Positions 1-42,473 of a DNA stretch of 42,473 bases are shown here, in pieces. Position 1 is the stretch's first letter, and each line of letters starts with the position of its first letter. This stretch comes from a virus. Lineage: Duplodnaviria > Caudoviricetes. The DNA is taken from positions 1 through 42,473 of the IMG/VR virus record IMGVR_UViG_3300038492_000068; one strand, given 5' to 3'. The notes under the pieces are model-generated. The model did not search any database. It saw nothing but the letters and a program-made list of their open reading frames with translations, and was not told where the DNA came from. The translations under genes were made by a program, and so were the position numbers.

Positions 1-215
1 AAAACGATCTCTCCAATCCTCACAGCCCCCCTCCCCCGGTCTCTCTAGGGAGAACAAATTGGTCTAAAAGCGGGAGAAAAAGAGAGCGTGAGAGACACCA
101 TTCCAGTCTCTCGAACGCTACCAAGCTGGGCTATTGGTAGCACATATAGATACTTTCTAAGTCTATACTACTATTATTCTCCAAAATGGTAGCAAATTAC
201 GACACGATTTAAGGG

Positions 216-244
216 TTGATTTGCATATAAATCGAGCGCATAAT
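216..244 (+). promoter_or_regulatory. Candidate sigma-70 promoter for the first early gene
   Basis: TTGATT (216-221), 17 nt spacer, CATAAT (239-244), about 50 nt upstream of ATG 295. Confidence 0.45.
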
Positions 245-294
245 ACAGGGACCAGTCGAGATTGGCTGGCAACCATAAACCAATAGGTGAAAAC

Positions 295-1089
295 ATGAAT
301 ACATTCAACAACTTAGCACTACCTGTCACTGTCTCCAATTGGCAGCGGTATAAACCGGAATGGGGCAAGTCAGACAGTACAGATTTGGCAATGCGCAAAC
401 TGGCTCAATTGGGCCTGATCTGGCCGGAAATGGTACAGGCTGATAAGCGCAAGCTGAAAGGCTACCGGACAGCTTTAGCCAGCGCGATCACTAGCGCTGA
501 AAATCATTTAGCCAATAGCTCGCACCATGTTCAGAGTAAGGGCGAATGGGTTAAGAAAGACAGGATCGGATCTCTACTCAATGCCATAGCCAAGCTGGAA
601 AAGCTTAACCCCGGAGTGTTGAAAGGAGGGCTACGGCTTAAGTCAGAGATGATCGAGATGGGTTGGCTGGTCTACGCAAAGCTTGAAGTGCTGGGTCAGG
701 ATAATGCCCATTACAGGCAGTCAGATTTACCGTGCGACGATCGCCAGACTGATAGGCCCAGCAAGGCTATCGGGTTAACTTTCCACGGAAAGCGAAAGCT
801 TCCCAAGCTGGCCGATTCTAAGCTGTCTCCCGAACAACAATGGCAAGCGCTCGCTATAGCTGATCTGTTTGGGCACAAGGGACTAGAAAAGCCCCAGCCT
901 AAGCAGGTAGTTGAAACCGCGCCATTTGTCGGACCTGTTAAGCCTACAAAACCCCGGCCGACTACTAGCAGGATAAAGCCCAGCGGCTACACTCCGGAGA
1001 TTGTGCCCGCCAATCCGCCCTTGCCTGAATGGGATGGTAGCTGGCAATTCGTCTATGCTGATGGTACTCGGACAGATTACCAGTTCTAA
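295..1089 (+). CDS. Hypothetical early protein with Pro-rich C-terminus
   Basis: Long ORF (track 262..1089); ATG 295 preceded by AGGTG; followed by a terminator; no recognised motif. Confidence 0.7.
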   Translation: MNTFNNLALPVTVSNWQRYKPEWGKSDSTDLAMRKLAQLGLIWPEMVQADKRKLKGYRTALASAITSAENHLANSSHHVQSKGEWVKKDRIGSLLNAIAKLEKLNPGVLKGGLRLKSEMIEMGWLVYAKLEVLGQDNAHYRQSDLPCDDRQTDRPSKAIGLTFHGKRKLPKLADSKLSPEQQWQALAIADLFGHKGLEKPQPKQVVETAPFVGPVKPTKPRPTTSRIKPSGYTPEIVPANPPLPEWDGSWQFVYADGTRTDYQF

Positions 1090-1109
1090 CAGCTAGATAT
1101 CGCCTTTAA

Positions 1110-1141
1110 GCCCGGTATGGTTCGCCCTGCCGGGTTTTTTT
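1110..1141 (+). terminator. Rho-independent terminator
   Basis: GCCCGGTATGG-TTCG-CCCTGCCGGGT hairpin followed by a T run. Confidence 0.8.
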
Positions 1142-1243
1142 GTGCCCGTCGATAAATCCCCTGCCTTTTTCAATCGTCGCTTACAGCGCATTCTACGCGG
1201 TCTCAGCGGCAGAGAACAAAACGAGAACATTCCCGGTCAGAGT

Positions 1244-1259
1244 TGGCACGATTCTTGCT
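1244..1259 (+). promoter_or_regulatory. Sigma-54 (RpoN) -24/-12 motif
   Basis: TGGCACGATTCTTGCT matches the consensus TGGCACG-N4-TTGCW exactly. Confidence 0.65.
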
Positions 1260-1308
1260 ACGCGCGCAGTAACAATCGCGCGGGAGCATTATAACGCGCG
1301 GAAAGGGC

Positions 1309-1328
1309 TGTGGATAAGCTGTGGATAA
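1309..1328. promoter_or_regulatory. Two tandem DnaA boxes
   Basis: TGTGGATAA at 1309-1317 and 1320-1328 (reverse complement of TTATCCACA). Confidence 0.7.
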
Positions 1329-1347
1329 AATCTGAATTTCCCTTTAA

Positions 1348-1360
1348 AATCAATAACTTA
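1348..1360. promoter_or_regulatory. IHF binding site
   Basis: AATCAATAACTTA matches WATCAANNNNTTR, with an A/T-rich flank. Confidence 0.6.
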
Positions 1361-1859
1361 GACCGATTACGGCTAAGGGGCAAAGGCTCGAAGCTGAGCC
1401 TTACAGACGCAAGCTGGCCCAGCGGAAACGCTGCAACCCAGCGGCGCAGGTTTGATCACGGCCGTTAAGAGTGGTCTAGGTATAGCGCATATCTATACCG
1501 AACGCGTAGCGGGTACACCATCGCAACGCGCCCTAGTGCCAGAGTCACAGAGTAGATCGGATGCTACTGTATTCGGATGACGTGCTTAAATATGGGGTTA
1601 GTCTTGGCCTGATAGAACAGGTCTCGATGATGCGCAGAGTAATGGTAAGAATGTACGTTCTTCACTGGAGATCAAGTGGAACGATCACGGGTTCAAAAGA
1701 TATACGGTAATTGAGTTTACCCGCACCTTCTAGGTGCCATCCTTCTATCCGGTACGGTCAAGTACACGGAAGCATTCTGTATGTGAGCGAGCTATAAGCA
1801 TGGTAACAGTGCTTATGGCTAAAGTACGTTCAGTCCGAGCGTGCTTTAGGTTTGGCATT
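1359..1859 (+). ncRNA. Candidate large structured non-coding RNA or structured leader
   Basis: No ORF of 60 aa or more; at least 10 hairpins plus long-range helices; G-U wobbles and GNRA loops on the + strand. Confidence 0.6.
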
Positions 1860-1908
1860 CGTCAAGAGTGTCATTCGCCCGCAACCCCAACTATATGAGG
1901 TAATCATC

Positions 1909-2427
1909 ATGAGCAAGAAAGTCGAAGTTACTGCCAAGAACTTCAATACCATTCTGACCTCTCAGGTCAACGCGTTTTCGAGGTTCCGTGACCGGCTGCA
2001 AGACCTTCTCGATTTTGCTCTGGTACAGGCCAGCAATGGCAACTACACGTACATCAATTCCATCGTCAACGCGAAGTTGACGGGCGTTGATCGCCGTGCT
2101 GTCCAGATCGCCATCGAGGACCACGCTGATGTTCAACTGATCCGTGAGGACGGTAATTTTCGGTTCAAGTCGAAAAAGACCAAAGGCTTCCAGTTCAAGC
2201 CGATGGCCGTGGCATGGTACAAGTATGCCCCGACTGCCGAGCCGGTTCCGGTCCATGCCGATCAAGGCGTAATCTCTCAGATTCGCCGTCTGTCGAAAGC
2301 CCTGAAGGGTGACGGCAAGGCGTACATCGAGAAAGGCGAGGTCAACAAGACCAAGTCGATCATCGCGCATCTGGCGAAAACTCCGGGTCTCGACGCCGAG
2401 AAAGTCAAGGCAGCAATGGCAGCATAG
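1909..2427 (+). CDS. Hypothetical early protein
   Basis: Track 1852..2427; GAGG RBS before ATG 1909; strongly biased codon usage. Confidence 0.8.
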   Translation: MSKKVEVTAKNFNTILTSQVNAFSRFRDRLQDLLDFALVQASNGNYTYINSIVNAKLTGVDRRAVQIAIEDHADVQLIREDGNFRFKSKKTKGFQFKPMAVAWYKYAPTAEPVPVHADQGVISQIRRLSKALKGDGKAYIEKGEVNKTKSIIAHLAKTPGLDAEKVKAAMAA

Positions 2428-2444
2428 ACGTTCCTGGGCTGTAG

Positions 2445-2489
2445 TGTACAGCAGGTTGGGGGTCATTCTGGCCCCCTTCCTAGTGTGCA
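2445..2489 (+). other. Long intergenic hairpin, possible RNase III-type processing site
   Basis: TGTACA..AGG..GGGGGTCA-TTC-TGGCCCCC..CCT..TGTGCA interrupted stem with no U tail. Confidence 0.4.
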
Positions 2490-2517
2490 TTCCGCACCGC
2501 AAACTGGAGGTATAGCC

Positions 2518-2712
2518 ATGACAGCAAAATGCGAAGCTATCGAGCGCTATCCTATCGTCCGTGACGGTCAGGTAGTGATGGTGACTCGTTACGAGCCGAC
2601 TAAGGCCGATGCTGTAGAAGGTGACACAAGTCGCCTGTCGTTCTACTCTCGGCGTCAGCGTCTCAATAGTCAACCAGTACGTGACTATCTGAAAAAGGAG
2701 GGCAAGTTATGA
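2518..2712 (+). CDS. Hypothetical protein
   Basis: GGAGG RBS before ATG 2518 (track 2485..2712). Confidence 0.7.
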   Translation: MTAKCEAIERYPIVRDGQVVMVTRYEPTKADAVEGDTSRLSFYSRRQRLNSQPVRDYLKKEGKL

Positions 2713-2879
2713 GTGTAAGTACCTATATTACACTGTGGCAAGATGAAGTTCAGCCGGATATTCTGTGTTCTGAAACTCTGGAAGCAGAGGATTTTGTCAA
2801 TGACTTCAATGTCGGGGATATTCTGTCTTATGACGTAATACTTACTGATAGCCTAACCGGCAAGGTGGTGGAAAATTAG
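2709..2879 (+). CDS. Small acidic hypothetical protein (56 aa, MSVSTYITLW...)
   Basis: Read by hand; ATGA overlap with the upstream stop; GGAGG upstream. Confidence 0.6.
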   Translation: MSVSTYITLWQDEVQPDILCSETLEAEDFVNDFNVGDILSYDVILTDSLTGKVVEN

Positions 2880-2950
2880 CAATAATAATAATAAAATCAT
2901 CACTCTGGCCGCAATATAATTTCTCTTTACGAGTAATTTTCACCTATTCC

Positions 2951-2975
2951 ACCCCGCTTCGGCGGGGTTTTTTTT
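2951..2975 (+). terminator. Rho-independent terminator
   Basis: ACCCCGC-TTCG-GCGGGGT followed by T7. Confidence 0.85.
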
Positions 2976-2984
2976 GGAGGCGTT

Positions 2985-3362
2985 GTGAAAAACTATTCCT
3001 ATAGTGTCCATAATCAGGGGAAAAATCATCCCTTTCTCTACCTCGGAATTCCCTCCGGCCCCTTGATAAAGGATTACCCAATTTGTAAGGGCCCATTTTA
3101 TCGTATGTTTGGCGAGCCTGTGATGCCGTGGACATGCGGTCTTCTCTCTATTTCCGACCATCGTATTTCCCTCCCCAGACCTCATGAAAAGTATTACAAT
3201 ATCTCCCATGAGGGCAGATATGAAGGTTCTGTCCGTTTCATCGACGAAGGGGAGGTGTTTGGCCTTATGGGGCCTACTTCAGAATTCGTTTACCAGCGTC
3301 ATTCTACTGCTGGTTACGAACAAGGGCAGGCGTGTTGCCTGCAATTTCTTTTAATCTTCTAA
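2985..3362 (+). CDS. Hypothetical protein
   Basis: GTG start with GGAGG upstream; fills the gap between genes; no motif. Confidence 0.4.
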   Translation: MKNYSYSVHNQGKNHPFLYLGIPSGPLIKDYPICKGPFYRMFGEPVMPWTCGLLSISDHRISLPRPHEKYYNISHEGRYEGSVRFIDEGEVFGLMGPTSEFVYQRHSTAGYEQGQACCLQFLLIF

Positions 3363-3381
3363 CCTAAAGGTGTTTTCACTT

Positions 3382-3810
3382 ATGAAAAAATTGCTATCCA
3401 TCGGCGTCCTGTTATGCGCCACATTTCTTCTCGCCGGGTGCCCCGATGACGCCAACGTTGCCAAGAAAAATCTCACCAAAGCAGCGGATAACTTCGAACT
3501 GATGCGTCGAGTCGTGTTTTTGAACACATGGACCGGTGAGAATGTCCTCATCATCGAGGGCAGATGCAATATTGAGTACGGCAATATCCGAACTTCGGTG
3601 ATCTGTAAGGTCGGCCCGAATATGTACAAGCGTAATTTCCTCGGAAACTCCGGGCAAGTTACTGCTTATGTCGAGCAGATGGCAGCTGTGCCGGTGAATG
3701 TCTACCACTATCGCCGCACATTCAAACCTCAGGTAGTTATTCCTGACATCGACTTTCGTGGAAGCGGAAGCGCGATCATCAACGCCGTGACCCCCGACAA
3801 CAACGACTAG
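3382..3810 (+). CDS. Conserved phage lipoprotein
   Basis: Signal peptide with lipobox LLAGC; ADNFE..RRVVF.N, IEGRC and YHYR..FKPQ..IPDID motifs of a widespread phage lipoprotein family. Confidence 0.8.
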   Translation: MKKLLSIGVLLCATFLLAGCPDDANVAKKNLTKAADNFELMRRVVFLNTWTGENVLIIEGRCNIEYGNIRTSVICKVGPNMYKRNFLGNSGQVTAYVEQMAAVPVNVYHYRRTFKPQVVIPDIDFRGSGSAIINAVTPDNND

Positions 3811-3820
3811 GAGGTGACCT

Positions 3821-4015
3821 ATGTACGTAGTCAAAATCCACACCAAACAGCGAGGTGATCAGTACATCCTACGCTACGAAGCGGGACAGAAAAAGGTTCT
3901 GTTCACAGAAAACCTCGATGATGCCCAGTGGTTTCAAGATATGACTGTGGCACAAAAGGCACGCGATACTGTTATTGAGCGGTGGCGTAAGGCCAATATC
4001 TTGAGGATGATCTGA
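3821..4015 (+). CDS. Hypothetical protein
   Basis: GGAGG RBS; coupled to the next gene. Confidence 0.7.
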   Translation: MYVVKIHTKQRGDQYILRYEAGQKKVLFTENLDDAQWFQDMTVAQKARDTVIERWRKANILRMI

Positions 4016-4233
4016 TGTATGACTTAGAACTCTTAGGTATTTTCCTCCTATACTCCAGTATTGTTTTGGTGTTACTTTTTGTTTTATATATCCCCATCGA
4101 GGTTATCTGGGGTATTGAGGATAAAAAGATAAAATACTTCTCACTCATAGTTTGGTTGGGAACGATTGTAGGCGGTTTCCTGATTGTAGCTGGGGAATTC
4201 ATCCAAGAAAGTTTTGGGAGGCTAGTAGGATGA
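4015..4233 (+). CDS. Small membrane protein with 2 TM segments
   Basis: Two hydrophobic stretches; TGATG coupling. Confidence 0.65.
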   Translation: MYDLELLGIFLLYSSIVLVLLFVLYIPIEVIWGIEDKKIKYFSLIVWLGTIVGGFLIVAGEFIQESFGRLVG

Positions 4234-4610
4234 AGTATTATGAAATTAAACACATCGTCAATCAAATTGACTACAAGCCCAACTGGCACTTCGATTTGGT
4301 GCTGGAAAAAGCTGGCGGAAGACCTTATTTACAGGCTCATTTCGTCCCTGATAATCCTGTTGAAGAGTCGTGGAAGTCTGCCAAAGTCTACCTGTCTTAT
4401 CACATGTGCAGGCAAGAGATCGTAGGTTCAGTATTCAAGATGATAAGGGACGCTGAAGAGCACGAGATGCGGGAAGCATTCCGCTATCGTGGAGTCTCCA
4501 TCTACAACTGTCATCTTGATCCGGATTGGCTCTCGGATCAGATCATGGATGTCCGTAACTCCCGCCAACACATCAACGTGCGTGAAAACGCAATGAGCAT
4601 GGAGGAATAA
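4230..4610 (+). CDS. Conserved phage hypothetical protein
   Basis: Track 4152..4610, likely start ATG 4230; W....YLS.HM...E.V...F......EEHE.REAF.YRG motif. Confidence 0.75.
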   Translation: MKYYEIKHIVNQIDYKPNWHFDLVLEKAGGRPYLQAHFVPDNPVEESWKSAKVYLSYHMCRQEIVGSVFKMIRDAEEHEMREAFRYRGVSIYNCHLDPDWLSDQIMDVRNSRQHINVRENAMSMEE

Positions 4611-4612
4611 TC

Positions 4613-5041
4613 ATGAAAGTTATCAGAGTAGCAGTCGCTTTACTGATCTTCAGTCTAATTATAGCAATCATCGGATTAAATGATTGCGAAGCAGACTGGT
4701 CCGTTCAGTATATGCCTGTGTCCAATCACAACGGTGATCCGGGACTGAACGAGAAACACAACGGCGTTGGCCTTACCTACTCAGATGGAGATTTCTCTGT
4801 CGGAGGCATGAGGTATAAGAATAGTCACAACAGCATGACTACCATGATACACGTTGGAAAGACAGTAGAGAGAATAGGAGACTTCACTATCGGAGTCAAG
4901 GGGGCTTTCGTAACAGGCTATGAAGACCACTTAGCAATACCTGTAGTCCCTTTGTTACATCTGTCTTACACAGAGTATGTCCACCTAATAGGCATACCGG
5001 GAGAGGTGACAGCCCTCGTTTTTTCCTTTCCTTTGGAGTAG
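4613..5041 (+). CDS. Putative outer-membrane beta-barrel protein, PagP-like
   Basis: Signal peptide; NEKHNGVG, YKNS and G.KG.FVTGY...P..P pattern; amphipathic C-terminal strand (LVFSFPLE). Confidence 0.5.
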   Translation: MKVIRVAVALLIFSLIIAIIGLNDCEADWSVQYMPVSNHNGDPGLNEKHNGVGLTYSDGDFSVGGMRYKNSHNSMTTMIHVGKTVERIGDFTIGVKGAFVTGYEDHLAIPVVPLLHLSYTEYVHLIGIPGEVTALVFSFPLE

Positions 5042-5043
5042 AC

Positions 5044-5136
5044 ATGGATAAGATTACTTGGTTATACGTGATTCTTATCACTGTCGTTCTTCTCTTTCTG
5101 GTATTTGTGTTTAGCCTGTTAGAGAAACCTGAGTAG
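5044..5136 (+). CDS. 30-aa single-TM peptide (MDKITWLYVILITVVLLFLVFVFSLLEKPE)
   Basis: Read by hand; GGAG RBS. Confidence 0.55.
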   Translation: MDKITWLYVILITVVLLFLVFVFSLLEKPE

Positions 5137-5212
5137 AGACAAATCTTTGTCCCTTATTTCTATTATTCTCCAATGGGGATTAAAATTACGACATGAGGTT
5201 TAAAAAAAAATT

Positions 5213-6094
5213 ATGCCAATAAACTACGAATTCTATAACCCGAAGACGGGTAAGGTTGTTTTGAAAGTGCACTCGGCAGCTTGTTTCGCCATGTTTCATG
5301 CTTTAGTAGCCCAGGCCAGGGAGCTTGATGCTTCTATTTGGGTACGTATTCGTCTCGATTTACAGAAAGGGTATAAAAAATGCTCACCCCCTCTTCGTCT
5401 TGTATACGAGGATATGTTTAAAAAGCTGTTTCGTTATAAGCTTTTCGGTCCAAGAGGTGGCAACTCGTTAGTCAACATCGTGAAAGACCCGAGTGATCCT
5501 ACTATGATTACTGCCCTCGAATACGACCCAAGAGTGCCCGGCTACCTGTTATACGCTTCAGCGTCTATCTTCAGGAATGCCGATGAGTATCCAAATCAGG
5601 GAAAGCTCTGGCAAATGATCAGTAAGCTGGAGAAAAGACATTGTGTAAGGATAGAGCCGTGGCTTAAGTTTGCTGCGGCTCAGGCGTTCTCACTCAAAGG
5701 TGTGAATTATTTCGATCCGGAGCCTAAACTTGTGGCCTATCCTATAACTGGTCATCAGGTTATTGATGGCTACCTGACACCGAAGGCGCTGAAATCTCTG
5801 ATTGCTCAGACCAGAGAGGATTATTTAAAAAGGGCACCGGGGTATGTCAAACACCCTCAGCGAGTCACTGGAAGGGACTTATTCATGACTGGGGAGAAGC
5901 TGGACTCTCGACATAGTCGGATAATGAAGAGCTGTCTTGCAAAGTGGATCACAGACACTGGCGCTTTGATCAAGAAAAAACCGAGTAAACGGGAATGTGA
6001 ATCATACACGAGGATAGGGCTACCTATTCCCATGGAAACATTCTTCGATTTAAACAAGCTCGTCAAGGGCTATACACCAGAGGTATTATCATGA
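5213..6094 (+). CDS. Hypothetical protein, first gene of the ligase cluster
   Basis: 293-aa ORF with ATGA overlap to the next gene. Confidence 0.75.
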   Translation: MPINYEFYNPKTGKVVLKVHSAACFAMFHALVAQARELDASIWVRIRLDLQKGYKKCSPPLRLVYEDMFKKLFRYKLFGPRGGNSLVNIVKDPSDPTMITALEYDPRVPGYLLYASASIFRNADEYPNQGKLWQMISKLEKRHCVRIEPWLKFAAAQAFSLKGVNYFDPEPKLVAYPITGHQVIDGYLTPKALKSLIAQTREDYLKRAPGYVKHPQRVTGRDLFMTGEKLDSRHSRIMKSCLAKWITDTGALIKKKPSKRECESYTRIGLPIPMETFFDLNKLVKGYTPEVLS

Positions 6095-6837
6095 GTAAAC
6101 GTACCATCGGCCATGATTCGGAGTTTGGCCTCTCCCGTGGAGGTAAGATTATCTCCGCACTAAACGTCCTCGAACGTGTGGATATGGAGGAAGGATCGTT
6201 CTTCCCCGACAACATGAACTGCGAGATAGCAATCACACCAGTCACCACTCTCAAGGAATTCCACCGTAAGACAGAGACACTGCTCGGTGCTGTCAAAGAC
6301 ATGGGGTTCGATCTGCTGTTCGACCCGGTCATCACCTATCCGGATAAATTCCTCGACCACCCTGAGGCCAAGATTGCTGGCTGCCTCCCCGACTTCTCTG
6401 CCTATATGATGGAGCAGAACATAGCCCCTGACCTTGCCGCCGATGGTAAGCGTAGTTGTGGTGCCCATGTCCATGCCTCTCTCGATGACGGCAACCCTTA
6501 CTGGTTTGCCCGGTGGATGGATATGTATGTTGCCCTACCTCTTCTTCAGTATGAATCGAAGAGCGACCGGCGTGCAATGTATGGTGCTCCGGGCTGCTTA
6601 CGTGTAAAGCCATACGGCGGGGAGTATCGTACATTGAGTAATTTCTGGGTACACCGGAAAGAACTGAGAGAGCGTGTCTGGGAAGGCACTATGAAAGCCG
6701 CTGAAAAATCTAAGGATTCTGACCCGACTGATGTTTCTTGCTGGCCTGAAGTATACCGAGCCATCATGACACACGATCTGCCCCTGGCTGCGGACACAAT
6801 GGAGGCCTTGAAACAAGAAGGAGTATATGTCACATGA
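6091..6837 (+). CDS. phiEco32-like COOH-NH2 ligase type 2
   Basis: IGHDSEF, DNMNCE, GCLPDF, RSCGAHVH, RRAMYGAPGCLRVKPYGGEYRTLSNFW. Confidence 0.9.
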   Translation: MSKRTIGHDSEFGLSRGGKIISALNVLERVDMEEGSFFPDNMNCEIAITPVTTLKEFHRKTETLLGAVKDMGFDLLFDPVITYPDKFLDHPEAKIAGCLPDFSAYMMEQNIAPDLAADGKRSCGAHVHASLDDGNPYWFARWMDMYVALPLLQYESKSDRRAMYGAPGCLRVKPYGGEYRTLSNFWVHRKELRERVWEGTMKAAEKSKDSDPTDVSCWPEVYRAIMTHDLPLAADTMEALKQEGVYVT

Positions 6838-7703
6838 GTATTAATTTTTGGCAACGCAAGCTTGCCGGATGTTACGTCCTACATAAGGACAAGTACAAGT
6901 TAGTTGATATAGTTACCACGGATAAAAAATTTGTTCAGGAGTTGCTGCCCGAGGATAGCTGCAAACTGGCGCGTTTTATCACTGACACCGGCGAGGATAT
7001 GAAGTGGGAGGATATGTCTATTGTTTTTCCTGAAGAGCAGTACGTCCGTATTGATGGAAGGCCTATCTTCGGAGCACGTGTCCTGAAAAAAGCGTGGAGA
7101 CTTGGTCCATCAGTTGAAACTTATAAAATTCAACGAGGTTTCGGCGTCGGCAAGTGGTTGAATGCTACCCTCGAAGATTTACAGACCGACGACCCCGAGT
7201 TAATCTACGACACCCAACGTAAAGACCCCATCTTGTTGAGCAAATCATTGGTTATACATCCAGTGAGTGTCCGTCAGCTCAATGTTCATTTGATGAATAA
7301 AGATGTGGGTGTCATCCGACGGAACAAAGACAGCCAAGTCCTCAAGTGGAGGAAGAAACCTTTGCCTCCTGCCTGCTCTCCTTTCTTATCCGGTATTGCG
7401 GATAAACGTATGCCTATAAAGTGGCCCAATGGGTTTCCTGCTGAGAAGGGCAATGCAGTAGAGTGGGACCCGCAACAAGTTGTTGAGGAGTTGGCTCACC
7501 ATTGGTTGGTGGTAGGTACGCCTGAAGAAGTTGATGATTGGACTATCTATATTCACCAAGAGAACTTTCAAGCTCCAGAATACATGATCATGGGGCTTAC
7601 CGGAGATCAGTGGGAGATTACGAAGGTAGACGAAATACCTGAGATCGCCTGGTCTGTAACATCGGACATAAAGAAGATCATGAAACGAACCGGGATGATT
7701 TAA
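6834..7703 (+). CDS. Hypothetical protein in the ligase cluster
   Basis: 289-aa ORF translationally coupled on both sides. Confidence 0.75.
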   Translation: MSINFWQRKLAGCYVLHKDKYKLVDIVTTDKKFVQELLPEDSCKLARFITDTGEDMKWEDMSIVFPEEQYVRIDGRPIFGARVLKKAWRLGPSVETYKIQRGFGVGKWLNATLEDLQTDDPELIYDTQRKDPILLSKSLVIHPVSVRQLNVHLMNKDVGVIRRNKDSQVLKWRKKPLPPACSPFLSGIADKRMPIKWPNGFPAEKGNAVEWDPQQVVEELAHHWLVVGTPEEVDDWTIYIHQENFQAPEYMIMGLTGDQWEITKVDEIPEIAWSVTSDIKKIMKRTGMI

Positions 7704-8479
7704 TGAAAGTGTCAAAAATATTAGACCGAAGACTAGCTGAGATTCCCTGCACAAGGGACGAGTCGCGACCTCACCCTCATGCCTCAGTAGGTATCGAGTA
7801 TGAGATTGAAAATCTTCAGGTTGCGCCTGAAAACCTGAAGAGGTGGCAAATTGACAATCGAGAAGGCTCGATAATCAACGGCGTCGAGCTAGTATCTGAT
7901 CCTGTGTGGGGTACGGCTATCGGAGACGCATTAGCTGAGTTGGATGAAGTGATTCGAGGGCAGAAGATACGTCCTTCCTTTCGTACTTCAGTTCACATCC
8001 ACCTGAACATTCTCGACATGGAGGTGGAAGAGGTCAGGAACCTCATCAAACTCTACCTGATGTATGAGCCTGCGTTGTTCCGTCAACCAAAATGTGTGGG
8101 ACGGGAGAATAACATCTTCTGTGTGCCTGCTTGGAAATCTGTTGAAGTCCAACAGTCTTACTCTGCCCTAGTGAATGACCTGCTAGGACAGCGGGGTCCG
8201 ATACGGATGTACCTCAGCTCGAAATATGCTGCCATGAATCCTAACTCTGTCCGAACTTTCGGGACGCTAGAGTTCAGACACATGGGAGGCACCGACGACG
8301 TGAAAGAGATTGATGAATGGATCAACATCCTTCTCCAGCTCAAGGTAGCAGCTCAGGCAAACGCGCCCTTCGAAAACAGGAATAAAGTGTGGGGTAAATA
8401 CTCAGACAAAATGATCCTGTCTGACGAGGAAGTACAACGAGGGGCCGAGAGTATAGCCCTATTTGACATCTGGAGGTAA
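7703..8479 (+). CDS. Putative amidoligase (Amidoligase_2-like)
   Basis: VGIEYEIE, EGS...GVELVS, RTSVHIH, KYAAMN, GTLEFRH. Confidence 0.85.
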   Translation: MKVSKILDRRLAEIPCTRDESRPHPHASVGIEYEIENLQVAPENLKRWQIDNREGSIINGVELVSDPVWGTAIGDALAELDEVIRGQKIRPSFRTSVHIHLNILDMEVEEVRNLIKLYLMYEPALFRQPKCVGRENNIFCVPAWKSVEVQQSYSALVNDLLGQRGPIRMYLSSKYAAMNPNSVRTFGTLEFRHMGGTDDVKEIDEWINILLQLKVAAQANAPFENRNKVWGKYSDKMILSDEEVQRGAESIALFDIWR

Positions 8480-8481
8480 AT

Positions 8482-9684
8482 ATGTGTGGCATAGTTGGTT
8501 ATCTCAGCAATGAGAAGAACCCACCTAAGGAAGTTGAAAATGCCGTAACCAATATGTTGTGGGTGGACAGCATCAGAGGATATCACTCGACGGGTATTAT
8601 CTATCAGAAAGACGACGAGGTCTCCTTTTACAAGAAAGCGATGACCGGGTGGGACTTCATCCAATTGGATGAGCCGAACAAGGTGCTTACCGATTTGCGG
8701 AAGACCCCTTTCCTGATCGGGCACAATCGGGCAGCAACGCAGGGTACAATAACCCATGCTAATGCACACCCGTTTGCTTTCGACCACATTGTCGGTGTCC
8801 ATAACGGCACACTAACTTATCCGTCTGCTCTTAATCCGGGGGACTATTTCCCGGTGGACAGTATGCACGCCTACAAGTCCATCTCTGTTCGTGGTGCCAT
8901 TGAGACAATACCCCGACTTCAGGGCAGCTTCGCTCTGTTCTGGCATGACAGTTCGGATAACACTGTTCACTTCATACGGAACGAGTCTCGGCCTTTCACT
9001 TTCCTCAAGGTGAAAGACAAGGAGATACTTCTTTCTGCCAGTGAAAAGGATATGCTGAAGTGGATAGTCAGACGAGAGGGCCTAAAGGTAGAGTATTGCT
9101 GGGACCCGAAGCCGTATCACGAGTACATTTTTAACCTCGATGAAGACGCCATTATTCCTGACAGGGTGGTAGAGCGTAAGAGGTACGTTGCTCCGCCTCA
9201 GAAAAAACAAAATAACAAGAAAAAAGAGGACCCTCATGCAAAAAAGCAGAACGGGTACCAGCCACCGCAGGAGCCAGTATCTATCGCTTTCTTCATCGAC
9301 TGTTTTGTCCCCAACCAACACCTATCCAATGGGGTGAGAACTTTCACCGCGTATGGGGAGAGCGAGAGCGGCAAGGAGGTTATATGCTACGCAGTGGAGG
9401 AAGGAGAGCTAGAAGAAGACATCTGGTATATCGGTCCCGCGTATTGGGTAGAAAGTAAAGTCAACAAGCCCTACTACCAACTCACCGGGCACAACATCAA
9501 GCCTCACCCTGTAGAGGTAAACAAGGATGCGGTGAATATTTGCACCAATTGCACCCATGACTTCGCCGATGAGGAAGTGGTGTGGGTAGACAACGCTCCT
9601 GTCTGTATCGCTTGTGCCCAGCAACTCAACGTCAAAGACAAAGACGTTCACGAATCCGAACGTCACAAGTTACACATTCACTGA
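8482..9684 (+). CDS. Class II (Ntn) glutamine amidotransferase with a C-terminal Cys4 motif
   Basis: MCGIVG, RGYHSTG, GHNRAAT, NAHPF, HNGTL; CTNC...CIAC. Confidence 0.9.
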   Translation: MCGIVGYLSNEKNPPKEVENAVTNMLWVDSIRGYHSTGIIYQKDDEVSFYKKAMTGWDFIQLDEPNKVLTDLRKTPFLIGHNRAATQGTITHANAHPFAFDHIVGVHNGTLTYPSALNPGDYFPVDSMHAYKSISVRGAIETIPRLQGSFALFWHDSSDNTVHFIRNESRPFTFLKVKDKEILLSASEKDMLKWIVRREGLKVEYCWDPKPYHEYIFNLDEDAIIPDRVVERKRYVAPPQKKQNNKKKEDPHAKKQNGYQPPQEPVSIAFFIDCFVPNQHLSNGVRTFTAYGESESGKEVICYAVEEGELEEDIWYIGPAYWVESKVNKPYYQLTGHNIKPHPVEVNKDAVNICTNCTHDFADEEVVWVDNAPVCIACAQQLNVKDKDVHESERHKLHIH

Positions 9685-9692
9685 GGTAAATC

Positions 9693-10574
9693 ATGACTAC
9701 AATTGTTCGCCGACGAAAGCTCGGCATGAAAAGCGTCAAAGGAATCTGTGATGCCAGCACCACCGGCATCCAGTTTGCCAACAACTATGAGGTAATACCT
9801 CACGACGATGTTTACATCCGTTGGGGCTGCACCTCCAATGTTCCCGGCAGCCCGGTGGCTGGCGGAGAACACCAAATAATCAACTCAGCCAAAGCAATTC
9901 ACCGTGTTGCTGATAAGACAGGCTTTCGTGTCGCCCTTAATGAGGTCGGACTGTGCCCTCCAACTTGGTTTGACTTCGAATCTTGGTTACGAGATAACTG
10001 GGATCATCTTGAAGTAGTAGGGGACGCAGAAAAATGTCCTAAAACAATTTGTCGGACCCGTACTCATGCTCAGGGTCGAGGACTGTGGACGTATGAACAT
10101 CCTGAGCTAGTGGAGGAATTCTTCGACAATCACCCGGACGGATACGCAAACTTATTCATAGACAAGGTCGCTGAGTTCCGGGTATTTGTTATGCAGGGCC
10201 GGGTAGTATGGGTGGCGGAAAAGACTCCGGGTAACCCTGAAGATGTAGCATGGAACGTAGCCAAAGGGGGGCGCTTTGACAATGTCCGCTGGGGGGACTG
10301 GAATATAAACGTCCTTCAAAATGCGCTGGACTCCTGGGAATTGTCTAAACTACACTTCTCCGGTATTGATGTGATGCTGGATAAAGAGGGACAGGCATGG
10401 TGTGTCGAGGCGAACAGCGCACCGTCACAGACTAGCCCTTACCGGCAATCATGTGTAGCCAAAGCCTTCGACTGGATGGTGAACAACAATAAATACAACC
10501 GTCGTGAGTTCGACGAGACCGTGGTGCTAGACTGGAAGGATGCAATTCATCCGGGGGTGAAAGATGTCGCATGA
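9693..10574 (+). CDS. ATP-grasp ligase (RimK/glutathione synthetase-like)
   Basis: IRWG, EFRVFV, WNVAKGGRF, GIDVM, EANSAP. Confidence 0.85.
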   Translation: MTTIVRRRKLGMKSVKGICDASTTGIQFANNYEVIPHDDVYIRWGCTSNVPGSPVAGGEHQIINSAKAIHRVADKTGFRVALNEVGLCPPTWFDFESWLRDNWDHLEVVGDAEKCPKTICRTRTHAQGRGLWTYEHPELVEEFFDNHPDGYANLFIDKVAEFRVFVMQGRVVWVAEKTPGNPEDVAWNVAKGGRFDNVRWGDWNINVLQNALDSWELSKLHFSGIDVMLDKEGQAWCVEANSAPSQTSPYRQSCVAKAFDWMVNNNKYNRREFDETVVLDWKDAIHPGVKDVA

Positions 10575-10671
10575 GGCAGTAGAACGCTGGCCCCGCAAGA
10601 AGTACAAAAGGAGTGATAATGTAGTAATTTCCCGAAGTAAAGGAGAATAATTGTAATACAAGGAGGTTTTC

Positions 10672-12360
10672 ATGACAGGACAAAGAACAGGGCTGCCGTG
10701 CATTGAGTGCGACAGCTCGGATGCAATGACTATCTACCCGAAAGGGGATGGTTATTGCTTTAGCTGTGAGACATACTTCACACCACGTCAAGTTGAGGAT
10801 GGTGAAACATCCCCGCTGCCTGACCATCCTCGCCCTCCAAAAGTGAGGAAGGATCGGACAGTACAACCTGTCGCACCGTCAGCCGTACCATCAAGGGGAC
10901 TTGAGCAAAGTACGCTGGAGTATTATGGTGTGGGTGTGGAACACAGCGAGACCAGCGGCGAGGTCGAGAGCCTAGTGTTTCCTATCTACCGAGACGGTAA
11001 GGAGACGGGCCAAAAGATCAAGCAGTTGGAAACCAAGCAGTACACCGCCCGTGGCTCGGCGAAGAACCCGGACCTTTTCGGTTCGTGGAAATGCCGGGAA
11101 GGTGGTAAACTGCTTATCATCACGGAGGGGGAAGAGGACTGCATGTCCGTTTACCAGCTTCTCAGAGAGGCAGGTAAAGATTACAATGTTGTATCACTCC
11201 CTAACGGAGGCTCTAGTGCAGCGGTGCGTAAGCACCTCAACTGGATTGAGCAGTTCGATAGCATTGTTCTCAACCTCGACAATGACGAGGTAGGTCAGCG
11301 GTGCGCCACTGAGATAGCAGAGATAATCACACCGGGAAAGGTGAAGATCATGACGCTCCCTGTAAAGGACGCCAATGAATTTCTGTTGTCTCGCCGGAGT
11401 GGTAAGGATTACTTGAAGTTTCTCTGGAACGCCAAGGCCTTTGCACCTGATGGCATCATCAATCTAGCGGATTGTTGGGAGCTTATCGAGACCGAAGACA
11501 TGAAGCCCTCGACCCCCTATCCTTGGAAGGGCTTGAACTCAAAACTGTATGGCATCAGGGAGCGAGAGATCGTGACCTTCACTGCTGGTACAGGGGTGGG
11601 TAAGTCCGCGGTAGTACGGGAGCTAGAGCATTGGTTACTCATGCAGACCCCGGACAATATCGGAGTGATGGCTCTGGAAGAGTCAACCGAGCGCACTATT
11701 TGGGGCGTGATGAGTGTCGAGGCAAACATGAACCTTGCCGTAAAAGAGAAACGGATTGAAGCTCTACAGAACGGGGCGTTTACTCAAGAGGATAAGCGTA
11801 AATGGTTTGACGCCACTCACGGGACAGGACGCATTCACACATGGGATCACTGGGGCAGCGCGGGGGAGCGGAATCTCCTAACCAAGCTGAGGTATATGAT
11901 CAAGGGTCTCGGCTGTAAGTGGGTGTTCCTCGACCACCTGAATATCCTCGTGTCCTCTATGGAGGATAACGGGGACGAACGACGTGCCATCGACAGTATC
12001 ATGACCAAGCTTCGGAAGCTCTGCGAAGAGACCGGGGCAGGTATGGTTCTAGTGTGTCACCTCAGCCGAAAGGCGGGAGACAAGGGGCACGAGCAGGGTG
12101 CTGAAGTCTCACTGGCCCACCTCCGAGGGTCACAGGCCATCGCTCAACTGTCTGATGGAGTCGTTGCACTTGAACGAAACCAACAAGCAGAGGATGCGAA
12201 GGAAGCTAACCTTACTAAAATCAGGGTACTCAAGAACAGATATGCCGGGCCGGTTGGGCCGTGTGGTTATTTGGCCTACGACGATAACACCGGACGGTTG
12301 ACGGAAGTCTTCAATATAAACGAATATCTGGCACCCTCACCTGAAGAAGCAGGAGTATGA
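10672..12360 (+). CDS. DNA primase-helicase (T7 gp4-like)
   Basis: Zn finger CIEC..CFSC; TOPRIM TEGEEDC and DNDEVG; Walker A AGTGVGKS; FLDHL; LRGSQAIAQLSD; KNRYAG. Confidence 0.95.
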   Translation: MTGQRTGLPCIECDSSDAMTIYPKGDGYCFSCETYFTPRQVEDGETSPLPDHPRPPKVRKDRTVQPVAPSAVPSRGLEQSTLEYYGVGVEHSETSGEVESLVFPIYRDGKETGQKIKQLETKQYTARGSAKNPDLFGSWKCREGGKLLIITEGEEDCMSVYQLLREAGKDYNVVSLPNGGSSAAVRKHLNWIEQFDSIVLNLDNDEVGQRCATEIAEIITPGKVKIMTLPVKDANEFLLSRRSGKDYLKFLWNAKAFAPDGIINLADCWELIETEDMKPSTPYPWKGLNSKLYGIREREIVTFTAGTGVGKSAVVRELEHWLLMQTPDNIGVMALEESTERTIWGVMSVEANMNLAVKEKRIEALQNGAFTQEDKRKWFDATHGTGRIHTWDHWGSAGERNLLTKLRYMIKGLGCKWVFLDHLNILVSSMEDNGDERRAIDSIMTKLRKLCEETGAGMVLVCHLSRKAGDKGHEQGAEVSLAHLRGSQAIAQLSDGVVALERNQQAEDAKEANLTKIRVLKNRYAGPVGPCGYLAYDDNTGRLTEVFNINEYLAPSPEEAGV

Positions 12361-12361
12361 C

Positions 12362-13066
12362 ATGAAATCAGTAACGAGAATAGTGGCCGCTATCGCAGGA
12401 ATGGTAGCTATCACAACACTAGCTGTTGGACAGCTTGTCTTGCCTGATGGTTGGAAGAAATCCATACATAACAACAGCTACCAGATAGTAATGAAAGACG
12501 AGAAGAATGTGTGGCAGGGCAGTGGATTCGCTGTGGAAAAAGACCTCATAATGACGGCCTGTCATGTAGTTGACAAGAACAGAACTGTACAAATGGTTCG
12601 GCACTATTACGAACATCATCGTGTTTTCAAAGGAGAGGTTGTCTACTGTAATGAAGCCACAGATGTTGCCCTAATAAGGCTGAACAAGAAGGATGAGGAA
12701 GTTGAGCCTGCTGTTTTCGAGCAAGGACACCTATTCGACACTACCTATAACATGGGGCTAGGAGGCGACTGGGGGCCTGTTGTCCGATCAGGATTCGTTG
12801 GGGTATACCACCCCGGATTTGGTCTGGACCAGAGAATGAACCCAGGATTTCCGGCAGACTACGGTGACTCAGGTAGTGCCATATACAATGAAGCTGGACG
12901 GGTTATTGCAATGCTTACAGCAGTCCGGATGTATGGTATACCTATCGGACGGTGGGGATGGGAAGACATACCGAGCGCACTTCTGTCTGCCGCTGTAGGT
13001 CATAAGATGTTACGCTTAGCGGTAGACCATATCAACCTGCCACCAAGGGGGAACCCGCACCAATGA
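12362..13066 (+). CDS. Trypsin-like serine protease with N-terminal signal/anchor
   Basis: GSGF, TACHV (His), DVALI (Asp), GDSGS (Ser). Confidence 0.85.
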   Translation: MKSVTRIVAAIAGMVAITTLAVGQLVLPDGWKKSIHNNSYQIVMKDEKNVWQGSGFAVEKDLIMTACHVVDKNRTVQMVRHYYEHHRVFKGEVVYCNEATDVALIRLNKKDEEVEPAVFEQGHLFDTTYNMGLGGDWGPVVRSGFVGVYHPGFGLDQRMNPGFPADYGDSGSAIYNEAGRVIAMLTAVRMYGIPIGRWGWEDIPSALLSAAVGHKMLRLAVDHINLPPRGNPHQ

Positions 13067-13536
13067 GCCGCTTGATGTTTGATATAGAGGGGGATGAGTT
13101 GTTGCACACTGTCAAGAATATATGGTGCATCGTTACTCAGGACATCGACTCCGGAGAGGTAAGGCAGTACCCTCCGGAGCTAGTCGATGAAGGTATTGAA
13201 GCCTTGAAGAAAGCCGACATGCTGTCAGGACACAACATTATAGGCTACGACCTTCCTGCCATCTGGAAACTCAAGGGAGAGTGGGATGTTGTTCCACTTA
13301 TACTTGACACACTGGTCACATCCCGCTTCCTACTGCCCGAACGATTCGGGGGACACAGTCTGGAAGCATGGGGCAAACGCCTTGGTCACCGAAAGATTGA
13401 GTTTAGTGACTTCTCAAAGTACACTCCCGAAATGTTGGAGTATTGTACCGGGGACGTAGGATTAAACGTCAAGGTCTATAGGGAATTGGAGAAAGAGCAT
13501 GGAGCTGCCTTCGAAGGATATAAAGTCTACCATTAA
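13063..13536 (+). CDS. 3'-5' exonuclease subunit of split DNA polymerase A
   Basis: ExoI FDIE, ExoII GHNIIGYD, HSLEAWG, ExoIII YCTGD. Confidence 0.9.
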   Translation: MSRLMFDIEGDELLHTVKNIWCIVTQDIDSGEVRQYPPELVDEGIEALKKADMLSGHNIIGYDLPAIWKLKGEWDVVPLILDTLVTSRFLLPERFGGHSLEAWGKRLGHRKIEFSDFSKYTPEMLEYCTGDVGLNVKVYRELEKEHGAAFEGYKVYH

Positions 13537-14875
13537 CGCACTATATGTGGAGCATCATGTCCAAAGAATCATCACACAGCAAGAACAAGCCGGAGTTCAG
13601 TTTAACAAGACCCGAGCATTATTCTATGTACACTCGCTTAAGGAAAGACAGTCCGAACTCTATCGTAAAATTAGAACATATCTGTCGCTTGAACTGTCCG
13701 TACCTTATGATCGACCTGTATCACGACCGTATCTCAAATCAGGTAGCCTTAGCTCTCAGGTCACGCAGTGGTATAAAGAGGGTGACATACCAAGCATTGC
13801 AGGGCCCTTTACTAGAGTCGAATTTGTGGAGCCTGATCTCGGAAAGCGTCAGAAGTTGGTTGCCCAGCTCCTACGATTGGGCTGGAAGCCTACTGCTTAC
13901 ACTGAGAAAGGAAATCCTAAACTTACCGTCGAGGGTCAGCCGTGTCCAGCACTCGCCAAGCTCGACAATAAGGTTGGTCGTTGGATCGCAGACTGGTACA
14001 CCTACCGACACCGGCAGTCCCAGATCGAAGGATGGCTTAAGCTCGTCCGAGAAGACGGACGAATCTCCGCCCAAGCAATTACTATTGGAACACCAACCTT
14101 CAGATTCAGACATAAAGGAGTAGTCAATGTTCCGAAAGCTGCGAAGAAGGTTCTGTTCGGCCGTCAAATGCGGAGCCTATTTACTGTACGGCCTGGATAC
14201 AGACTCGTGGGCTATGATGCCTCGGGACTGGAACTCCGAATGCTTGCCGATGCCATCAACGACGAAGTATTCACACAATCAGTTATTAACGGAAGACAGG
14301 AGGATGGAACAGATGTTCACTCAAAGAACCAGAGGGATGCTAATCTTCCTACGAGAGATGACGCCAAAACTTTCATATATGCATTCATCTATGGAGCAGG
14401 AGATGCAAAACTTGGAAGGATTATTGGTGGAGGAAGGGTGGCAGGTAGCCGAATTAGACAGAGATTCCTGCAAGCAAATCCAAAGCTTGCTCAGTGCATT
14501 GCAGACACTAAAAGGGCAGCTCGCCGAGGTTACCTTGTCGGCATCGATGGCCGAAAGATCACTCTCAGAAAAGACCCGAGAACAGGTGAGGTCCAAACTC
14601 ACAAAGCCCTGAACACCCGGCTTCAATCGGCAGGCGCTATCGTCATGAAATGGGCGATGGTTATACTGGACGATTGGATTCACCAGTACCAGCTCGATGC
14701 CCCTAAGGTTATCGACATGCACGACGAGGGACAGAATGAAGTAATTGAAAAGGACACCAAACTATTTTCCTACCTAGCCCCGAACTCTATTCGAGTGGCG
14801 GGCGAAATACTAAACCTTAACGTACCACTAGCAGGAGAGGCTAAAACTGGCCTGAACTGGGCTCAAACCCACTAA
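13499..14875 (+). CDS. Family A DNA polymerase, polymerase domain
   Basis: Motif A YDASGLELR, motif B RDDAKTFIYAFIYGAG, ALNTRLQSAGA, motif C MHDE. Confidence 0.95.
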   Translation: MELPSKDIKSTINALYVEHHVQRIITQQEQAGVQFNKTRALFYVHSLKERQSELYRKIRTYLSLELSVPYDRPVSRPYLKSGSLSSQVTQWYKEGDIPSIAGPFTRVEFVEPDLGKRQKLVAQLLRLGWKPTAYTEKGNPKLTVEGQPCPALAKLDNKVGRWIADWYTYRHRQSQIEGWLKLVREDGRISAQAITIGTPTFRFRHKGVVNVPKAAKKVLFGRQMRSLFTVRPGYRLVGYDASGLELRMLADAINDEVFTQSVINGRQEDGTDVHSKNQRDANLPTRDDAKTFIYAFIYGAGDAKLGRIIGGGRVAGSRIRQRFLQANPKLAQCIADTKRAARRGYLVGIDGRKITLRKDPRTGEVQTHKALNTRLQSAGAIVMKWAMVILDDWIHQYQLDAPKVIDMHDEGQNEVIEKDTKLFSYLAPNSIRVAGEILNLNVPLAGEAKTGLNWAQTH

Positions 14876-14911
14876 TTCATGTAGTAATTGGGCCCCCCAA
14901 CGGAGAATAAT

Positions 14912-15403
14912 ATGTATATAGACAATAAATTTGTCGAGAAATATGATGGCATGATCACTCACTGCCTGAACAAGGCGGGGGTGCGAGGCGATCGTTTCGA
15001 TGACATTAAGTCGAAAGTCTATGAGCGAATTATAGAGGCTGAAAACTACGATGAGAGCAAGGGCAAGATATCTACGTGGCTTTGGTACGTAATTCGCTCC
15101 GTAATTAGCAACGAGAAAAAGAGGGCGTCCCGTAGTAAGGATGCGCTCGATCAAGAATCTGTGTCCATCAAAGAGGCCGAATGGGTCGTCGGAGTGGAGG
15201 ACGCAGGTACGGCAGAGGATGAGCTTAATCGTTTATTCCGAGCCGCCCCTATCTCCAAGCGAGATGAGTCTATCCTGAAGGATTTCTATCTGGAAGACTA
15301 CTCAGCGCAGGAGTGTGCCGACCGTTATAACATGGAAGTACGAGCAGTTCAACAGGTTATATACCGGTCAATGAAGGCTCTTCGGCAAATAGCCGAGGCT
15401 TAA
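14912..15403 (+). CDS. Phage RNA polymerase sigma factor (ECF-like)
   Basis: YDESKGKISTWLW (region 2); C-terminal HTH YSAQECADRYNMEVRAVQQVIYR; GGAG RBS before ATG 14912. Confidence 0.8.
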   Translation: MYIDNKFVEKYDGMITHCLNKAGVRGDRFDDIKSKVYERIIEAENYDESKGKISTWLWYVIRSVISNEKKRASRSKDALDQESVSIKEAEWVVGVEDAGTAEDELNRLFRAAPISKRDESILKDFYLEDYSAQECADRYNMEVRAVQQVIYRSMKALRQIAEA

Positions 15404-15427
15404 CCTGAAACCAACAAAGGAAACACA

Positions 15428-16018
15428 ATGACATTAGAGTTAGATAAAATGCACACCAAAGCAAAACTTCCTCGTGTGGATGAGGGCACTTACCCTGCTC
15501 GCATTTGCACAATCGCTGATCTTGGTGTTCAAGAGCAGACTGATTATAGGACTGGGGAGAAGATTGACCCCAAGCCTCGCGTTTTGCTGACGTGGGAACT
15601 GCCCACGGAACTCATCGAGGTAGAGCATAACGACGGTTCGAAAGAAGAACTGCCGCGCCTTATCTCTAAAGAGTACACGCTGTCGAACTTCGAGCATTCG
15701 AATCTTATGATACTGATCAGGGCTATCAAGCCCGGTCTCGCCAGCCTCACCGAGTTGCTGGACGTAGAGTGCATGATTAACGTAGGCTCGACATCAAATG
15801 GTAATGCGAAGGTCACTTCTGTAATGCCTGCCCCGAAAGGGATGCCGGTACCGGACCTGACTAAAGCGGCTTCCTTCTTTGACTTCGACAATCCGGACGA
15901 AGCGCTGTTCTTGGACCTGCCTACATGGGTACGTATCAAGATCAAGAACGCTGAGAACTACTCCGGGTTTGCGGACGAGTGGGAAGCGGTAGAAGAAACT
16001 GAAGAGGAAGCAGCGTAA
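15428..16018 (+). CDS. Putative ssDNA-binding/replication protein
   Basis: GTYPARI..IADLGVQ motif, acidic C-terminus, location in the replication module. Confidence 0.55.
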   Translation: MTLELDKMHTKAKLPRVDEGTYPARICTIADLGVQEQTDYRTGEKIDPKPRVLLTWELPTELIEVEHNDGSKEELPRLISKEYTLSNFEHSNLMILIRAIKPGLASLTELLDVECMINVGSTSNGNAKVTSVMPAPKGMPVPDLTKAASFFDFDNPDEALFLDLPTWVRIKIKNAENYSGFADEWEAVEETEEEAA

Positions 16019-16293
16019 TGACTGAAGTCGCTAAGGACAGCGTAGAAAACTTCGAGACACCGGATTATATCCTGTCTATCGGAGTACACGAAGACCTGCC
16101 AATCTATCAGGTAGTCAACAAGGTAACCGGAGTAATGGAGTACCAAGACTATCTTCTGCCTCGGGCTATCGAGTCCTTGCAAGCGATGCAGAAGCAACTC
16201 ATAGAAGTGCGCGATCGTTTCAACGGACCAGATGTTCCGAAGCTTTCCCTCTTAGATGGAGGTAATGATGATGAAACCGGAGGTTTACATTGA
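16018..16293 (+). CDS. Hypothetical protein
   Basis: TAATG coupling with the upstream gene. Confidence 0.75.
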   Translation: MTEVAKDSVENFETPDYILSIGVHEDLPIYQVVNKVTGVMEYQDYLLPRAIESLQAMQKQLIEVRDRFNGPDVPKLSLLDGGNDDETGGLH

Positions 16294-17089
16294 TGGAGAT
16301 GTCCTGCCGTATAAGGTAGGTTTTTCCACTCAACATTCAATCTTCCGGCTCGACGAGGTGGGGCTGCATTCGTGCAGCCCTGTCTTTATCTGCCAAGGAA
16401 AGACCAAGGTTAATAGATTCCTGAAGGAATGTCCTGATCTTCTCCTGTCAGAGAGATTATTTGTCGAGAGCCCAATGCAAGCCATCACTACACTGAAGAA
16501 CGCTATACAAAATATTGTACAAGGAAGTCAGTGTGAGATGTTTAAGGTGGTTATATCTGGTGAAGGTAACTTTCGAGAGAAGGTCGCCACTATCCAGAAG
16601 TATAAAGGCAACCGGGAGAACTTTGAAAAGCCGCGCAACTGGCAGTTGTTACGAGACTGGTTGGCGGACAAGCCTTACACCATAATCGCCGAGGGTGAGG
16701 AAGCAGATGACGTGATCTCACGAGCCATGATGGCCGGACATGTTGGTGCTACTATCGACAAAGACCTCGACAACACGCCAGGGCTGCATTACAACTTCAA
16801 CAAGGGAGTAAGATATGAAGTCACTGAAGAAGAAGCAATGCGAAACTTCTACACCCAGTGCCTCACAGGAGACACAGCCGACAACATCCCCGGAATCCGA
16901 GGTATCGGTCCAGCAAAAGCTGGCAAAATACTTAGCGAATGCAGTGATCGAAATGAATATGAGGAAGCTGTTCTCAGAGTCTATCGTGAGAAATATGATG
17001 ACCCGGTTGCTGCACTCACAGAAGTCGGACAACTCTTGTGGATGCGCCGGGAGGAAGAAGAGATGTGGACGCCTTTATGTGTCTCATAA
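16268..17089 (+). CDS. 5'-3' exonuclease (T7 gp6-like)
   Basis: IDGD, NFR, YKGNR, EADD, DKDL, GDTADNIPGIRGIG; track 16256..17089, exact start uncertain. Confidence 0.9.
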   Translation: MMKPEVYIDGDVLPYKVGFSTQHSIFRLDEVGLHSCSPVFICQGKTKVNRFLKECPDLLLSERLFVESPMQAITTLKNAIQNIVQGSQCEMFKVVISGEGNFREKVATIQKYKGNRENFEKPRNWQLLRDWLADKPYTIIAEGEEADDVISRAMMAGHVGATIDKDLDNTPGLHYNFNKGVRYEVTEEEAMRNFYTQCLTGDTADNIPGIRGIGPAKAGKILSECSDRNEYEEAVLRVYREKYDDPVAALTEVGQLLWMRREEEEMWTPLCVS

Positions 17090-17110
17090 TGGCAGAAATG
17101 GAGATTAAAA

Positions 17111-17467
17111 ATGAAAGGAGTAATTGAATGGAATTCATTGAAGCGTTTATCGGCAGCGTTGCTGCTGCTGCTCTCATCTGTTGGCTGGTCTGGCGCACTT
17201 TCGGCTGACTACTGGTTGATACAACTCAAGCTCCCCGAAGGAAATGAGATAAGCGTAGAGAGATTTATAGGATACTACGATTGTCGAGATCGGGGGATTA
17301 AAAATCAAGACATGCTGGCTGCATTCTCTATCCGCACCGGCTTTGTCTGCCTATCTACTCAAGAAAGAAAGGAGATGCAAGGTGCCAAGGAAGACGCCAC
17401 CATTCACCAACTACCCGGCTTGGACTCAGGCAAGGTTCTTCGGTTTTATCCGGAGTGGCCTTCGTGA
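17111..17467 (+). CDS. Hypothetical secreted/membrane protein
   Basis: GGAG RBS and hydrophobic N-terminus; 3' end overlaps the HNH gene. Confidence 0.5.
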   Translation: MKGVIEWNSLKRLSAALLLLLSSVGWSGALSADYWLIQLKLPEGNEISVERFIGYYDCRDRGIKNQDMLAAFSIRTGFVCLSTQERKEMQGAKEDATIHQLPGLDSGKVLRFYPEWPS

Positions 17468-17795
17468 AAAGTTCAACCGGTACCCACCTAAATACGAGGT
17501 GCTAAAGAAAGCCTCGGAGACGGTTCCAGTTCTAGACATAGATGGTAACCCCATCAGATATAAGTCAGGACTCCGGGCCGGGAGCATACGTCACGTAAAG
17601 CTCTACCAATGCGCATCATGCAAGCAAAAATTCAAGCAGAAAGACGTACAAGTTGACCATGTCGTACCGGCAGGGTCCCTCAAAAGCTTTAAAGACCTCC
17701 CGACATTTGTGGAGAATCTCTTCTGCTCAGAGGATGGCCTTCAGGTTTTGTGCATGGATTGCCACAAAGCAAAAACAGACAAGGAGAGAGAATAG
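17382..17795 (+). CDS. HNH endonuclease
   Basis: YQCASC, VQVDHV, LQVLCMDCHKAKT; likely GTG start 17382 after AGGAG. Confidence 0.85.
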   Translation: MPRKTPPFTNYPAWTQARFFGFIRSGLREKFNRYPPKYEVLKKASETVPVLDIDGNPIRYKSGLRAGSIRHVKLYQCASCKQKFKQKDVQVDHVVPAGSLKSFKDLPTFVENLFCSEDGLQVLCMDCHKAKTDKERE

Positions 17796-18562
17796 TGCGA
17801 GAACATTTCGTAATCCCTGATACCCAAGTCAAGCCGGGGGTGCCTGTCAATCACCTCACTGCGGCGGGGAACTACATTGTAGACAAGCGTCCTGATGTAG
17901 TGGTCCACATGGGAGACCATTGGGATATGCAGTCCCTGTCCTCCTATGACCGGGGTACTAAGAAGGCTGAGGGGCGTCGGTATAACGACGATATAGAGGC
18001 CGGACTCAAGGGTATGGAAGCCCTACTGAAGCCGATCAAGAAGCTACAACGCAAGCAGAAACGTCAGAAGATCAAGCAATACAAGCCTCGTATGGTTTTC
18101 CTACTCGGGAACCACGAGCAGCGGATCGAACGACACGCCCAAGCTAACCCCGAGCTAGAAGGTAAGGTCAGCTATGACGACCTCAAGCTGGAGAAGTCAG
18201 GTTGGGAAGTACATGATTTCCGTGAACCGGTGAATGTGGATGGTGTGTGGTACGCCCACTACTTCTACAACCCGATGACCGGTCGTCCCTACGGTGGGCG
18301 GATTCACACCCGTCTACAAAACCTGGGTTTCTCATTCACAATGGGACACCAGCAAGGACTTGAGACTGCGATCAAGGCACTGAACAATGGCAAAACCATT
18401 CGCGGCCTGATCTGCGGGTCCTTCTACCAGCACGACGAGGACTATAAAGGTCCTCAGGGCAATGACCACTGGCGAGGGTGTATCTACAAGCACGAGGTCC
18501 GTGACGGTACCTATGATATTATGGAGCTGTCTCTACGGTACCTACTACGAGAATGGCAGTAA
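17795..18562 (+). CDS. Calcineurin-like metallophosphoesterase
   Basis: PDTQ, GDHWD, GNHE, MGHQQ motifs; likely GTG start 17795. Confidence 0.85.
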   Translation: MREHFVIPDTQVKPGVPVNHLTAAGNYIVDKRPDVVVHMGDHWDMQSLSSYDRGTKKAEGRRYNDDIEAGLKGMEALLKPIKKLQRKQKRQKIKQYKPRMVFLLGNHEQRIERHAQANPELEGKVSYDDLKLEKSGWEVHDFREPVNVDGVWYAHYFYNPMTGRPYGGRIHTRLQNLGFSFTMGHQQGLETAIKALNNGKTIRGLICGSFYQHDEDYKGPQGNDHWRGCIYKHEVRDGTYDIMELSLRYLLREWQ

Positions 18563-18616
18563 GGAAACGATGGCCCCGTCGTGATAGGATCGACGGGGTC
18601 TTATATGAGGACTGGT

Positions 18617-19153
18617 ATGAACAGCAAATCAAAGAACTCGAATCCAAAGCAACAGTACGGCGATCTAAAGCTCCCGGTACACCGGGTGCCTCCAATCGCC
18701 CTAGCGTACCTCGCAATGGGGTGCGGAGAGGGAGCCCGTAAGTACGGCCCCTTCAACTGGCGGGAGATCGATATTGAAGCAATGACCTATATCGGGGCTG
18801 CGCTTCGTCACATTATGGCGTGGATCGACGGGGAAGATATAGACCCTGAGTCAGGAAACCCCCATATCGCTCACGCAATGGCGTCTCTGGCGATATTAGC
18901 CGACGCCTATGAACGAGGGAACCTTATAGATGATCGCCCCGCAGAGGGGCCTGTAGGCTCTCTCATCCGCAAGGAAGCAGAAAGGAGAAAAGCAGAAAAT
19001 GAGCAAGCAAAGCAGGCGATGGAGCCGACTGAAGAACGCTCGAACCCGGAGCATAGCTCTGAATGGGAAGTATTTCAAAATGGCCGGACGGTCCGCTGGG
19101 ACGAGGCGAACTTACGCTATGTGCCGGTCATCGGGACAGGTAGTAAGGATTGA
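18617..19153 (+). CDS. dATP/dGTP diphosphohydrolase domain protein (DUF5664-like)
   Basis: GARKYGPFNW, YIGAALRH, DPESGNPHIAHA. Confidence 0.85.
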   Translation: MNSKSKNSNPKQQYGDLKLPVHRVPPIALAYLAMGCGEGARKYGPFNWREIDIEAMTYIGAALRHIMAWIDGEDIDPESGNPHIAHAMASLAILADAYERGNLIDDRPAEGPVGSLIRKEAERRKAENEQAKQAMEPTEERSNPEHSSEWEVFQNGRTVRWDEANLRYVPVIGTGSKD

Positions 19154-19156
19154 AAA

Positions 19157-19420
19157 ATGAAACAGACTAAACTAGAATCATGGATTGAGGCGACGATGAA
19201 TATCGTATCCGGTTTCCTAATCTCCATGCTGATGTGGATGTTTGTAGTGGAGCCAGCCATTCGAGTAGGGTGGTTAGAGATGACTGATGCTTTTGAGATC
19301 ACGATGATCTTCACAGTCACTTCGTTACTCCGCAGTTTCTTCTGGCGTAGGTATTTTAACGCCGGACAACACAAGGTTGCCGCTAATCTAGCGAGGAAGG
19401 TAGTTAATGCGTGTAAGTAA
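19157..19420 (+). CDS. Small phage membrane protein
   Basis: KQTKLESWIEA..N...GF and FTVTSLLRSFFWRR.FN pattern; 2 TM segments. Confidence 0.75.
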   Translation: MKQTKLESWIEATMNIVSGFLISMLMWMFVVEPAIRVGWLEMTDAFEITMIFTVTSLLRSFFWRRYFNAGQHKVAANLARKVVNACK

Positions 19421-19844
19421 TTGGATGAAGCTAAGTTTTAAGCCGGACCTAGTACTTGGGACGTATATGTCTCGATGGCACGTCTTGCCCAAGAACCGAT
19501 GGTTCAATATCTATCTCCATCGATTCACAGACAGCGACTTCGACCGGGCCCTTCACGACCACCCGTGGTGGAGCTGGAGTATTCTCTTGAAAGGTTTTCT
19601 TGGAGAGACTTACCGAAGAAGCCCTTATGATTATAAACAATTCAGGTTTATTCGTAGGTTCTTGCCTTATTTCAGATCAAAAGATCATCTTCACATAATG
19701 CATCTAAGGTCTGACGTAGGCTGGACAATCTTCATTACTGGTTCCAAGACAAAGGAGTGGGGATTCGAATACCCCCACGTTGGGGAGTGGATGCACAACA
19801 GGGAGTTTCTTGATAAATTCAAACCGGAGCAACTCAATGCATGA
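19407..19844 (+). CDS. Cupin-fold phage protein
   Basis: NIYLHRF..SD..RALHDHPW, WTIFITG..KEWGF. Confidence 0.7.
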   Translation: MRVSNWMKLSFKPDLVLGTYMSRWHVLPKNRWFNIYLHRFTDSDFDRALHDHPWWSWSILLKGFLGETYRRSPYDYKQFRFIRRFLPYFRSKDHLHIMHLRSDVGWTIFITGSKTKEWGFEYPHVGEWMHNREFLDKFKPEQLNA

Positions 19845-20112
19845 AGAAACTGGAGACGAACTGCGGGCGATGCAGAAAGTTAAAAGGGTACAGTGGGCGC
19901 GTGAGCACCCTGTTCAGTGTTTCTTTAAGAACCTTGGCACCCTAGTCGTGGTCGTCCCGGCGCTGGTACTTATTGTAATTGCAATCTGTGCTGCCATCTT
20001 CGGATTGGCATGGGCTTGGGTGAACTATCCCGCATGGCTATTCGGAATAGTAGTTCCAGTGGGCTTGATCACTTTCGCCGTGTTTATGACGAAGGACGAC
20101 CAGTCCTACTAA
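19837..20112 (+). CDS. Membrane protein with 2 TM segments
   Basis: Track 19780..20112; ATG 19837 with GGAG RBS. Confidence 0.65.
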   Translation: MHEETGDELRAMQKVKRVQWAREHPVQCFFKNLGTLVVVVPALVLIVIAICAAIFGLAWAWVNYPAWLFGIVVPVGLITFAVFMTKDDQSY

Positions 20113-20131
20113 CTTTTCACTCACGCATAAG

Positions 20132-20162
20132 AAAGGCCCCCGTAATTGGGGGCCTTTTTTTT
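20132..20162. terminator. Bidirectional terminator between the convergent genome arms
   Basis: AAAGGCCCCC-GTAATT-GGGGGCCTTTTTTTT. Confidence 0.9.
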
Positions 20163-20174
20163 GTGCCTAATATC

Positions 20175-20564
20175 TTAGGTGTTTGTACCTCGCCAGCTTT
20201 GCACGGCGTCCTTCAGTTTCCCGCCAAAGCGAATACCAAATGAAGCCAGAACAATCGTAACGAGTACGTAGATGTACCATTCGGGCATGGTCTTTAGACC
20301 GTCGAATCCGGCTTGCGCGCGCTCTGCTCCGCCCGGAAGGAAGCACATGATCACCGGAATCGACCACACCACTGTCCAGAACTCGTCTTTCCATGAGGTA
20401 TTCGACCCCCTTGCGTGAATCTGTTCCCAGTCCGCAATATTGTCAGAAGCTTTCTCTACGACCCGAGCTTCACTCTCTACCTTCGTCTGCTTTAGCTTAG
20501 CCTTAGCTTCGAGGTGAGACTTACCCAGACCTAGGGCTCCCATTAGTAATTGTACCCAAGGCAT
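20175..20564 (-). CDS. Putative holin
   Basis: SWKDEFW, TM segments, MPEWY...ASFG; adjacent to the endolysin. Confidence 0.7.
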   Translation of the reverse strand: MPWVQLLMGALGLGKSHLEAKAKLKQTKVESEARVVEKASDNIADWEQIHARGSNTSWKDEFWTVVWSIPVIMCFLPGGAERAQAGFDGLKTMPEWYIYVLVTIVLASFGIRFGGKLKDAVQSWRGTNT

Positions 20565-20899
20565 TATCTTCTCCCTTGATGTTCGAGGCTGTAATGGTTG
20601 CCGTCATTGAAGCGACCACCCCATGCACCTCCCATCTCTTCCCACTTCTTGCCTAACGGCTCGTGGTCTGAGGTGTTACGGAGGTACTTGCCTTCCTTAA
20701 ATAGGTTCAGGTCTATAGCCAGTCTGATCTTGTGATTGGACCGACTTCTCCCGTACCCCTTACTCTCGCCCACATACCCGAAGACCCGAGGGTCCCGGTA
20801 AGCATCGCCGAACGTCACCTCATAGCCCTGATCGTAGGCCCATAGGATTAGCTCCGCAATCATGCGGGAGAACTTACGTTGTTTCTGTCCTAGTGTCAT
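20564..20899 (-). CDS. Endolysin, M15 family L-Ala-D-Glu peptidase-like
   Basis: GDAYR, SNHKIRLAIDLN, WGGRF.DGNHYS. Confidence 0.9.
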   Translation of the reverse strand: MTLGQKQRKFSRMIAELILWAYDQGYEVTFGDAYRDPRVFGYVGESKGYGRSRSNHKIRLAIDLNLFKEGKYLRNTSDHEPLGKKWEEMGGAWGGRFNDGNHYSLEHQGRR

Positions 20900-21126
20900 T
20901 CTCGTTCCTCAAGTAGAAGTTGGTAGATACGATCCACCTTCCCCTCAAGCTGATTAAGCTCGTCCAGTAAGGTCTTGTCATTATCCTTATTATTCTCAAC
21001 CTGAGTGACAGCAGAGGCCACCTCAGCGCGAAGGTCTACCCACGCCCCGACTCCCGCGCCCAAGAGGGCGAGGAAAGCTAAGAAGGTGGCAAGGGACATG
21101 GTCTTTTCTTCAGTTCTTACAATCAT
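20896..21126 (-). CDS. Small TM plus coiled-coil lysis-region protein
   Basis: N-terminal TM segment, coiled C-terminus, lysis cassette position. Confidence 0.6.
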   Translation of the reverse strand: MIVRTEEKTMSLATFLAFLALLGAGVGAWVDLRAEVASAVTQVENNKDNDKTLLDELNQLEGKVDRIYQLLLEERE

Positions 21127-24100
21127 TCCGGAATCCTTGATTCGATTACTTTGCCCAGAGGCGGAGCAATCTTGAGAGCATCTCTCGGAGAACCAACAGC
21201 ATCCAGCAGGACTGTCGGCGGAGCAGCCAGTTTGAGCAGAGCTTCGCCCACTCCAGACTGTTGTGCGTCTTGCAGGATATAGCGGTTAGCACCAAGAAGT
21301 TTGAGATAATTGTTCATCACAACTTCTGGCACAGTCTCATCCCTACCAAGAATAAAGTTCTTAGCGGAGTCAACTCCACCGTTCATTGTCACGAACAGCG
21401 AGCTTAGCTTGGCCGCATTCGCGGTGGCACCACGGATGTCCCCGGCCCGAGCCTTGTTATAAATGTCCTTGCGCATTACGTCAAACAGTTTAAGTGTGAA
21501 GGATTGCAGCATGTACGCTACTCGTCCGTCCGGGTGACGCAGATAGCGCTCAGGGAGGGCAGAGACAGCGATAGGCTGTACACCTTCCAGTTCGTTCCAC
21601 AGCATGAAGCCAATATCTTCTCGGTTAGTGTCGTCAATCTTCTTAAACCCCTGCACCTTATTGAACAGCTCCTCTGTACGAGGGGCTGCTGCTCCCGGTG
21701 CAGCGTCGGGATCGAAGATCGGACGCCAGCGCGTCAGGAAGTCTTCCTTGCTCATCTGTTGGTTCTTTCGCATAGCGCTTTGGATGAAGGTGTTCTTCCC
21801 CAATTTGTCAACAGCTTGGAACCCAGAGTATTTCAGGGACCAGTTGAGCAGGTCGCGTGTGCCTGTGCGAGACGCAAAGTCAGTGGCAGCGTTTCGAATA
21901 CCCAGTAGGGTTTCTTTATCAAGACCACGGTCAGCCTTGCCACGAGACATGATGTTCTCCATTACAGACACGGCAGTGTTACGTACCCCGTTACGGTGGG
22001 CAGACAGGGCAATATCGCCGAACTGAGTCATAGCAGAAAGCGGGTTGCCCAGCAGTCCGGCGTATGTCAGGTTCTTGAAGTTCTGCACCAGCTTGCTGGG
22101 GGCCTGTTCACCGGGACCAAAGCGCATACGGATAAGCTGAGTTACCTCTTCGAGTTGATCCTCGTCGAGTTCTCCGCGCTTGAGTTGATCCTTCAGTCGA
22201 GCGGCTACACTGTCGATGTTCTCGGCATTAGGTCCGAGGTCATCTACCTTCACTCCTTGGCCTTGGAAGAAACGACGACGCTCCACCTGAGTCGTGATTG
22301 ACTCGATGTAATCGTTGAAGCTCTCGTGCAATCCAGCATAGGCGTCCACGTTCTTGTCATTAACCTTTACAGTACGCTTCTTTAGGTTGGCAGACGCACG
22401 CCCGAAGTGGGTTTGGTCTGGACCACGAGTCAGCGCACCATTAATCACTTGAGTAATGGCGGTTTCTTTTTCGAAATCAGTGAGCTTCACACCCTTCTTC
22501 TTAGCCAGTTGGCCTAGGTAGGTACGGACCTCTTCAATATTCTCGAACTGAGACGGGTCTGTAACCATACGAGGGAAGTAGTTAGCACGCAGGTCACGGC
22601 CTAGGTCTACCTCTCCGAGGTATCGGCCGACATCAGAAAGTAGAGACTCCATCTCTTCAACAGCACCTACAGTATCGCTCTTTCCAATGCCTTGTAGATA
22701 GGCCTTACCGGCCTTAGTGCTGTTCATCATAGCAATCTTAAACTTGCGCATTTGAACATCAGTGAGGCCAGCGTCATCGAGGCGTTTGAAGATACGGTCA
22801 CCTTGACCGATCCACTGTCCTGATCTGAAGTGTTGCCCGAACTCGGCTTCCTTCAGAGCCACAGCCACACGAGGGGCGAGCTGCTCCAGTCGGGTCATGG
22901 TTGATCCCATGAACTCGTCCAGAACTTTACGTCCGTCTTGTAGAACCTTGGCGATAGTCTGCCCGCTGAAGTCCTTGAGCTTGGTAGCGCGGCTTACTTC
23001 CGCCACATACGCTGAGCCAGCTCGGTCAGCTTCTCGCATAACTTGACGCTGCTTGTTCGTTGTGAGTCTATCCAGTTGGCGAGGAAGCAGACGACCGGCA
23101 ACACCACCAGTGATAGCACCTGCTGCAATTGCAACGGGATCGCCATCGCTTGCAGAGCCGCCAATAGCAGCACCAACGCCAGCCCCGGCAATAGTATTGA
23201 CCAAATCATTTTGGATGAATCCCTCTTGTCCCTTTCTCACCTTAGCAGCCTGACCTTTAGCCATAGCAGCAATCTGCGGCTTGGTCAGTCTCTTAATTTG
23301 AGACTCAGTGAGGGTATTCCCTCCTAGGTCTTTGATGTCTTCCGCAATCTGTGCTTTAGTATTACCCTTGAGAGTACCTCTCATTCTCTCATCGGAATAC
23401 TTTTCAGCAATTACCTTTTGCAGTTCTTGAGACTCTGCCGCTCTTTGTCGGGCAGCAACTTGGGCCGGACTACTCTTCGGAGGGCTGAGTTGATCTTGTA
23501 CAGCCTTTTGGAATCCTTTCCCGGCGATCAGGTCCTTGGTCGCAGCCGTAGCTTGACGCTCAAGGATTGCGATGGCACGAGCTTCGTCGGCCTTTCGGGC
23601 ACTACGTAGGGCAGCTTCGATGCGTTCTTTCTTACGGGCAGCGTTCCGGGTGAAGACTTGAGCCTTACGCAGGGCAGCCTGGGCCGCAGCACGAGGGGCC
23701 TTGGCAGCCTCACGAGCGCGCTCCATACCACGACCTACTGATCCTTTCAGTAAATCTGTAGCAGCTTGTGGCACGCCTCTGATAGGTGTACGACCTGCAT
23801 TCTGGAAATCAGCAGCGCTTAGCCCCCGCTCCGACAGGGACGCACGAGGGTCCACGGCACGGGCACGAGGGGCAGGCAGGGCCAGTTGTCGCTGGTCTGT
23901 GAGCAGGCGCTGTCCTTGTCTTTGGGCAGGGGCAGGGAGGAAGAGCTGTTTTGCTGAGCGAGCTGCGTCATCTGCGGCGTCTTGAGCTGCGGCACGACGA
24001 GGCCCACCTTGAACAAGGCGACGGAACAGACCACCAAGGCCTGCCCCGATACCAATGTCTAGTAATCTTGACTGTTCTTCCACATCCTCGTGGAAAAATC

Positions 24101-24461
24101 CTGAGCTAGCGAGACCGCCAAGAGCAGTAGCTGCGCGAACAGAACCACCAAACGGAACCGCAAAGAGGGCTCCAGCCTCACCAATGAACTCACTCGCTTG
24201 CGCACCTGAGAGCTGTTGATCGTCAAAGCTTGCTTCACGTAGAATATCCTCGTCTTGCTTGAGCTGCTGCGTGACGAATTCAGCATGGCCCTCTGGTTCT
24301 AGGCCAATAGCTTCCTTGAACTCGGCAATAGCTTGCTCGAATCCGTGACCGGCACGGGTCGCACCGATGATCATGTTGTCAATCTGTCCTGAATCGACAA
24401 GCTCGGAGAAGCTGAAATCGTCCTCAGCCTCCGGGGCGTCGATTGTTGGGAAGTCTGCCAT
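21123..24461 (-). CDS. Large internal virion / DNA ejection protein
   Basis: 1112 aa, Ala-rich and helical with hydrophobic Gly/Ala segments; last of three injection-type genes. Confidence 0.7.
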   Translation of the reverse strand: MADFPTIDAPEAEDDFSFSELVDSGQIDNMIIGATRAGHGFEQAIAEFKEAIGLEPEGHAEFVTQQLKQDEDILREASFDDQQLSGAQASEFIGEAGALFAVPFGGSVRAATALGGLASSGFFHEDVEEQSRLLDIGIGAGLGGLFRRLVQGGPRRAAAQDAADDAARSAKQLFLPAPAQRQGQRLLTDQRQLALPAPRARAVDPRASLSERGLSAADFQNAGRTPIRGVPQAATDLLKGSVGRGMERAREAAKAPRAAAQAALRKAQVFTRNAARKKERIEAALRSARKADEARAIAILERQATAATKDLIAGKGFQKAVQDQLSPPKSSPAQVAARQRAAESQELQKVIAEKYSDERMRGTLKGNTKAQIAEDIKDLGGNTLTESQIKRLTKPQIAAMAKGQAAKVRKGQEGFIQNDLVNTIAGAGVGAAIGGSASDGDPVAIAAGAITGGVAGRLLPRQLDRLTTNKQRQVMREADRAGSAYVAEVSRATKLKDFSGQTIAKVLQDGRKVLDEFMGSTMTRLEQLAPRVAVALKEAEFGQHFRSGQWIGQGDRIFKRLDDAGLTDVQMRKFKIAMMNSTKAGKAYLQGIGKSDTVGAVEEMESLLSDVGRYLGEVDLGRDLRANYFPRMVTDPSQFENIEEVRTYLGQLAKKKGVKLTDFEKETAITQVINGALTRGPDQTHFGRASANLKKRTVKVNDKNVDAYAGLHESFNDYIESITTQVERRRFFQGQGVKVDDLGPNAENIDSVAARLKDQLKRGELDEDQLEEVTQLIRMRFGPGEQAPSKLVQNFKNLTYAGLLGNPLSAMTQFGDIALSAHRNGVRNTAVSVMENIMSRGKADRGLDKETLLGIRNAATDFASRTGTRDLLNWSLKYSGFQAVDKLGKNTFIQSAMRKNQQMSKEDFLTRWRPIFDPDAAPGAAAPRTEELFNKVQGFKKIDDTNREDIGFMLWNELEGVQPIAVSALPERYLRHPDGRVAYMLQSFTLKLFDVMRKDIYNKARAGDIRGATANAAKLSSLFVTMNGGVDSAKNFILGRDETVPEVVMNNYLKLLGANRYILQDAQQSGVGEALLKLAAPPTVLLDAVGSPRDALKIAPPLGKVIESRIPE

Positions 24462-25795
24462 TATCTGAATCGTCCTGTAATACGTCCGGCTGTGCCGAGC
24501 GTCTTCTTTGCCTCTTCTTTCTTAGTCGAACCTACACGACGCAGGTACTTAACCGCTTGCTGGGCATCGGCCCATCTTCGCCAATCACCTGTAGACTGTA
24601 GCTCTTCAAGGTGCTGAGCTATACGAGCTTCGCGGAAGTCCTCGTCATCGCCTGCTCCGAGGAAGATACCTACAGTTTGCGGGGCCTCACGAAGGAACTG
24701 CCAATGACGGGCGTGACTTTCGAAGAGTTCATTATTGAAACGGAACCCACGGGACTCTAGGTCTTTGCGGATTTCTTCGTCAGTTTTGTTTGCGATACGT
24801 CCGAAGGCGTCGAGTGCAGCGACAGGTTCAAGACCTCCCATACGGAACTCATCCTTCTTCGGATCACCAATGACCAACTTACCTGCTCGGGCCGCAGCCG
24901 AAGCGATAGCAGCTTGCTGCGCATCATTGTCATCAATGTTCCCACTCAGAGTGCCAAGGTCGGAAGCATCCACTTCACCGCTCACTTCCACGTCAGCCCC
25001 AGCAATACCTAGGCCTGTATCAACGTCAGTTTCGAGTCCTCTCCCTCGGGCGTAGATGCCAAAGGCTTGTCGTAGGTACTCGTTGTCGCTGAACATTTCA
25101 CGTTTGATACCAGCATTGTCAATCTCTTTACGACCGAAAGCGTCAATCAGGGAGCGACGGTGAGCTGTCTTGAGCTGGTTCGCCACCGACTGTACCTGTC
25201 CCACGAGAGGGGCTAGGTCTTCTGTGTCTGTGTCAATCAGTCCGGAGAACTCAGGGCGGCTGGCTAGACGGGCAATCATATTAGTTGCCTCTGTCTCGTC
25301 CACGTCTACGTCCCCTAGCAGTTGGCTAGGCAGATCAAGACCCTCGACAGTAGCGGTGTCGCTGACTTCACCGATCTTTCGAATCTTATTATCTGAGTCA
25401 ACTTGGTAAATGAAGCGCTTCGTAGTATCCCCGACTTGCTGGTCTAGAGTGAAGACGCGCCCGCCTTGGACCTTAGGTTGCTTAGTAGGAGGTAGGGCAC
25501 TCAGGAATTTGAACGCCTGCTCTTGGAACCCGGCAGTGTTGAGGTCGTTAGCAGCCTTGACGATAGAATCGGCATCGTCGAAGTTCACGCCCTTGACAAT
25601 ACTTTGGATAGTAGCAGCATCACGGACAGCTTGTGACCGCGTGTCTGCTCCGAACGCTCGTTGGGCTACATTGCCCAGCTCATTACCGAGACCGAACAGG
25701 CTGCCTGATACTGCGTTGCCAAAATTAGAGCCAACGCTCTGAGTACGAGCCCGCTCTGCTGCGGCGATTTGTTCAGGGGTTGCGAATAATGCCAT
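24461..25795 (-). CDS. Internal virion protein
   Basis: 444 aa; position between ejection-type genes. Confidence 0.6.
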   Translation of the reverse strand: MALFATPEQIAAAERARTQSVGSNFGNAVSGSLFGLGNELGNVAQRAFGADTRSQAVRDAATIQSIVKGVNFDDADSIVKAANDLNTAGFQEQAFKFLSALPPTKQPKVQGGRVFTLDQQVGDTTKRFIYQVDSDNKIRKIGEVSDTATVEGLDLPSQLLGDVDVDETEATNMIARLASRPEFSGLIDTDTEDLAPLVGQVQSVANQLKTAHRRSLIDAFGRKEIDNAGIKREMFSDNEYLRQAFGIYARGRGLETDVDTGLGIAGADVEVSGEVDASDLGTLSGNIDDNDAQQAAIASAAARAGKLVIGDPKKDEFRMGGLEPVAALDAFGRIANKTDEEIRKDLESRGFRFNNELFESHARHWQFLREAPQTVGIFLGAGDDEDFREARIAQHLEELQSTGDWRRWADAQQAVKYLRRVGSTKKEEAKKTLGTAGRITGRFR

Positions 25796-26676
25796 TATCT
25801 ACCTACCTGTCCCCCAGCATTAAGCTGATCAAGGGAGAATAGAGGACGTGTTAGTCCCGCGGAAGGTTGTGAGTTAAACAGTCCTTCCAGTCCTGTAGTA
25901 ATTCCGCCGATACCTGAGTTCACAAGGCCAGCGCCAAGAGCTGCGCCCGGAGATAGAGGTGATACGGCTGAACCACCGCCACCTTGAGCGGCAGCAAGTG
26001 AGCTGAATAGGCCAGAAGCTGTGTTCTGAATATTTAGTCCACCGGTCAGCGCTTCGCTGCTCAGACCCATGAACATGCTACGAAGGGCAGGGTCGAGTTG
26101 CAGCAGGCCGGAGCCGATGTTGAATTGCTGAGCTTGACTGGCGAGTCCTAATCCCAGGCTGTCCGCAAGCAGCTTACGTCGTGAGTCCTCCTGAGAATCC
26201 AGCAGGGTTCCGAACTCAAGGTTGCCACCGGTCCCACCGAGTCGGCCTTGAGAGAACAGACGGCCCTCAAGAGCTAGTCGATCCTGCTCCTGCTGCTCCG
26301 AAAGCAGAGGGTTCAGAATATTGAACTGAAGCTCCATAATCTCTTCTGGAGAGAAGGCACCGAGACTAGATAGGAAATCCATACCCATCTGCCCGGCTAG
26401 GTCAGCAGCACTGTTATTCTCAGCCATACTTAGGAAATTTCCAGAGGAACCAAATAGCCCTCCCTGAAGGTCCAGCAGGGCACCAGAAGCACCTGCGCTT
26501 AGGTGATCTAGGCCTTTAGCTTTATCAGCCGAGGCTTGGAAAAATGGATTACCTGCGAGATGAAACTCAGCCGCACGGCCACCTGATCCTTCGGGCGGTT
26601 TACTGTCGCCGCCGAAAAGGGAACCGATAGCGCTTGTTGCTGCGCCGACGCCGATCTGTGTTAGGGGGTCTACCAT
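25795..26676 (-). CDS. Internal virion / DNA injection protein
   Basis: Gly/Ala/Ser/Gln-rich; LEGRLFSQGRLGGTGG; hydrophobic N-terminus. Confidence 0.65.
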   Translation of the reverse strand: MVDPLTQIGVGAATSAIGSLFGGDSKPPEGSGGRAAEFHLAGNPFFQASADKAKGLDHLSAGASGALLDLQGGLFGSSGNFLSMAENNSAADLAGQMGMDFLSSLGAFSPEEIMELQFNILNPLLSEQQEQDRLALEGRLFSQGRLGGTGGNLEFGTLLDSQEDSRRKLLADSLGLGLASQAQQFNIGSGLLQLDPALRSMFMGLSSEALTGGLNIQNTASGLFSSLAAAQGGGGSAVSPLSPGAALGAGLVNSGIGGITTGLEGLFNSQPSAGLTRPLFSLDQLNAGGQVGR

Positions 26677-26689
26677 AGTCTATTATACC

Positions 26690-27427
26690 TTAATCAGTAA
26701 AACTGAACATCGGAGTGAAATCGGCCCCGTAAAGGGAGACACTCGATACAGTGAAGTAAATTTGAATGAGCCCATCTGAACTCACGGGTAGTAGGACAAA
26801 AGACGTGAGTCCTTGAATTGTACCGGACCCATCGTCTTGAATCCCGTAGTGAAGTAGTAGGTTGTTATTTCCAGCAGTGGGGCTACTAGCATCCCCGGAG
26901 GCTACATAGATTTTAGTGTTACCTTCGGTACCGGAGCTGACTTTTCCTGTCATTAGGATAATGCCGCCTACAACACGGGCACCGTCCTTCAAGAAATTGT
27001 CCCAAGATGAGTATTCATAATCGGCTCCCGAGCCTACCCCCCCGACAGTGAACCAAGAATCTTCTTCTCTGGCTAGAGAGATGGAGTTAGAAGAGACACT
27101 CTTTCCGTTGTGCACGTGAAGTCCACCAGCTCGTGTGAAGTTGGCACTGTCCACTGCCTCTTCTCCCACCTTCAGGTCGAGAGAAGTTTGAACAACACCA
27201 GTTAGGCTGTCGAGATTTGATGAAGCCACGCCACTGTCGGCGAGATTTCCGTCACTGTCTAGCTCAATGAGGTTTCCGTTAGTCGGAGAAGTGACCTCGT
27301 CTGCCTTAGTGGCTACCGCTGTAGCAATGGCTGAGTATTCAGTGTCGAATTCAGGAGCTTCCACGATGTCTTCATTAGCATCCTTTCCCGCCCCATCAAA
27401 AGTTTTAACATAATCACTCATTGACAA
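26690..27427 (-). CDS. Tail appendage/fibre paralog 3
   Basis: Shares an N-terminal ~100-aa domain with the two adjacent genes. Confidence 0.65.
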   Translation of the reverse strand: MSMSDYVKTFDGAGKDANEDIVEAPEFDTEYSAIATAVATKADEVTSPTNGNLIELDSDGNLADSGVASSNLDSLTGVVQTSLDLKVGEEAVDSANFTRAGGLHVHNGKSVSSNSISLAREEDSWFTVGGVGSGADYEYSSWDNFLKDGARVVGGIILMTGKVSSGTEGNTKIYVASGDASSPTAGNNNLLLHYGIQDDGSGTIQGLTSFVLLPVSSDGLIQIYFTVSSVSLYGADFTPMFSFTD

Positions 27428-28145
27428 ATCCTTTGTAGAAAAGTTCTAGAGTAGTAATAGTTCCTGGGTTTAGGAGCCAACGGAACTTAAAAATTTGATC
27501 GCCAGAAACCGGAATAATCATAAACACTGTGCTAGTGAAAATCTCACCTGATGCATCGCTATCTGCTACGTGCCAGACAGGTCGGTTGGAAACACCAGTG
27601 CTGGGAGATTCATCATCTCCAATAGTGTAGTGGCATGTGAAACTTGAAGTAGCCGTCGATGAGGCTGTCCAGTCGTAGTGAATATACACCATGACCCCTG
27701 TAGCAGTGGAGGGCATGTCATCCATGTCTGCCCAGATGTTATCGGCACCTGATCCTGTTGGACCTACAGACTCCCAAGTGTCCTCAGTGATTACGCTGTG
27801 GGCTTGCAGGGCAGTAAGTCCAGTGGTTCCGTCATGAAAGTGAAAGTTCCCGGCCCGAATGTGGTTAGTTGGGGCAGAGACCAGAGGTCCTACTTTAGCG
27901 TCGAGCTGGGTCTGAATGTTAGATGTTAGTCCATCTAAGTTGGCGGATGCAATGCCACTGTCCACCAGCTCTCCGTTGGCGTTCATCTCCGCTAGGTTGC
28001 CTGTAGTGGGGGAGGACACCTTGTTTGATTTGGAATTGATCGCGGTTGAAATGAGGTCAAGCTCTGTGTCGTGGTCCGCTGCGAGGATGTCAGACTCATT
28101 GGTCTTCTTCTCAGTCCAGTTTTGGCTCTTAGTGTAATCAGTCAT
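27414..28145 (-). CDS. Tail appendage/fibre paralog 2
   Basis: Start placed at MTDYTKS (28145) by alignment to its paralogs; track 27414..28238. Confidence 0.65.
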   Translation of the reverse strand: MTDYTKSQNWTEKKTNESDILAADHDTELDLISTAINSKSNKVSSPTTGNLAEMNANGELVDSGIASANLDGLTSNIQTQLDAKVGPLVSAPTNHIRAGNFHFHDGTTGLTALQAHSVITEDTWESVGPTGSGADNIWADMDDMPSTATGVMVYIHYDWTASSTATSSFTCHYTIGDDESPSTGVSNRPVWHVADSDASGEIFTSTVFMIIPVSGDQIFKFRWLLNPGTITTLELFYKGFVNE

Positions 28146-28857
28146 GGATGAATCCTCGGTAGTGCAGGTTCCACACAGCAGTGGCGTTCCCGACGGAGTC
28201 GTTGACTTTGAAGACAACAGAACTGTTACAAGGAACAATCAGCATAGCTGGGAATGTCACAACTTCGTTTGTAGCGTCGTTGTTATGTCTGTGCCTCAGA
28301 GACCAAGTAGAATCATTAGTTGCTGGGGTAACATCTCCGTCCGATACGTAAAGCAGGGCTTGAGATGTAGAGGTTGAGCTGGATGTCATAGTGAGTTCAG
28401 ACACTAGAATCAGGGCGCGAGGGTTGGCAGCAGTAGGGACGTTATCTAGGGCTGTCCAGATATTGTCTGCGCCTGACCCGGTAGGTCCGATAGACTCGAA
28501 GCCTGTGACGTTATAAACATCAATAGGAGACAGGCTGAGGGTTCCGTCTACTAGCTGTACGTTACCTCCGCGGACATGACTGGTTTGCACGGCGTATTTA
28601 TCGACCTTGGTATTCAGGGCTGTTTGCACTACCCCCGATAGACTATCAACATCCGCCGAGTCAATACCACTGTCTACGATGTCGCCACTGCTGTCTAGCT
28701 CTATAAGGTTTCCGGAAGTCCCTCCGATAATCTTGTTAGCTTTAGTACCAATAGCTGTAGCAATATTGTCAAACTCAGTGTCGTGGTCGGCACCAAGGAT
28801 TGTGTCATCGGCTGCGTCCTTAGCAGCGCCACCAAAGGTGTTTGTATAATCTGTCAC
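28138..28857 (-). CDS. Tail appendage/fibre paralog 1
   Basis: MTDYTNTF..AAKDA..DHDTEFDNIATAI.TKA virion-attachment-like N-terminus. Confidence 0.65.
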   Translation of the reverse strand: MTDYTNTFGGAAKDAADDTILGADHDTEFDNIATAIGTKANKIIGGTSGNLIELDSSGDIVDSGIDSADVDSLSGVVQTALNTKVDKYAVQTSHVRGGNVQLVDGTLSLSPIDVYNVTGFESIGPTGSGADNIWTALDNVPTAANPRALILVSELTMTSSSTSTSQALLYVSDGDVTPATNDSTWSLRHRHNNDATNEVVTFPAMLIVPCNSSVVFKVNDSVGNATAVWNLHYRGFIHD

Positions 28858-30380
28858 AGTCCAAGTCTCCCGAGCTTAGCAAGAATGTCGATACGTTGAA
28901 GACCAAAAGCTAGGCCGTTGATGTCAGTGGTGAATCCTACTTTAATAACCTGACCCGCTGATCCTACAGGATTCCGAATACGCTCGAACCCACCGCCGAG
29001 AACGTAGCTGTAGTTACCTCCCCAAGTAAAGTTACCCCCATAGCGCGGAGGCTCGTCACCTGAGAAGTTCATGGTTACGTTGTTGAAGGTGCTGGTATAG
29101 TCGAAGGCCCACTTGAAGGACACTGTCCCTCCCGGAGTACCAGACGCGAGCATACTCACGCTCTTCGGAATCTTGATGAAGTTACTTACTTCCTCTCCAA
29201 AGTCGTTCCACACCCCTTCATAATCAATTGTGTAAGAAGAGCCACCAGAGCCAGAAGAGCTAACCCCGTCCTTGTACCCTGTATAGGTAGACAGGTAGCC
29301 CGCAGTGACAGCCATATACATTGTGTTGTCAAGGGCATAGTGTAGAGCAGTAGGGGAGATGTCCCACTTAGTTGCTCTCCACGTCCCATCCTCGTTTGTA
29401 AACCTACGGTCGAAGTAGTAAGTCTTTCCGGCTGTAGGTAGGCTGACAATGTAAAAGCCCAGACGTTCATTGTAGCAGGACTTCACCTGCACAGCGGTCT
29501 CACCGTCTAGGTCGTCGAGAAAGTCGTCTCTGACGTGCTGTGAGAGGTCTGTAAGGGGCATCGATTGCTCGATGACGGTACGCTTCAGGGAGCGGAGTCC
29601 GGAGTTAGACACGAACACAAGGTCATCACCGACTAGCTGAATAGTGTCGCGGTAAGGGCAGCCGATGCCGGCAATACCTTCCACGATAGTCATGTTAGTA
29701 GGGTCGTCGGCGTTCTCGTAGATGATGATTGAGTGTTTGCCGAATACGATAAGCATTCCGTTGAAGTCGTGGATAGCTACAGCCTCGTCCATCCCGTCAG
29801 GCCAGTATTGCGCCAGCTCTAGAGAGCCGCTTGAGCCACTATCGAAGTCATTAATCAGGAGGTCAGAGTAGTAGAGCGTGCTTTCGAACACCGTCCACAG
29901 GCGTCCAAAGGCCGCGTGAACCATAGACCCGTCGTATTGAGTCCCGCTACTGTCGGCGAAGGAGGGGGATGTCGCGGAAGTTGTAACGATAGGGGAGTGG
30001 CCGTCTTGAAAGCCCACACACCAACCGTTGAAATTGACAAACTGCCAGTCGTCTCCTGTAGGGGTGGTGATTGTACCAGACACATCAGTCATGGTTCCAC
30101 TTACTTCTTTGTAAATCTTATTGTCGCAGGCGACGAGGTTCACTTTATTCCCGTCCCCGTCGATGTACTCGTGGATAGCCCGGACAGTAGGCGAGCTAGT
30201 GATGACTGTGCCGTTTACTTGGGCGTCCCCCTTGCGGGCAGCGAGGCGTCCTACCTCGTCGAACACGAAGTTCTCAGCCTTGGTCGCCCACCCCATAGGA
30301 AGGACAGAGCCCGCTCTCTGGGTGTTCAGCCCAAAGAAGCCCGGAGCGCTGATAGTTAGAGGAAGAAGCGGCTTAGCCAT
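28854..30380 (-). CDS. Tail hub/stabilisation protein (P22 gp10-like / tubular B-like)
   Basis: APGFFGLNTQ, GRLAARKG, GIGC...DTIQ; beta-rich; follows the adaptor gene. Confidence 0.7.
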   Translation of the reverse strand: MAKPLLPLTISAPGFFGLNTQRAGSVLPMGWATKAENFVFDEVGRLAARKGDAQVNGTVITSSPTVRAIHEYIDGDGNKVNLVACDNKIYKEVSGTMTDVSGTITTPTGDDWQFVNFNGWCVGFQDGHSPIVTTSATSPSFADSSGTQYDGSMVHAAFGRLWTVFESTLYYSDLLINDFDSGSSGSLELAQYWPDGMDEAVAIHDFNGMLIVFGKHSIIIYENADDPTNMTIVEGIAGIGCPYRDTIQLVGDDLVFVSNSGLRSLKRTVIEQSMPLTDLSQHVRDDFLDDLDGETAVQVKSCYNERLGFYIVSLPTAGKTYYFDRRFTNEDGTWRATKWDISPTALHYALDNTMYMAVTAGYLSTYTGYKDGVSSSGSGGSSYTIDYEGVWNDFGEEVSNFIKIPKSVSMLASGTPGGTVSFKWAFDYTSTFNNVTMNFSGDEPPRYGGNFTWGGNYSYVLGGGFERIRNPVGSAGQVIKVGFTTDINGLAFGLQRIDILAKLGRLGL

Positions 30381-31037
30381 TTAGATATACCAGTCTGTTT
30401 CACCGGGGAATAGGGCGGCGTCCATTGCGATAGCGTCGGAAAGTGCAAGCTGGTAGTCGCTCTGCACCTTTAACACTTGGTTGCCGTTGTCGTCGCCACG
30501 CTCTTCTAGGGCCTTCGCCCACGCTCCTAGCTTAACAGGCCAATCAGGGACACTGAGGGTCTCCGATCCTGTGCTGAAGTCCGACTGAGGAACGACGAGT
30601 TCAAAATTGATTGTGTAGATTCCATCCGGGATAGGATAGAATGTTACATACGGGTCTTCGTTTGAATCGAACCCGCTGAAATAAAAGTATGACGGTTCGT
30701 TCTGGGTGGTGTTATTTAGAAGAGCTTCCTTCATCCATTGGGCATCTTTCTGATAGATGCGCCCCAGATTGGTAGCGTCATACACGGAATAATTTGGGTG
30801 TTGGAGCTTGAATCTCTTGCCCGCTCCAGTGAGGGCGTATTGCTGAGTCCCGGCTGCGGTAGTAACCGATGTAGTGGTGCGCAGTACGTTCCACTTCCAA
30901 GCGTCCTCTACTTCCCTCTTCGCCTCATTGACGAAATCGCCGACTAGGGTGGCGTAGGTAGTAGATGTGGGCCCAGCCACTTCGCTCTCCCGCATCTTTC
31001 GAAGGACGAAGTTGATTAGATTGGTATATGTAGCCAT
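30381..31037 (-). CDS. Head-tail adaptor / tail tubular protein A-like
   Basis: TY..LIN.VLRKMRE, FVNEAKREVEDAWKW, YPIPDG.Y. Confidence 0.75.
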   Translation of the reverse strand: MATYTNLINFVLRKMRESEVAGPTSTTYATLVGDFVNEAKREVEDAWKWNVLRTTTSVTTAAGTQQYALTGAGKRFKLQHPNYSVYDATNLGRIYQKDAQWMKEALLNNTTQNEPSYFYFSGFDSNEDPYVTFYPIPDGIYTINFELVVPQSDFSTGSETLSVPDWPVKLGAWAKALEERGDDNGNQVLKVQSDYQLALSDAIAMDAALFPGETDWYI

Positions 31038-31055
31038 GTTTTTCCTCAGCAGGAA

Positions 31056-31073
31056 GGGGGCCCGAAGGCCCCC
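31056..31073 (-). terminator. Hairpin terminator/attenuator after the capsid genes
   Basis: GGGGGCC-TTCG-GGCCCCC on the minus strand with a short pyrimidine tail. Confidence 0.6.
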
Positions 31074-31080
31074 GTCCGTC

Positions 31081-31359
31081 TTACATTACGTCGTAAGGTA
31101 CAACCTTGACGCGGAGAGTTCCCGAGCCTAGGTCGATTGTGCCCCCTGTATTGTTACTCAGGGACACGGTAACGGTGTCGGCCGCAGTGACTTGAGCAGA
31201 AAGCTCAAGGTCACTTACGTCGATACTGAAAGAGACGAAGGCAAAGTCGCCTAGCTTAGCGCCAGGAACTGTGACTTCGAACGCCTCTTCATTACCGTCC
31301 AGCATAGAAGCTGGGTTTACCGTAGACGTTACGAGTGGATAGCCTGATAGTCTACTCAT
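31081..31359 (-). CDS. Putative capsid decoration/minor head protein
   Basis: Beta-rich 92 aa (VTVPGAKLGD..VTAADTVTV), directly after MCP, GGAGG RBS. Confidence 0.6.
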   Translation of the reverse strand: MSRLSGYPLVTSTVNPASMLDGNEEAFEVTVPGAKLGDFAFVSFSIDVSDLELSAQVTAADTVTVSLSNNTGGTIDLGSGTLRVKVVPYDVM

Positions 31360-31372
31360 GCATCACCTCCGA

Positions 31373-32326
31373 TTAAGAAGGTACGGCAAAAGCAACACCA
31401 GCATCATCACGAAGCTCTCCAACACCGTAGATTGTGTCCGCGGTGAAGAGATCAGCAAGATACTGTTGCATGTAGCTCGCTTGTGAGCGAACAGACATTT
31501 GCTCAACGTGCGCAATGGCGTCCTTGTGCAGGAGGCATCCGATGCGGTAAGTTGTGCTTGTGTCAGCAGCAGTTTCTGTCGGGCAGTTCGATGTTACGAA
31601 GACTTTAATCCCGTAAATATCACCGATCATACCTGTGCGGATAGTGTTTTGACCACCCATTTCACCTACAAAGGCTTGCTCAGTGAAGCGTGCGAGACCC
31701 ATAAGGTTGTTACGCTCTACCGGCGGAACGATGAGACTACGATCTGTTTGAGGCACGTCGGCGTCATCCAGAGTTTGAACCATCTTACGGATACCCGTGT
31801 CTGACAGGGTAGAACCGTTACCAGTGTTAGTGTTGGCAGTTTGGTCGTAAGCGGTAGAACCGTCACCACCGATAACCGCACCGGCCCATGCGCCTGTTCC
31901 CGAGGCACCACCACCTTGCAGGGATTCCCACTGGGCAGCGAGGTCGTCGTCTACCTGCTTGGCTAGGGCGTACCCAGCGTCGTCAGTGTAGAACGCACGG
32001 AAAGAGTCGATAGCCTGTACGCTCAGCAGGTCTTCAATAAGACGAGAATACTCGTAGTGCTTATCGATGCTGAGAGTGATCTCTGAAGCATTTTCAGTGA
32101 TCAGCGTTACAGTGTCTTCGGTTGCCTTCACAGAGGCAGTACCGCGTGTAGGCTTCGGAATGTGAATGGTATCACCTTTCTTACCTACGTGGTTGATTCT
32201 TGTTACCAGATTAGCGATAACAAGGTTCTTCTTATATGCCCCGATAACATCGTCCGACCACAGCTCCGGGATAAACTCGGCGTTGGTCGTAATGTTATGG
32301 GCACCTGTTGGGCTAAATGCAGCCAT
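31373..32326 (-). CDS. Major capsid protein
   Basis: FIPELWS, KKGDTIHIP, GYALAKQVD, G.IGDIYGIKVFVT, DTIYGVGELR. Confidence 0.9.
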   Translation of the reverse strand: MAAFSPTGAHNITTNAEFIPELWSDDVIGAYKKNLVIANLVTRINHVGKKGDTIHIPKPTRGTASVKATEDTVTLITENASEITLSIDKHYEYSRLIEDLLSVQAIDSFRAFYTDDAGYALAKQVDDDLAAQWESLQGGGASGTGAWAGAVIGGDGSTAYDQTANTNTGNGSTLSDTGIRKMVQTLDDADVPQTDRSLIVPPVERNNLMGLARFTEQAFVGEMGGQNTIRTGMIGDIYGIKVFVTSNCPTETAADTSTTYRIGCLLHKDAIAHVEQMSVRSQASYMQQYLADLFTADTIYGVGELRDDAGVAFAVPS

Positions 32327-32340
32327 TTATACAAGTCTCC

Positions 32341-33159
32341 TTAAATAACTCTACCTTCGGCGTAGGCTTGCATAATTTCGTCACGCATTGACTCGTATCG
32401 TTGAGGCTGATGGAGTTTCATGTGGATCAGGTCGGAGCGCTTGTACTTCTTTTTCGGCGCTTCACCGGAACCACCCCTTTCAACAGATGCATCCTTGAGG
32501 GCACCCTTGGCTTTCGCATCTCGCTCGGCCGTGGCTTCCTCGTTGGTCACCCGCTTCGTCTGCTTGTACAGGGACAGCAGGTCATCAGCTTCGTCCACGT
32601 CGTTGTTGACGTGAGCTTGCTGTAGACGAGCTACTCGGGCGGGCTTCTCAGCTAGCCACTGCTGGAACTCCGGAGATGCAACAACATCGTCCGCATCCGA
32701 GTGGCGCTTGATTAGCTCTTCACGAGCATCTTGCTGTGCCTGTGTTGCGAGCTTCTCTTCGAGGCTCTTCAGGCGAGGGTTCTTCTCCAATGCTTTCTCA
32801 ACAGCCCGTGACGGGCTTTCGACGAAATCATTAAAATCTACTTCGGTATCATCAGAATTCCGCTCGACAGTTTGTTGTTGAGCGGGGCTATAACGGTCCT
32901 GAAGAATCTGGTCCGTCAGTCTACGCAGCTCGCCTACTTCGTTGTTCTTCTGTCCGAGAGCTTTTTCGACGTGGAGGTAGGACTCTACCACCTCTTCGAG
33001 GCTCTTGTTCTGAAATTTCTCAGGGACTTGGAACTTTGGCTTTTGGTCTTCGACATTGTCTTCGACCTTAGCTACTGGTGTTTCGACGACCTCTTCAATA
33101 GGGTTACCGTCTTTGTCGTAGAGGCTGACTTCCGTCACTTCCTCAGTTACATTTTCCAT
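32341..33159 (-). CDS. Scaffolding protein
   Basis: PEKFQNKS, NEVGELRRL, C-terminal EIMQAYAEGRV; acidic; upstream of MCP. Confidence 0.85.
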   Translation of the reverse strand: MENVTEEVTEVSLYDKDGNPIEEVVETPVAKVEDNVEDQKPKFQVPEKFQNKSLEEVVESYLHVEKALGQKNNEVGELRRLTDQILQDRYSPAQQQTVERNSDDTEVDFNDFVESPSRAVEKALEKNPRLKSLEEKLATQAQQDAREELIKRHSDADDVVASPEFQQWLAEKPARVARLQQAHVNNDVDEADDLLSLYKQTKRVTNEEATAERDAKAKGALKDASVERGGSGEAPKKKYKRSDLIHMKLHQPQRYESMRDEIMQAYAEGRVI

Positions 33160-33219
33160 AATAGTTTCCGCCTTTCGGTTAGGGTTATCACCGGGAGACT
33201 ATGGAGAGTCCTTGACCGG

Positions 33220-33450
33220 CTAGTCTTTTGGCAGGGCACGCCCCGCCTTCTCATGGTCCCGTGCCCACTTGTCGTAGGCGTCGGGGAAGCCCGGATCAGT
33301 TCCATCCAGTCTAGAGCGCACTGGACTGATTTGCCGGACTAATGCGCCACCACACTCAGGGCATGGCAGCGTGTGGACTGAACTTTTCACCAGCTCTTCG
33401 CTGGCGTAAGAACAGTCGCAGCATTCAAAATCAAATAATAAGAGGCTCAT
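33220..33450 (-). CDS. Zinc-ribbon protein (FmdB-like)
   Basis: FDFECCDC...CPECG...DPGFPDAYDKW; likely start 33450. Confidence 0.7.
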   Translation of the reverse strand: MSLLLFDFECCDCSYASEELVKSSVHTLPCPECGGALVRQISPVRSRLDGTDPGFPDAYDKWARDHEKAGRALPKD

Positions 33451-33691
33451 CGTCTGACTCCGTTTGCTGTTGTTGCGCTTTCCAAGCGGCACGGACTAGG
33501 TTTTCGTACCCGACGACAGCTCGGAGCTGGGTCATACGACCACGAGCAAACTGCCACTTATCGTTGGTGTCGGCGTAATCCACGGCTGCGTCCTTTAGTG
33601 CTGTCAGCAGCTCTTCCGCTTCCTCGATATAAGACTTCCACGCGGGAAGTTGGAACATGTCTAGCATGTCCTCGTACTCTTTCTCTGTCAT
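33431..33691 (-). CDS. Conserved hypothetical protein downstream of portal
   Basis: AGGAG RBS; MF..PAWK..IEE and FARG motif. Confidence 0.75.
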   Translation of the reverse strand: MTEKEYEDMLDMFQLPAWKSYIEEAEELLTALKDAAVDYADTNDKWQFARGRMTQLRAVVGYENLVRAAWKAQQQQTESDDEPLII

Positions 33692-33707
33692 GGTTCTCCT
33701 TTATGGG

Positions 33708-35735
33708 CTATGACTTTTTAATTTTCCCAGCCAGCGCCACGCGTGCTTTACGCTGCGAGTCGCGTTCGGACTGAGACATTTGGACAGCGGTTACGAGACT
33801 GTCCTGCTCCTGCTCGGCGAGTGCCACTTGGGCATCGAGAGCAATCTTGCGTGCCTTGAGTTGAAGCTCTTGACGCTCCAGTTCGAGGCGTTGAATTTCC
33901 AGTTGAAGGTCTTTGTTGTCCTTGTCTGCCTTTTGAGCCAGCTTCGCCTGTTCGAGCTGAGCCTTCACTTCGATCTCTTTCATCTGGATAGCAACGAGAG
34001 GATCGGGCTCTGGGTTAGCTTGCTTCTGTAGACTGATCTGCATCATCTGATCAATTACGGGCAGCATCTCTTCGCGGATAGTTAGGTCGCTGTTTTGGAA
34101 CAGACCCTTCAGCAGCATCCAGAACGCAGGGCTTTCGGCCGGTACGGTCTTCAGCATGTTAGCTAGGTTCTGCTGTTCCATTTCCCGAGCCATCATACCA
34201 AGAGTGCTATTTACGTTAAACGTCACGTCCTCAATAGGATAGCGGTCGGGAGCGAACTGCATATATCTCCACGCGCTCTTGTTGATAAACGGCTTGGTGA
34301 AGTTTCTCTCGATGTTGGCGAGGGTGCGCTTGCTGCGCTTGATAGCCCCGCCTTGGATCATGCTCATTCCGCCGAAAGTTTCGTTACGACGGTTCTCCCC
34401 GATTGGTGTGGCAGAGTCCATTGCGCCTGTACCCATTTGCACCATGCGCTCCAGTTCCCCGCTCTGACTGAACGTGGTAGGAGATACTTGGCCGAAGGTG
34501 AACGGCATCAGGATGTCCTTGGGGTTGCCATTGGTAAGAACATTACGGCCCGGAGCAACCTGGAAGTTGGCACCACGGGGCATACGGCTGGCGTCCATCG
34601 CCATCATCGGGTGAATGGACAGAGCCATCGCATCAATCCGACCACGCATTTCCGCGTCAAGAGCCTTCTGGGCGTTGTAGCCCTTCTCAGCGATACCGCG
34701 GCCCCAAAAGCGGTTAGGCACAGTGTCGTGCTGGTACGCTACGAAGCAGCGGTCTTTCATCAGGTACGGGTTTTCGATGGCGCGGAGAAGCTCAGTCCCA
34801 TTGGCGATAGTGATAACGGCCTCTACTAGGTCTGTTTCGTCAACGATGAGGTCCTCTTCGTCCAGCTCGATCTCTTCGTCGAACGCTTCAACCTCCAGCA
34901 GGAGGGAGCGCGGAACGAGACCGTGGTACTCAACAATCAGGGTCTTATCTTCTTCCCGAGAGTCTCGGCTCAGGCTGTCCTTATCAGTCTGAGAGCTGAG
35001 CGAACCGACGATGCTGTCGGTGTACGCGCCGATAGGTACGTTGCGGTAGGTACCGCTCATCTGCTTAGTCTGAACTACGTGCTTCGGAACCACAGTGATA
35101 TGCGCCATTCCTAGAGCCTCGTCAATAGTACGGGCTGTTGGGTCGATGACGAATTCCTTCGGACTGACAGGCACAAGGGAGACACGGACAGTGTCTCTTT
35201 CTTCCACACCGGCCTCATCAATATCGGAATCACCGATACGATTAGGCACCACACGACGCTCTGTAGCTTCGCGCAGGATCAGCTTGCCAACTCCTGTTCC
35301 GTACAGAGCACCGTTCAGGAACACCTCGGAAACAGACGCACGGACATTCTCCTTGTCAAAATCCTCGTCGAGCTGGTCACGCCACATCTGGATGTCGGCG
35401 GACTCTGTATCCCCGTAGTTATCTGACACGTCAAACCACTTCCCACCGCCAAAGGTAGCTTCTTCTAGCTCAGCAACAGTGGACTCGATGGCCTGTGACA
35501 GGGCGGGGGAGATGAGTTTACTTCTCTCAGAGTGTCGGGTCTTGTCCTCAGACGCCCAGATGCCGCGCCATAGTCGATAGTATTCGTCCCAGTGCGTGTC
35601 TAGGTTTTGCTTACGGAAATCTTCCCAAGCTGTGACGCGAGTCATAACCCATCTTACAAGGCTGCCCGGACTGGCTGTCCGCTGCTGTTGTGCCCCATTA
35701 GTAGGGTCTACTACAATGTCTGTTCGTTTTGCCAT
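33708..35735 (-). CDS. Portal protein
   Basis: 675 aa; YGTGVGK, DTVPNRFWGRGIAEKGYN.QKALD; C-terminal coiled coil. Confidence 0.9.
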   Translation of the reverse strand: MAKRTDIVVDPTNGAQQQRTASPGSLVRWVMTRVTAWEDFRKQNLDTHWDEYYRLWRGIWASEDKTRHSERSKLISPALSQAIESTVAELEEATFGGGKWFDVSDNYGDTESADIQMWRDQLDEDFDKENVRASVSEVFLNGALYGTGVGKLILREATERRVVPNRIGDSDIDEAGVEERDTVRVSLVPVSPKEFVIDPTARTIDEALGMAHITVVPKHVVQTKQMSGTYRNVPIGAYTDSIVGSLSSQTDKDSLSRDSREEDKTLIVEYHGLVPRSLLLEVEAFDEEIELDEEDLIVDETDLVEAVITIANGTELLRAIENPYLMKDRCFVAYQHDTVPNRFWGRGIAEKGYNAQKALDAEMRGRIDAMALSIHPMMAMDASRMPRGANFQVAPGRNVLTNGNPKDILMPFTFGQVSPTTFSQSGELERMVQMGTGAMDSATPIGENRRNETFGGMSMIQGGAIKRSKRTLANIERNFTKPFINKSAWRYMQFAPDRYPIEDVTFNVNSTLGMMAREMEQQNLANMLKTVPAESPAFWMLLKGLFQNSDLTIREEMLPVIDQMMQISLQKQANPEPDPLVAIQMKEIEVKAQLEQAKLAQKADKDNKDLQLEIQRLELERQELQLKARKIALDAQVALAEQEQDSLVTAVQMSQSERDSQRKARVALAGKIKKS

Positions 35736-37015
35736 TAGTATCCTGATACGTCGTCAAGGGGGTTGTACTCCCCGATCATCCAACCTTGGTCGTAGATCGC
35801 TGTGCTGATCTGGTCGATGTAGGCTAGAGCGTCTGGAAGGTCATCGTGCGCCAGTGGGTTCGGGAAGTCAAGGAGCTGATCCTCCAGCTTCTTAACCCAG
35901 GGGGCATCCTTCTTGAATTTGATGCGTCCATTCTGGAATCGCCCTTGCAGGGCCCAGAGGATACGCTCTGTCTTGTGCTGACCACCGTGGGTCAGCGTCT
36001 CGATGCGAGGGTATACACTCATACGTCGCATCTGGTCTTCTAGGTACGGCATGATAGCGTTCTTCAAGCTGCCCTTCTCGATCCCCACGCACGAGGCGCG
36101 ATACTGTTGAGCTGCCCGGATAATACGGAGAGAGGTTTCCCGCACACCCCAGCGGCCACTGATCATGTCGTGGACAAACCATCCTGAAGGACCTACCTCT
36201 ACGACAGCGATAGCGTGTTCGTCAAGCCGCTTGAGCTTGGACTGCACCATCCCCTGTCCATCACTAAAGCCAGCGGGGTCTACGGTGATGTAGATTGTTC
36301 CCTTCTCTTCTGGCTTGTCAGCGTGCAGGAATTGGTCAGCACTAAATGCACCACCGCCTGCGGCCTCGAAGCTGGCCTCAAACTCTTGACGGAAAGCATC
36401 AGCACTCATACGAGTACGGGCGCGTTCTAGTTCGTCCTCAGAGATGATAGGATTGTCAAGGCTATTAAAGTGGAATGAATCCCACTCTTCTTCACTTTCT
36501 TCCGCCGCGGACACCCAGAGGTCGTAGAAGTGGTTCTTACCATTAGGTGTCCCGATGAATAGAGCTTCGCCTCGGGAGTCGGCCAGGGCCGGACCAATGA
36601 TCATATCCCACACGCTCGGCTTCATGAACGCATATTCGTCAAGCACCACGTAGGCGAGGGAAACACCTCGAAGGGTGTCGGGTCTATCCGACCCTTTGAG
36701 CTTGATAGTACGTCCGTTGATCAGAGTCATGGTGCTGGTGTTCTCATGCACCTTTTTGATCATTCCTTGGGACAGTTCCTTTAGCTGGCCCCAGAGAATG
36801 TCCCGTGCCTGTTGGTAGGTCGGGGCTACGTACCACACTTCCTTACCCTTCAATGGGACCCCGAAGCGGTTTTTAGTCTTAAGTGCTTCTAAAATTAGAG
36901 TGATAGCAGAGAGGTATGTCTTGCCTGCACGTCGGCCCGCCGCGACTACTTTAAATCGAGCGGGTGAAAGGAACACTTCCCTTTGCTTCGCGTGCAGATC
37001 AAACTTTAGGTCCAC
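35735..37015 (-). CDS. terL: Terminase large subunit
   Basis: Walker A AGRRAGKT, Walker B VVLDEYA, FIGTPNG, TVDPAG, HDDLPDA. Confidence 0.95.
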   Translation of the reverse strand: MDLKFDLHAKQREVFLSPARFKVVAAGRRAGKTYLSAITLILEALKTKNRFGVPLKGKEVWYVAPTYQQARDILWGQLKELSQGMIKKVHENTSTMTLINGRTIKLKGSDRPDTLRGVSLAYVVLDEYAFMKPSVWDMIIGPALADSRGEALFIGTPNGKNHFYDLWVSAAEESEEEWDSFHFNSLDNPIISEDELERARTRMSADAFRQEFEASFEAAGGGAFSADQFLHADKPEEKGTIYITVDPAGFSDGQGMVQSKLKRLDEHAIAVVEVGPSGWFVHDMISGRWGVRETSLRIIRAAQQYRASCVGIEKGSLKNAIMPYLEDQMRRMSVYPRIETLTHGGQHKTERILWALQGRFQNGRIKFKKDAPWVKKLEDQLLDFPNPLAHDDLPDALAYIDQISTAIYDQGWMIGEYNPLDDVSGY

Positions 37016-37833
37016 TACTCTTTACCTCTTGGGTCATACCAGCCTAGCGCTCGAAGCTTGAGAAAACCTGTAGCGCTGGTCGCTCGGTAGTGATACTCTT
37101 GAGATGTGTTGACCCACACATTCAATACTACAGAGTCAACCCCGGACGTAGTGACAACTACGGTACGGTTATTATCGGCGGGGGTCGCATCGGCCTCGTC
37201 CGCCCCATACACTCGGACGACATTGACCGCACCGTTGTAAACAAGATCGACGCCTACGATAGCCTCCACTTCAACGCCGGCAGGGACGGTAGCTTGGACG
37301 GTAGCCTCGGTTGTTGAGATGGAGCTTGTGTCCAACGTCTCGATGGGTGCGTGCCAATCAAACCTGTCTTTATGCTGCGAGAAGGCTCGGATATTGTTCG
37401 AGCTGTCGGTCGCAATACTACCTACCCGGCGATAATAGATGTAATCGGTGGCGTCCGCTAGCAGGTTCGTCGCAGTAAGGCTGGTATCAAAGCCAGCATC
37501 AACCGTCCCGTCCGCCTTCCTGAGGACAAACACATGATACCATGTATCAGCCGACAGGGTTAGTCCTGATGGGAATCCTCCAGCATCGTCACCCTCTGCC
37601 CAATCCACGTCGATCTGCTTGGTCAAACTGGATGTTGTAGAGATGACGTTATCGTTGGTACTATCCATCGCAGAACCAGCGGCAATATCTAGATCGTGGT
37701 CCGCGTCTGTAGCGTTATTCGACAGCGTAAACCCGTCGATATAGTTACGCATCAGGTTGGTCAGCCCGTCAAGCTGATCGTACGTCCACCTGCGCCATGT
37801 CGCTGTCTTTGTTGTTGACCCGTAAATAGCCAT
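37015..37833 (-). CDS. Virion structural / tail-appendage-like protein
   Basis: GFTLSNNATDA.HDLDIAAGSA.D, WYHVF, RRVGS; Thr/Asp-rich beta sequence. Confidence 0.6.
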   Translation of the reverse strand: MAIYGSTTKTATWRRWTYDQLDGLTNLMRNYIDGFTLSNNATDADHDLDIAAGSAMDSTNDNVISTTSSLTKQIDVDWAEGDDAGGFPSGLTLSADTWYHVFVLRKADGTVDAGFDTSLTATNLLADATDYIYYRRVGSIATDSSNNIRAFSQHKDRFDWHAPIETLDTSSISTTEATVQATVPAGVEVEAIVGVDLVYNGAVNVVRVYGADEADATPADNNRTVVVTTSGVDSVVLNVWVNTSQEYHYRATSATGFLKLRALGWYDPRGKE

Positions 37834-38041
37834 TAATTTTCTTTTATCTCTATTGAGTCAATCTCATGCGTGGGTATATAAACAGAAGAGCCTTTCAGGA
37901 GCCTGATAAAAAGATACCCTGACCTCATTATCCTGCTCACTTCTCTTTCTGCGAGCCGTTTACTTCCGAAGGTGCCTAGTTTTATTGTTTCTGTATTATG
38001 AGTAGATGTCTTATGGAAGCTAACTTTTAACTCCCAAGGTA

Positions 38042-38224
38042 TTATCCACCCTCATCTGCCTTAAGTAGGCGGATCATCTCAGCCTGACGCCTCATTTCTT
38101 CAATCATACGCTCACCACGCAACCTCCCCGCAGGGGTCAGTTGCGCAGTTGGCTCGACAATCTCGGACTTACTCATCTCGATCTTGTCAAAGATTTGTTG
38201 AAAGAGGCCTCGGGCTTCGGACAT
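38042..38224 (-). CDS. Hypothetical protein
   Basis: TAATG coupling to the upstream small ORF. Confidence 0.5.
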   Translation of the reverse strand: MSEARGLFQQIFDKIEMSKSEIVEPTAQLTPAGRLRGERMIEEMRRQAEMIRLLKADEGG

Positions 38225-38376
38225 TACTTCTTCTGTCCAGCGCCAGGGCGCTTCTCAGTTTCTACATTGCCCTTGAAGTTATCCTTCAGGCCACGCTTGT
38301 AGTCACCAACAGAACCAGGGTTCCACTTAATACCGGGACCCTTGTTTCCTTCATCGATTTTGTTCTTGTCTGACAT
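38224..38376 (-). CDS. 50-aa hypothetical protein (MSDKNKIDEGNKGPGIKW...)
   Basis: Read by hand; AGGA RBS; coupled to the next ORF. Confidence 0.55.
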   Translation of the reverse strand: MSDKNKIDEGNKGPGIKWNPGSVGDYKRGLKDNFKGNVETEKRPGAGQKK

Positions 38377-38391
38377 AATATTTTCCTAGCT

Positions 38392-38419
38392 AGAAAAGTG
38401 TGCAGTCGGAGGCCTGCAC
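38392..38419 (-). terminator. Possible terminator/processing hairpin after the tRNA array
   Basis: GTGCAG-N8-CTGCAC followed by ACTTTTCT on the minus strand. Confidence 0.35.
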
Positions 38420-38433
38420 TTGGCCTATATGTT

Positions 38434-38510
38434 TGGAGCCCCAGCTCGGAATCGCGCCGAGTTCCCCTGTTTACAAGACAGGGCATCATCTAATAAATGC
38501 TTCGTGAGGC
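38434..38510 (-). tRNA. tRNA-Thr(UGU)
   Basis: Anticodon arm CCUGU-CUUGUAA-ACAGG; encoded CCA; T-loop CGCGAUU; bulged acceptor stem. Confidence 0.8.
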
Positions 38511-38515
38511 ATATT

Positions 38516-38588
38516 TGGCAGAGCGTGAGGGATTCGAACCCCCTCAGTAAGCGTTTGGAGTGCCACCCGGACCGATCCTGTACGCCCT
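38516..38588 (-). tRNA. tRNA-Trp(CCA)
   Basis: A1-U72, G73, loop CUCCAAA, T-loop UUCGAAU; weak anticodon stem. Confidence 0.7.
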
Positions 38589-38594
38589 ATAATT

Positions 38595-38682
38595 TGGAGG
38601 AAGGCAAGAGAGTCGAACTCTTACAGCCCGTCAGGGCCATCACGGGGTTCAAGCCCGATAAGCACGCCACATGCGGCCTTCC
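38595..38682 (-). tRNA. tRNA-Ser(UGA)
   Basis: GGAAGGC acceptor, long variable arm, loop CUUGAAC, CCA. Confidence 0.85.
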
Positions 38683-38683
38683 T

Positions 38684-38758
38684 TGGTGGAGCCAGATGGT
38701 ATCGCGCCATCCTCTTCAGTGTTTCAAACTGACGCTAATCTATCTCAGCTACAGCTCC
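38684..38758 (-). tRNA. tRNA-Phe(GAA)
   Basis: UCAGU-UUGAAAC-ACUGA; A73; T-loop CGCGAUA. Confidence 0.85.
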
Positions 38759-38759
38759 T

Positions 38760-38832
38760 TGGTACTCCGTCACGGTTACGCTCCGCGCACCCCTTCCTTG
38801 TAAGAGATGGGTCTGGACCTAGCAGTCGGAGT
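38760..38832 (-). tRNA. tRNA-Val(UAC)
   Basis: Loop CUUACAA, A73, T-loop AGCGUAA; irregular D arm. Confidence 0.7.
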
Positions 38833-38836
38833 AAAT

Positions 38837-38911
38837 TGGTTGCCACGGTTGGATTTGCACCAACGTCCGTCGGTTATCAGCCGACTGCTACGCTAACTCA
38901 GCTACGCGGCA
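38837..38911 (-). tRNA. tRNA-Ile(GAU)
   Basis: GUCGG-CUGAUAA-CCGAC; A73; T-loop UGCAAAU. Confidence 0.85.
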
Positions 38912-38912
38912 G

Positions 38913-38984
38913 TGGTAGCGGGTACCGGTAACGCTCCGGTCTATCTGAGGTTATGGGCCTCTGACGGTCTCTTGACCACCCGCA
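38913..38984 (-). tRNA. tRNA-Met(CAU), initiator-like
   Basis: Loop CCCAUAA; U1xU72 mismatch; GCGGG acceptor; A73; T-loop AGCGUUA. Confidence 0.7.
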
Positions 38985-38989
38985 TCAAT

Positions 38990-39073
38990 TGGAACACGAG
39001 ACGGGATTCGAACCCGCGAACCTTTCGGGCTGGGGTGAAGGCCCAGCTTCTTTAGCCACTTGAATACTCGTGT
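38990..39073 (-). tRNA. tRNA-Glu(UUC) with enlarged variable region
   Basis: CUGGG-CCUUCAC-CCCAG; variable region CCGAAAGG hairpin; 84 nt. Confidence 0.7.
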
Positions 39074-39077
39074 ATGT

Positions 39078-39153
39078 TGGAGCGAGCGGAGGGAATCGAA
39101 CCCTGCCCAGCATGGCTTGGAAGGCCAGCGCTACGACCCGCGTAGACGCCCGC
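39078..39153 (-). tRNA. tRNA-Gly(UCC)
   Basis: GCGGGCG acceptor, U73, loop CUUCCAA. Confidence 0.85.
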
Positions 39154-39158
39154 ATGTT

Positions 39159-39235
39159 TGGCAGCTCCGACGGGAATCGAACCCGCCTCCTTCCTCCTAG
39201 ACAGGGAGGTGTACTCGCCAGAATACTACGAAGCT
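39159..39235 (-). tRNA. tRNA-Asp(GUC)
   Basis: CCUCC-CUGUCUA-GGAGG; G73. Confidence 0.85.
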
Positions 39236-39241
39236 ATTGTT

Positions 39242-39317
39242 TGGCGAGAGCGCAGGACTTCCACCTGTCTATGATCCTTGTCGGGTAATAACCCTTACGG
39301 CTTAGCATTGTACTCTC
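39242..39317 (-). ncRNA. Degenerate tRNA-like element, anticodon unclear
   Basis: GAGAGU/GCUCUC acceptor, T-arm CAGG-UGGAAGU-CCUG, CCA end, 76 nt; no clean anticodon stem. Confidence 0.5.
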
Positions 39318-39327
39318 TATTGTTTTT

Positions 39328-39405
39328 TGGCTCCCCGTCGTGGACTCGAACCACGCTCTTTCTTGATTAACAGTCAAGCGCCATCTCCCGGACGACTCAC
39401 GAGGA
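39328..39405 (-). tRNA. tRNA-Asn(GUU)
   Basis: UCCUCGU acceptor, G73, CUUGA-CUGUUAA-UCAAG. Confidence 0.88.
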
Positions 39406-39413
39406 ATAATAAT

Positions 39414-39487
39414 TGGAGGTCTCGGTCGGTGCGAGCCGACATCCTCTCGCTTTGCAGGCGAGCGCATATCCTTTCTGCCACGAGACC
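39414..39487 (-). tRNA. tRNA-Cys(GCA)
   Basis: U73; CUCGC-CUGCAAA-GCGAG; 6-nt T-loop CUCGCA. Confidence 0.85.
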
Positions 39488-39488
39488 T

Positions 39489-39575
39489 TGGAGGAGGGCA
39501 CTGGATTCGAACCAGAAGCGTTGCCGCTCGGTACGCTTAGCAGGCGACCCCCGTCACCATCAGGGGTTACCCTCC
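39489..39575 (-). tRNA. tRNA-Ser(GCU)
   Basis: GGAGGGU acceptor, long variable arm, loop CUGCUAA. Confidence 0.85.
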
Positions 39576-39651
39576 AACTTACCTTTTTATGGATCCAGTC
39601 CACCCGATGATCCTCGGGGCGTCGTTTCAGCAGCCGCGCATTCATGAATTT

Positions 39652-39737
39652 TGGTGTAGAGGGCTGGATTTGAACCAACACGGACTAGCCGACCTGTGGG
39701 TTACAACCACGTACCCTACCGAATGGGTGTCCTCTAC
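39652..39737 (-). tRNA. tRNA-Tyr(GUA)
   Basis: Loop UUGUAAC, long variable arm, A73. Confidence 0.85.
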
Positions 39738-39742
39738 TAATT

Positions 39743-39817
39743 TGGTCAGAACGGTAGGACTCGAACCTACAGTATGTGTGTCCAAGACACATGGTTTACC
39801 TGTTAACCGACGCTCTG
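39743..39817 (-). tRNA. tRNA-Pro(UGG)
   Basis: C1-G72, A73, UGUGU-CUUGGAC-ACACA. Confidence 0.85.
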
Positions 39818-39823
39818 ATTGTT

Positions 39824-39898
39824 TGGAAGTCCCGACTGGATTTGCACCAGTAGCGCATGGGTTCAAAGCCCAGCATGTTGCTGTTACACCACGAGACA
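39824..39898 (-). tRNA. tRNA-Gln(UUG)
   Basis: UGGG-CUUUGAA-CCCA; U1xU72; T-loop UGCAAAU. Confidence 0.8.
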
Positions 39899-39904
39899 AT
39901 TATT

Positions 39905-39974
39905 TGGTACCCTAGGCAGGATTCGAACCTACCACCGTCGGCTTAGAAGACCTTGGCCGTCCATCGGCTAGGGT
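39905..39974 (-). tRNA. tRNA-Arg(UCU), short D arm
   Basis: Perfect 7-bp acceptor ACCCUAG/CUAGGGU; loop CUUCUAA; 70 nt. Confidence 0.75.
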
Positions 39975-39975
39975 A

Positions 39976-40016
39976 TGGCGCACCGGTATTGGGTGACCCC
40001 CGGTACAAGGGGCGCG
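39976..40016 (-). ncRNA. 41-nt CCA-ended mini tRNA-like RNA
   Basis: CGCGCCCCUUGUACCGGGGGUCACCCAAUACCGGUGCGCCA fills the slot between two tRNAs; termini can pair. Confidence 0.45.
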
Positions 40017-40017
40017 T

Positions 40018-40090
40018 TGGTGGAGCTACACGGAATCAAACCGTGCCCTCGATCTTGCAAGGATCATGGTGCTACTCATAGACTAGCCCC
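40018..40090 (-). tRNA. tRNA-Ala(UGC)
   Basis: GGGGCUA acceptor with G3-U70, A73, loop CUUGCAA. Confidence 0.88.
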
Positions 40091-40095
40091 TTGAT

Positions 40096-40171
40096 TGGTT
40101 GGAGTGGAGGGACTCTAACCCCCATCTGTCCGGGTAAGAACCGGAAGTAATAACAGTTATACGACACTCCA
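40096..40171 (-). tRNA. tRNA-Lys(CUU)
   Basis: UCCGG-UUCUUAC-CCGGA; A73; T-loop UUAGAGU. Confidence 0.85.
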
Positions 40172-40172
40172 T

Positions 40173-40249
40173 TGGTCGGCCCCGAGGGATTCGAACCCCC
40201 ATCTGCTCGGGTAAAAGCCGAGGGTAATGCGCAATTATACGAGAGACCG
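40173..40249 (-). tRNA. tRNA-Lys(UUU)
   Basis: CUCGG-CUUUUAC-CCGAG; A73; canonical T-loop. Confidence 0.85.
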
Positions 40250-40255
40250 TTGAAT

Positions 40256-40327
40256 TGGACCCCTAGGTAGGATTCGAACCTACAACCCTCGGATTCGTAG
40301 TCCAAGCTCCGTCCATCCGGCTAGGAG
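40256..40327 (-). tRNA. tRNA-Arg(ACG)
   Basis: Loop CUACGAA; canonical T arm; short D arm. Confidence 0.8.
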
Positions 40328-40335
40328 TTGTGCTA

Positions 40336-40384
40336 GGCGGGGAGAGGCCTTCAGCCTCCCATCCCTCTTGCCAGAGGGCCCGCC
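40336..40384 (-). ncRNA. Three-way-junction structured element without CCA
   Basis: GGCGGG/CCCGCC closes hairpins CCCUCU-GGCA-AGAGGG and GGGAGGC-UGAAG-GCCUCUC. Confidence 0.55.
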
Positions 40385-40390
40385 GCGCTT

Positions 40391-40467
40391 TGGTACCCAG
40401 TGCAGGAGTCGAACCTGCAAAATTCTGTTTCTAAGACAGACACGTATGCCAATTCCGTCAACTGGGC
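40391..40467 (-). tRNA. tRNA-Leu(UAG), short variable loop
   Basis: UCUGU-CUUAGAA-ACAGA; A73; 77 nt. Confidence 0.85.
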
Positions 40468-40472
40468 ATTGT

Positions 40473-40543
40473 TGGGGTGAGGCGGAGATTCGAACTCCTC
40501 AGCGTGGGTCACAACCGCGCTTGCTACCCTGAGCTACCTCAAC
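40473..40543 (-). tRNA. tRNA-His(GUG)
   Basis: G-1:C73; CGCGG-UUGUGAC-CCACG; 5' end overlaps the methyltransferase stop codon. Confidence 0.75.
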
Positions 40544-41099
40544 TCGTTGCCACCTTGAAAGTGGCTACCATACCTTTCTTCTCCCAGTCCTCAATCACGT
40601 AGTGCTTTCTGAGGACAGACAGCCACCATTCGGCAGGCTGCACTGTAAGATGTAAAGGCTCATCGGTAAACTTTCCGTTATCTTTATGAAGGAAGATTCG
40701 GTAGTAAATTTTATCACAGTGATTACGCACTCTGCGGAAGACAGCATTGACCTTATTCTCCGGTATATGCTCCATCACGTCACAGCAGAATCCGTAGTCA
40801 TAATGCTCGGGAAGGTCTAGCTCCCAGAGGCACTGCTGGTAGAACGGGAGCTTGACACTCTCATCCCTGCAATTATATGCGTGGTCAACCATGTGGACGT
40901 GTGCGTGTCCTGCTTCGGAGATGGCTCGGGCTGCCTGCCCTGTGCCACACCCCAAATCCACCACGGAACCTTGTCCTCCAGTCCACTCTAGGAAGTCGGG
41001 GACACTGAGTCTGCCCGGACTGATTCGGCTGTAGTCCGGATTGTCCCACACCTTCTCGTATTTTTCTCGTTCTACTTGTTCAAGTGAGTCTGAGGACAT
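40539..41099 (-). CDS. Class I SAM-dependent methyltransferase
   Basis: Motif I VVDLGCGTG; FCCDVMEHIP; HLTVQPAEWW. Confidence 0.85.
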   Translation of the reverse strand: MSSDSLEQVEREKYEKVWDNPDYSRISPGRLSVPDFLEWTGGQGSVVDLGCGTGQAARAISEAGHAHVHMVDHAYNCRDESVKLPFYQQCLWELDLPEHYDYGFCCDVMEHIPENKVNAVFRRVRNHCDKIYYRIFLHKDNGKFTDEPLHLTVQPAEWWLSVLRKHYVIEDWEKKGMVATFKVATS

Positions 41100-41653
41100 C
41101 CGTCAATTCTCATGCTATCGGGTGTGATTTCAACGAGGCCGGGCGCGTCCTTATATCGGGACAAGACATCCTCTTCCGTGAAGAGTTCTTCCAGCTTATC
41201 CCAGCGCCCGTCAAAATCAGCAATAATGGCGGGGAGTTTGATACCCAGCTTCCGCGCGATCCACAGGCGACTTGTCCCGTAGCGGCAGAAGGTGCCCTCA
41301 GGGAGGCTGAGAGCGAAGATTGGGTTACGTACTCCTTCTTCTTTTAGAGAGGTCTCCAGTTTAGAATAGAAACCTGTCTTGGCCTCCAGTTCACGCATGT
41401 GAGCTGCGCAAGGTCTGAGGGCTCGGGTCCCGTGTTCGCCGACGGGGTTGCCGTAGGCTGGGTTTTTCCACACGAGAACCCTCTGTTCGAAATCTTTTGG
41501 GTTCATCACGCCGTAGCGGATGGTATAGGCACGCTCCGCGCGATTTTTTCCGGTTTTATTCTTTTTCGTTTCTCCCGAAACCTGTCGGTTTCGAGCTTCT
41601 CGCTTCTGCATCGCTCTTTCTGCGACTTCTTGCGGTGTTAATGCTCTGGGCAT
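41072..41653 (-). CDS. Hypothetical protein, possibly with a ParB/Srx-like domain
   Basis: LETSLKEEGVRNPI...YGTSRLWIARKLG resembles the ParB-N pattern L..SI...G...PI...DG..R..A...LG. Confidence 0.5.
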   Translation of the reverse strand: MPRALTPQEVAERAMQKREARNRQVSGETKKNKTGKNRAERAYTIRYGVMNPKDFEQRVLVWKNPAYGNPVGEHGTRALRPCAAHMRELEAKTGFYSKLETSLKEEGVRNPIFALSLPEGTFCRYGTSRLWIARKLGIKLPAIIADFDGRWDKLEELFTEEDVLSRYKDAPGLVEITPDSMRIDGCPQTHLNK

Positions 41654-41740
41654 ATACTCTCTCCCTGTTTGCCTCTCGGTGAGCGTCCTCTCTCATAAGG
41701 CTTTCCTCCTTGATGAGACGCTTGTACCAATAGGGCAGGC

Positions 41741-42040
41741 TCATTCGTGGTTACGAGGGTCTGGGAGAAGCTCTCCCGTACTGATATTGACGTATTTGGG
41801 GTCCCACTCGTGTGTGGGAGGCACGACAAGACACTGCATAGGGTCGTGGCCTGACGGAATTGGCTGGTCTTTGAGGATGTAGCCGGGAGAACACACAACA
41901 GTGGTTCCATCCTTCATGTGCAGCAAGGCGACACCATCGACATAGGCCGGAACACCGTCTGCCCTACTGCCCTTGATGTGCCCGCAGGAGATTACAACCA
42001 CCGCGAACACAAAGTACATCCAAAACCTGTTAAAAATCAC
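41741..42040 (-). CDS. Hypothetical secreted/membrane protein
   Basis: N-terminal hydrophobic segment ending in ISC; GTGA overlap with the upstream gene. Confidence 0.6.
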   Translation of the reverse strand: MIFNRFWMYFVFAVVVISCGHIKGSRADGVPAYVDGVALLHMKDGTTVVCSPGYILKDQPIPSGHDPMQCLVVPPTHEWDPKYVNISTGELLPDPRNHE

Positions 42041-42429
42041 TCCACTTCCTCAAATTCTGCGTCTTCGATCACCTCTCCTGTCACCAGGGGGGTCTTTTCA
42101 AGCTCTCCGATGGAGATGTTGAGCGTCAGTCCGCCCTTCTTACTGGCTTCGGAGGGGTCCACAGCCTTCGAGGCAGGGATTACACGGTCCAGAACCAGTT
42201 TGATTGCTTGCATGTCGCCTTCGTGGGCCTTCTCGAACAGCACATCGAAGGTTTTCTTGATGTTCTTCTCTGCAATCTGTTCAAACTTGCCTTGCATCAG
42301 CTCTCTGAACAGTGTTGTCTTGTTCTTTGCACCCGGAGGTCGGCCGGGTCTCTTCTTCACAGGGGCCTTAATTTCCTGTTCTTCTTCTTCACTACCCAAA
42401 ACGGGCTCTAAAGTATTGTTTTTACTCAT
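42037..42429 (-). CDS. Putative terminase small subunit
   Basis: GRPPGAKNK, A.EGDMQAIKLVLDR.IP, C-terminal IEDAEFEEV; heads the late operon. Confidence 0.7.
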   Translation of the reverse strand: MSKNNTLEPVLGSEEEEQEIKAPVKKRPGRPPGAKNKTTLFRELMQGKFEQIAEKNIKKTFDVLFEKAHEGDMQAIKLVLDRVIPASKAVDPSEASKKGGLTLNISIGELEKTPLVTGEVIEDAEFEEVE

Positions 42430-42456
42430 GTTTTTCCCTTATGGTTCTCCCCCCCT

Positions 42457-42473
42457 GATCGTGACTGGGAAAC
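42457..42473 (-). other. Random-amplification (round A/B, SISPA-type) primer tag; technical artefact
   Basis: Reverse complement is GTTTCCCAGTCACGATC, located at the extreme contig end. Confidence 0.85.

What the first reader, a model, noticed from the sequence alone, without database searches (positions are those of the whole stretch)
1359..1859. ~500-nt densely base-paired ORF-free segment: candidate undescribed large phage ncRNA
Seen: consecutive hairpins AAGGCTC/GAGCCTT (1383-1402), CAGCG-GAAA-CGCTG (1420-1433), GGTATAG/CTATACC (1479-1499), CGCGT..ACGCG (1503-1530), GGCCTG/CAGGTC (1606-1623), CGTTC..GAACG (1656-1683), CGGGT..ACCCG (1688-1723), GCACCT/AGGTGC (1723-1737), TCCG-GTAC..GTAC-A-CGGA (1748-1770), an 11-bp stem (1790-1820) and a 13-bp stem (1819-1849). 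Longer-range helices also fit: TAGACC/GGTCTA (1359/1478), AGTGCCAGA/TTTGGCATT (1535/1859) and GCAGAGT/ATTCTGT (~1634/1780). Non-Watson-Crick pairs read as G-U on the + strand and GNRA loops are present, pointing to a + strand RNA. I do not recognise it as a group I/II intron, tmRNA or RNase P. Inference: a multi-domain ncRNA, conceptually like the GOLLD/ROOL large phage RNAs that often co-occur with tRNAs, or a decoy/processing scaffold.
Basis: partly seen in the sequence, partly recalled or inferred. Interest (0 to 1): 0.82.

Follow-up and report, generated by a model that had tools for sequence, protein, structure and literature searches.

The report
Large folded RNA leading phage infection
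An uncultured aquatic phage carries a 530-base stretch just ahead of a gene that comes first in related phages, whose predicted intricate RNA fold is preserved by compensating base changes in a related phage and matches no catalogued RNA family; it is likely among the first RNAs made on infection and likely acts as a stand-alone non-coding RNA, but neither its expression nor its function has been tested.

Summary
All 12 helices named by sequence sit at the stated coordinates; the + strand folds better than shuffles (z -3.7 vs -0.9); Rfam and ARAGORN find nothing. One true homologue was found (L005, 63% identical). It keeps the fold: 14 of 22 window helices recur in its independent fold (null mean 3.3, max 9); a window-only structural model scores it 79.5 bits against 52.5 without structure. 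It is not next to the tRNAs; it is the leader of a gene family that comes first in Zobellviridae, whose relatives carry long folded leaders of mostly unalignable sequence. Best reading: a new class of large phage RNA, likely cut from the first early message to act on its own (0.40); antitermination is the main rival (0.25). Weak points: two sequences only, no RNA data, promoter inferred.

The parts
1108..1143 (+). Intrinsic-terminator-like hairpin plus U-tract ending the upstream ORF 295-1089; isolates the leader from upstream transcription (inferred)
   Evidence: hairpin -16.3 kcal/mol followed by T-run at 1135
1244..1259 (+). Sigma-54-type promoter-like motif (consensus recalled); also upstream of the leaders in L001-L004 and L006; role unknown
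   Evidence: 1 match in the window, 0.03 expected
1309..1328 (.). Two tandem DnaA-box-like 9-mers (consensus recalled); absent from L005
1322..1360 (+). Weak sigma-70-like promoter (1322-1350, predicted start near 1357) overlapping an IHF-consensus-like site (1348-1360, consensus recalled) that is kept in L005 and L006 and gave weak blastn hits in phiEco32-like phages
   Evidence: 9 of 12 matches; 13 such sites vs 7.6 expected; L005 has no scored promoter here
1357..1889 (+). The structured RNA as a whole (about 530 nt; ends inferred)
   Evidence: aligns end to end with L005 157-663 at 63% identity, above synonymous sites of the next gene (42%) and the upstream flank (45%)
1357..1447 (+). Variable 5' domain: hairpins 1383/1402 and 1413/1442 with GAAA-capped 1420/1433 are predicted in the window only; L005 folds differently here
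1454..1574 (+). Conserved hairpins 1454/1476, 1479/1499, 1503/1530 (inner 1509/1524 with an 8-nt loop) and 1547/1570, plus the invariant block 1531-1545
   Evidence: predicted independently in both sequences; 4 of 6, 6 of 7 and 4 of 4 pairs compensated on hand-set registers
1517..1646 (+). Likely pseudoknot: loop 1517-1521 pairs with 1642-1646
   Evidence: 5 Watson-Crick pairs in both, 3 compensated on the unfitted alignment; partner position also plausible in L006
1593..1889 (+). Closing helix 1593-1599/1883-1889 ending 8 nt before the ribosome-binding site; encloses hairpins 1601/1628, helix 1648/1778 with hairpins 1706/1721, 1723/1737, 1748/1770, and the 3' domain
   Evidence: closing helix invariant in both (no covariation), p 0.55-0.8 in the window, not predicted in L005; inner hairpins compensated
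1782..1883 (+). 3' domain: helix 1782-1790/1875-1883 closing three long hairpins 1790/1820 (invariant GUAA tetraloop), 1819/1849 and 1853/1873
   Evidence: 24 of 25 pairs of the two reader stems kept with 15 of 48 columns changed; CM 79.5 vs 52.5 bits
1897..2427 (+). Ribosome-binding site (1897-1901) and first early gene (ATG 1909; 172 aa, pI 9.8, PHROG 1448/14737, no Pfam, no known fold); homologue is gene 1 of Pseudoalteromonas phage RIO-1 and p27 of ICP2
2458..2975 (+). Downstream stop signals: GC hairpin with a weak U-tail right after the first gene (2458-2476; a full terminator in L005 at 1223-1244) and a strong terminator at 2951-2975

Best explanation
A 530-nt stretch whose predicted multi-domain fold is kept by compensating base changes in a related phage forms the likely 5' leader of the phage's first early message, and it likely works as a self-contained non-coding RNA once a host nuclease has made a predicted cut next to the first gene's ribosome-binding site. 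Steps: (1) shown: the stretch is non-coding, conserved above neutral sites and keeps its + strand pairing pattern; it lies between a terminator and the conserved first-early gene with no terminator between RNA and gene. (2) inferred: host RNA polymerase starts near 1357 soon after DNA entry and makes RNA plus first gene in one message. (3) predicted: the RNA folds into a variable 5' part, a pseudoknotted core and a 3' three-hairpin junction, shut by a helix just before the ribosome-binding site. (4) inferred, untested: a host RNase (RNase III at the two abutting 12-13 bp stems, or RNase E just after the closing helix) frees it. (5) speculative: the stable RNA, available before any phage protein, binds and sequesters a host RNA-binding or defence protein, perhaps as a multimer or with the basic first-gene protein, as proposed for GOLLD/ROOL.
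For: Size: about 530 nt, eight times HK022 put (about 65 nt, PMC8632103 passage) and close to ROOL (mean 581 nt, PMC5737381 passage). Tertiary-type features: a pseudoknot with 3 of 5 pairs compensated, an invariant GNRA loop on a long stem, eight invariant blocks of 10-21 nt inside the RNA, several predicted unpaired. Variable 5' part with a conserved 3' part, as described for GOLLD (passage). Self-closing domain that stops 8 nt short of the RBS. No boxA in the window (0 perfect, 3 one-mismatch matches, none in the leader), which weakens the Nus-type antitermination rival. Fold conservation: 14 of 22 helices vs null 3.3; 24 of 25 pairs, P 4e-4 under a transition-biased null; +27 bits from structure on the held-out homologue.
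Against: No transcript, end or cleavage data of any kind. Only one true homologue, so no R-scape-grade statistics; on the plain MAFFT alignment all 144 window pairs together are not kept better than chance (15 compensated vs 12.1 expected, P 0.19; 48 broken), and the 36 compensated of 101 pairs come from hand-set registers. No own terminator: the RNA is tied to a gene, as cis elements are, and the same position holds long leaders in 10 related records, four of them with perfect boxA, which points to a role in transcription. L005 has a full terminator right after the first gene, the layout of lambdoid antitermination. The closing helix is invariant, so covariation cannot confirm it, and it is not predicted in L005. 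No partner or target was identified (longest match of the leader elsewhere in the genome is 12 nt).
Confidence: 0.4

Rival explanations
1. Cis-acting antiterminator: the nascent leader binds host RNA polymerase (put-like) or is the loading site for the basic first-gene protein (nut/N-like), letting early transcription pass the terminators after gene 1 and at 2951-2975 and perhaps helping pull the genome in.
For: Position directly after the likely early promoter and before the first gene; terminator right after gene 1 in L005 and terminator-like hairpins there in 8 of 12 loci (loose criteria); first-gene protein is basic in all 12 loci (pI 8.4-9.8); perfect boxA in the leaders of Vibrio 172P1, 1.208.B and both ICP2 records (consensus from PMC5725501).
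Against: Known RNA antiterminators are far smaller (put about 65 nt); window and L005 have no boxA; promoter-like sites exist beyond the terminator (2985, 4328, 4582); the protein is predicted well folded (pLDDT 91) whereas lambda N is described as elongated. boxA also marks stable non-coding transcripts such as rRNA and CRISPR operons (PMC13753749 passage), so it does not separate this rival from the best reading.
Confidence: 0.25
2. Cis-acting message stabiliser or translational switch for the first gene: the fold shields the 5' end and sets access to the ribosome-binding site, possibly through the 1535/1859 versus 1853/1873 alternative or by autoregulation.
For: Closing helix ends next to the RBS; some long-range helix near the start codon was predicted in 7 of 12 loci; the window switches from 1538-1856 to the local hairpin as the 3' end grows.
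Against: The switch is not predicted in L005; RBS-covering pairings differ between the two sequences; 530 nt with a pseudoknot far upstream is much more than such a task needs (inference).
Confidence: 0.15
3. Replication-primer precursor or origin element (like the ColE1 primer RNA, recalled), acting with the IHF-like and DnaA-box-like sites upstream.
For: Similar size to the recalled ColE1 primer; IHF-like site and two DnaA-box-like 9-mers directly upstream; the phage encodes its own primase-helicase and polymerase.
Against: DnaA-box-like sites are absent in L005 and the other 10 loci; the RNA ends at a ribosome-binding site; a phage primase removes the need.
Confidence: 0.04
4. A string of unrelated local signals (nuclease sites, pause hairpins) without a joint tertiary fold.
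For: Most covariation is in local hairpins; long-range helices are invariant or ambiguous; MFE z is matched by another region; leaders of other genera do not align.
Against: Order and spacing of 14 helices and 8 invariant blocks are kept over 500 nt; compensated long-range pairs in 1517/1646 and 1648/1778.
Confidence: 0.1

Closest known systems
ROOL RNA (Weinberg 2017, PMC5737381; structure in bioRxiv 10.1101/2024.12.08.627333)
   Same: Similar length (about 530 vs mean 581 nt), phage-borne, multistem junctions with pseudoknot, few invariant stretches, unknown function.
   Different: No Rfam match at E up to 10 or in the homologue; not beside the tRNA island; joined to a first early gene without its own terminator; one supported pseudoknot found here, three described for ROOL.
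GOLLD RNA
   Same: Phage-borne large RNA with variable 5' and conserved 3' part (passage).
   Different: GOLLD often exceeds 800 nt and lies near tRNAs; no Rfam match here.
HK022 put RNA / lambda N leader (nut)
   Same: Sits between an early promoter and the first early gene, with terminators downstream.
   Different: put is about 65 nt with two hairpins; no boxA in the window; first protein unrelated by family or fold searches.
Phage T7 early leader between promoters A1-A3 and the RNase III site before gene 0.3 (recalled; the two literature searches for it gave no usable paper)
   Same: Long untranslated start of the first early message of a T7-supergroup podophage made by host polymerase.
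   Different: No ornate conserved fold is known to me for T7; the T7-type interrupted stem before the gene is visible in the Vibrio and Melvirus leaders but not in the window, whose 3' end is a three-hairpin junction.

Membership tests
ROOL | Match to the ROOL covariance model | tested here: not met
   No hit in window 1100-2000 at E up to 10 or L005 at E up to 0.5; that ROOL and GOLLD are in Rfam is stated in the passage
ROOL | Length near 581 nt | tested here: met
   about 530 nt by alignment; ends inferred
ROOL | [quoted passage not shown] | tested here: inconclusive
   three junctions and one supported pseudoknot (a second candidate 1357/1469 overlaps the IHF-like site) from two sequences
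ROOL / GOLLD | Often next to tRNA islands | tested here: not met
   tRNAs at 38.4-40.5 kb, opposite strand; L005 too short to tell
GOLLD | Match to the GOLLD covariance model; often over 800 nt | tested here: not met
ROOL / GOLLD | RNA-only multimer (nanocage); abundant discrete transcript | not testable with these tools
   needs cryo-EM, mass photometry and RNA data
Group I / group II intron, RNase P, tmRNA | Match to their Rfam models; tmRNA by ARAGORN | tested here: not met
put-type antiterminator | Directly after an early promoter, before the first gene | tested here: inconclusive
   position fits, but the promoter is only a weak consensus match
put-type antiterminator | About 65-nt two-hairpin element | tested here: not met
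   about 530 nt, over 15 helices
put-type antiterminator | Causes terminator read-through in cis | not testable with these tools
   needs reporter or in vitro transcription
nut / rrn-type Nus antitermination leader | boxA GYTCTTTAANA in the leader | tested here: not met
   none in window or L005; present in 4 of the 10 positional analogues

The most novel reading that the evidence does not exclude
This is the founding member of a new class of ornate (over 500 nt, pseudoknotted) phage RNAs that T7-supergroup podophages make as their very first product: released from the first early message, it acts in trans before any phage protein exists, as an RNA-only particle or with the conserved, fold-orphan first early protein, to disarm a host defence or RNA-binding factor; the unalignable leaders of RIO-1, HP1, ICP2 and Vibrio Zobellviridae would be far-diverged versions, giving cultured systems to test it.
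Probability: 0.25. Interest if true: 0.88.

Novelty: new variant of a known kind. Interest (0 to 1): 0.68.

Why it matters
Bacterial and phage RNAs above 500 nt with multistem, pseudoknotted folds are rare and enriched for unusual biochemistry (PMC5737381 passage); GOLLD and ROOL form RNA-only cages but their function is unknown. This element is a candidate new class in a setting none of them has: the first transcript of a lytic podophage, coupled to a conserved protein without known fold. Because the same slot holds long folded leaders in cultured phages (RIO-1, HP1, Vibrio 172P1), the question of what such RNAs do can be tested by deletion, probing and reporter assays.

Tried and rejected
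Homologue searches that gave nothing: blastn of the leader against 50,697 phage records and of the L005 leader (only the IHF-like upstream motif and two 25-nt chance hits); five protein scans of viral contigs with the first gene or the COOH.NH2 ligase (no confirmed relative); two DNA-pattern scans there (0; 4 hits, all chance); a 15-mer scan of genome contigs (83 hits; nothing beyond the seed by nhmmer); 80 terminase-anchored loci (the scan covered 5 of 64 parts) held neither the gene nor the leader, nor did 16 and 14 whole records searched by handle (no positive control there, so weak). No RNA holder listed among sequencing runs. Profile HMMs of five leader groups found no cross-group match above 600 decoys, and the 3'-domain CM found no significant hit in the ten other loci (best in a leader: L006, 7.1 bits, E 9.7), so those leaders are called positional analogues; only L006 shares short motifs. 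A three-way MAFFT alignment with L006 was misaligned and not used. The unfitted whole-structure pair test was not significant. In one search the candidate helix 1357/1469 was mis-indexed and its 5 rows were dropped from the count (redone); the L005 long-range pair was mis-indexed (redone). First-gene protein: no Pfam family (0 for the query, 4 stray single-member hits in 32), no PDB match by Foldseek or VIA-align (best Z 6.3 on the last 58 residues); a winged-helix guess from the secondary structure was not confirmed. Likeness of short stretches to RNase P or T-box loops (recalled) was dropped: order differs and Rfam gives no hit. Literature: no paper holds Zobellviridae with non-coding RNA; searches listed no description of this element. 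In PMC10690425 candidates are at most 151 nt (passage); three invariant 12-mers were absent from 6 supplement files, but 3 files (two too large, one beyond the fetch limit) were not searched, so a fragment could be listed there. bioRxiv supplements were closed.

Full report
Setting. The window is a whole virus record of 42,473 bases. Its genes (COOH.NH2 ligase, amidoligase, glutamine amidotransferase, ATP-grasp, primase-helicase, split DNA polymerase, sigma-like protein on +; terminase, portal, capsid on -) give the layout of a Zobellviridae/LUZ24-like podophage without its own RNA polymerase (inference from the 39 proteins scanned). It has 17 tRNAs at 38.4-40.5 kb on the - strand. Capsid and terminase have no close cultured relative (best identities about 33% and 46% over part of the protein). 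The host is unknown.

Observation. The + strand of 1350-1870 folds at z -3.70 (0 of 100 shuffles), the - strand at z -0.91. This alone is modest: one of 15 control windows of the same genome reached z -4.3. All six frames carry 7-12 stops. Rfam 15 gives no hit at gathering thresholds and only four chance-level hits (E 1.1-9.1) in 1100-2000; ARAGORN finds no tmRNA. Contigs from 3 of 4 runs of a single study cover the stretch without differences.

The homologue. Using the downstream gene (1909-2427) as bait, the one metagenome scan returned 1 confirmed locus of 375 pattern matches: L005, a 1,336-nt contig whose protein is 51% identical. Its upstream DNA aligns over the whole leader at 63% identity (332 of 528 columns), above third codon positions of the gene (42%) and the upstream flank (45%), with frame-breaking indels and eight invariant blocks of 10-21 nt inside the RNA.

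Is the fold conserved? Four tests say yes and one is neutral. (a) Folding each sequence alone, 14 of 22 window helices recur at the matching place in L005; 117 decoys that keep every identical letter and permute the other 203 gave mean 3.3, maximum 9. (c) A covariance model built from the window alone scores L005 at 79.5 bits with structure and 52.5 without, while the self score rises only from 128.5 to 139.2. (d) Five all-Watson-Crick 5-bp stretches with at least 3 compensated pairs occur on the plain alignment against a mean of 0.33 (maximum 2 in 60 nulls). (e) Neutral: mapping all 144 confident window pairs through the sequence-only alignment gives 53 unchanged, 25 kept after change, 48 broken, 18 gapped, not better than chance (P 0.19 and 0.54), though two-sided changes cluster (28 vs 20.1, P 0.002). 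I attribute this to mis-registered short stems whose letters all changed (inference). With registers set by hand from flanking anchors, 19 helices give 101 pairs: 55 unchanged, 36 compensated, 10 changed to or from G-U; helices were trimmed to what fits, so the absence of broken pairs is by construction. The G-U exchanges point to + strand RNA rather than DNA cruciforms (inference).

Revised anatomy. 5' variable part (1357-1447); hairpins 1454/1476, 1479/1499, 1503/1530, 1547/1570; a likely pseudoknot between loop 1517-1521 and 1642-1646 (3 of 5 pairs compensated); a large domain closed by the invariant 1593-1599/1883-1889 helix, holding hairpin 1601/1628, helix 1648/1778 with hairpins 1706/1721, 1723/1737, 1748/1770, and a 3' junction (1782-1790/1875-1883) with three long hairpins, the first capped by an invariant GUAA tetraloop.

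Context. A terminator-like hairpin ends the upstream ORF at 1108-1143. Then come a sigma-54-type motif (1244-1259; 0.03 expected), two DnaA-box-like 9-mers, a weak sigma-70-like promoter (1322-1350) and an IHF-like site (1348-1360) shared with L005 and L006; these labels rest on recalled consensus sequences. The RNA ends 8 nt before the ribosome-binding site of a gene whose family (149 representatives at E up to 0.001) includes gene 1 of RIO-1, just inside its left terminal repeat region, and ICP2 p27. The protein is basic, models confidently (pLDDT 91), resembles uncharacterised proteins of ICP2, TL, tf, phiNV3 and other podophages and no solved structure. L005 has a full terminator right after this gene; the window has a weaker hairpin there and a strong terminator at 2951-2975.

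Positional analogues. Ten Zobellviridae records fetched through this gene (four Vibrio phages, RIO-1, HP1, two oyster-metagenome phages, two ICP2) have 460-760 nt regions without annotated genes between promoter-like sites and the first gene (in ICP2 one small gene precedes the homologue). Within groups they show compensated pairs (19 of 100 in four Vibrio phages; 29 of 119 in three Melvirus records), with + strand z from -0.8 to -3.8 (8 shuffles each). They do not match the window's RNA by profile or CM. One exception may be L006: a hairpin descriptor drawn from the window, L005 and L006 occurs only in those three leaders among 1.74 Mb, followed about 250 nt later by a shared 9-mer, and its changed loop has a complementary strand just before the matching helix; the descriptor was drawn after seeing L006, so this is a lead. 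Four of the ten carry a perfect boxA (consensus from PMC5725501 passages); the window does not.

Mechanism. Shown: non-coding, conserved, folded on the + strand, placed as leader of the first-gene family. Inferred: made first, by host polymerase, in one message with gene 1. I favour release by a host nuclease and action as a free large RNA (0.40) because its size, pseudoknot, invariant loops and self-closing outline exceed what known cis elements use (put about 65 nt, PMC8632103 passages) and match ROOL/GOLLD in scale (PMC5737381 and bioRxiv 10.1101/2024.12.08.627333 passages). The target (host defence or RNA-binding protein) is speculation. Antitermination (0.25) fits the position, the terminator after gene 1 and boxA in analogues; message stabilisation (0.15), a mere string of hairpins (0.10) and a primer role (0.04) follow.

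Novelty. No Rfam family, no hit in the searched supplements of the largest viral RNA screen (candidates up to 151 nt; 3 files unsearched), and no paper found in ten searches (listings only, six papers read as passages). Earlier AI notes of this scan describe 450- and 780-nt folded leaders before first early genes in other phages; I could not compare sequences, and sequence look-ups found no look-alike window. They agree with the pattern I saw in the ten records but are not evidence. Verdict: a real, conserved, uncatalogued large RNA structure; new variant of the large ornate phage RNA kind; function open; interest 0.68, limited by two sequences and no RNA data.

Noticed in passing
window 1244-1259; L001 34, L002 2492, L003 834, L004 545, L006 1443: A sigma-54-type promoter motif (recalled consensus) is kept upstream of the early region in 6 of 12 loci; could be a real promoter or a polymerase decoy near the genome end.
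   Followed up: partly
L003 1160, L004 816, L177 887 and 1142, L178 905 and 1138: Perfect boxA matches shortly after early promoter-like sites in Vibrio phages 172P1, 1.208.B and ICP2, suggesting rrn-type Nus loading on the early leader.
   Followed up: partly
L001 255-800, L002 2718-3180, L003 1080-1813, L004 740-1470: Vibrio Zobellviridae leaders share a conserved 3' 450 nt with compensated pairs; two carry an extra 5' part of about 200-270 nt, like a modular large RNA.
   Followed up: partly
L174 645-1158, L175 1540-2000, L176 1481-1997: RIO-1, HP1 and KZY1 leaders form another covarying family, ending in an interrupted stem like a T7-type RNase III site (recalled) before gene 1.
   Followed up: partly
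L001 2033-2431, L002 4194-4592: These two Vibrio phages encode a ProQ/FinO-domain protein in the early operon, a candidate binder of the structured leader.
   Followed up: no
window 1909-2427: First early protein: large family across podophages, basic, confidently modelled, no Pfam and no solved fold.
   Followed up: partly
   Followed up: no
window 18581-19153: dATP/dGTP diphosphohydrolase domain protein; no partner genes for base modification were looked for.
   Followed up: no
window 295-1089: 264-aa orphan ORF at the left end with its own promoter-like site and terminator; run X1 holds a lower-depth contig that leaves the window sequence at 980.
   Followed up: no
L006 3588-3737: Two tRNAs lie in the early operon about 1.1 kb downstream of the 760-nt leader, on the same strand.
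   Followed up: no
L005 85-118: An inverted repeat upstream of the IHF-like site, operator-like, where the window has the DnaA-box-like pair.
   Followed up: no

What the first reader, a model, noticed from the sequence alone, without database searches (positions are those of the whole stretch)
38434..40543. A 42-kb podovirus encodes tRNAs for all 20 amino acids in one 2.1-kb array
Seen: 23 hand-folded tRNA genes, all with encoded CCA and mostly 1-10 nt apart: His, Leu(UAG), Arg(ACG), Lys(UUU), Lys(CUU), Ala, Arg(UCU), Gln, Pro, Tyr, Ser(GCU), Cys, Asn, Asp, Gly, Glu, Met, Ile, Val, Phe, Ser(UGA), Trp, Thr. Family boxes are covered by single U34 tRNAs (Arg by A34), a near-minimal decoding set lacking Leu(UUR), Ile(AUA) and a second Met tRNA. 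Known: arrays this large are typical of much larger phages such as T5-like and large myoviruses, while LUZ24/PaP3-type podoviruses carry only a few. Inference: a nearly self-sufficient replacement tRNA pool, useful if host tRNAs are destroyed by defence nucleases or by the phage itself.
Basis: partly seen in the sequence, partly recalled or inferred. Interest (0 to 1): 0.88.

Follow-up and report, generated by a model that had tools for sequence, protein, structure and literature searches.

The report
Tiny phage with self-sufficient tRNA set
A small 42.5-kb aquatic phage packs 23 transfer-RNA genes, at least one per amino acid, into 2.1 kb, and its late genes have largely dropped the five codons this set is predicted not to read, so it likely builds new virus particles mostly with its own tRNAs; unrelated small Streptomyces phages carry a similar cassette.

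Summary
There are 23 CCA-ending tRNA genes for all 20 amino acids at 38434-40543 (-), 10.9 per kb, in an essentially complete 42.5-kb podovirus-type genome. ARAGORN's default finds only 17; Met folds only by hand.

It is not unprecedented. Streptomyces cluster BF podoviruses (43.7-46.5 kb) carry 15-21 tRNAs, and FlowerPower has all 20 isotypes in 2.07 kb. This phage shares no detectable protein with FlowerPower, and its own relatives carry 0-4 tRNAs, so this is likely an independent origin.

The new evidence is functional. The five codons most depleted in late versus early genes (of 59) are ATA, TTA, TTG, AGG and CGG, exactly those the array is predicted not to read or to read poorly; array-read rare codons (CTA, AGA) are kept. 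None of 12 array-less controls shows this. FlowerPower purges its own, different unread set. Odd tRNAs keep identity elements and co-varying elbow contacts.

Best reading: late translation runs mainly on phage tRNAs after host tRNAs decline. Expression, charging, host and cause of depletion are untested. This scan earlier noted BF cassettes, larger podovirus arrays and G55/A18 elbows on other DNA.

The parts
40473..40543 (-). tRNA-His(GUG), encoded G-1 and C73; its 5' end overlaps the stop codon of the upstream methyltransferase
40391..40467 (-). tRNA-Leu(UAG), short variable loop, A73
40328..40390 (-). Spacer D: stable three-way junction of unknown function, no CCA
   Evidence: z -2.8; no Rfam hit; no blastn hit in phages
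40256..40327 (-). tRNA-Arg(ACG), 3-bp D stem stacked directly on the acceptor stem
40173..40249 (-). tRNA-Lys(UUU), lacks the AriB target motif
   Evidence: PMC12409363
40096..40171 (-). tRNA-Lys(CUU), A56 with U19; paralogue of Lys(UUU)
40018..40090 (-). tRNA-Ala(UGC), G3.U70 and A73, minimal D arm
   Evidence: ARAGORN at 85%
39976..40015 (-). Spacer C: 40-nt CCA-ending hairpin, minihelix-like, weak fold
   Evidence: z -0.5
39905..39974 (-). tRNA-Arg(UCU), 80% identical to Arg(ACG), likely a local duplication
39824..39898 (-). tRNA-Gln(UUG), G55 with A18
39743..39817 (-). tRNA-Pro(UGG), G72/A73, A37 instead of G37
39652..39737 (-). tRNA-Tyr(GUA), long variable arm
39576..39651 (-). Spacer A: weakly folded, CCA at 39590, unexplained
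   Evidence: z +0.8; only chance blastn hits
39489..39575 (-). tRNA-Ser(GCU), long variable arm, U73
39414..39487 (-). tRNA-Cys(GCA), U73, 6-nt T loop
39328..39405 (-). tRNA-Asn(GUU), G73, retains the AriB motif
39242..39317 (-). Spacer B: 76-nt CCA-ending tRNA-like RNA with acceptor stem and T arm but no recognisable D or anticodon arm
   Evidence: no Rfam hit; no blastn hit
39159..39235 (-). tRNA-Asp(GUC), G73, U37
39078..39153 (-). tRNA-Gly(UCC), G1-C72, C2-G71, G3-C70, U73
38990..39073 (-). tRNA-Glu(UUC) with class II-like D loop, small variable-arm hairpin and C33
   Evidence: homologue in a co-occurring contig with compensatory changes
38913..38984 (-). tRNA-Met(CAU), initiator-type: 1-72 mismatch, G2-C71, C3-G70, A73, au/GC/GC anticodon stem
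   Evidence: cloverleaf is the MFE, z -3.4; features per PMC5389676; missed by ARAGORN and Rfam
38837..38911 (-). tRNA-Ile(GAU), G55 with A18
38760..38832 (-). tRNA-Val(UAC), A54/G55 T loop
   Evidence: ARAGORN at 90%
38684..38758 (-). tRNA-Phe(GAA), G55 with A18
38595..38682 (-). tRNA-Ser(UGA), long variable arm, U73
38516..38588 (-). tRNA-Trp(CCA), G73, carries G3.U70
   Evidence: ARAGORN at 95%
38434..38510 (-). tRNA-Thr(UGU), G55 with A18, A39 (the change that blocks AriB in tRNA-Lys)
   Evidence: PMC12409363
38400..38419 (-). Terminator-like hairpin 14 nt downstream of the last tRNA
   Evidence: consensus scan only
40539..41099 (-). Class I SAM methyltransferase just upstream; probably not tRNA-specific
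   Evidence: homologue loci lack tRNAs
20175..37833 (-). Late arm (terminase, portal, capsid, adaptor, nozzle-like, internal virion and lysis genes) whose codon use matches the array
42037..42429 (-). First late gene, likely small terminase (DUF5681-like, below cut-off)

Best explanation
This 42.5-kb phage carries 23 tRNA genes for all 20 amino acids in one 2.1-kb block inside its late gene region, and its late genes have largely dropped the five codons that this set is predicted not to read or to read poorly, so late in infection it likely makes its virion proteins mainly with its own tRNAs as the host's tRNA pool declines. Shown: the genes, their CCA ends, their position between late genes on the same strand, their identity elements, and the late-specific codon purge. 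Inferred: co-transcription with the late operon, processing by host RNase P and 3' exonucleases, charging by host synthetases, wobble or superwobble reading of family boxes by one U34 tRNA each and of CGU/CGC/CGA by Arg with I34. Also inferred: that host tRNAs fall broadly (host-genome destruction, shut-off or a broad tRNase defence) rather than one species at a time. Independence is not total: about 0.9% of late codons remain unread by the set, and no elongator Met tRNA is evident.
For: (1) ATA, TTA, TTG, AGG and CGG are ranks 1-5 of 59 for late/early depletion at equal GC3 (0.551 vs 0.543): ATA 4/303 vs 80/337, TTA+TTG 29/522 vs 104/462, AGG 15/339 vs 52/341, CGG 26/339 vs 61/341. The capsid gene has none of the five in 316 codons; the portal has no TTA, TTG, ATA or AGG in 674. 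(2) Codons recalled as rare in highly expressed bacterial genes but read by the array are kept: CTA +0.57, ACA +0.17, AGA -0.08, CGA -0.19 log2. (3) 0 of 12 control genomes with 0-4 tRNAs have all five in the lowest five; their late share is 3.3-7.8% against 1.3% here. GC-matched G001 keeps TTR at 59/307 and PaP3 at 89/546. (4) Reciprocal control: FlowerPower's 8 most late-depleted codons are its own 8 unread ones (TTG 0/606, TTA 0/606, CAA 0/428, AGA 0/394, ATA 0/344, AAA 0/444, CGG, GAA), while AGG is enriched there, where a weak Arg(CCU) gene exists. (5) Discriminator bases match the bacterial determinant in 16 of the 18 tRNAs for which I saw one in PMC9976931 Table 1; Ala, Gly and His keep their full acceptor sets. 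(6) Elbow covariation: 5 of 6 G55 tRNAs lack D-loop GG and all 6 have AG, against 3 of 17 U55 tRNAs lacking GG (p=0.009, hand-assigned loops). (7) Precedent for late reliance on phage tRNAs: vibriophage 2.275.O and Sf14, as described in PMC12482277.
Against: No RNA data; expression and charging are untested. 59 of 6300 late codons are TTA, TTG, ATA or CGG, so some host tRNAs or misreading must persist. AUG is not clearly depleted (2.0% late; controls 1.7-2.7%) although the only CAU tRNA looks like an initiator. G001, with one tRNA, shows a milder trend for ATA, TTA and AGG (ranks 1-3), and the ATA difference from G001 is not significant (p=0.14), so part of the signal is general late-gene bias. 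Only 3 of 12 controls are GC-matched, and Fisher tests treat codons as independent. Both Ser tRNAs lack G73, Asp lacks C38, Pro lacks G37; MFE z-scores of most units are weak. No phage tRNase was identified.
Confidence: 0.58

Rival explanations
1. Supply boosting without host depletion: host tRNAs stay intact, the phage floods the pool with one tRNA per amino acid, and late genes drift to the codons that are abundant then.
For: Residual unread codons remain (0.9%) and internal AUG is normal without an evident elongator Met tRNA. PMC9753666 reports that BF capsid codon use correlates best with the combined phage plus host pool.
Against: The purge reaches zero in the most abundant genes here and in six codons across FlowerPower's late genes, which is more than optimisation usually needs. 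Supplementation would not require exactly one tRNA for every amino acid.
Confidence: 0.22
2. Counter-defence against specific host anticodon nucleases: the divergent tRNAs are cleavage-resistant replacements, and the CCA-ending spacer RNAs act as decoys.
For: Lys(UUU) and Thr(UGU) lack the AriB motif, and Thr has the A39 change shown to block AriB in tRNA-Lys (PMC12409363). Several loops deviate (U37 in Asp, A37 in Pro, C33 in Glu and Met). Hypothesis in PMC10264068.
Against: Asn keeps the full AriB motif. The host and its defences are unknown. Known nucleases hit a few tRNAs, which does not by itself explain a full set or loss of Leu(UUR) and Ile(AUA) codons. It can coexist with the best explanation as the cause of depletion.
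Confidence: 0.15
3. A decaying or hitch-hiking cassette of largely pseudogenised tRNAs, with the codon pattern reflecting ordinary high-expression bias.
For: 6 of 23 units fall below ARAGORN's default and 12 below Rfam's gathering score; four spacers look like remnants; relatives lack the array.
Against: All 23 keep CCA; acceptor stems have 6 or 7 of 7 pairs; identity elements and elbow contacts are kept; the codon purge tracks the anticodon set here and, reciprocally, in FlowerPower.
Confidence: 0.05

Closest known systems
tRNA cassette of Streptomyces cluster BF podoviruses (Beephvirinae: FlowerPower, Destructrice, Abafar and others; PMC9753666, PMC13097060, PMC11536984)
   Same: Podovirus of 43.7-46.5 kb; about 21 tRNAs for all 20 amino acids in 2.07 kb inside the late region; one tRNA per family box, short-arm Leu(UAG), one Met, no Leu(UUR) or Ile(AUA) reader; late genes purge unread codons.
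   Different: No protein homology (0 hits for 15 proteins, and for 46 proteins; capsid E=1.5), no array similarity, different gene order and anticodons (UUG, UUC, UUU, UCU, UGU, UGA here; CUG, CUC, CCU, AGU, AGA there). All 23 encode CCA here, while most BF genes do not. Aquatic, probably Gram-negative host.
Large phage tRNA clusters (Morgado and Vicente 2019, PMC6409571; T5-like, Felix O1-like, Otagovirus Bobbio, Pakpunavirus)
   Same: At least 15 tRNA genes at 2 or more per kb; single tRNAs are 60-90% identical to those of such phages; His next to Leu(UAG) also in Bobbio.
   Different: That survey found clusters only in 72-617-kb genomes, at about 2-10 per kb, with 8 of 228 covering all 20 isotypes. 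Here: 42.5 kb, 10.9 per kb, no protein gene inside the array.
All-destructive infection model (vibriophage 2.275.O, Shigella phage Sf14; read through PMC12482277)
   Same: Late genes fit the phage tRNA pool and early genes do not.
   Different: Those are much larger phages and the fit is a statistical preference; here it is a near-exclusion of named codons. Host tRNA loss is not measured here.
PaP3/LUZ24 (Bruynoghevirus), RIO-1 (Zobellviridae) and phiEco32-type podoviruses
   Same: Two-arm genome; amidoligase, glutamine amidotransferase, ATP-grasp and COOH-NH2 ligase cluster; primase-helicase; PolA; tRNAs near the start of the late arm in PaP3.
   Different: Only 24-50% identity in early genes; virion genes belong to an uncultured group; PaP3 has 4 tRNAs, RIO-1 none annotated.
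Bacterial long tRNA arrays (L-arrays; PMC8421152)
   Same: Long, non-periodic, co-oriented array as a second tRNA set.
   Different: In a lytic phage's late region; no adjacent HNH or RtcB gene found; covers each amino acid once rather than adding redundancy to a host set.

Membership tests
tRNA gene cluster (Morgado and Vicente) | At least 15 tRNA genes | tested here: met
   17 by default ARAGORN, 23 in all
tRNA gene cluster (Morgado and Vicente) | Density of at least 2 tRNAs per kb | tested here: met
   23 in 2110 nt = 10.9 per kb
Beephvirinae / cluster BF cassette | Shared gene content with BF phages | tested here: not met
   No tblastn or blastp hit against FlowerPower; only one BF genome was compared directly, and no Streptomyces phage appears among 54 capsid hits
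Beephvirinae / cluster BF cassette | Homologous array sequence and gene order | tested here: not met
   No blastn match to L247; order differs
Beephvirinae / cluster BF cassette | Works like it: about one tRNA per amino acid in the late region, with unread codons purged from late genes | tested here: met
Podovirus morphotype | Portal, adaptor and nozzle without tail tube, sheath or tape measure | tested here: met
   phrog_1216 portal, PF24175 above cut-off, nozzle-like phrog_5107/578, no long-tail hit in 53 proteins
Podovirus morphotype | Short tail seen by microscopy | not testable with these tools
   uncultured
Bruynoghevirus (PaP3/LUZ24) | Homologous virion module | tested here: not met
   0 late-gene hits at E<1e-5; portal E=3e-4
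Zobellviridae | Shared replication and virion core genes | tested here: inconclusive
   10 early genes hit RIO-1 at 24-35%, but only capsid (26%) and partial terminase among late genes; no tree built
Bacterial initiator tRNA (38913-38984) | 1-72 mismatch with G2-C71 and C3-G70 | tested here: met
   PMC5389676
Bacterial initiator tRNA (38913-38984) | Three G-C pairs in the anticodon stem or a natural variant | tested here: met
   au/GC/GC, the natural variant of alphaproteobacteria and some mycoplasmas (PMC5389676)
Functional tRNA set | Transcribed, processed and aminoacylated | not testable with these tools
   Only DNA runs hold the sequence

The most novel reading that the evidence does not exclude
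A 42.5-kb phage has evolved, independently of the Streptomyces BF phages, a mitochondrion-like minimal decoding system: 23 shrunken tRNAs with rewired elbows, a single Met tRNA that serves both initiation and elongation, and CCA-ending tRNA mimics as nuclease decoys. It switches the cell to this private code late in infection by removing host tRNAs, so TTA, TTG, ATA, AGG and CGG become effectively blank codons that silence host and early phage mRNAs while late genes run on.
Probability: 0.2. Interest if true: 0.85.

Novelty: new variant of a known kind. Interest (0 to 1): 0.55.

Why it matters
Why phages carry tRNAs has been open for decades: codon supplementation, replacement after host destruction, or nuclease escape. 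Two unrelated small podoviruses, each with a complete but different minimal anticodon set, each purge exactly their own unread codons from late genes only. That is a natural reciprocal experiment favouring replacement, and it names the codons at which ribosomes should stall late in infection. The BF side is in culture, so the prediction can be tested now. The array is also a compact natural example of near-minimal bacterial decoding with non-standard tRNA shapes. Default annotation sees only 15 of its 20 amino acids, so such sets may be undercounted in small phages. At 42.5 kb it is smaller than any genome with such an array that my searches returned (BF minimum 43.7 kb).

Tried and rejected
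Relatives with a homologous array: none. ARAGORN on 409 loci (mostly terminase, capsid, portal, methyltransferase and small-terminase relatives, many too short to reach the array position) found arrays only in copies of this genome and in reference phages fetched on purpose; L025 has 3-4 tRNAs, L028/L288 and L325 one each. Rfam tRNA search of 25 whole records: besides the copy G025, 4 of 24 have 1-3 matches; 1 of 11 near-complete records has one tRNA. These relatives are distant (terminase up to 79%), so the age of the array is not fixed.

Pattern scans: an Arg D-arm motif gave 7 loci, 6 unrelated without tRNAs; a Glu T-arm motif gave two contigs with ordinary Glu tRNAs.

Spacer elements: no Rfam family, no meaningful blastn hit. 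Hidden Ile(UAU), Leu(UAA) or elongator Met genes there were considered and rejected, because no proper anticodon arm folds. A shrunken RNase P RNA (lead from e1-3432542) was rejected because the spacers are 43-92 nt and Rfam gave no hit.

The PHROG label 'tRNA methyltransferase' for 40539-41099 was rejected as a functional link: its 79 other homologue loci carry no array, and G010 has it and its neighbour without tRNAs.

No phage tRNase or RNA ligase was found; the Atlas gave only sub-0.9 leads for 5213-6094 and did not answer for 41072-41653. No convincing late promoter motif emerged. No RNA holder listed.

G006 was left out of the 12 controls because it is 47% complete and nearly single-stranded in coding; it is and shows no purge. 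The FlowerPower early set was noisy and was replaced by annotated genes.

Paper searches that found no report of a complete tRNA set in a sub-50-kb podovirus outside cluster BF; A18/G55 in phage tRNAs: (0 papers). Subscription papers are not covered and no supplementary files were read; Table S3 of PMC6409571 may bear on the size range.


Full report
1. The observation. ARAGORN finds 17 tRNA genes at default, all on the minus strand between 38434 and 40542. Lowering the threshold adds Trp (95%), Phe, Val and Arg-UCU (90%, with no call elsewhere in the genome) and Ala (85%, where spurious calls begin). Met at 38913-38984 is missed at every setting, but its minimum-energy structure is a cloverleaf (z -3.4). 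All 23 end in CCA; 18 of 22 gaps are 1-8 nt and four are 43-92 nt. Density is 10.9 per kb and tRNAs fill about 83% of the block.

2. The genome. The record is 42,473 nt, CheckV 100%. L001 is identical at 8885 of 8886 nt and joins the two window ends through 82 extra bases; the window's 3' end and L001's start carry the same primer-like tag. The plus arm encodes an amidoligase and amidotransferase cluster, primase-helicase, PolA, a sigma factor and nucleases, resembling PaP3, RIO-1 and phiEco32-type phages at 24-50%. The minus arm encodes terminase, portal, capsid, an SU10-type adaptor and a nozzle-like protein, with no long-tail genes. Virion genes have no close cultured relative but many uncultured ones (terminase up to 79%). 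The array lies inside the late arm, between a methyltransferase whose stop codon overlaps tRNA-His and a terminator-like hairpin. Four DNA runs of one 2016 aquatic study hold it. The host is unknown: the Met anticodon stem is the variant typical of alphaproteobacteria (PMC5389676), while His has G-1 and C73, unlike Caulobacter-type alphaproteobacteria (PMC9976931), and the replication arm resembles gammaproteobacterial phages.

3. Are the odd tRNAs real? Acceptor stems have 6 or 7 of 7 pairs. The discriminator matches the bacterial determinant in 16 of 18 cases visible in PMC9976931 Table 1; both Ser genes have U73. Ala keeps G3.U70, Gly its three top pairs, His G-1:C73. Six tRNAs have G55; five of them lack D-loop GG and all six have AG, against 3 of 17 U55 tRNAs lacking GG (p=0.009; loops assigned by hand). 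Two of those three have compensated 19-56 pairs (Lys-CUU, Ala). The Glu gene has a small variable-arm hairpin, and a homologue in a co-occurring contig keeps that hairpin and changes one anticodon-stem pair on both sides (read from the difference table). The Arg pair (80% identical) and the Lys pair look like local duplications. Against: Asp has U37 and no C38, Pro has A37, Trp carries the Ala-type G3.U70, and most single-unit folding z-scores are weak.

4. The codon test. By standard wobble rules (recalled) the set cannot read TTA, TTG, ATA or CGG and reads AGG poorly. These five are the five most depleted of 59 codons in 21 late genes against 25 early genes at equal GC3: ATA 4/303 vs 80/337, TTR 29/522 vs 104/462, AGG 15/339 vs 52/341, CGG 26/339 vs 61/341. 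Rare codons that the array reads are kept or enriched (CTA, ACA, AGA, CGA). Among 12 control genomes with 0-4 tRNAs none has this ranking, and the five codons make up 3.3-7.8% of late codons against 1.3% here. Every listed capsid orthologue at 60% identity or more keeps TTR codons; this capsid gene has none (first 40 rows per gene printed). The GC-matched relative G001 shows a milder trend for ATA, TTA and AGG, so TTG and the depth of the purge are the specific signals (TTR 29/522 vs 59/307, p=2e-9; ATA p=0.14).

5. The precedent and the reciprocal control. Streptomyces cluster BF podoviruses carry 15-21 tRNAs in one segment (PMC9753666, PMC13097060, PMC11536984). FlowerPower (46,133 bp) has 21 annotated tRNAs for all 20 amino acids in 2,072 nt, and 29 records of 24 distinct phages of 43.7-46.5 kb share the cassette. 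It shares no detectable protein or array sequence with the window. Its anticodons differ, and so does its purge: the eight most late-depleted codons are TTG, CAA, AGA, ATA, CGG, TTA, AAA and GAA, six of them at zero, while AGG, CTA, CCA, GGA and GTA, which it can read, are enriched. CAA and AGA are kept here and absent there; AGG is depleted here and enriched there. The Arg(CCU) gene behind that last point is unannotated and scores below ARAGORN's default.

6. Mechanism. Most likely the late transcript is cut into tRNAs by host enzymes, charged by host synthetases, and these tRNAs carry most late translation once host tRNAs decline (0.58). Rivals: supply boosting with intact host tRNAs (0.22), escape from specific nucleases (0.15; Lys-UUU and Thr-UGU lack the AriB motif of PMC12409363, Asn keeps it), and decay (0.05). 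The cause of depletion is not shown; no tRNase gene was found. About 0.9% of late codons remain unread and internal AUG is normal, so either host tRNAs linger or the initiator-type Met tRNA also elongates.

7. Unexplained. Four spacers hold a three-way junction (40328-40390, z -2.8), a 40-nt CCA-ending hairpin, a weakly folded 76-nt gap, and a 76-nt CCA-ending element with acceptor stem and T arm but no anticodon arm (39242-39317). None has a known family or a homologue in my searches.

8. Verdict. A real and probably functional complete minimal tRNA set. The kind is known (phage tRNA clusters; BF cassettes of the same size and completeness). This is a likely independent variant in an uncultured aquatic lineage, with unusually strong codon evidence for late self-sufficiency. 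Interest 0.55.

9. What I read. PMC9753666: main text and table (part 1 of 2). PMC13097060: main text and table (part 1 of 2). PMC6409571: abstract and parts 1-2 of 3 of the body. Passages only: PMC13015707, PMC12409363, PMC10264068, PMC8421152, PMC12482277, PMC11536984, PMC5389676, PMC9976931. Yang et al. 2021 on phage 2.275.O is known to me only through PMC12482277 and PMC10264068. No supplements were read. Wobble rules, the list of classically rare codons, RNase P processing and the comparison with mitochondrial tRNA sets are recalled and come from no call.

Noticed in passing
L247 (FlowerPower MH155868) 16057-16148: The unannotated gap between tRNA-Pro and tRNA-Gly reads as a tRNA 3' half followed by a 5' half, like a circularly permuted tRNA gene. 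A rotated form passes ARAGORN's default threshold but with an unresolved anticodon. No shuffle control, no covariation test.
   Followed up: partly
L247 17915-17987: Unannotated, sub-threshold tRNA-Arg(CCU) in FlowerPower; AGG is enriched in its late genes.
   Followed up: partly
L247 17252-17495: A 244-nt unannotated stretch inside the FlowerPower array that may hold another RNA.
   Followed up: no
window 40539-40543: The methyltransferase stop codon lies inside the tRNA-His acceptor stem, so 5' processing of the tRNA would leave a stop-less mRNA.
   Followed up: no
window 38516-38588: tRNA-Trp carries G2-C71, G3.U70 and G4-C69, the Ala determinants, with G73; it might be partly mischarged with Ala.
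   Followed up: no
window 38993-39075, runs X1 and X2: Another genome in the same samples (contigs of 1.5 and 11.9 kb) carries a homologous long-variable-loop tRNA-Glu, and others match tRNA-His; they may hold a related array.
   Followed up: partly
L025 246-563: A terminase relative (59%) has four tRNAs (Gly, Leu, Pro, His) directly upstream of the terminase; its His is 79% like the window's.
   Followed up: partly
window 4613-5041: PagP-like lipid A acylation gene, suggesting a Gram-negative host and surface remodelling.
   Followed up: no
window 12362-13066: HtrA-like serine protease gene between primase-helicase and polymerase.
   Followed up: no
window 13063-14875: DNA polymerase is split into an exonuclease ORF and a polymerase ORF that overlap by 38 nt, as in PaP3-type phages.
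   Followed up: no
window 37834-38376: Two small minus-strand ORFs (about 50 and 60 aa) and about 200 non-coding bases follow the array; possible late promoter region, no motif found.
   Followed up: partly
window 42457-42473: A primer-like 17-base tag at the window end, also at the start of L001, is likely a random-amplification adapter rather than phage DNA.
   Followed up: yes

Follow-up and report, generated by a model that had tools for sequence, protein, structure and literature searches.

Matched exchanges of D-loop and T-loop bases in a phage tRNA array and in phage tRNAs at large

Described elbows and the tRNA set of an uncultured phage

The canonical elongator tRNA (RF00005) combines G18G19 in the D loop with U55C56 and a U54-A58 pair in the T loop, and to our knowledge the G18-Psi55 contact is taught as universal. 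D/T-loop selections done in vivo in the Steinberg laboratory may reportedly already show other such pairs working. T-loops of riboswitches follow a YGNRA consensus with an intercalated A (10.1101/2022.12.26.521914, in the part available). The tRNA-Pyl of D. hafniense carries G55 and A56 and, in the available part of its description, lacks the canonical elbow contact (PMC1851642). S. aureus NP tRNA-Gly is described, in the portion of the source at hand, as having neither G18-G19 nor U55 and as excluded from translation, and tRNA-Gly species of S. aureus without U55 as hypomodified (PMC13443448). L-arrays such as the Anabaena trn operon are dense spare tRNA sets for most amino acids in bacteria (PMC8421152); the terms T-loop, D-loop, G18, U55 and G55 do not occur in the main text of that paper. 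Neither natural A18/G55 covariation nor a short-D-arm class of phage tRNAs is described in the main texts of the papers found.

The window, that is, the whole stretch of DNA analyzed here (42,473 nucleotides), represents a small, uncultured podovirus-type phage of 42.5 kb. Upstream of its terminase large subunit gene (PHROGs annotation) lies an array of 23 tRNA genes with a CCA end, representing all 20 amino acids, together with four odd tRNA-like elements that lack a full cloverleaf. The array is thus a dense spare set like the L-arrays, but phage-borne. Its tRNAs share with the canonical elongator tRNA the cloverleaf, 7-bp acceptor stem, 7-nt T loop, G53-C61, R57 and encoded CCA. ARAGORN reported 17 of the 23 genes by default and 22 with relaxed settings, and 10 reached the Rfam gathering threshold; tRNA-Met(CAU), missed by both programs, was recovered by a stem parser and by folding. 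Because relaxed ARAGORN gave mostly noise on the loci of related phages, we used this parser, which scores stems, is blind to loop letters and found 0 matches in 3 shuffled windows; since it filters on stem quality, intact stems are partly built in. The features discussed below are as follows.

38400..38419, minus strand: terminator-like hairpin, by consensus match only, directly after the last tRNA gene
38434..40543, minus strand: tRNA array (ARAGORN, Rfam, stem parser, fold, PHROGs)
38434..38510, minus strand: tRNA-Thr(UGU); A18/G55 (38491/38455), C54-A58
38516..38588, minus strand: tRNA-Trp(CCA); short D arm, canonical elbow, irregular anticodon stem shared with locus L597
38684..38758, minus strand: tRNA-Phe(GAA); A18/G55 (38741/38705), C54-A58
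38760..38832, minus strand: tRNA-Val(UAC); short D arm, A18/G55 (38820/38781), A54-U58
38837..38911, minus strand: tRNA-Ile(GAU); A18/G55 (38894/38858)
38913..38984, minus strand: tRNA-Met(CAU); short D arm, A18/G55 (38972/38934), A54-U58, 1-72 unpaired
39078..39153, minus strand: tRNA-Gly(UCC); short D arm, canonical elbow, like T5 tRNA-Gly(UCC)
39242..39317, minus strand: CCA-ended tRNA-like element; acceptor-like stem, G55G56 T loop, no recognizable anticodon arm
39824..39898, minus strand: tRNA-Gln(UUG); A18/G55 (39882/39845)
39905..39974, minus strand: tRNA-Arg(UCU); short D arm (by eye), canonical elbow, from relaxed ARAGORN
40018..40090, minus strand: tRNA-Ala(UGC); short D arm, A19/U56 (40076/40038), G3-U70 kept
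40096..40171, minus strand: tRNA-Lys(CUU); U19/A56 (40153/40116)
40173..40249, minus strand: tRNA-Lys(UUU); U55C56, D loop without GG, close paralogue of Lys(CUU)
40256..40327, minus strand: tRNA-Arg(ACG); short D arm, canonical elbow

A 23-nt match of the element at 39242-39317 to locus L864 was not accepted as homology, as the L864 site looks like coding sequence.

Elbow states in the array

Six of the 23 genes have G55, two are changed at position 56 and 15 keep U55C56. In place of the canonical G18/U55 the six have A18/G55, and with one U19/A56 and one A19/U56 the matched double changes amount to 8/23; none of these genes has the complete canonical set of G18G19, U55C56 and U54-A58. Four of the G55 genes are altered at position 54 too, Thr and Phe having C54-A58 and Val and Met A54-U58, and U54-A58 is retained in Ile, Gln, Lys and Ala. 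All eight changed genes have acceptor, anticodon and T arms and a 3' CCA, by parser or fold, and only Ile, Gln, Phe and Lys(CUU) among them reach the Rfam RF00005 gathering threshold. Positions 7-66 are unpaired in Thr and Val. The fold of tRNA-Met(CAU) has z = -3.5, and a Met-like class of tRNA is also found at two other loci (L473 and L443). Compared with 279 phage tRNAs chosen without regard to the elbow (25 non-U55C56, 10 G55), the array is enriched in changed genes (8/23, p = 6e-4) and in G55 (6/23, p = 1.3e-4). Four of the six G55 genes, Met-Ile-Val-Phe, are consecutive (p = 0.03), which may reflect block transfer.

These assignments depend on the numbering. An earlier note, made from the letters of the window, had quoted altered T-loops, all of which we located on the minus strand, and had placed AG at 18-19 in Thr, Phe, Ile and Gln. 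The parser agrees, setting this AG apart from the ordinary A14-G15; confusion of the two was excluded by leaving out the first two loop positions. It likewise sets GU at 18-19 of Lys(CUU), as expected for the proposed U19-A56 pair, and the A19-U56 pair proposed for Ala is borne out by GA within the 4-nt D loop of a short D arm. The D arms of Met and Val, described as irregular but containing AG, are short arms: in Met, AG lies in a 4-nt hairpin loop, and in Val the loop holds both AG and GG. Val alone is ambiguous, but its homologue in a related phage (G001), whose 3-bp D stem is compensated throughout and which has GA in the corresponding register and U55U56, fixes the numbering as A18G19. 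Thus, by the stem-only parser and the short-D homologues, the dinucleotides are at 18-19. The statement that most tRNAs with canonical T-loops keep GG is borne out, by 14 of the 15 U55C56 genes, but the exception, Lys(UUU), had been overlooked. The changes do lie within 38434..40171, as stated, whereas the array itself extends to 40543.

Contigs of 4 DNA runs, all from one study and two of them possibly the source of the window, list no alternative letter at the covered elbow sites, and we rejected assembly error. These contigs also include a second one with a variant Glu gene, possibly from a sister strain. No RNA dataset was listed as containing the phage sequence. By inspection of codon counts, without statistics, the changed genes have no obvious link to codon use.

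A short, tRNA-Pyl-like D arm recurs in Met, Val, Ala, Gly, Trp, Arg(ACG) and Arg(UCU). Like tRNA-Pyl and mitochondrial tRNA-Ser(UCN), short-D tRNAs have a short connector, a small D loop and a 6-bp anticodon stem. The architecture of a 0-1 nt connector, small D loop and paired 26-44 holds for them as a class, and in the window is clear for Met, Val and Arg(ACG) but not for Ala. Positions 26-44 are paired in 29/34 short-D phage tRNAs vs 326/1635 normal ones. Whereas tRNA-Pyl is described as lacking the canonical contact (PMC1851642, in the part available), the small D loops still obey the 18/55 and 19/56 rule (47/52). The CUA anticodon of tRNA-Pyl is absent here, the anticodons being standard, and no PylRS or other synthetase gene was found among the window's 50 ORFs.

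Covariation and switching among phage tRNAs

The same matched swaps occur in hundreds of other phage tRNAs. Among 1,741 unique phage tRNAs from 485 loci, 1,513 had a clear D arm and were read blind. In those not selected on the elbow, U55C56 is accompanied by D-loop GG in 1084/1097 and G55C56 by AG in 113/116; in the non-seed set, U55U56 goes with GA (25/28), U55A56 with GU (7/10), U55G56 with GC (9/10) and G55G56 with AC (2/2). Seeds, picked by the T arm only, gave 126/126, 63/68 and 40/43, with 4/4 parseable G55G56 seeds, and all G55C56 tRNAs together have AG in 239/242; these counts are of sequences, not of independent events. The covariation of elbow partners is real. The partners of each contact change together, and the 18/55 and 19/56 contacts are mutually independent (odds ratio 1.1, p = 1). 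The stems of G55 tRNAs are intact to the same degree as those of canonical ones, subject to the parser's own prefilter on stem quality.

The elbow state also flips repeatedly within a family. Members of the Phe family, picked blind to position 18 and the T loop, comprise 19 G18/U55 and 5 A18/G55 tRNAs and no mixed form (n = 24). A tree built on 70 columns only, without both elbow columns, needs 5 changes; a single change suffices in 0% of bootstrap trees, and the starred branches force at least 2 switches. Of the G55 tRNAs with a neighbor of at least 75% identity, 47/117 have a non-G55 tRNA as nearest neighbor. Homologues of the window genes thus vary in concert within each contact, in keeping with the compensatory change, and with the selection for a folded elbow, that the earlier note had proposed.

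Its description of the rewiring as systematic is not supported. Only 8/23 genes are changed, and the related phage G001 (terminase 45-53% identical, array at the same position) differs from the window in elbow state at 15/21 shared anticodons, its altered isotypes forming a set nearly disjoint from that of the window. Terminase relatives (80 loci) and portal relatives (80 loci) included no comparable array except L001, a copy of the window phage; two of these relatives carry two tRNAs (L025) and one (L028). A Val-specific scan matched only the window phage and one non-tRNA sequence. Searches by blastn revealed no close A18/G55 homologue in a cultured phage; the hits inspected were KIT05 and Akh-2, and both are canonical. 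The clusters of T5 and Aeromonas phage Akh-2 contain Phe, Thr and Gly families homologous to those of the window, the Thr D-stem family occurring with G18/U55 in T5 and at locus L601, but G55 is present in 0/23 T5 genes read and 0/27 Akh-2 genes parsed. Elsewhere, near-total G55 arrays exist (L744, 12/13 parsed; L153, 7/7).

Cellular tRNAs can have the altered contact as well. In the class to which genome G004 belongs, 21 genomes matched; in 15 of them, marine archaeal genomes, A18/G55 is the only tRNA-Cys match, and G18/U55 is found in the remaining 6, with none mixed. As A18/G55 also occurs in such lone, apparently housekeeping tRNAs, the window tRNAs are not, strictly, non-host-like as had been suggested.

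Possible causes and uses of the altered elbows

We assign a probability of about 0.6 to the reading, drawn from sequence comparison, that the 8/23 matched swaps preserve a folded elbow and leave the tRNAs fit for translation, and that they are compensatory switches made gene by gene, with no array-wide redesign. In the manner of riboswitch T-loops, A18 would intercalate between 57 and 58 and pair with G55. Of the six G55 genes, four fit the YGNRA pattern of the FMN and class II cobalamin riboswitches and have A at 18, namely Ile and Gln (U-G-C-A-A) and Thr and Phe (C-G-C-G-A), although here the tRNA D loop would be the partner, in a predicted rather than solved pairing. Any Watson-Crick 19-56 pair would leave a flat face for stacking by the ribosomal L1 stalk and RNase P; recognition of the elbow by stacking has been described (PMC5309774; PMC4810234, in the part available). 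In spare, long-resident phage tRNAs with their own CCA, selection may hold the elbow's shape and not its letters, which would then turn over like a stem pair. Some points fit poorly: Val and Met, with A54-U58, fall outside YGNRA, and Lys(UUU) breaks the rule. The near-wholly G55 arrays L744 and L153 are poorly explained by per-gene drift and suggest that in their lineages a force acted on the array as a whole. The data do not establish plain relaxation as the driver: across 67 arrays, swap frequency did not correlate with divergence at other invariant sites (rho 0.11, p = 0.39), and we rejected general degeneration as the cause for want of this array-level correlation.

Alternatively, loop letters might be read by host nucleases or toxins directed at tRNA, or by an enzyme with which the phage degrades host tRNA, and the isotypes under attack would be changed host by host. 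The turnover between related phages (15/21 anticodons), the enrichment over baseline, repeated double switches via rarely seen intermediates and the near-complete G55 arrays would all suit this idea, as would the reported reading of elbow bases by proteins through hydrogen bonds (PMC4810234) and the documented use of phage tRNAs in evading defense (PMC12445682, both sources in part). We nevertheless hold it to be unlikely, if worth keeping in mind. Since 15/23 genes keep U55C56, a general elbow reader would not be escaped; lone cellular tRNAs have A18/G55; in the one mapped case found, P2-OLD resistance is reported, in the same partial source, to lie in the anticodon arm, a T-arm swap having little effect (PMC12445682); and no elbow-reading defense nuclease was found in the literature searched. 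Host-factor evasion, which the earlier note had offered as the purpose, is weakened by the mosaic pattern and is not supported. A broader version, doubtful in our view, would make the elbow an arms-race surface on which at least six shape-equivalent states (G18/U55 or A18/G55, each with any Watson-Crick pair at 19-56), and normal and short D arms too, are cycled to escape letter-reading enzymes of host or phage while ribosome compatibility is retained.

The swaps might instead free the elbow from modification, A18/G55 being stable without TruB, TrmA and TrmH, such that late, quickly made tRNAs work unmodified. Psi55 and Gm18 are impossible in A18/G55 tRNAs, because the sequence lacks those sites, as is m5U54 in the four whose position 54 is C or A. 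G55 tRNAs show much greater freedom at the 54-58 pair (U54-A58 in 53/129 vs 1194/1330 canonical, a count biased in the U-A and A-U classes by removed seed loops; G-G in 29 vs 10), riboswitch T-loops with this contact are reported to work unmodified (10.1101/2022.12.26.521914), and the hypomodified S. aureus tRNA-Gly is a parallel (PMC13443448, each source in part). Release of 54-58 may, however, be a consequence and not a cause. This proposal leaves unexplained why 19-56 swaps occur, independently of 18/55, why most genes are canonical and why relatives differ in state, and we consider it improbable. Least credible, and very unlikely, is that the changed genes are not translation tRNAs but pseudogenes, decoys or nonribosomal donors like the staphylococcal cell-wall tRNA-Gly. 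The four odd elements in the array, the stem mismatches of some changed genes, which lose U8, A14 or A21 more often, and S. aureus NP tRNA-Gly, which lacks G18-G19 and U55 and takes no part in translation (PMC13443448, in part), speak for it. Decay, however, does not produce two-sided covariation, and, Lys(CUU) aside, no changed gene has a second gene for its amino acid in the full 20-amino-acid set. Identity elements known from E. coli persist, among them G3-U70 in Ala and A73 with C4-G69 in Ile. The S. aureus case concerns one isotype, as against six within a full set here, and the available part of its source describes no matched A18/G55 (PMC13443448); the window's tRNA-Gly has a canonical elbow, and no aminoacyl-tRNA transferase was found among the 50 ORFs.

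Under the preferred reading of gene-by-gene compensation, the natural two-sided covariation describes a tRNA with a second, likely working elbow, the same as that of riboswitches and reached repeatedly. Phage tRNA sets are probably undercounted, or their members labeled pseudogenes, by default tools, and modification-free elbows may aid the design of engineered tRNAs. Near-isogenic natural pairs, with G001 for Phe, Asp, Asn and Val and with T5 and Akh-2 for Phe, Thr and Gly, make testable why cells retain G18/U55 and what TruB, TrmA and TrmH are required for. T5 itself has A19/U56 in tRNA-Ile(GAU) and a short D arm similar to that of the window in tRNA-Gly, and both T5 tRNAs are annotated as convertible to amber suppressors.

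Elbow swaps in the window array

Matched elbow swaps, that is, paired changes at the D-loop/T-loop contacts 18-55 and 19-56 (canonically G18/U55 and G19/C56), are genuine and represent a novel form of tRNA architecture. The window spans its entire 42,473-base record. It encodes a primase-helicase of T7 type, a DNA polymerase, a terminase, a portal, a major head protein and a cluster of amidoligase/ATP-grasp genes, a content typical of podovirus-type phages. No close cultured phage was found, the best terminase match being at most 46% identical across half its length; the phage may resemble Zobellviridae. The four DNA runs containing it are labelled aquatic metagenome, and contigs from these runs have no alternative letter at the elbow sites that they cover. 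The tRNA array is as follows.

38434-40543, minus strand: 23 tRNA genes, CCA encoded, all 20 amino acids covered

A terminator-like hairpin (consensus match) comes after the array. ARAGORN at default settings detects 17/23 of the genes and Rfam 10/23.

Window tRNAs were numbered by a parser scoring stems only, which gave 0 matches in three shuffles. This numbering bears out the claim of the earlier note that A18G19 accompanies G55C56 in Thr, Phe, Ile and Gln, and that G18U19 pairs with U55A56 in Lys(CUU). Met, Val and Ala, for which swaps had also been proposed, have short D arms with the predicted dinucleotide inside the hairpin loop. The Val D loop contains both AG and GG; its numbering is fixed because the homologue in a related phage (G001) keeps the 3-bp stem with every pair changed and has GA at the same register, together with U55U56. 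As also claimed, canonical T-loops go with GG, in 14 of the 15 U55C56 genes, Lys(UUU) being the sole exception. The rewiring is thus present as described, with its scope limited to 8/23 genes. This proportion exceeds a baseline of 25/279, and four of the swapped genes adjoin one another (p = 0.03).

A short D arm, its hairpin beginning 0-3 nt past the acceptor stem, is found in seven genes of the window (Met, Val, Ala, Gly, Trp and two Arg; 38516-40327). In the fetched arrays, a D region of at most 17 nt occurs in 52 of 1,484 parsed genes, of which 47 obey the elbow rule; positions 26 and 44 are paired in 29/34 short-D genes and in 326/1635 normal genes. Such phage tRNAs resemble tRNA-Pyl and mitochondrial tRNA-Ser(UCN), as these are described in PMC7609411 and PMC1851642. 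The class recurs in loci L098, L326, L394, L473, L507 and L577 and in phage Akh-2, mainly in Met, Ala, Gly, Arg, Gln and Trp; some members carry a pseudogene annotation, for instance the short-D Met of Akh-2 (L948:2022-2094).

Covariation among phage tRNAs and homologues

Viral contigs were drawn by T-arm patterns alone, and all CCA-ended tRNAs on them were parsed, yielding at least 1,741 unique tRNAs in at least 485 loci. Of these tRNAs, 1,513 had a D arm that could be read clearly, and the other 228 were left out. The figures below count sequences, not events.

Positions 55-56 and the matching D-loop dinucleotide in non-seeds, i.e. neighbour tRNAs unselected for elbow (among the matches listed)
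U55C56, GG: 1084/1097
G55C56, AG: 113/116
U55U56, GA: 25/28
U55A56, GU: 7/10
U55G56, GC: 9/10
G55G56, AC: 2/2
G55U56, AA: 0/1

The seed sets, chosen by T-arm pattern, obey the rule in 126/126, 63/68 and 40/43 cases among the matches listed, and a separate G55G56 scan (120 loci) gave four parseable tRNAs, all with AC. The two contacts, 18/55 and 19/56, vary independently of each other. Among the matches listed in viral loci L202-L441, swaps at 19-56 are concentrated in Arg (16/105 non-seed Arg; 27/49 U19/A56 seeds) and in Cys (7/46), an excess that suggests an isotype-specific cause.

The Phe family, gathered by a D-arm scan blind to position 18 and to the T loop (24 unique genes, 45 loci), comprises 19 G18/U55 and 5 A18/G55 genes, the window phage being one of the latter, and no mixed gene. 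In a Phe tree with Akh-2 added and both elbow columns removed (70 columns), five changes are needed and the starred branches force at least two; the window gene clusters with the canonical Akh-2 Phe (90/81, unstarred).

The related phage G001 (42,656 bases; terminase 45-53% identical to that of the window) has its array at the same position. Its G55 genes are Tyr, Pro, Leu(UAG), Lys(UUU) and Met, its U56 genes Asp, Cys, Thr, Val and Gly; Asn has A56 and Arg(UCU) has C55. Canonical elbows are found in Phe, Ile, Lys(CUU) and Ala. The states of Met, Lys(UUU) and both Ser were read by eye. Elbow state differs at 15 of the 21 anticodons common to both phages, same-anticodon pairs being not necessarily orthologous; Phe, Asp, Asn and Val are clear homologues. 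The window pattern is a mosaic, and its swapped set is nearly disjoint from that of the related phage.

Possible causes, function and precedent

Riboswitch T-loops, according to 10.1101/2022.12.26.521914, have the consensus YGNRA plus an inserted A, can be closed by C-A in place of U-A and are set against the U at position 2 of tRNA. Four of the six window G55 genes fit this consensus; Val and Met differ, having A54-U58, a loop type present in at least 94 seed tRNAs. The 54-58 pair is much freer in G55 tRNAs. The 19-56 face is a stacking platform for the L1 stalk, RNase P and T-boxes (PMC4810234, PMC5309774), so that a swapped Watson-Crick pair should serve there. Psi55 and Gm18 are modification sites (PMC7912444); tRNAs lacking U55 and G18 can carry neither.

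We infer that selection keeps the shape of the elbow and that constraints from letter reading are relaxed in spare phage tRNAs. Three observations speak against purely neutral turnover of the elbow: a few arrays are nearly all G55 (over 96 array loci, not deduplicated, the G55 share is below 10% in 67 and above 90% in one), four swapped window genes are consecutive, and swap frequency does not follow other divergence. Perhaps swapped elbows evade host factors, as the earlier note had proposed; against this, the majority of genes remain canonical, cells use the A18/G55 swap too, and P2-OLD resistance is located in the anticodon arm (PMC12445682).

That the swapped window tRNAs may work has indirect support from other organisms. 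Applied to cellular genomes, the same T-arm pattern picked out 27 unique tRNAs across 123 loci (AG in 23, GG in 2, neither in 2), among them lone archaeal Cys genes, lone Patescibacteria genes and also arrays. In five such genomes the G55 gene is the only Cys match, although intron-bearing genes would escape; of the other matches there, the one checked singly is Phe. A18/G55 tRNA-Cys is the only Cys match in single Thorarchaeota and Hodarchaeota genomes and in the marine archaea described next (with loci L820, L819, L823 and L827 among these genomes). In the class of marine archaea to which the L820 genome (G004) belongs, 21 of 121 genomes scanned match the Cys pattern, once each (15 A18/G55, 6 G18/U55); only a single type of D arm is allowed for by the pattern, and the genomes are incomplete. 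Phage T5 tRNA-Ile(GAU) (L950:2211-2287), with A19/U56, and T5 tRNA-Gly, with a short D arm like those of the window, are both annotated as convertible to amber suppressors; the former is a ready laboratory example of the A19/U56 swap.

G55 is already in print for D. hafniense tRNA-Pyl (PMC1851642). Staphylococcal non-proteogenic tRNA-Gly is described as lacking both G18-G19 and U55 (PMC13443448), and U19 is mentioned for S. aureus tRNA-Gly (PMC5622331); passages of PMC13273310 contain nothing further on the elbow. Reviews describe U55 as conserved, and 'G55' is absent from their main texts. No account of natural A18/G55 covariation was found in the main texts of openly available papers. Engineered A18/G55 equivalents may reportedly appear in in vivo selections.

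Irregular genes and neighbouring features

Several elements and genes of the array are unusual.

40331-40384: odd element, stable two-hairpin Y shape, z = -2.7
39976-40015: odd element, 40-nt CCA-ended piece
about 39590-39640: odd element, CCA-ended piece
39242-39317: odd element, G55G56, no anticodon arm
39414-39487: tRNA-Cys, 6-nt T loop
40391-40467: tRNA-Leu(UAG), short variable arm
about 38990-39075: tRNA-Glu, long variable arm
40473-40543: tRNA-His, irregular acceptor end

The four odd elements are spaced like tRNA genes; the G001 array contains similar pieces, and the T5 record describes stable tRNA-like RNAs of unassigned function within its array. Stop-codon anticodons (UCA, CUA) occur in phage tRNAs of L096, L328, L329, L840 and L948, some with swapped elbows. 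Directly upstream of the array lies a SAM-dependent methyltransferase gene (40539-41099), whose product has a weak match (E 5e-9) to a PHROG annotated as tRNA methyltransferase. The DNA polymerase is encoded by two overlapping ORFs (13063-14875; exonuclease part and polymerase part), either a split gene or a frameshift. A depth step occurs at tRNA-Glu (38993-39075), and in two of the DNA runs (X1, X2) a second contig has a variant tRNA-Glu with a compensated anticodon-stem pair, possibly from a sister phage whose array differs in its upstream half.
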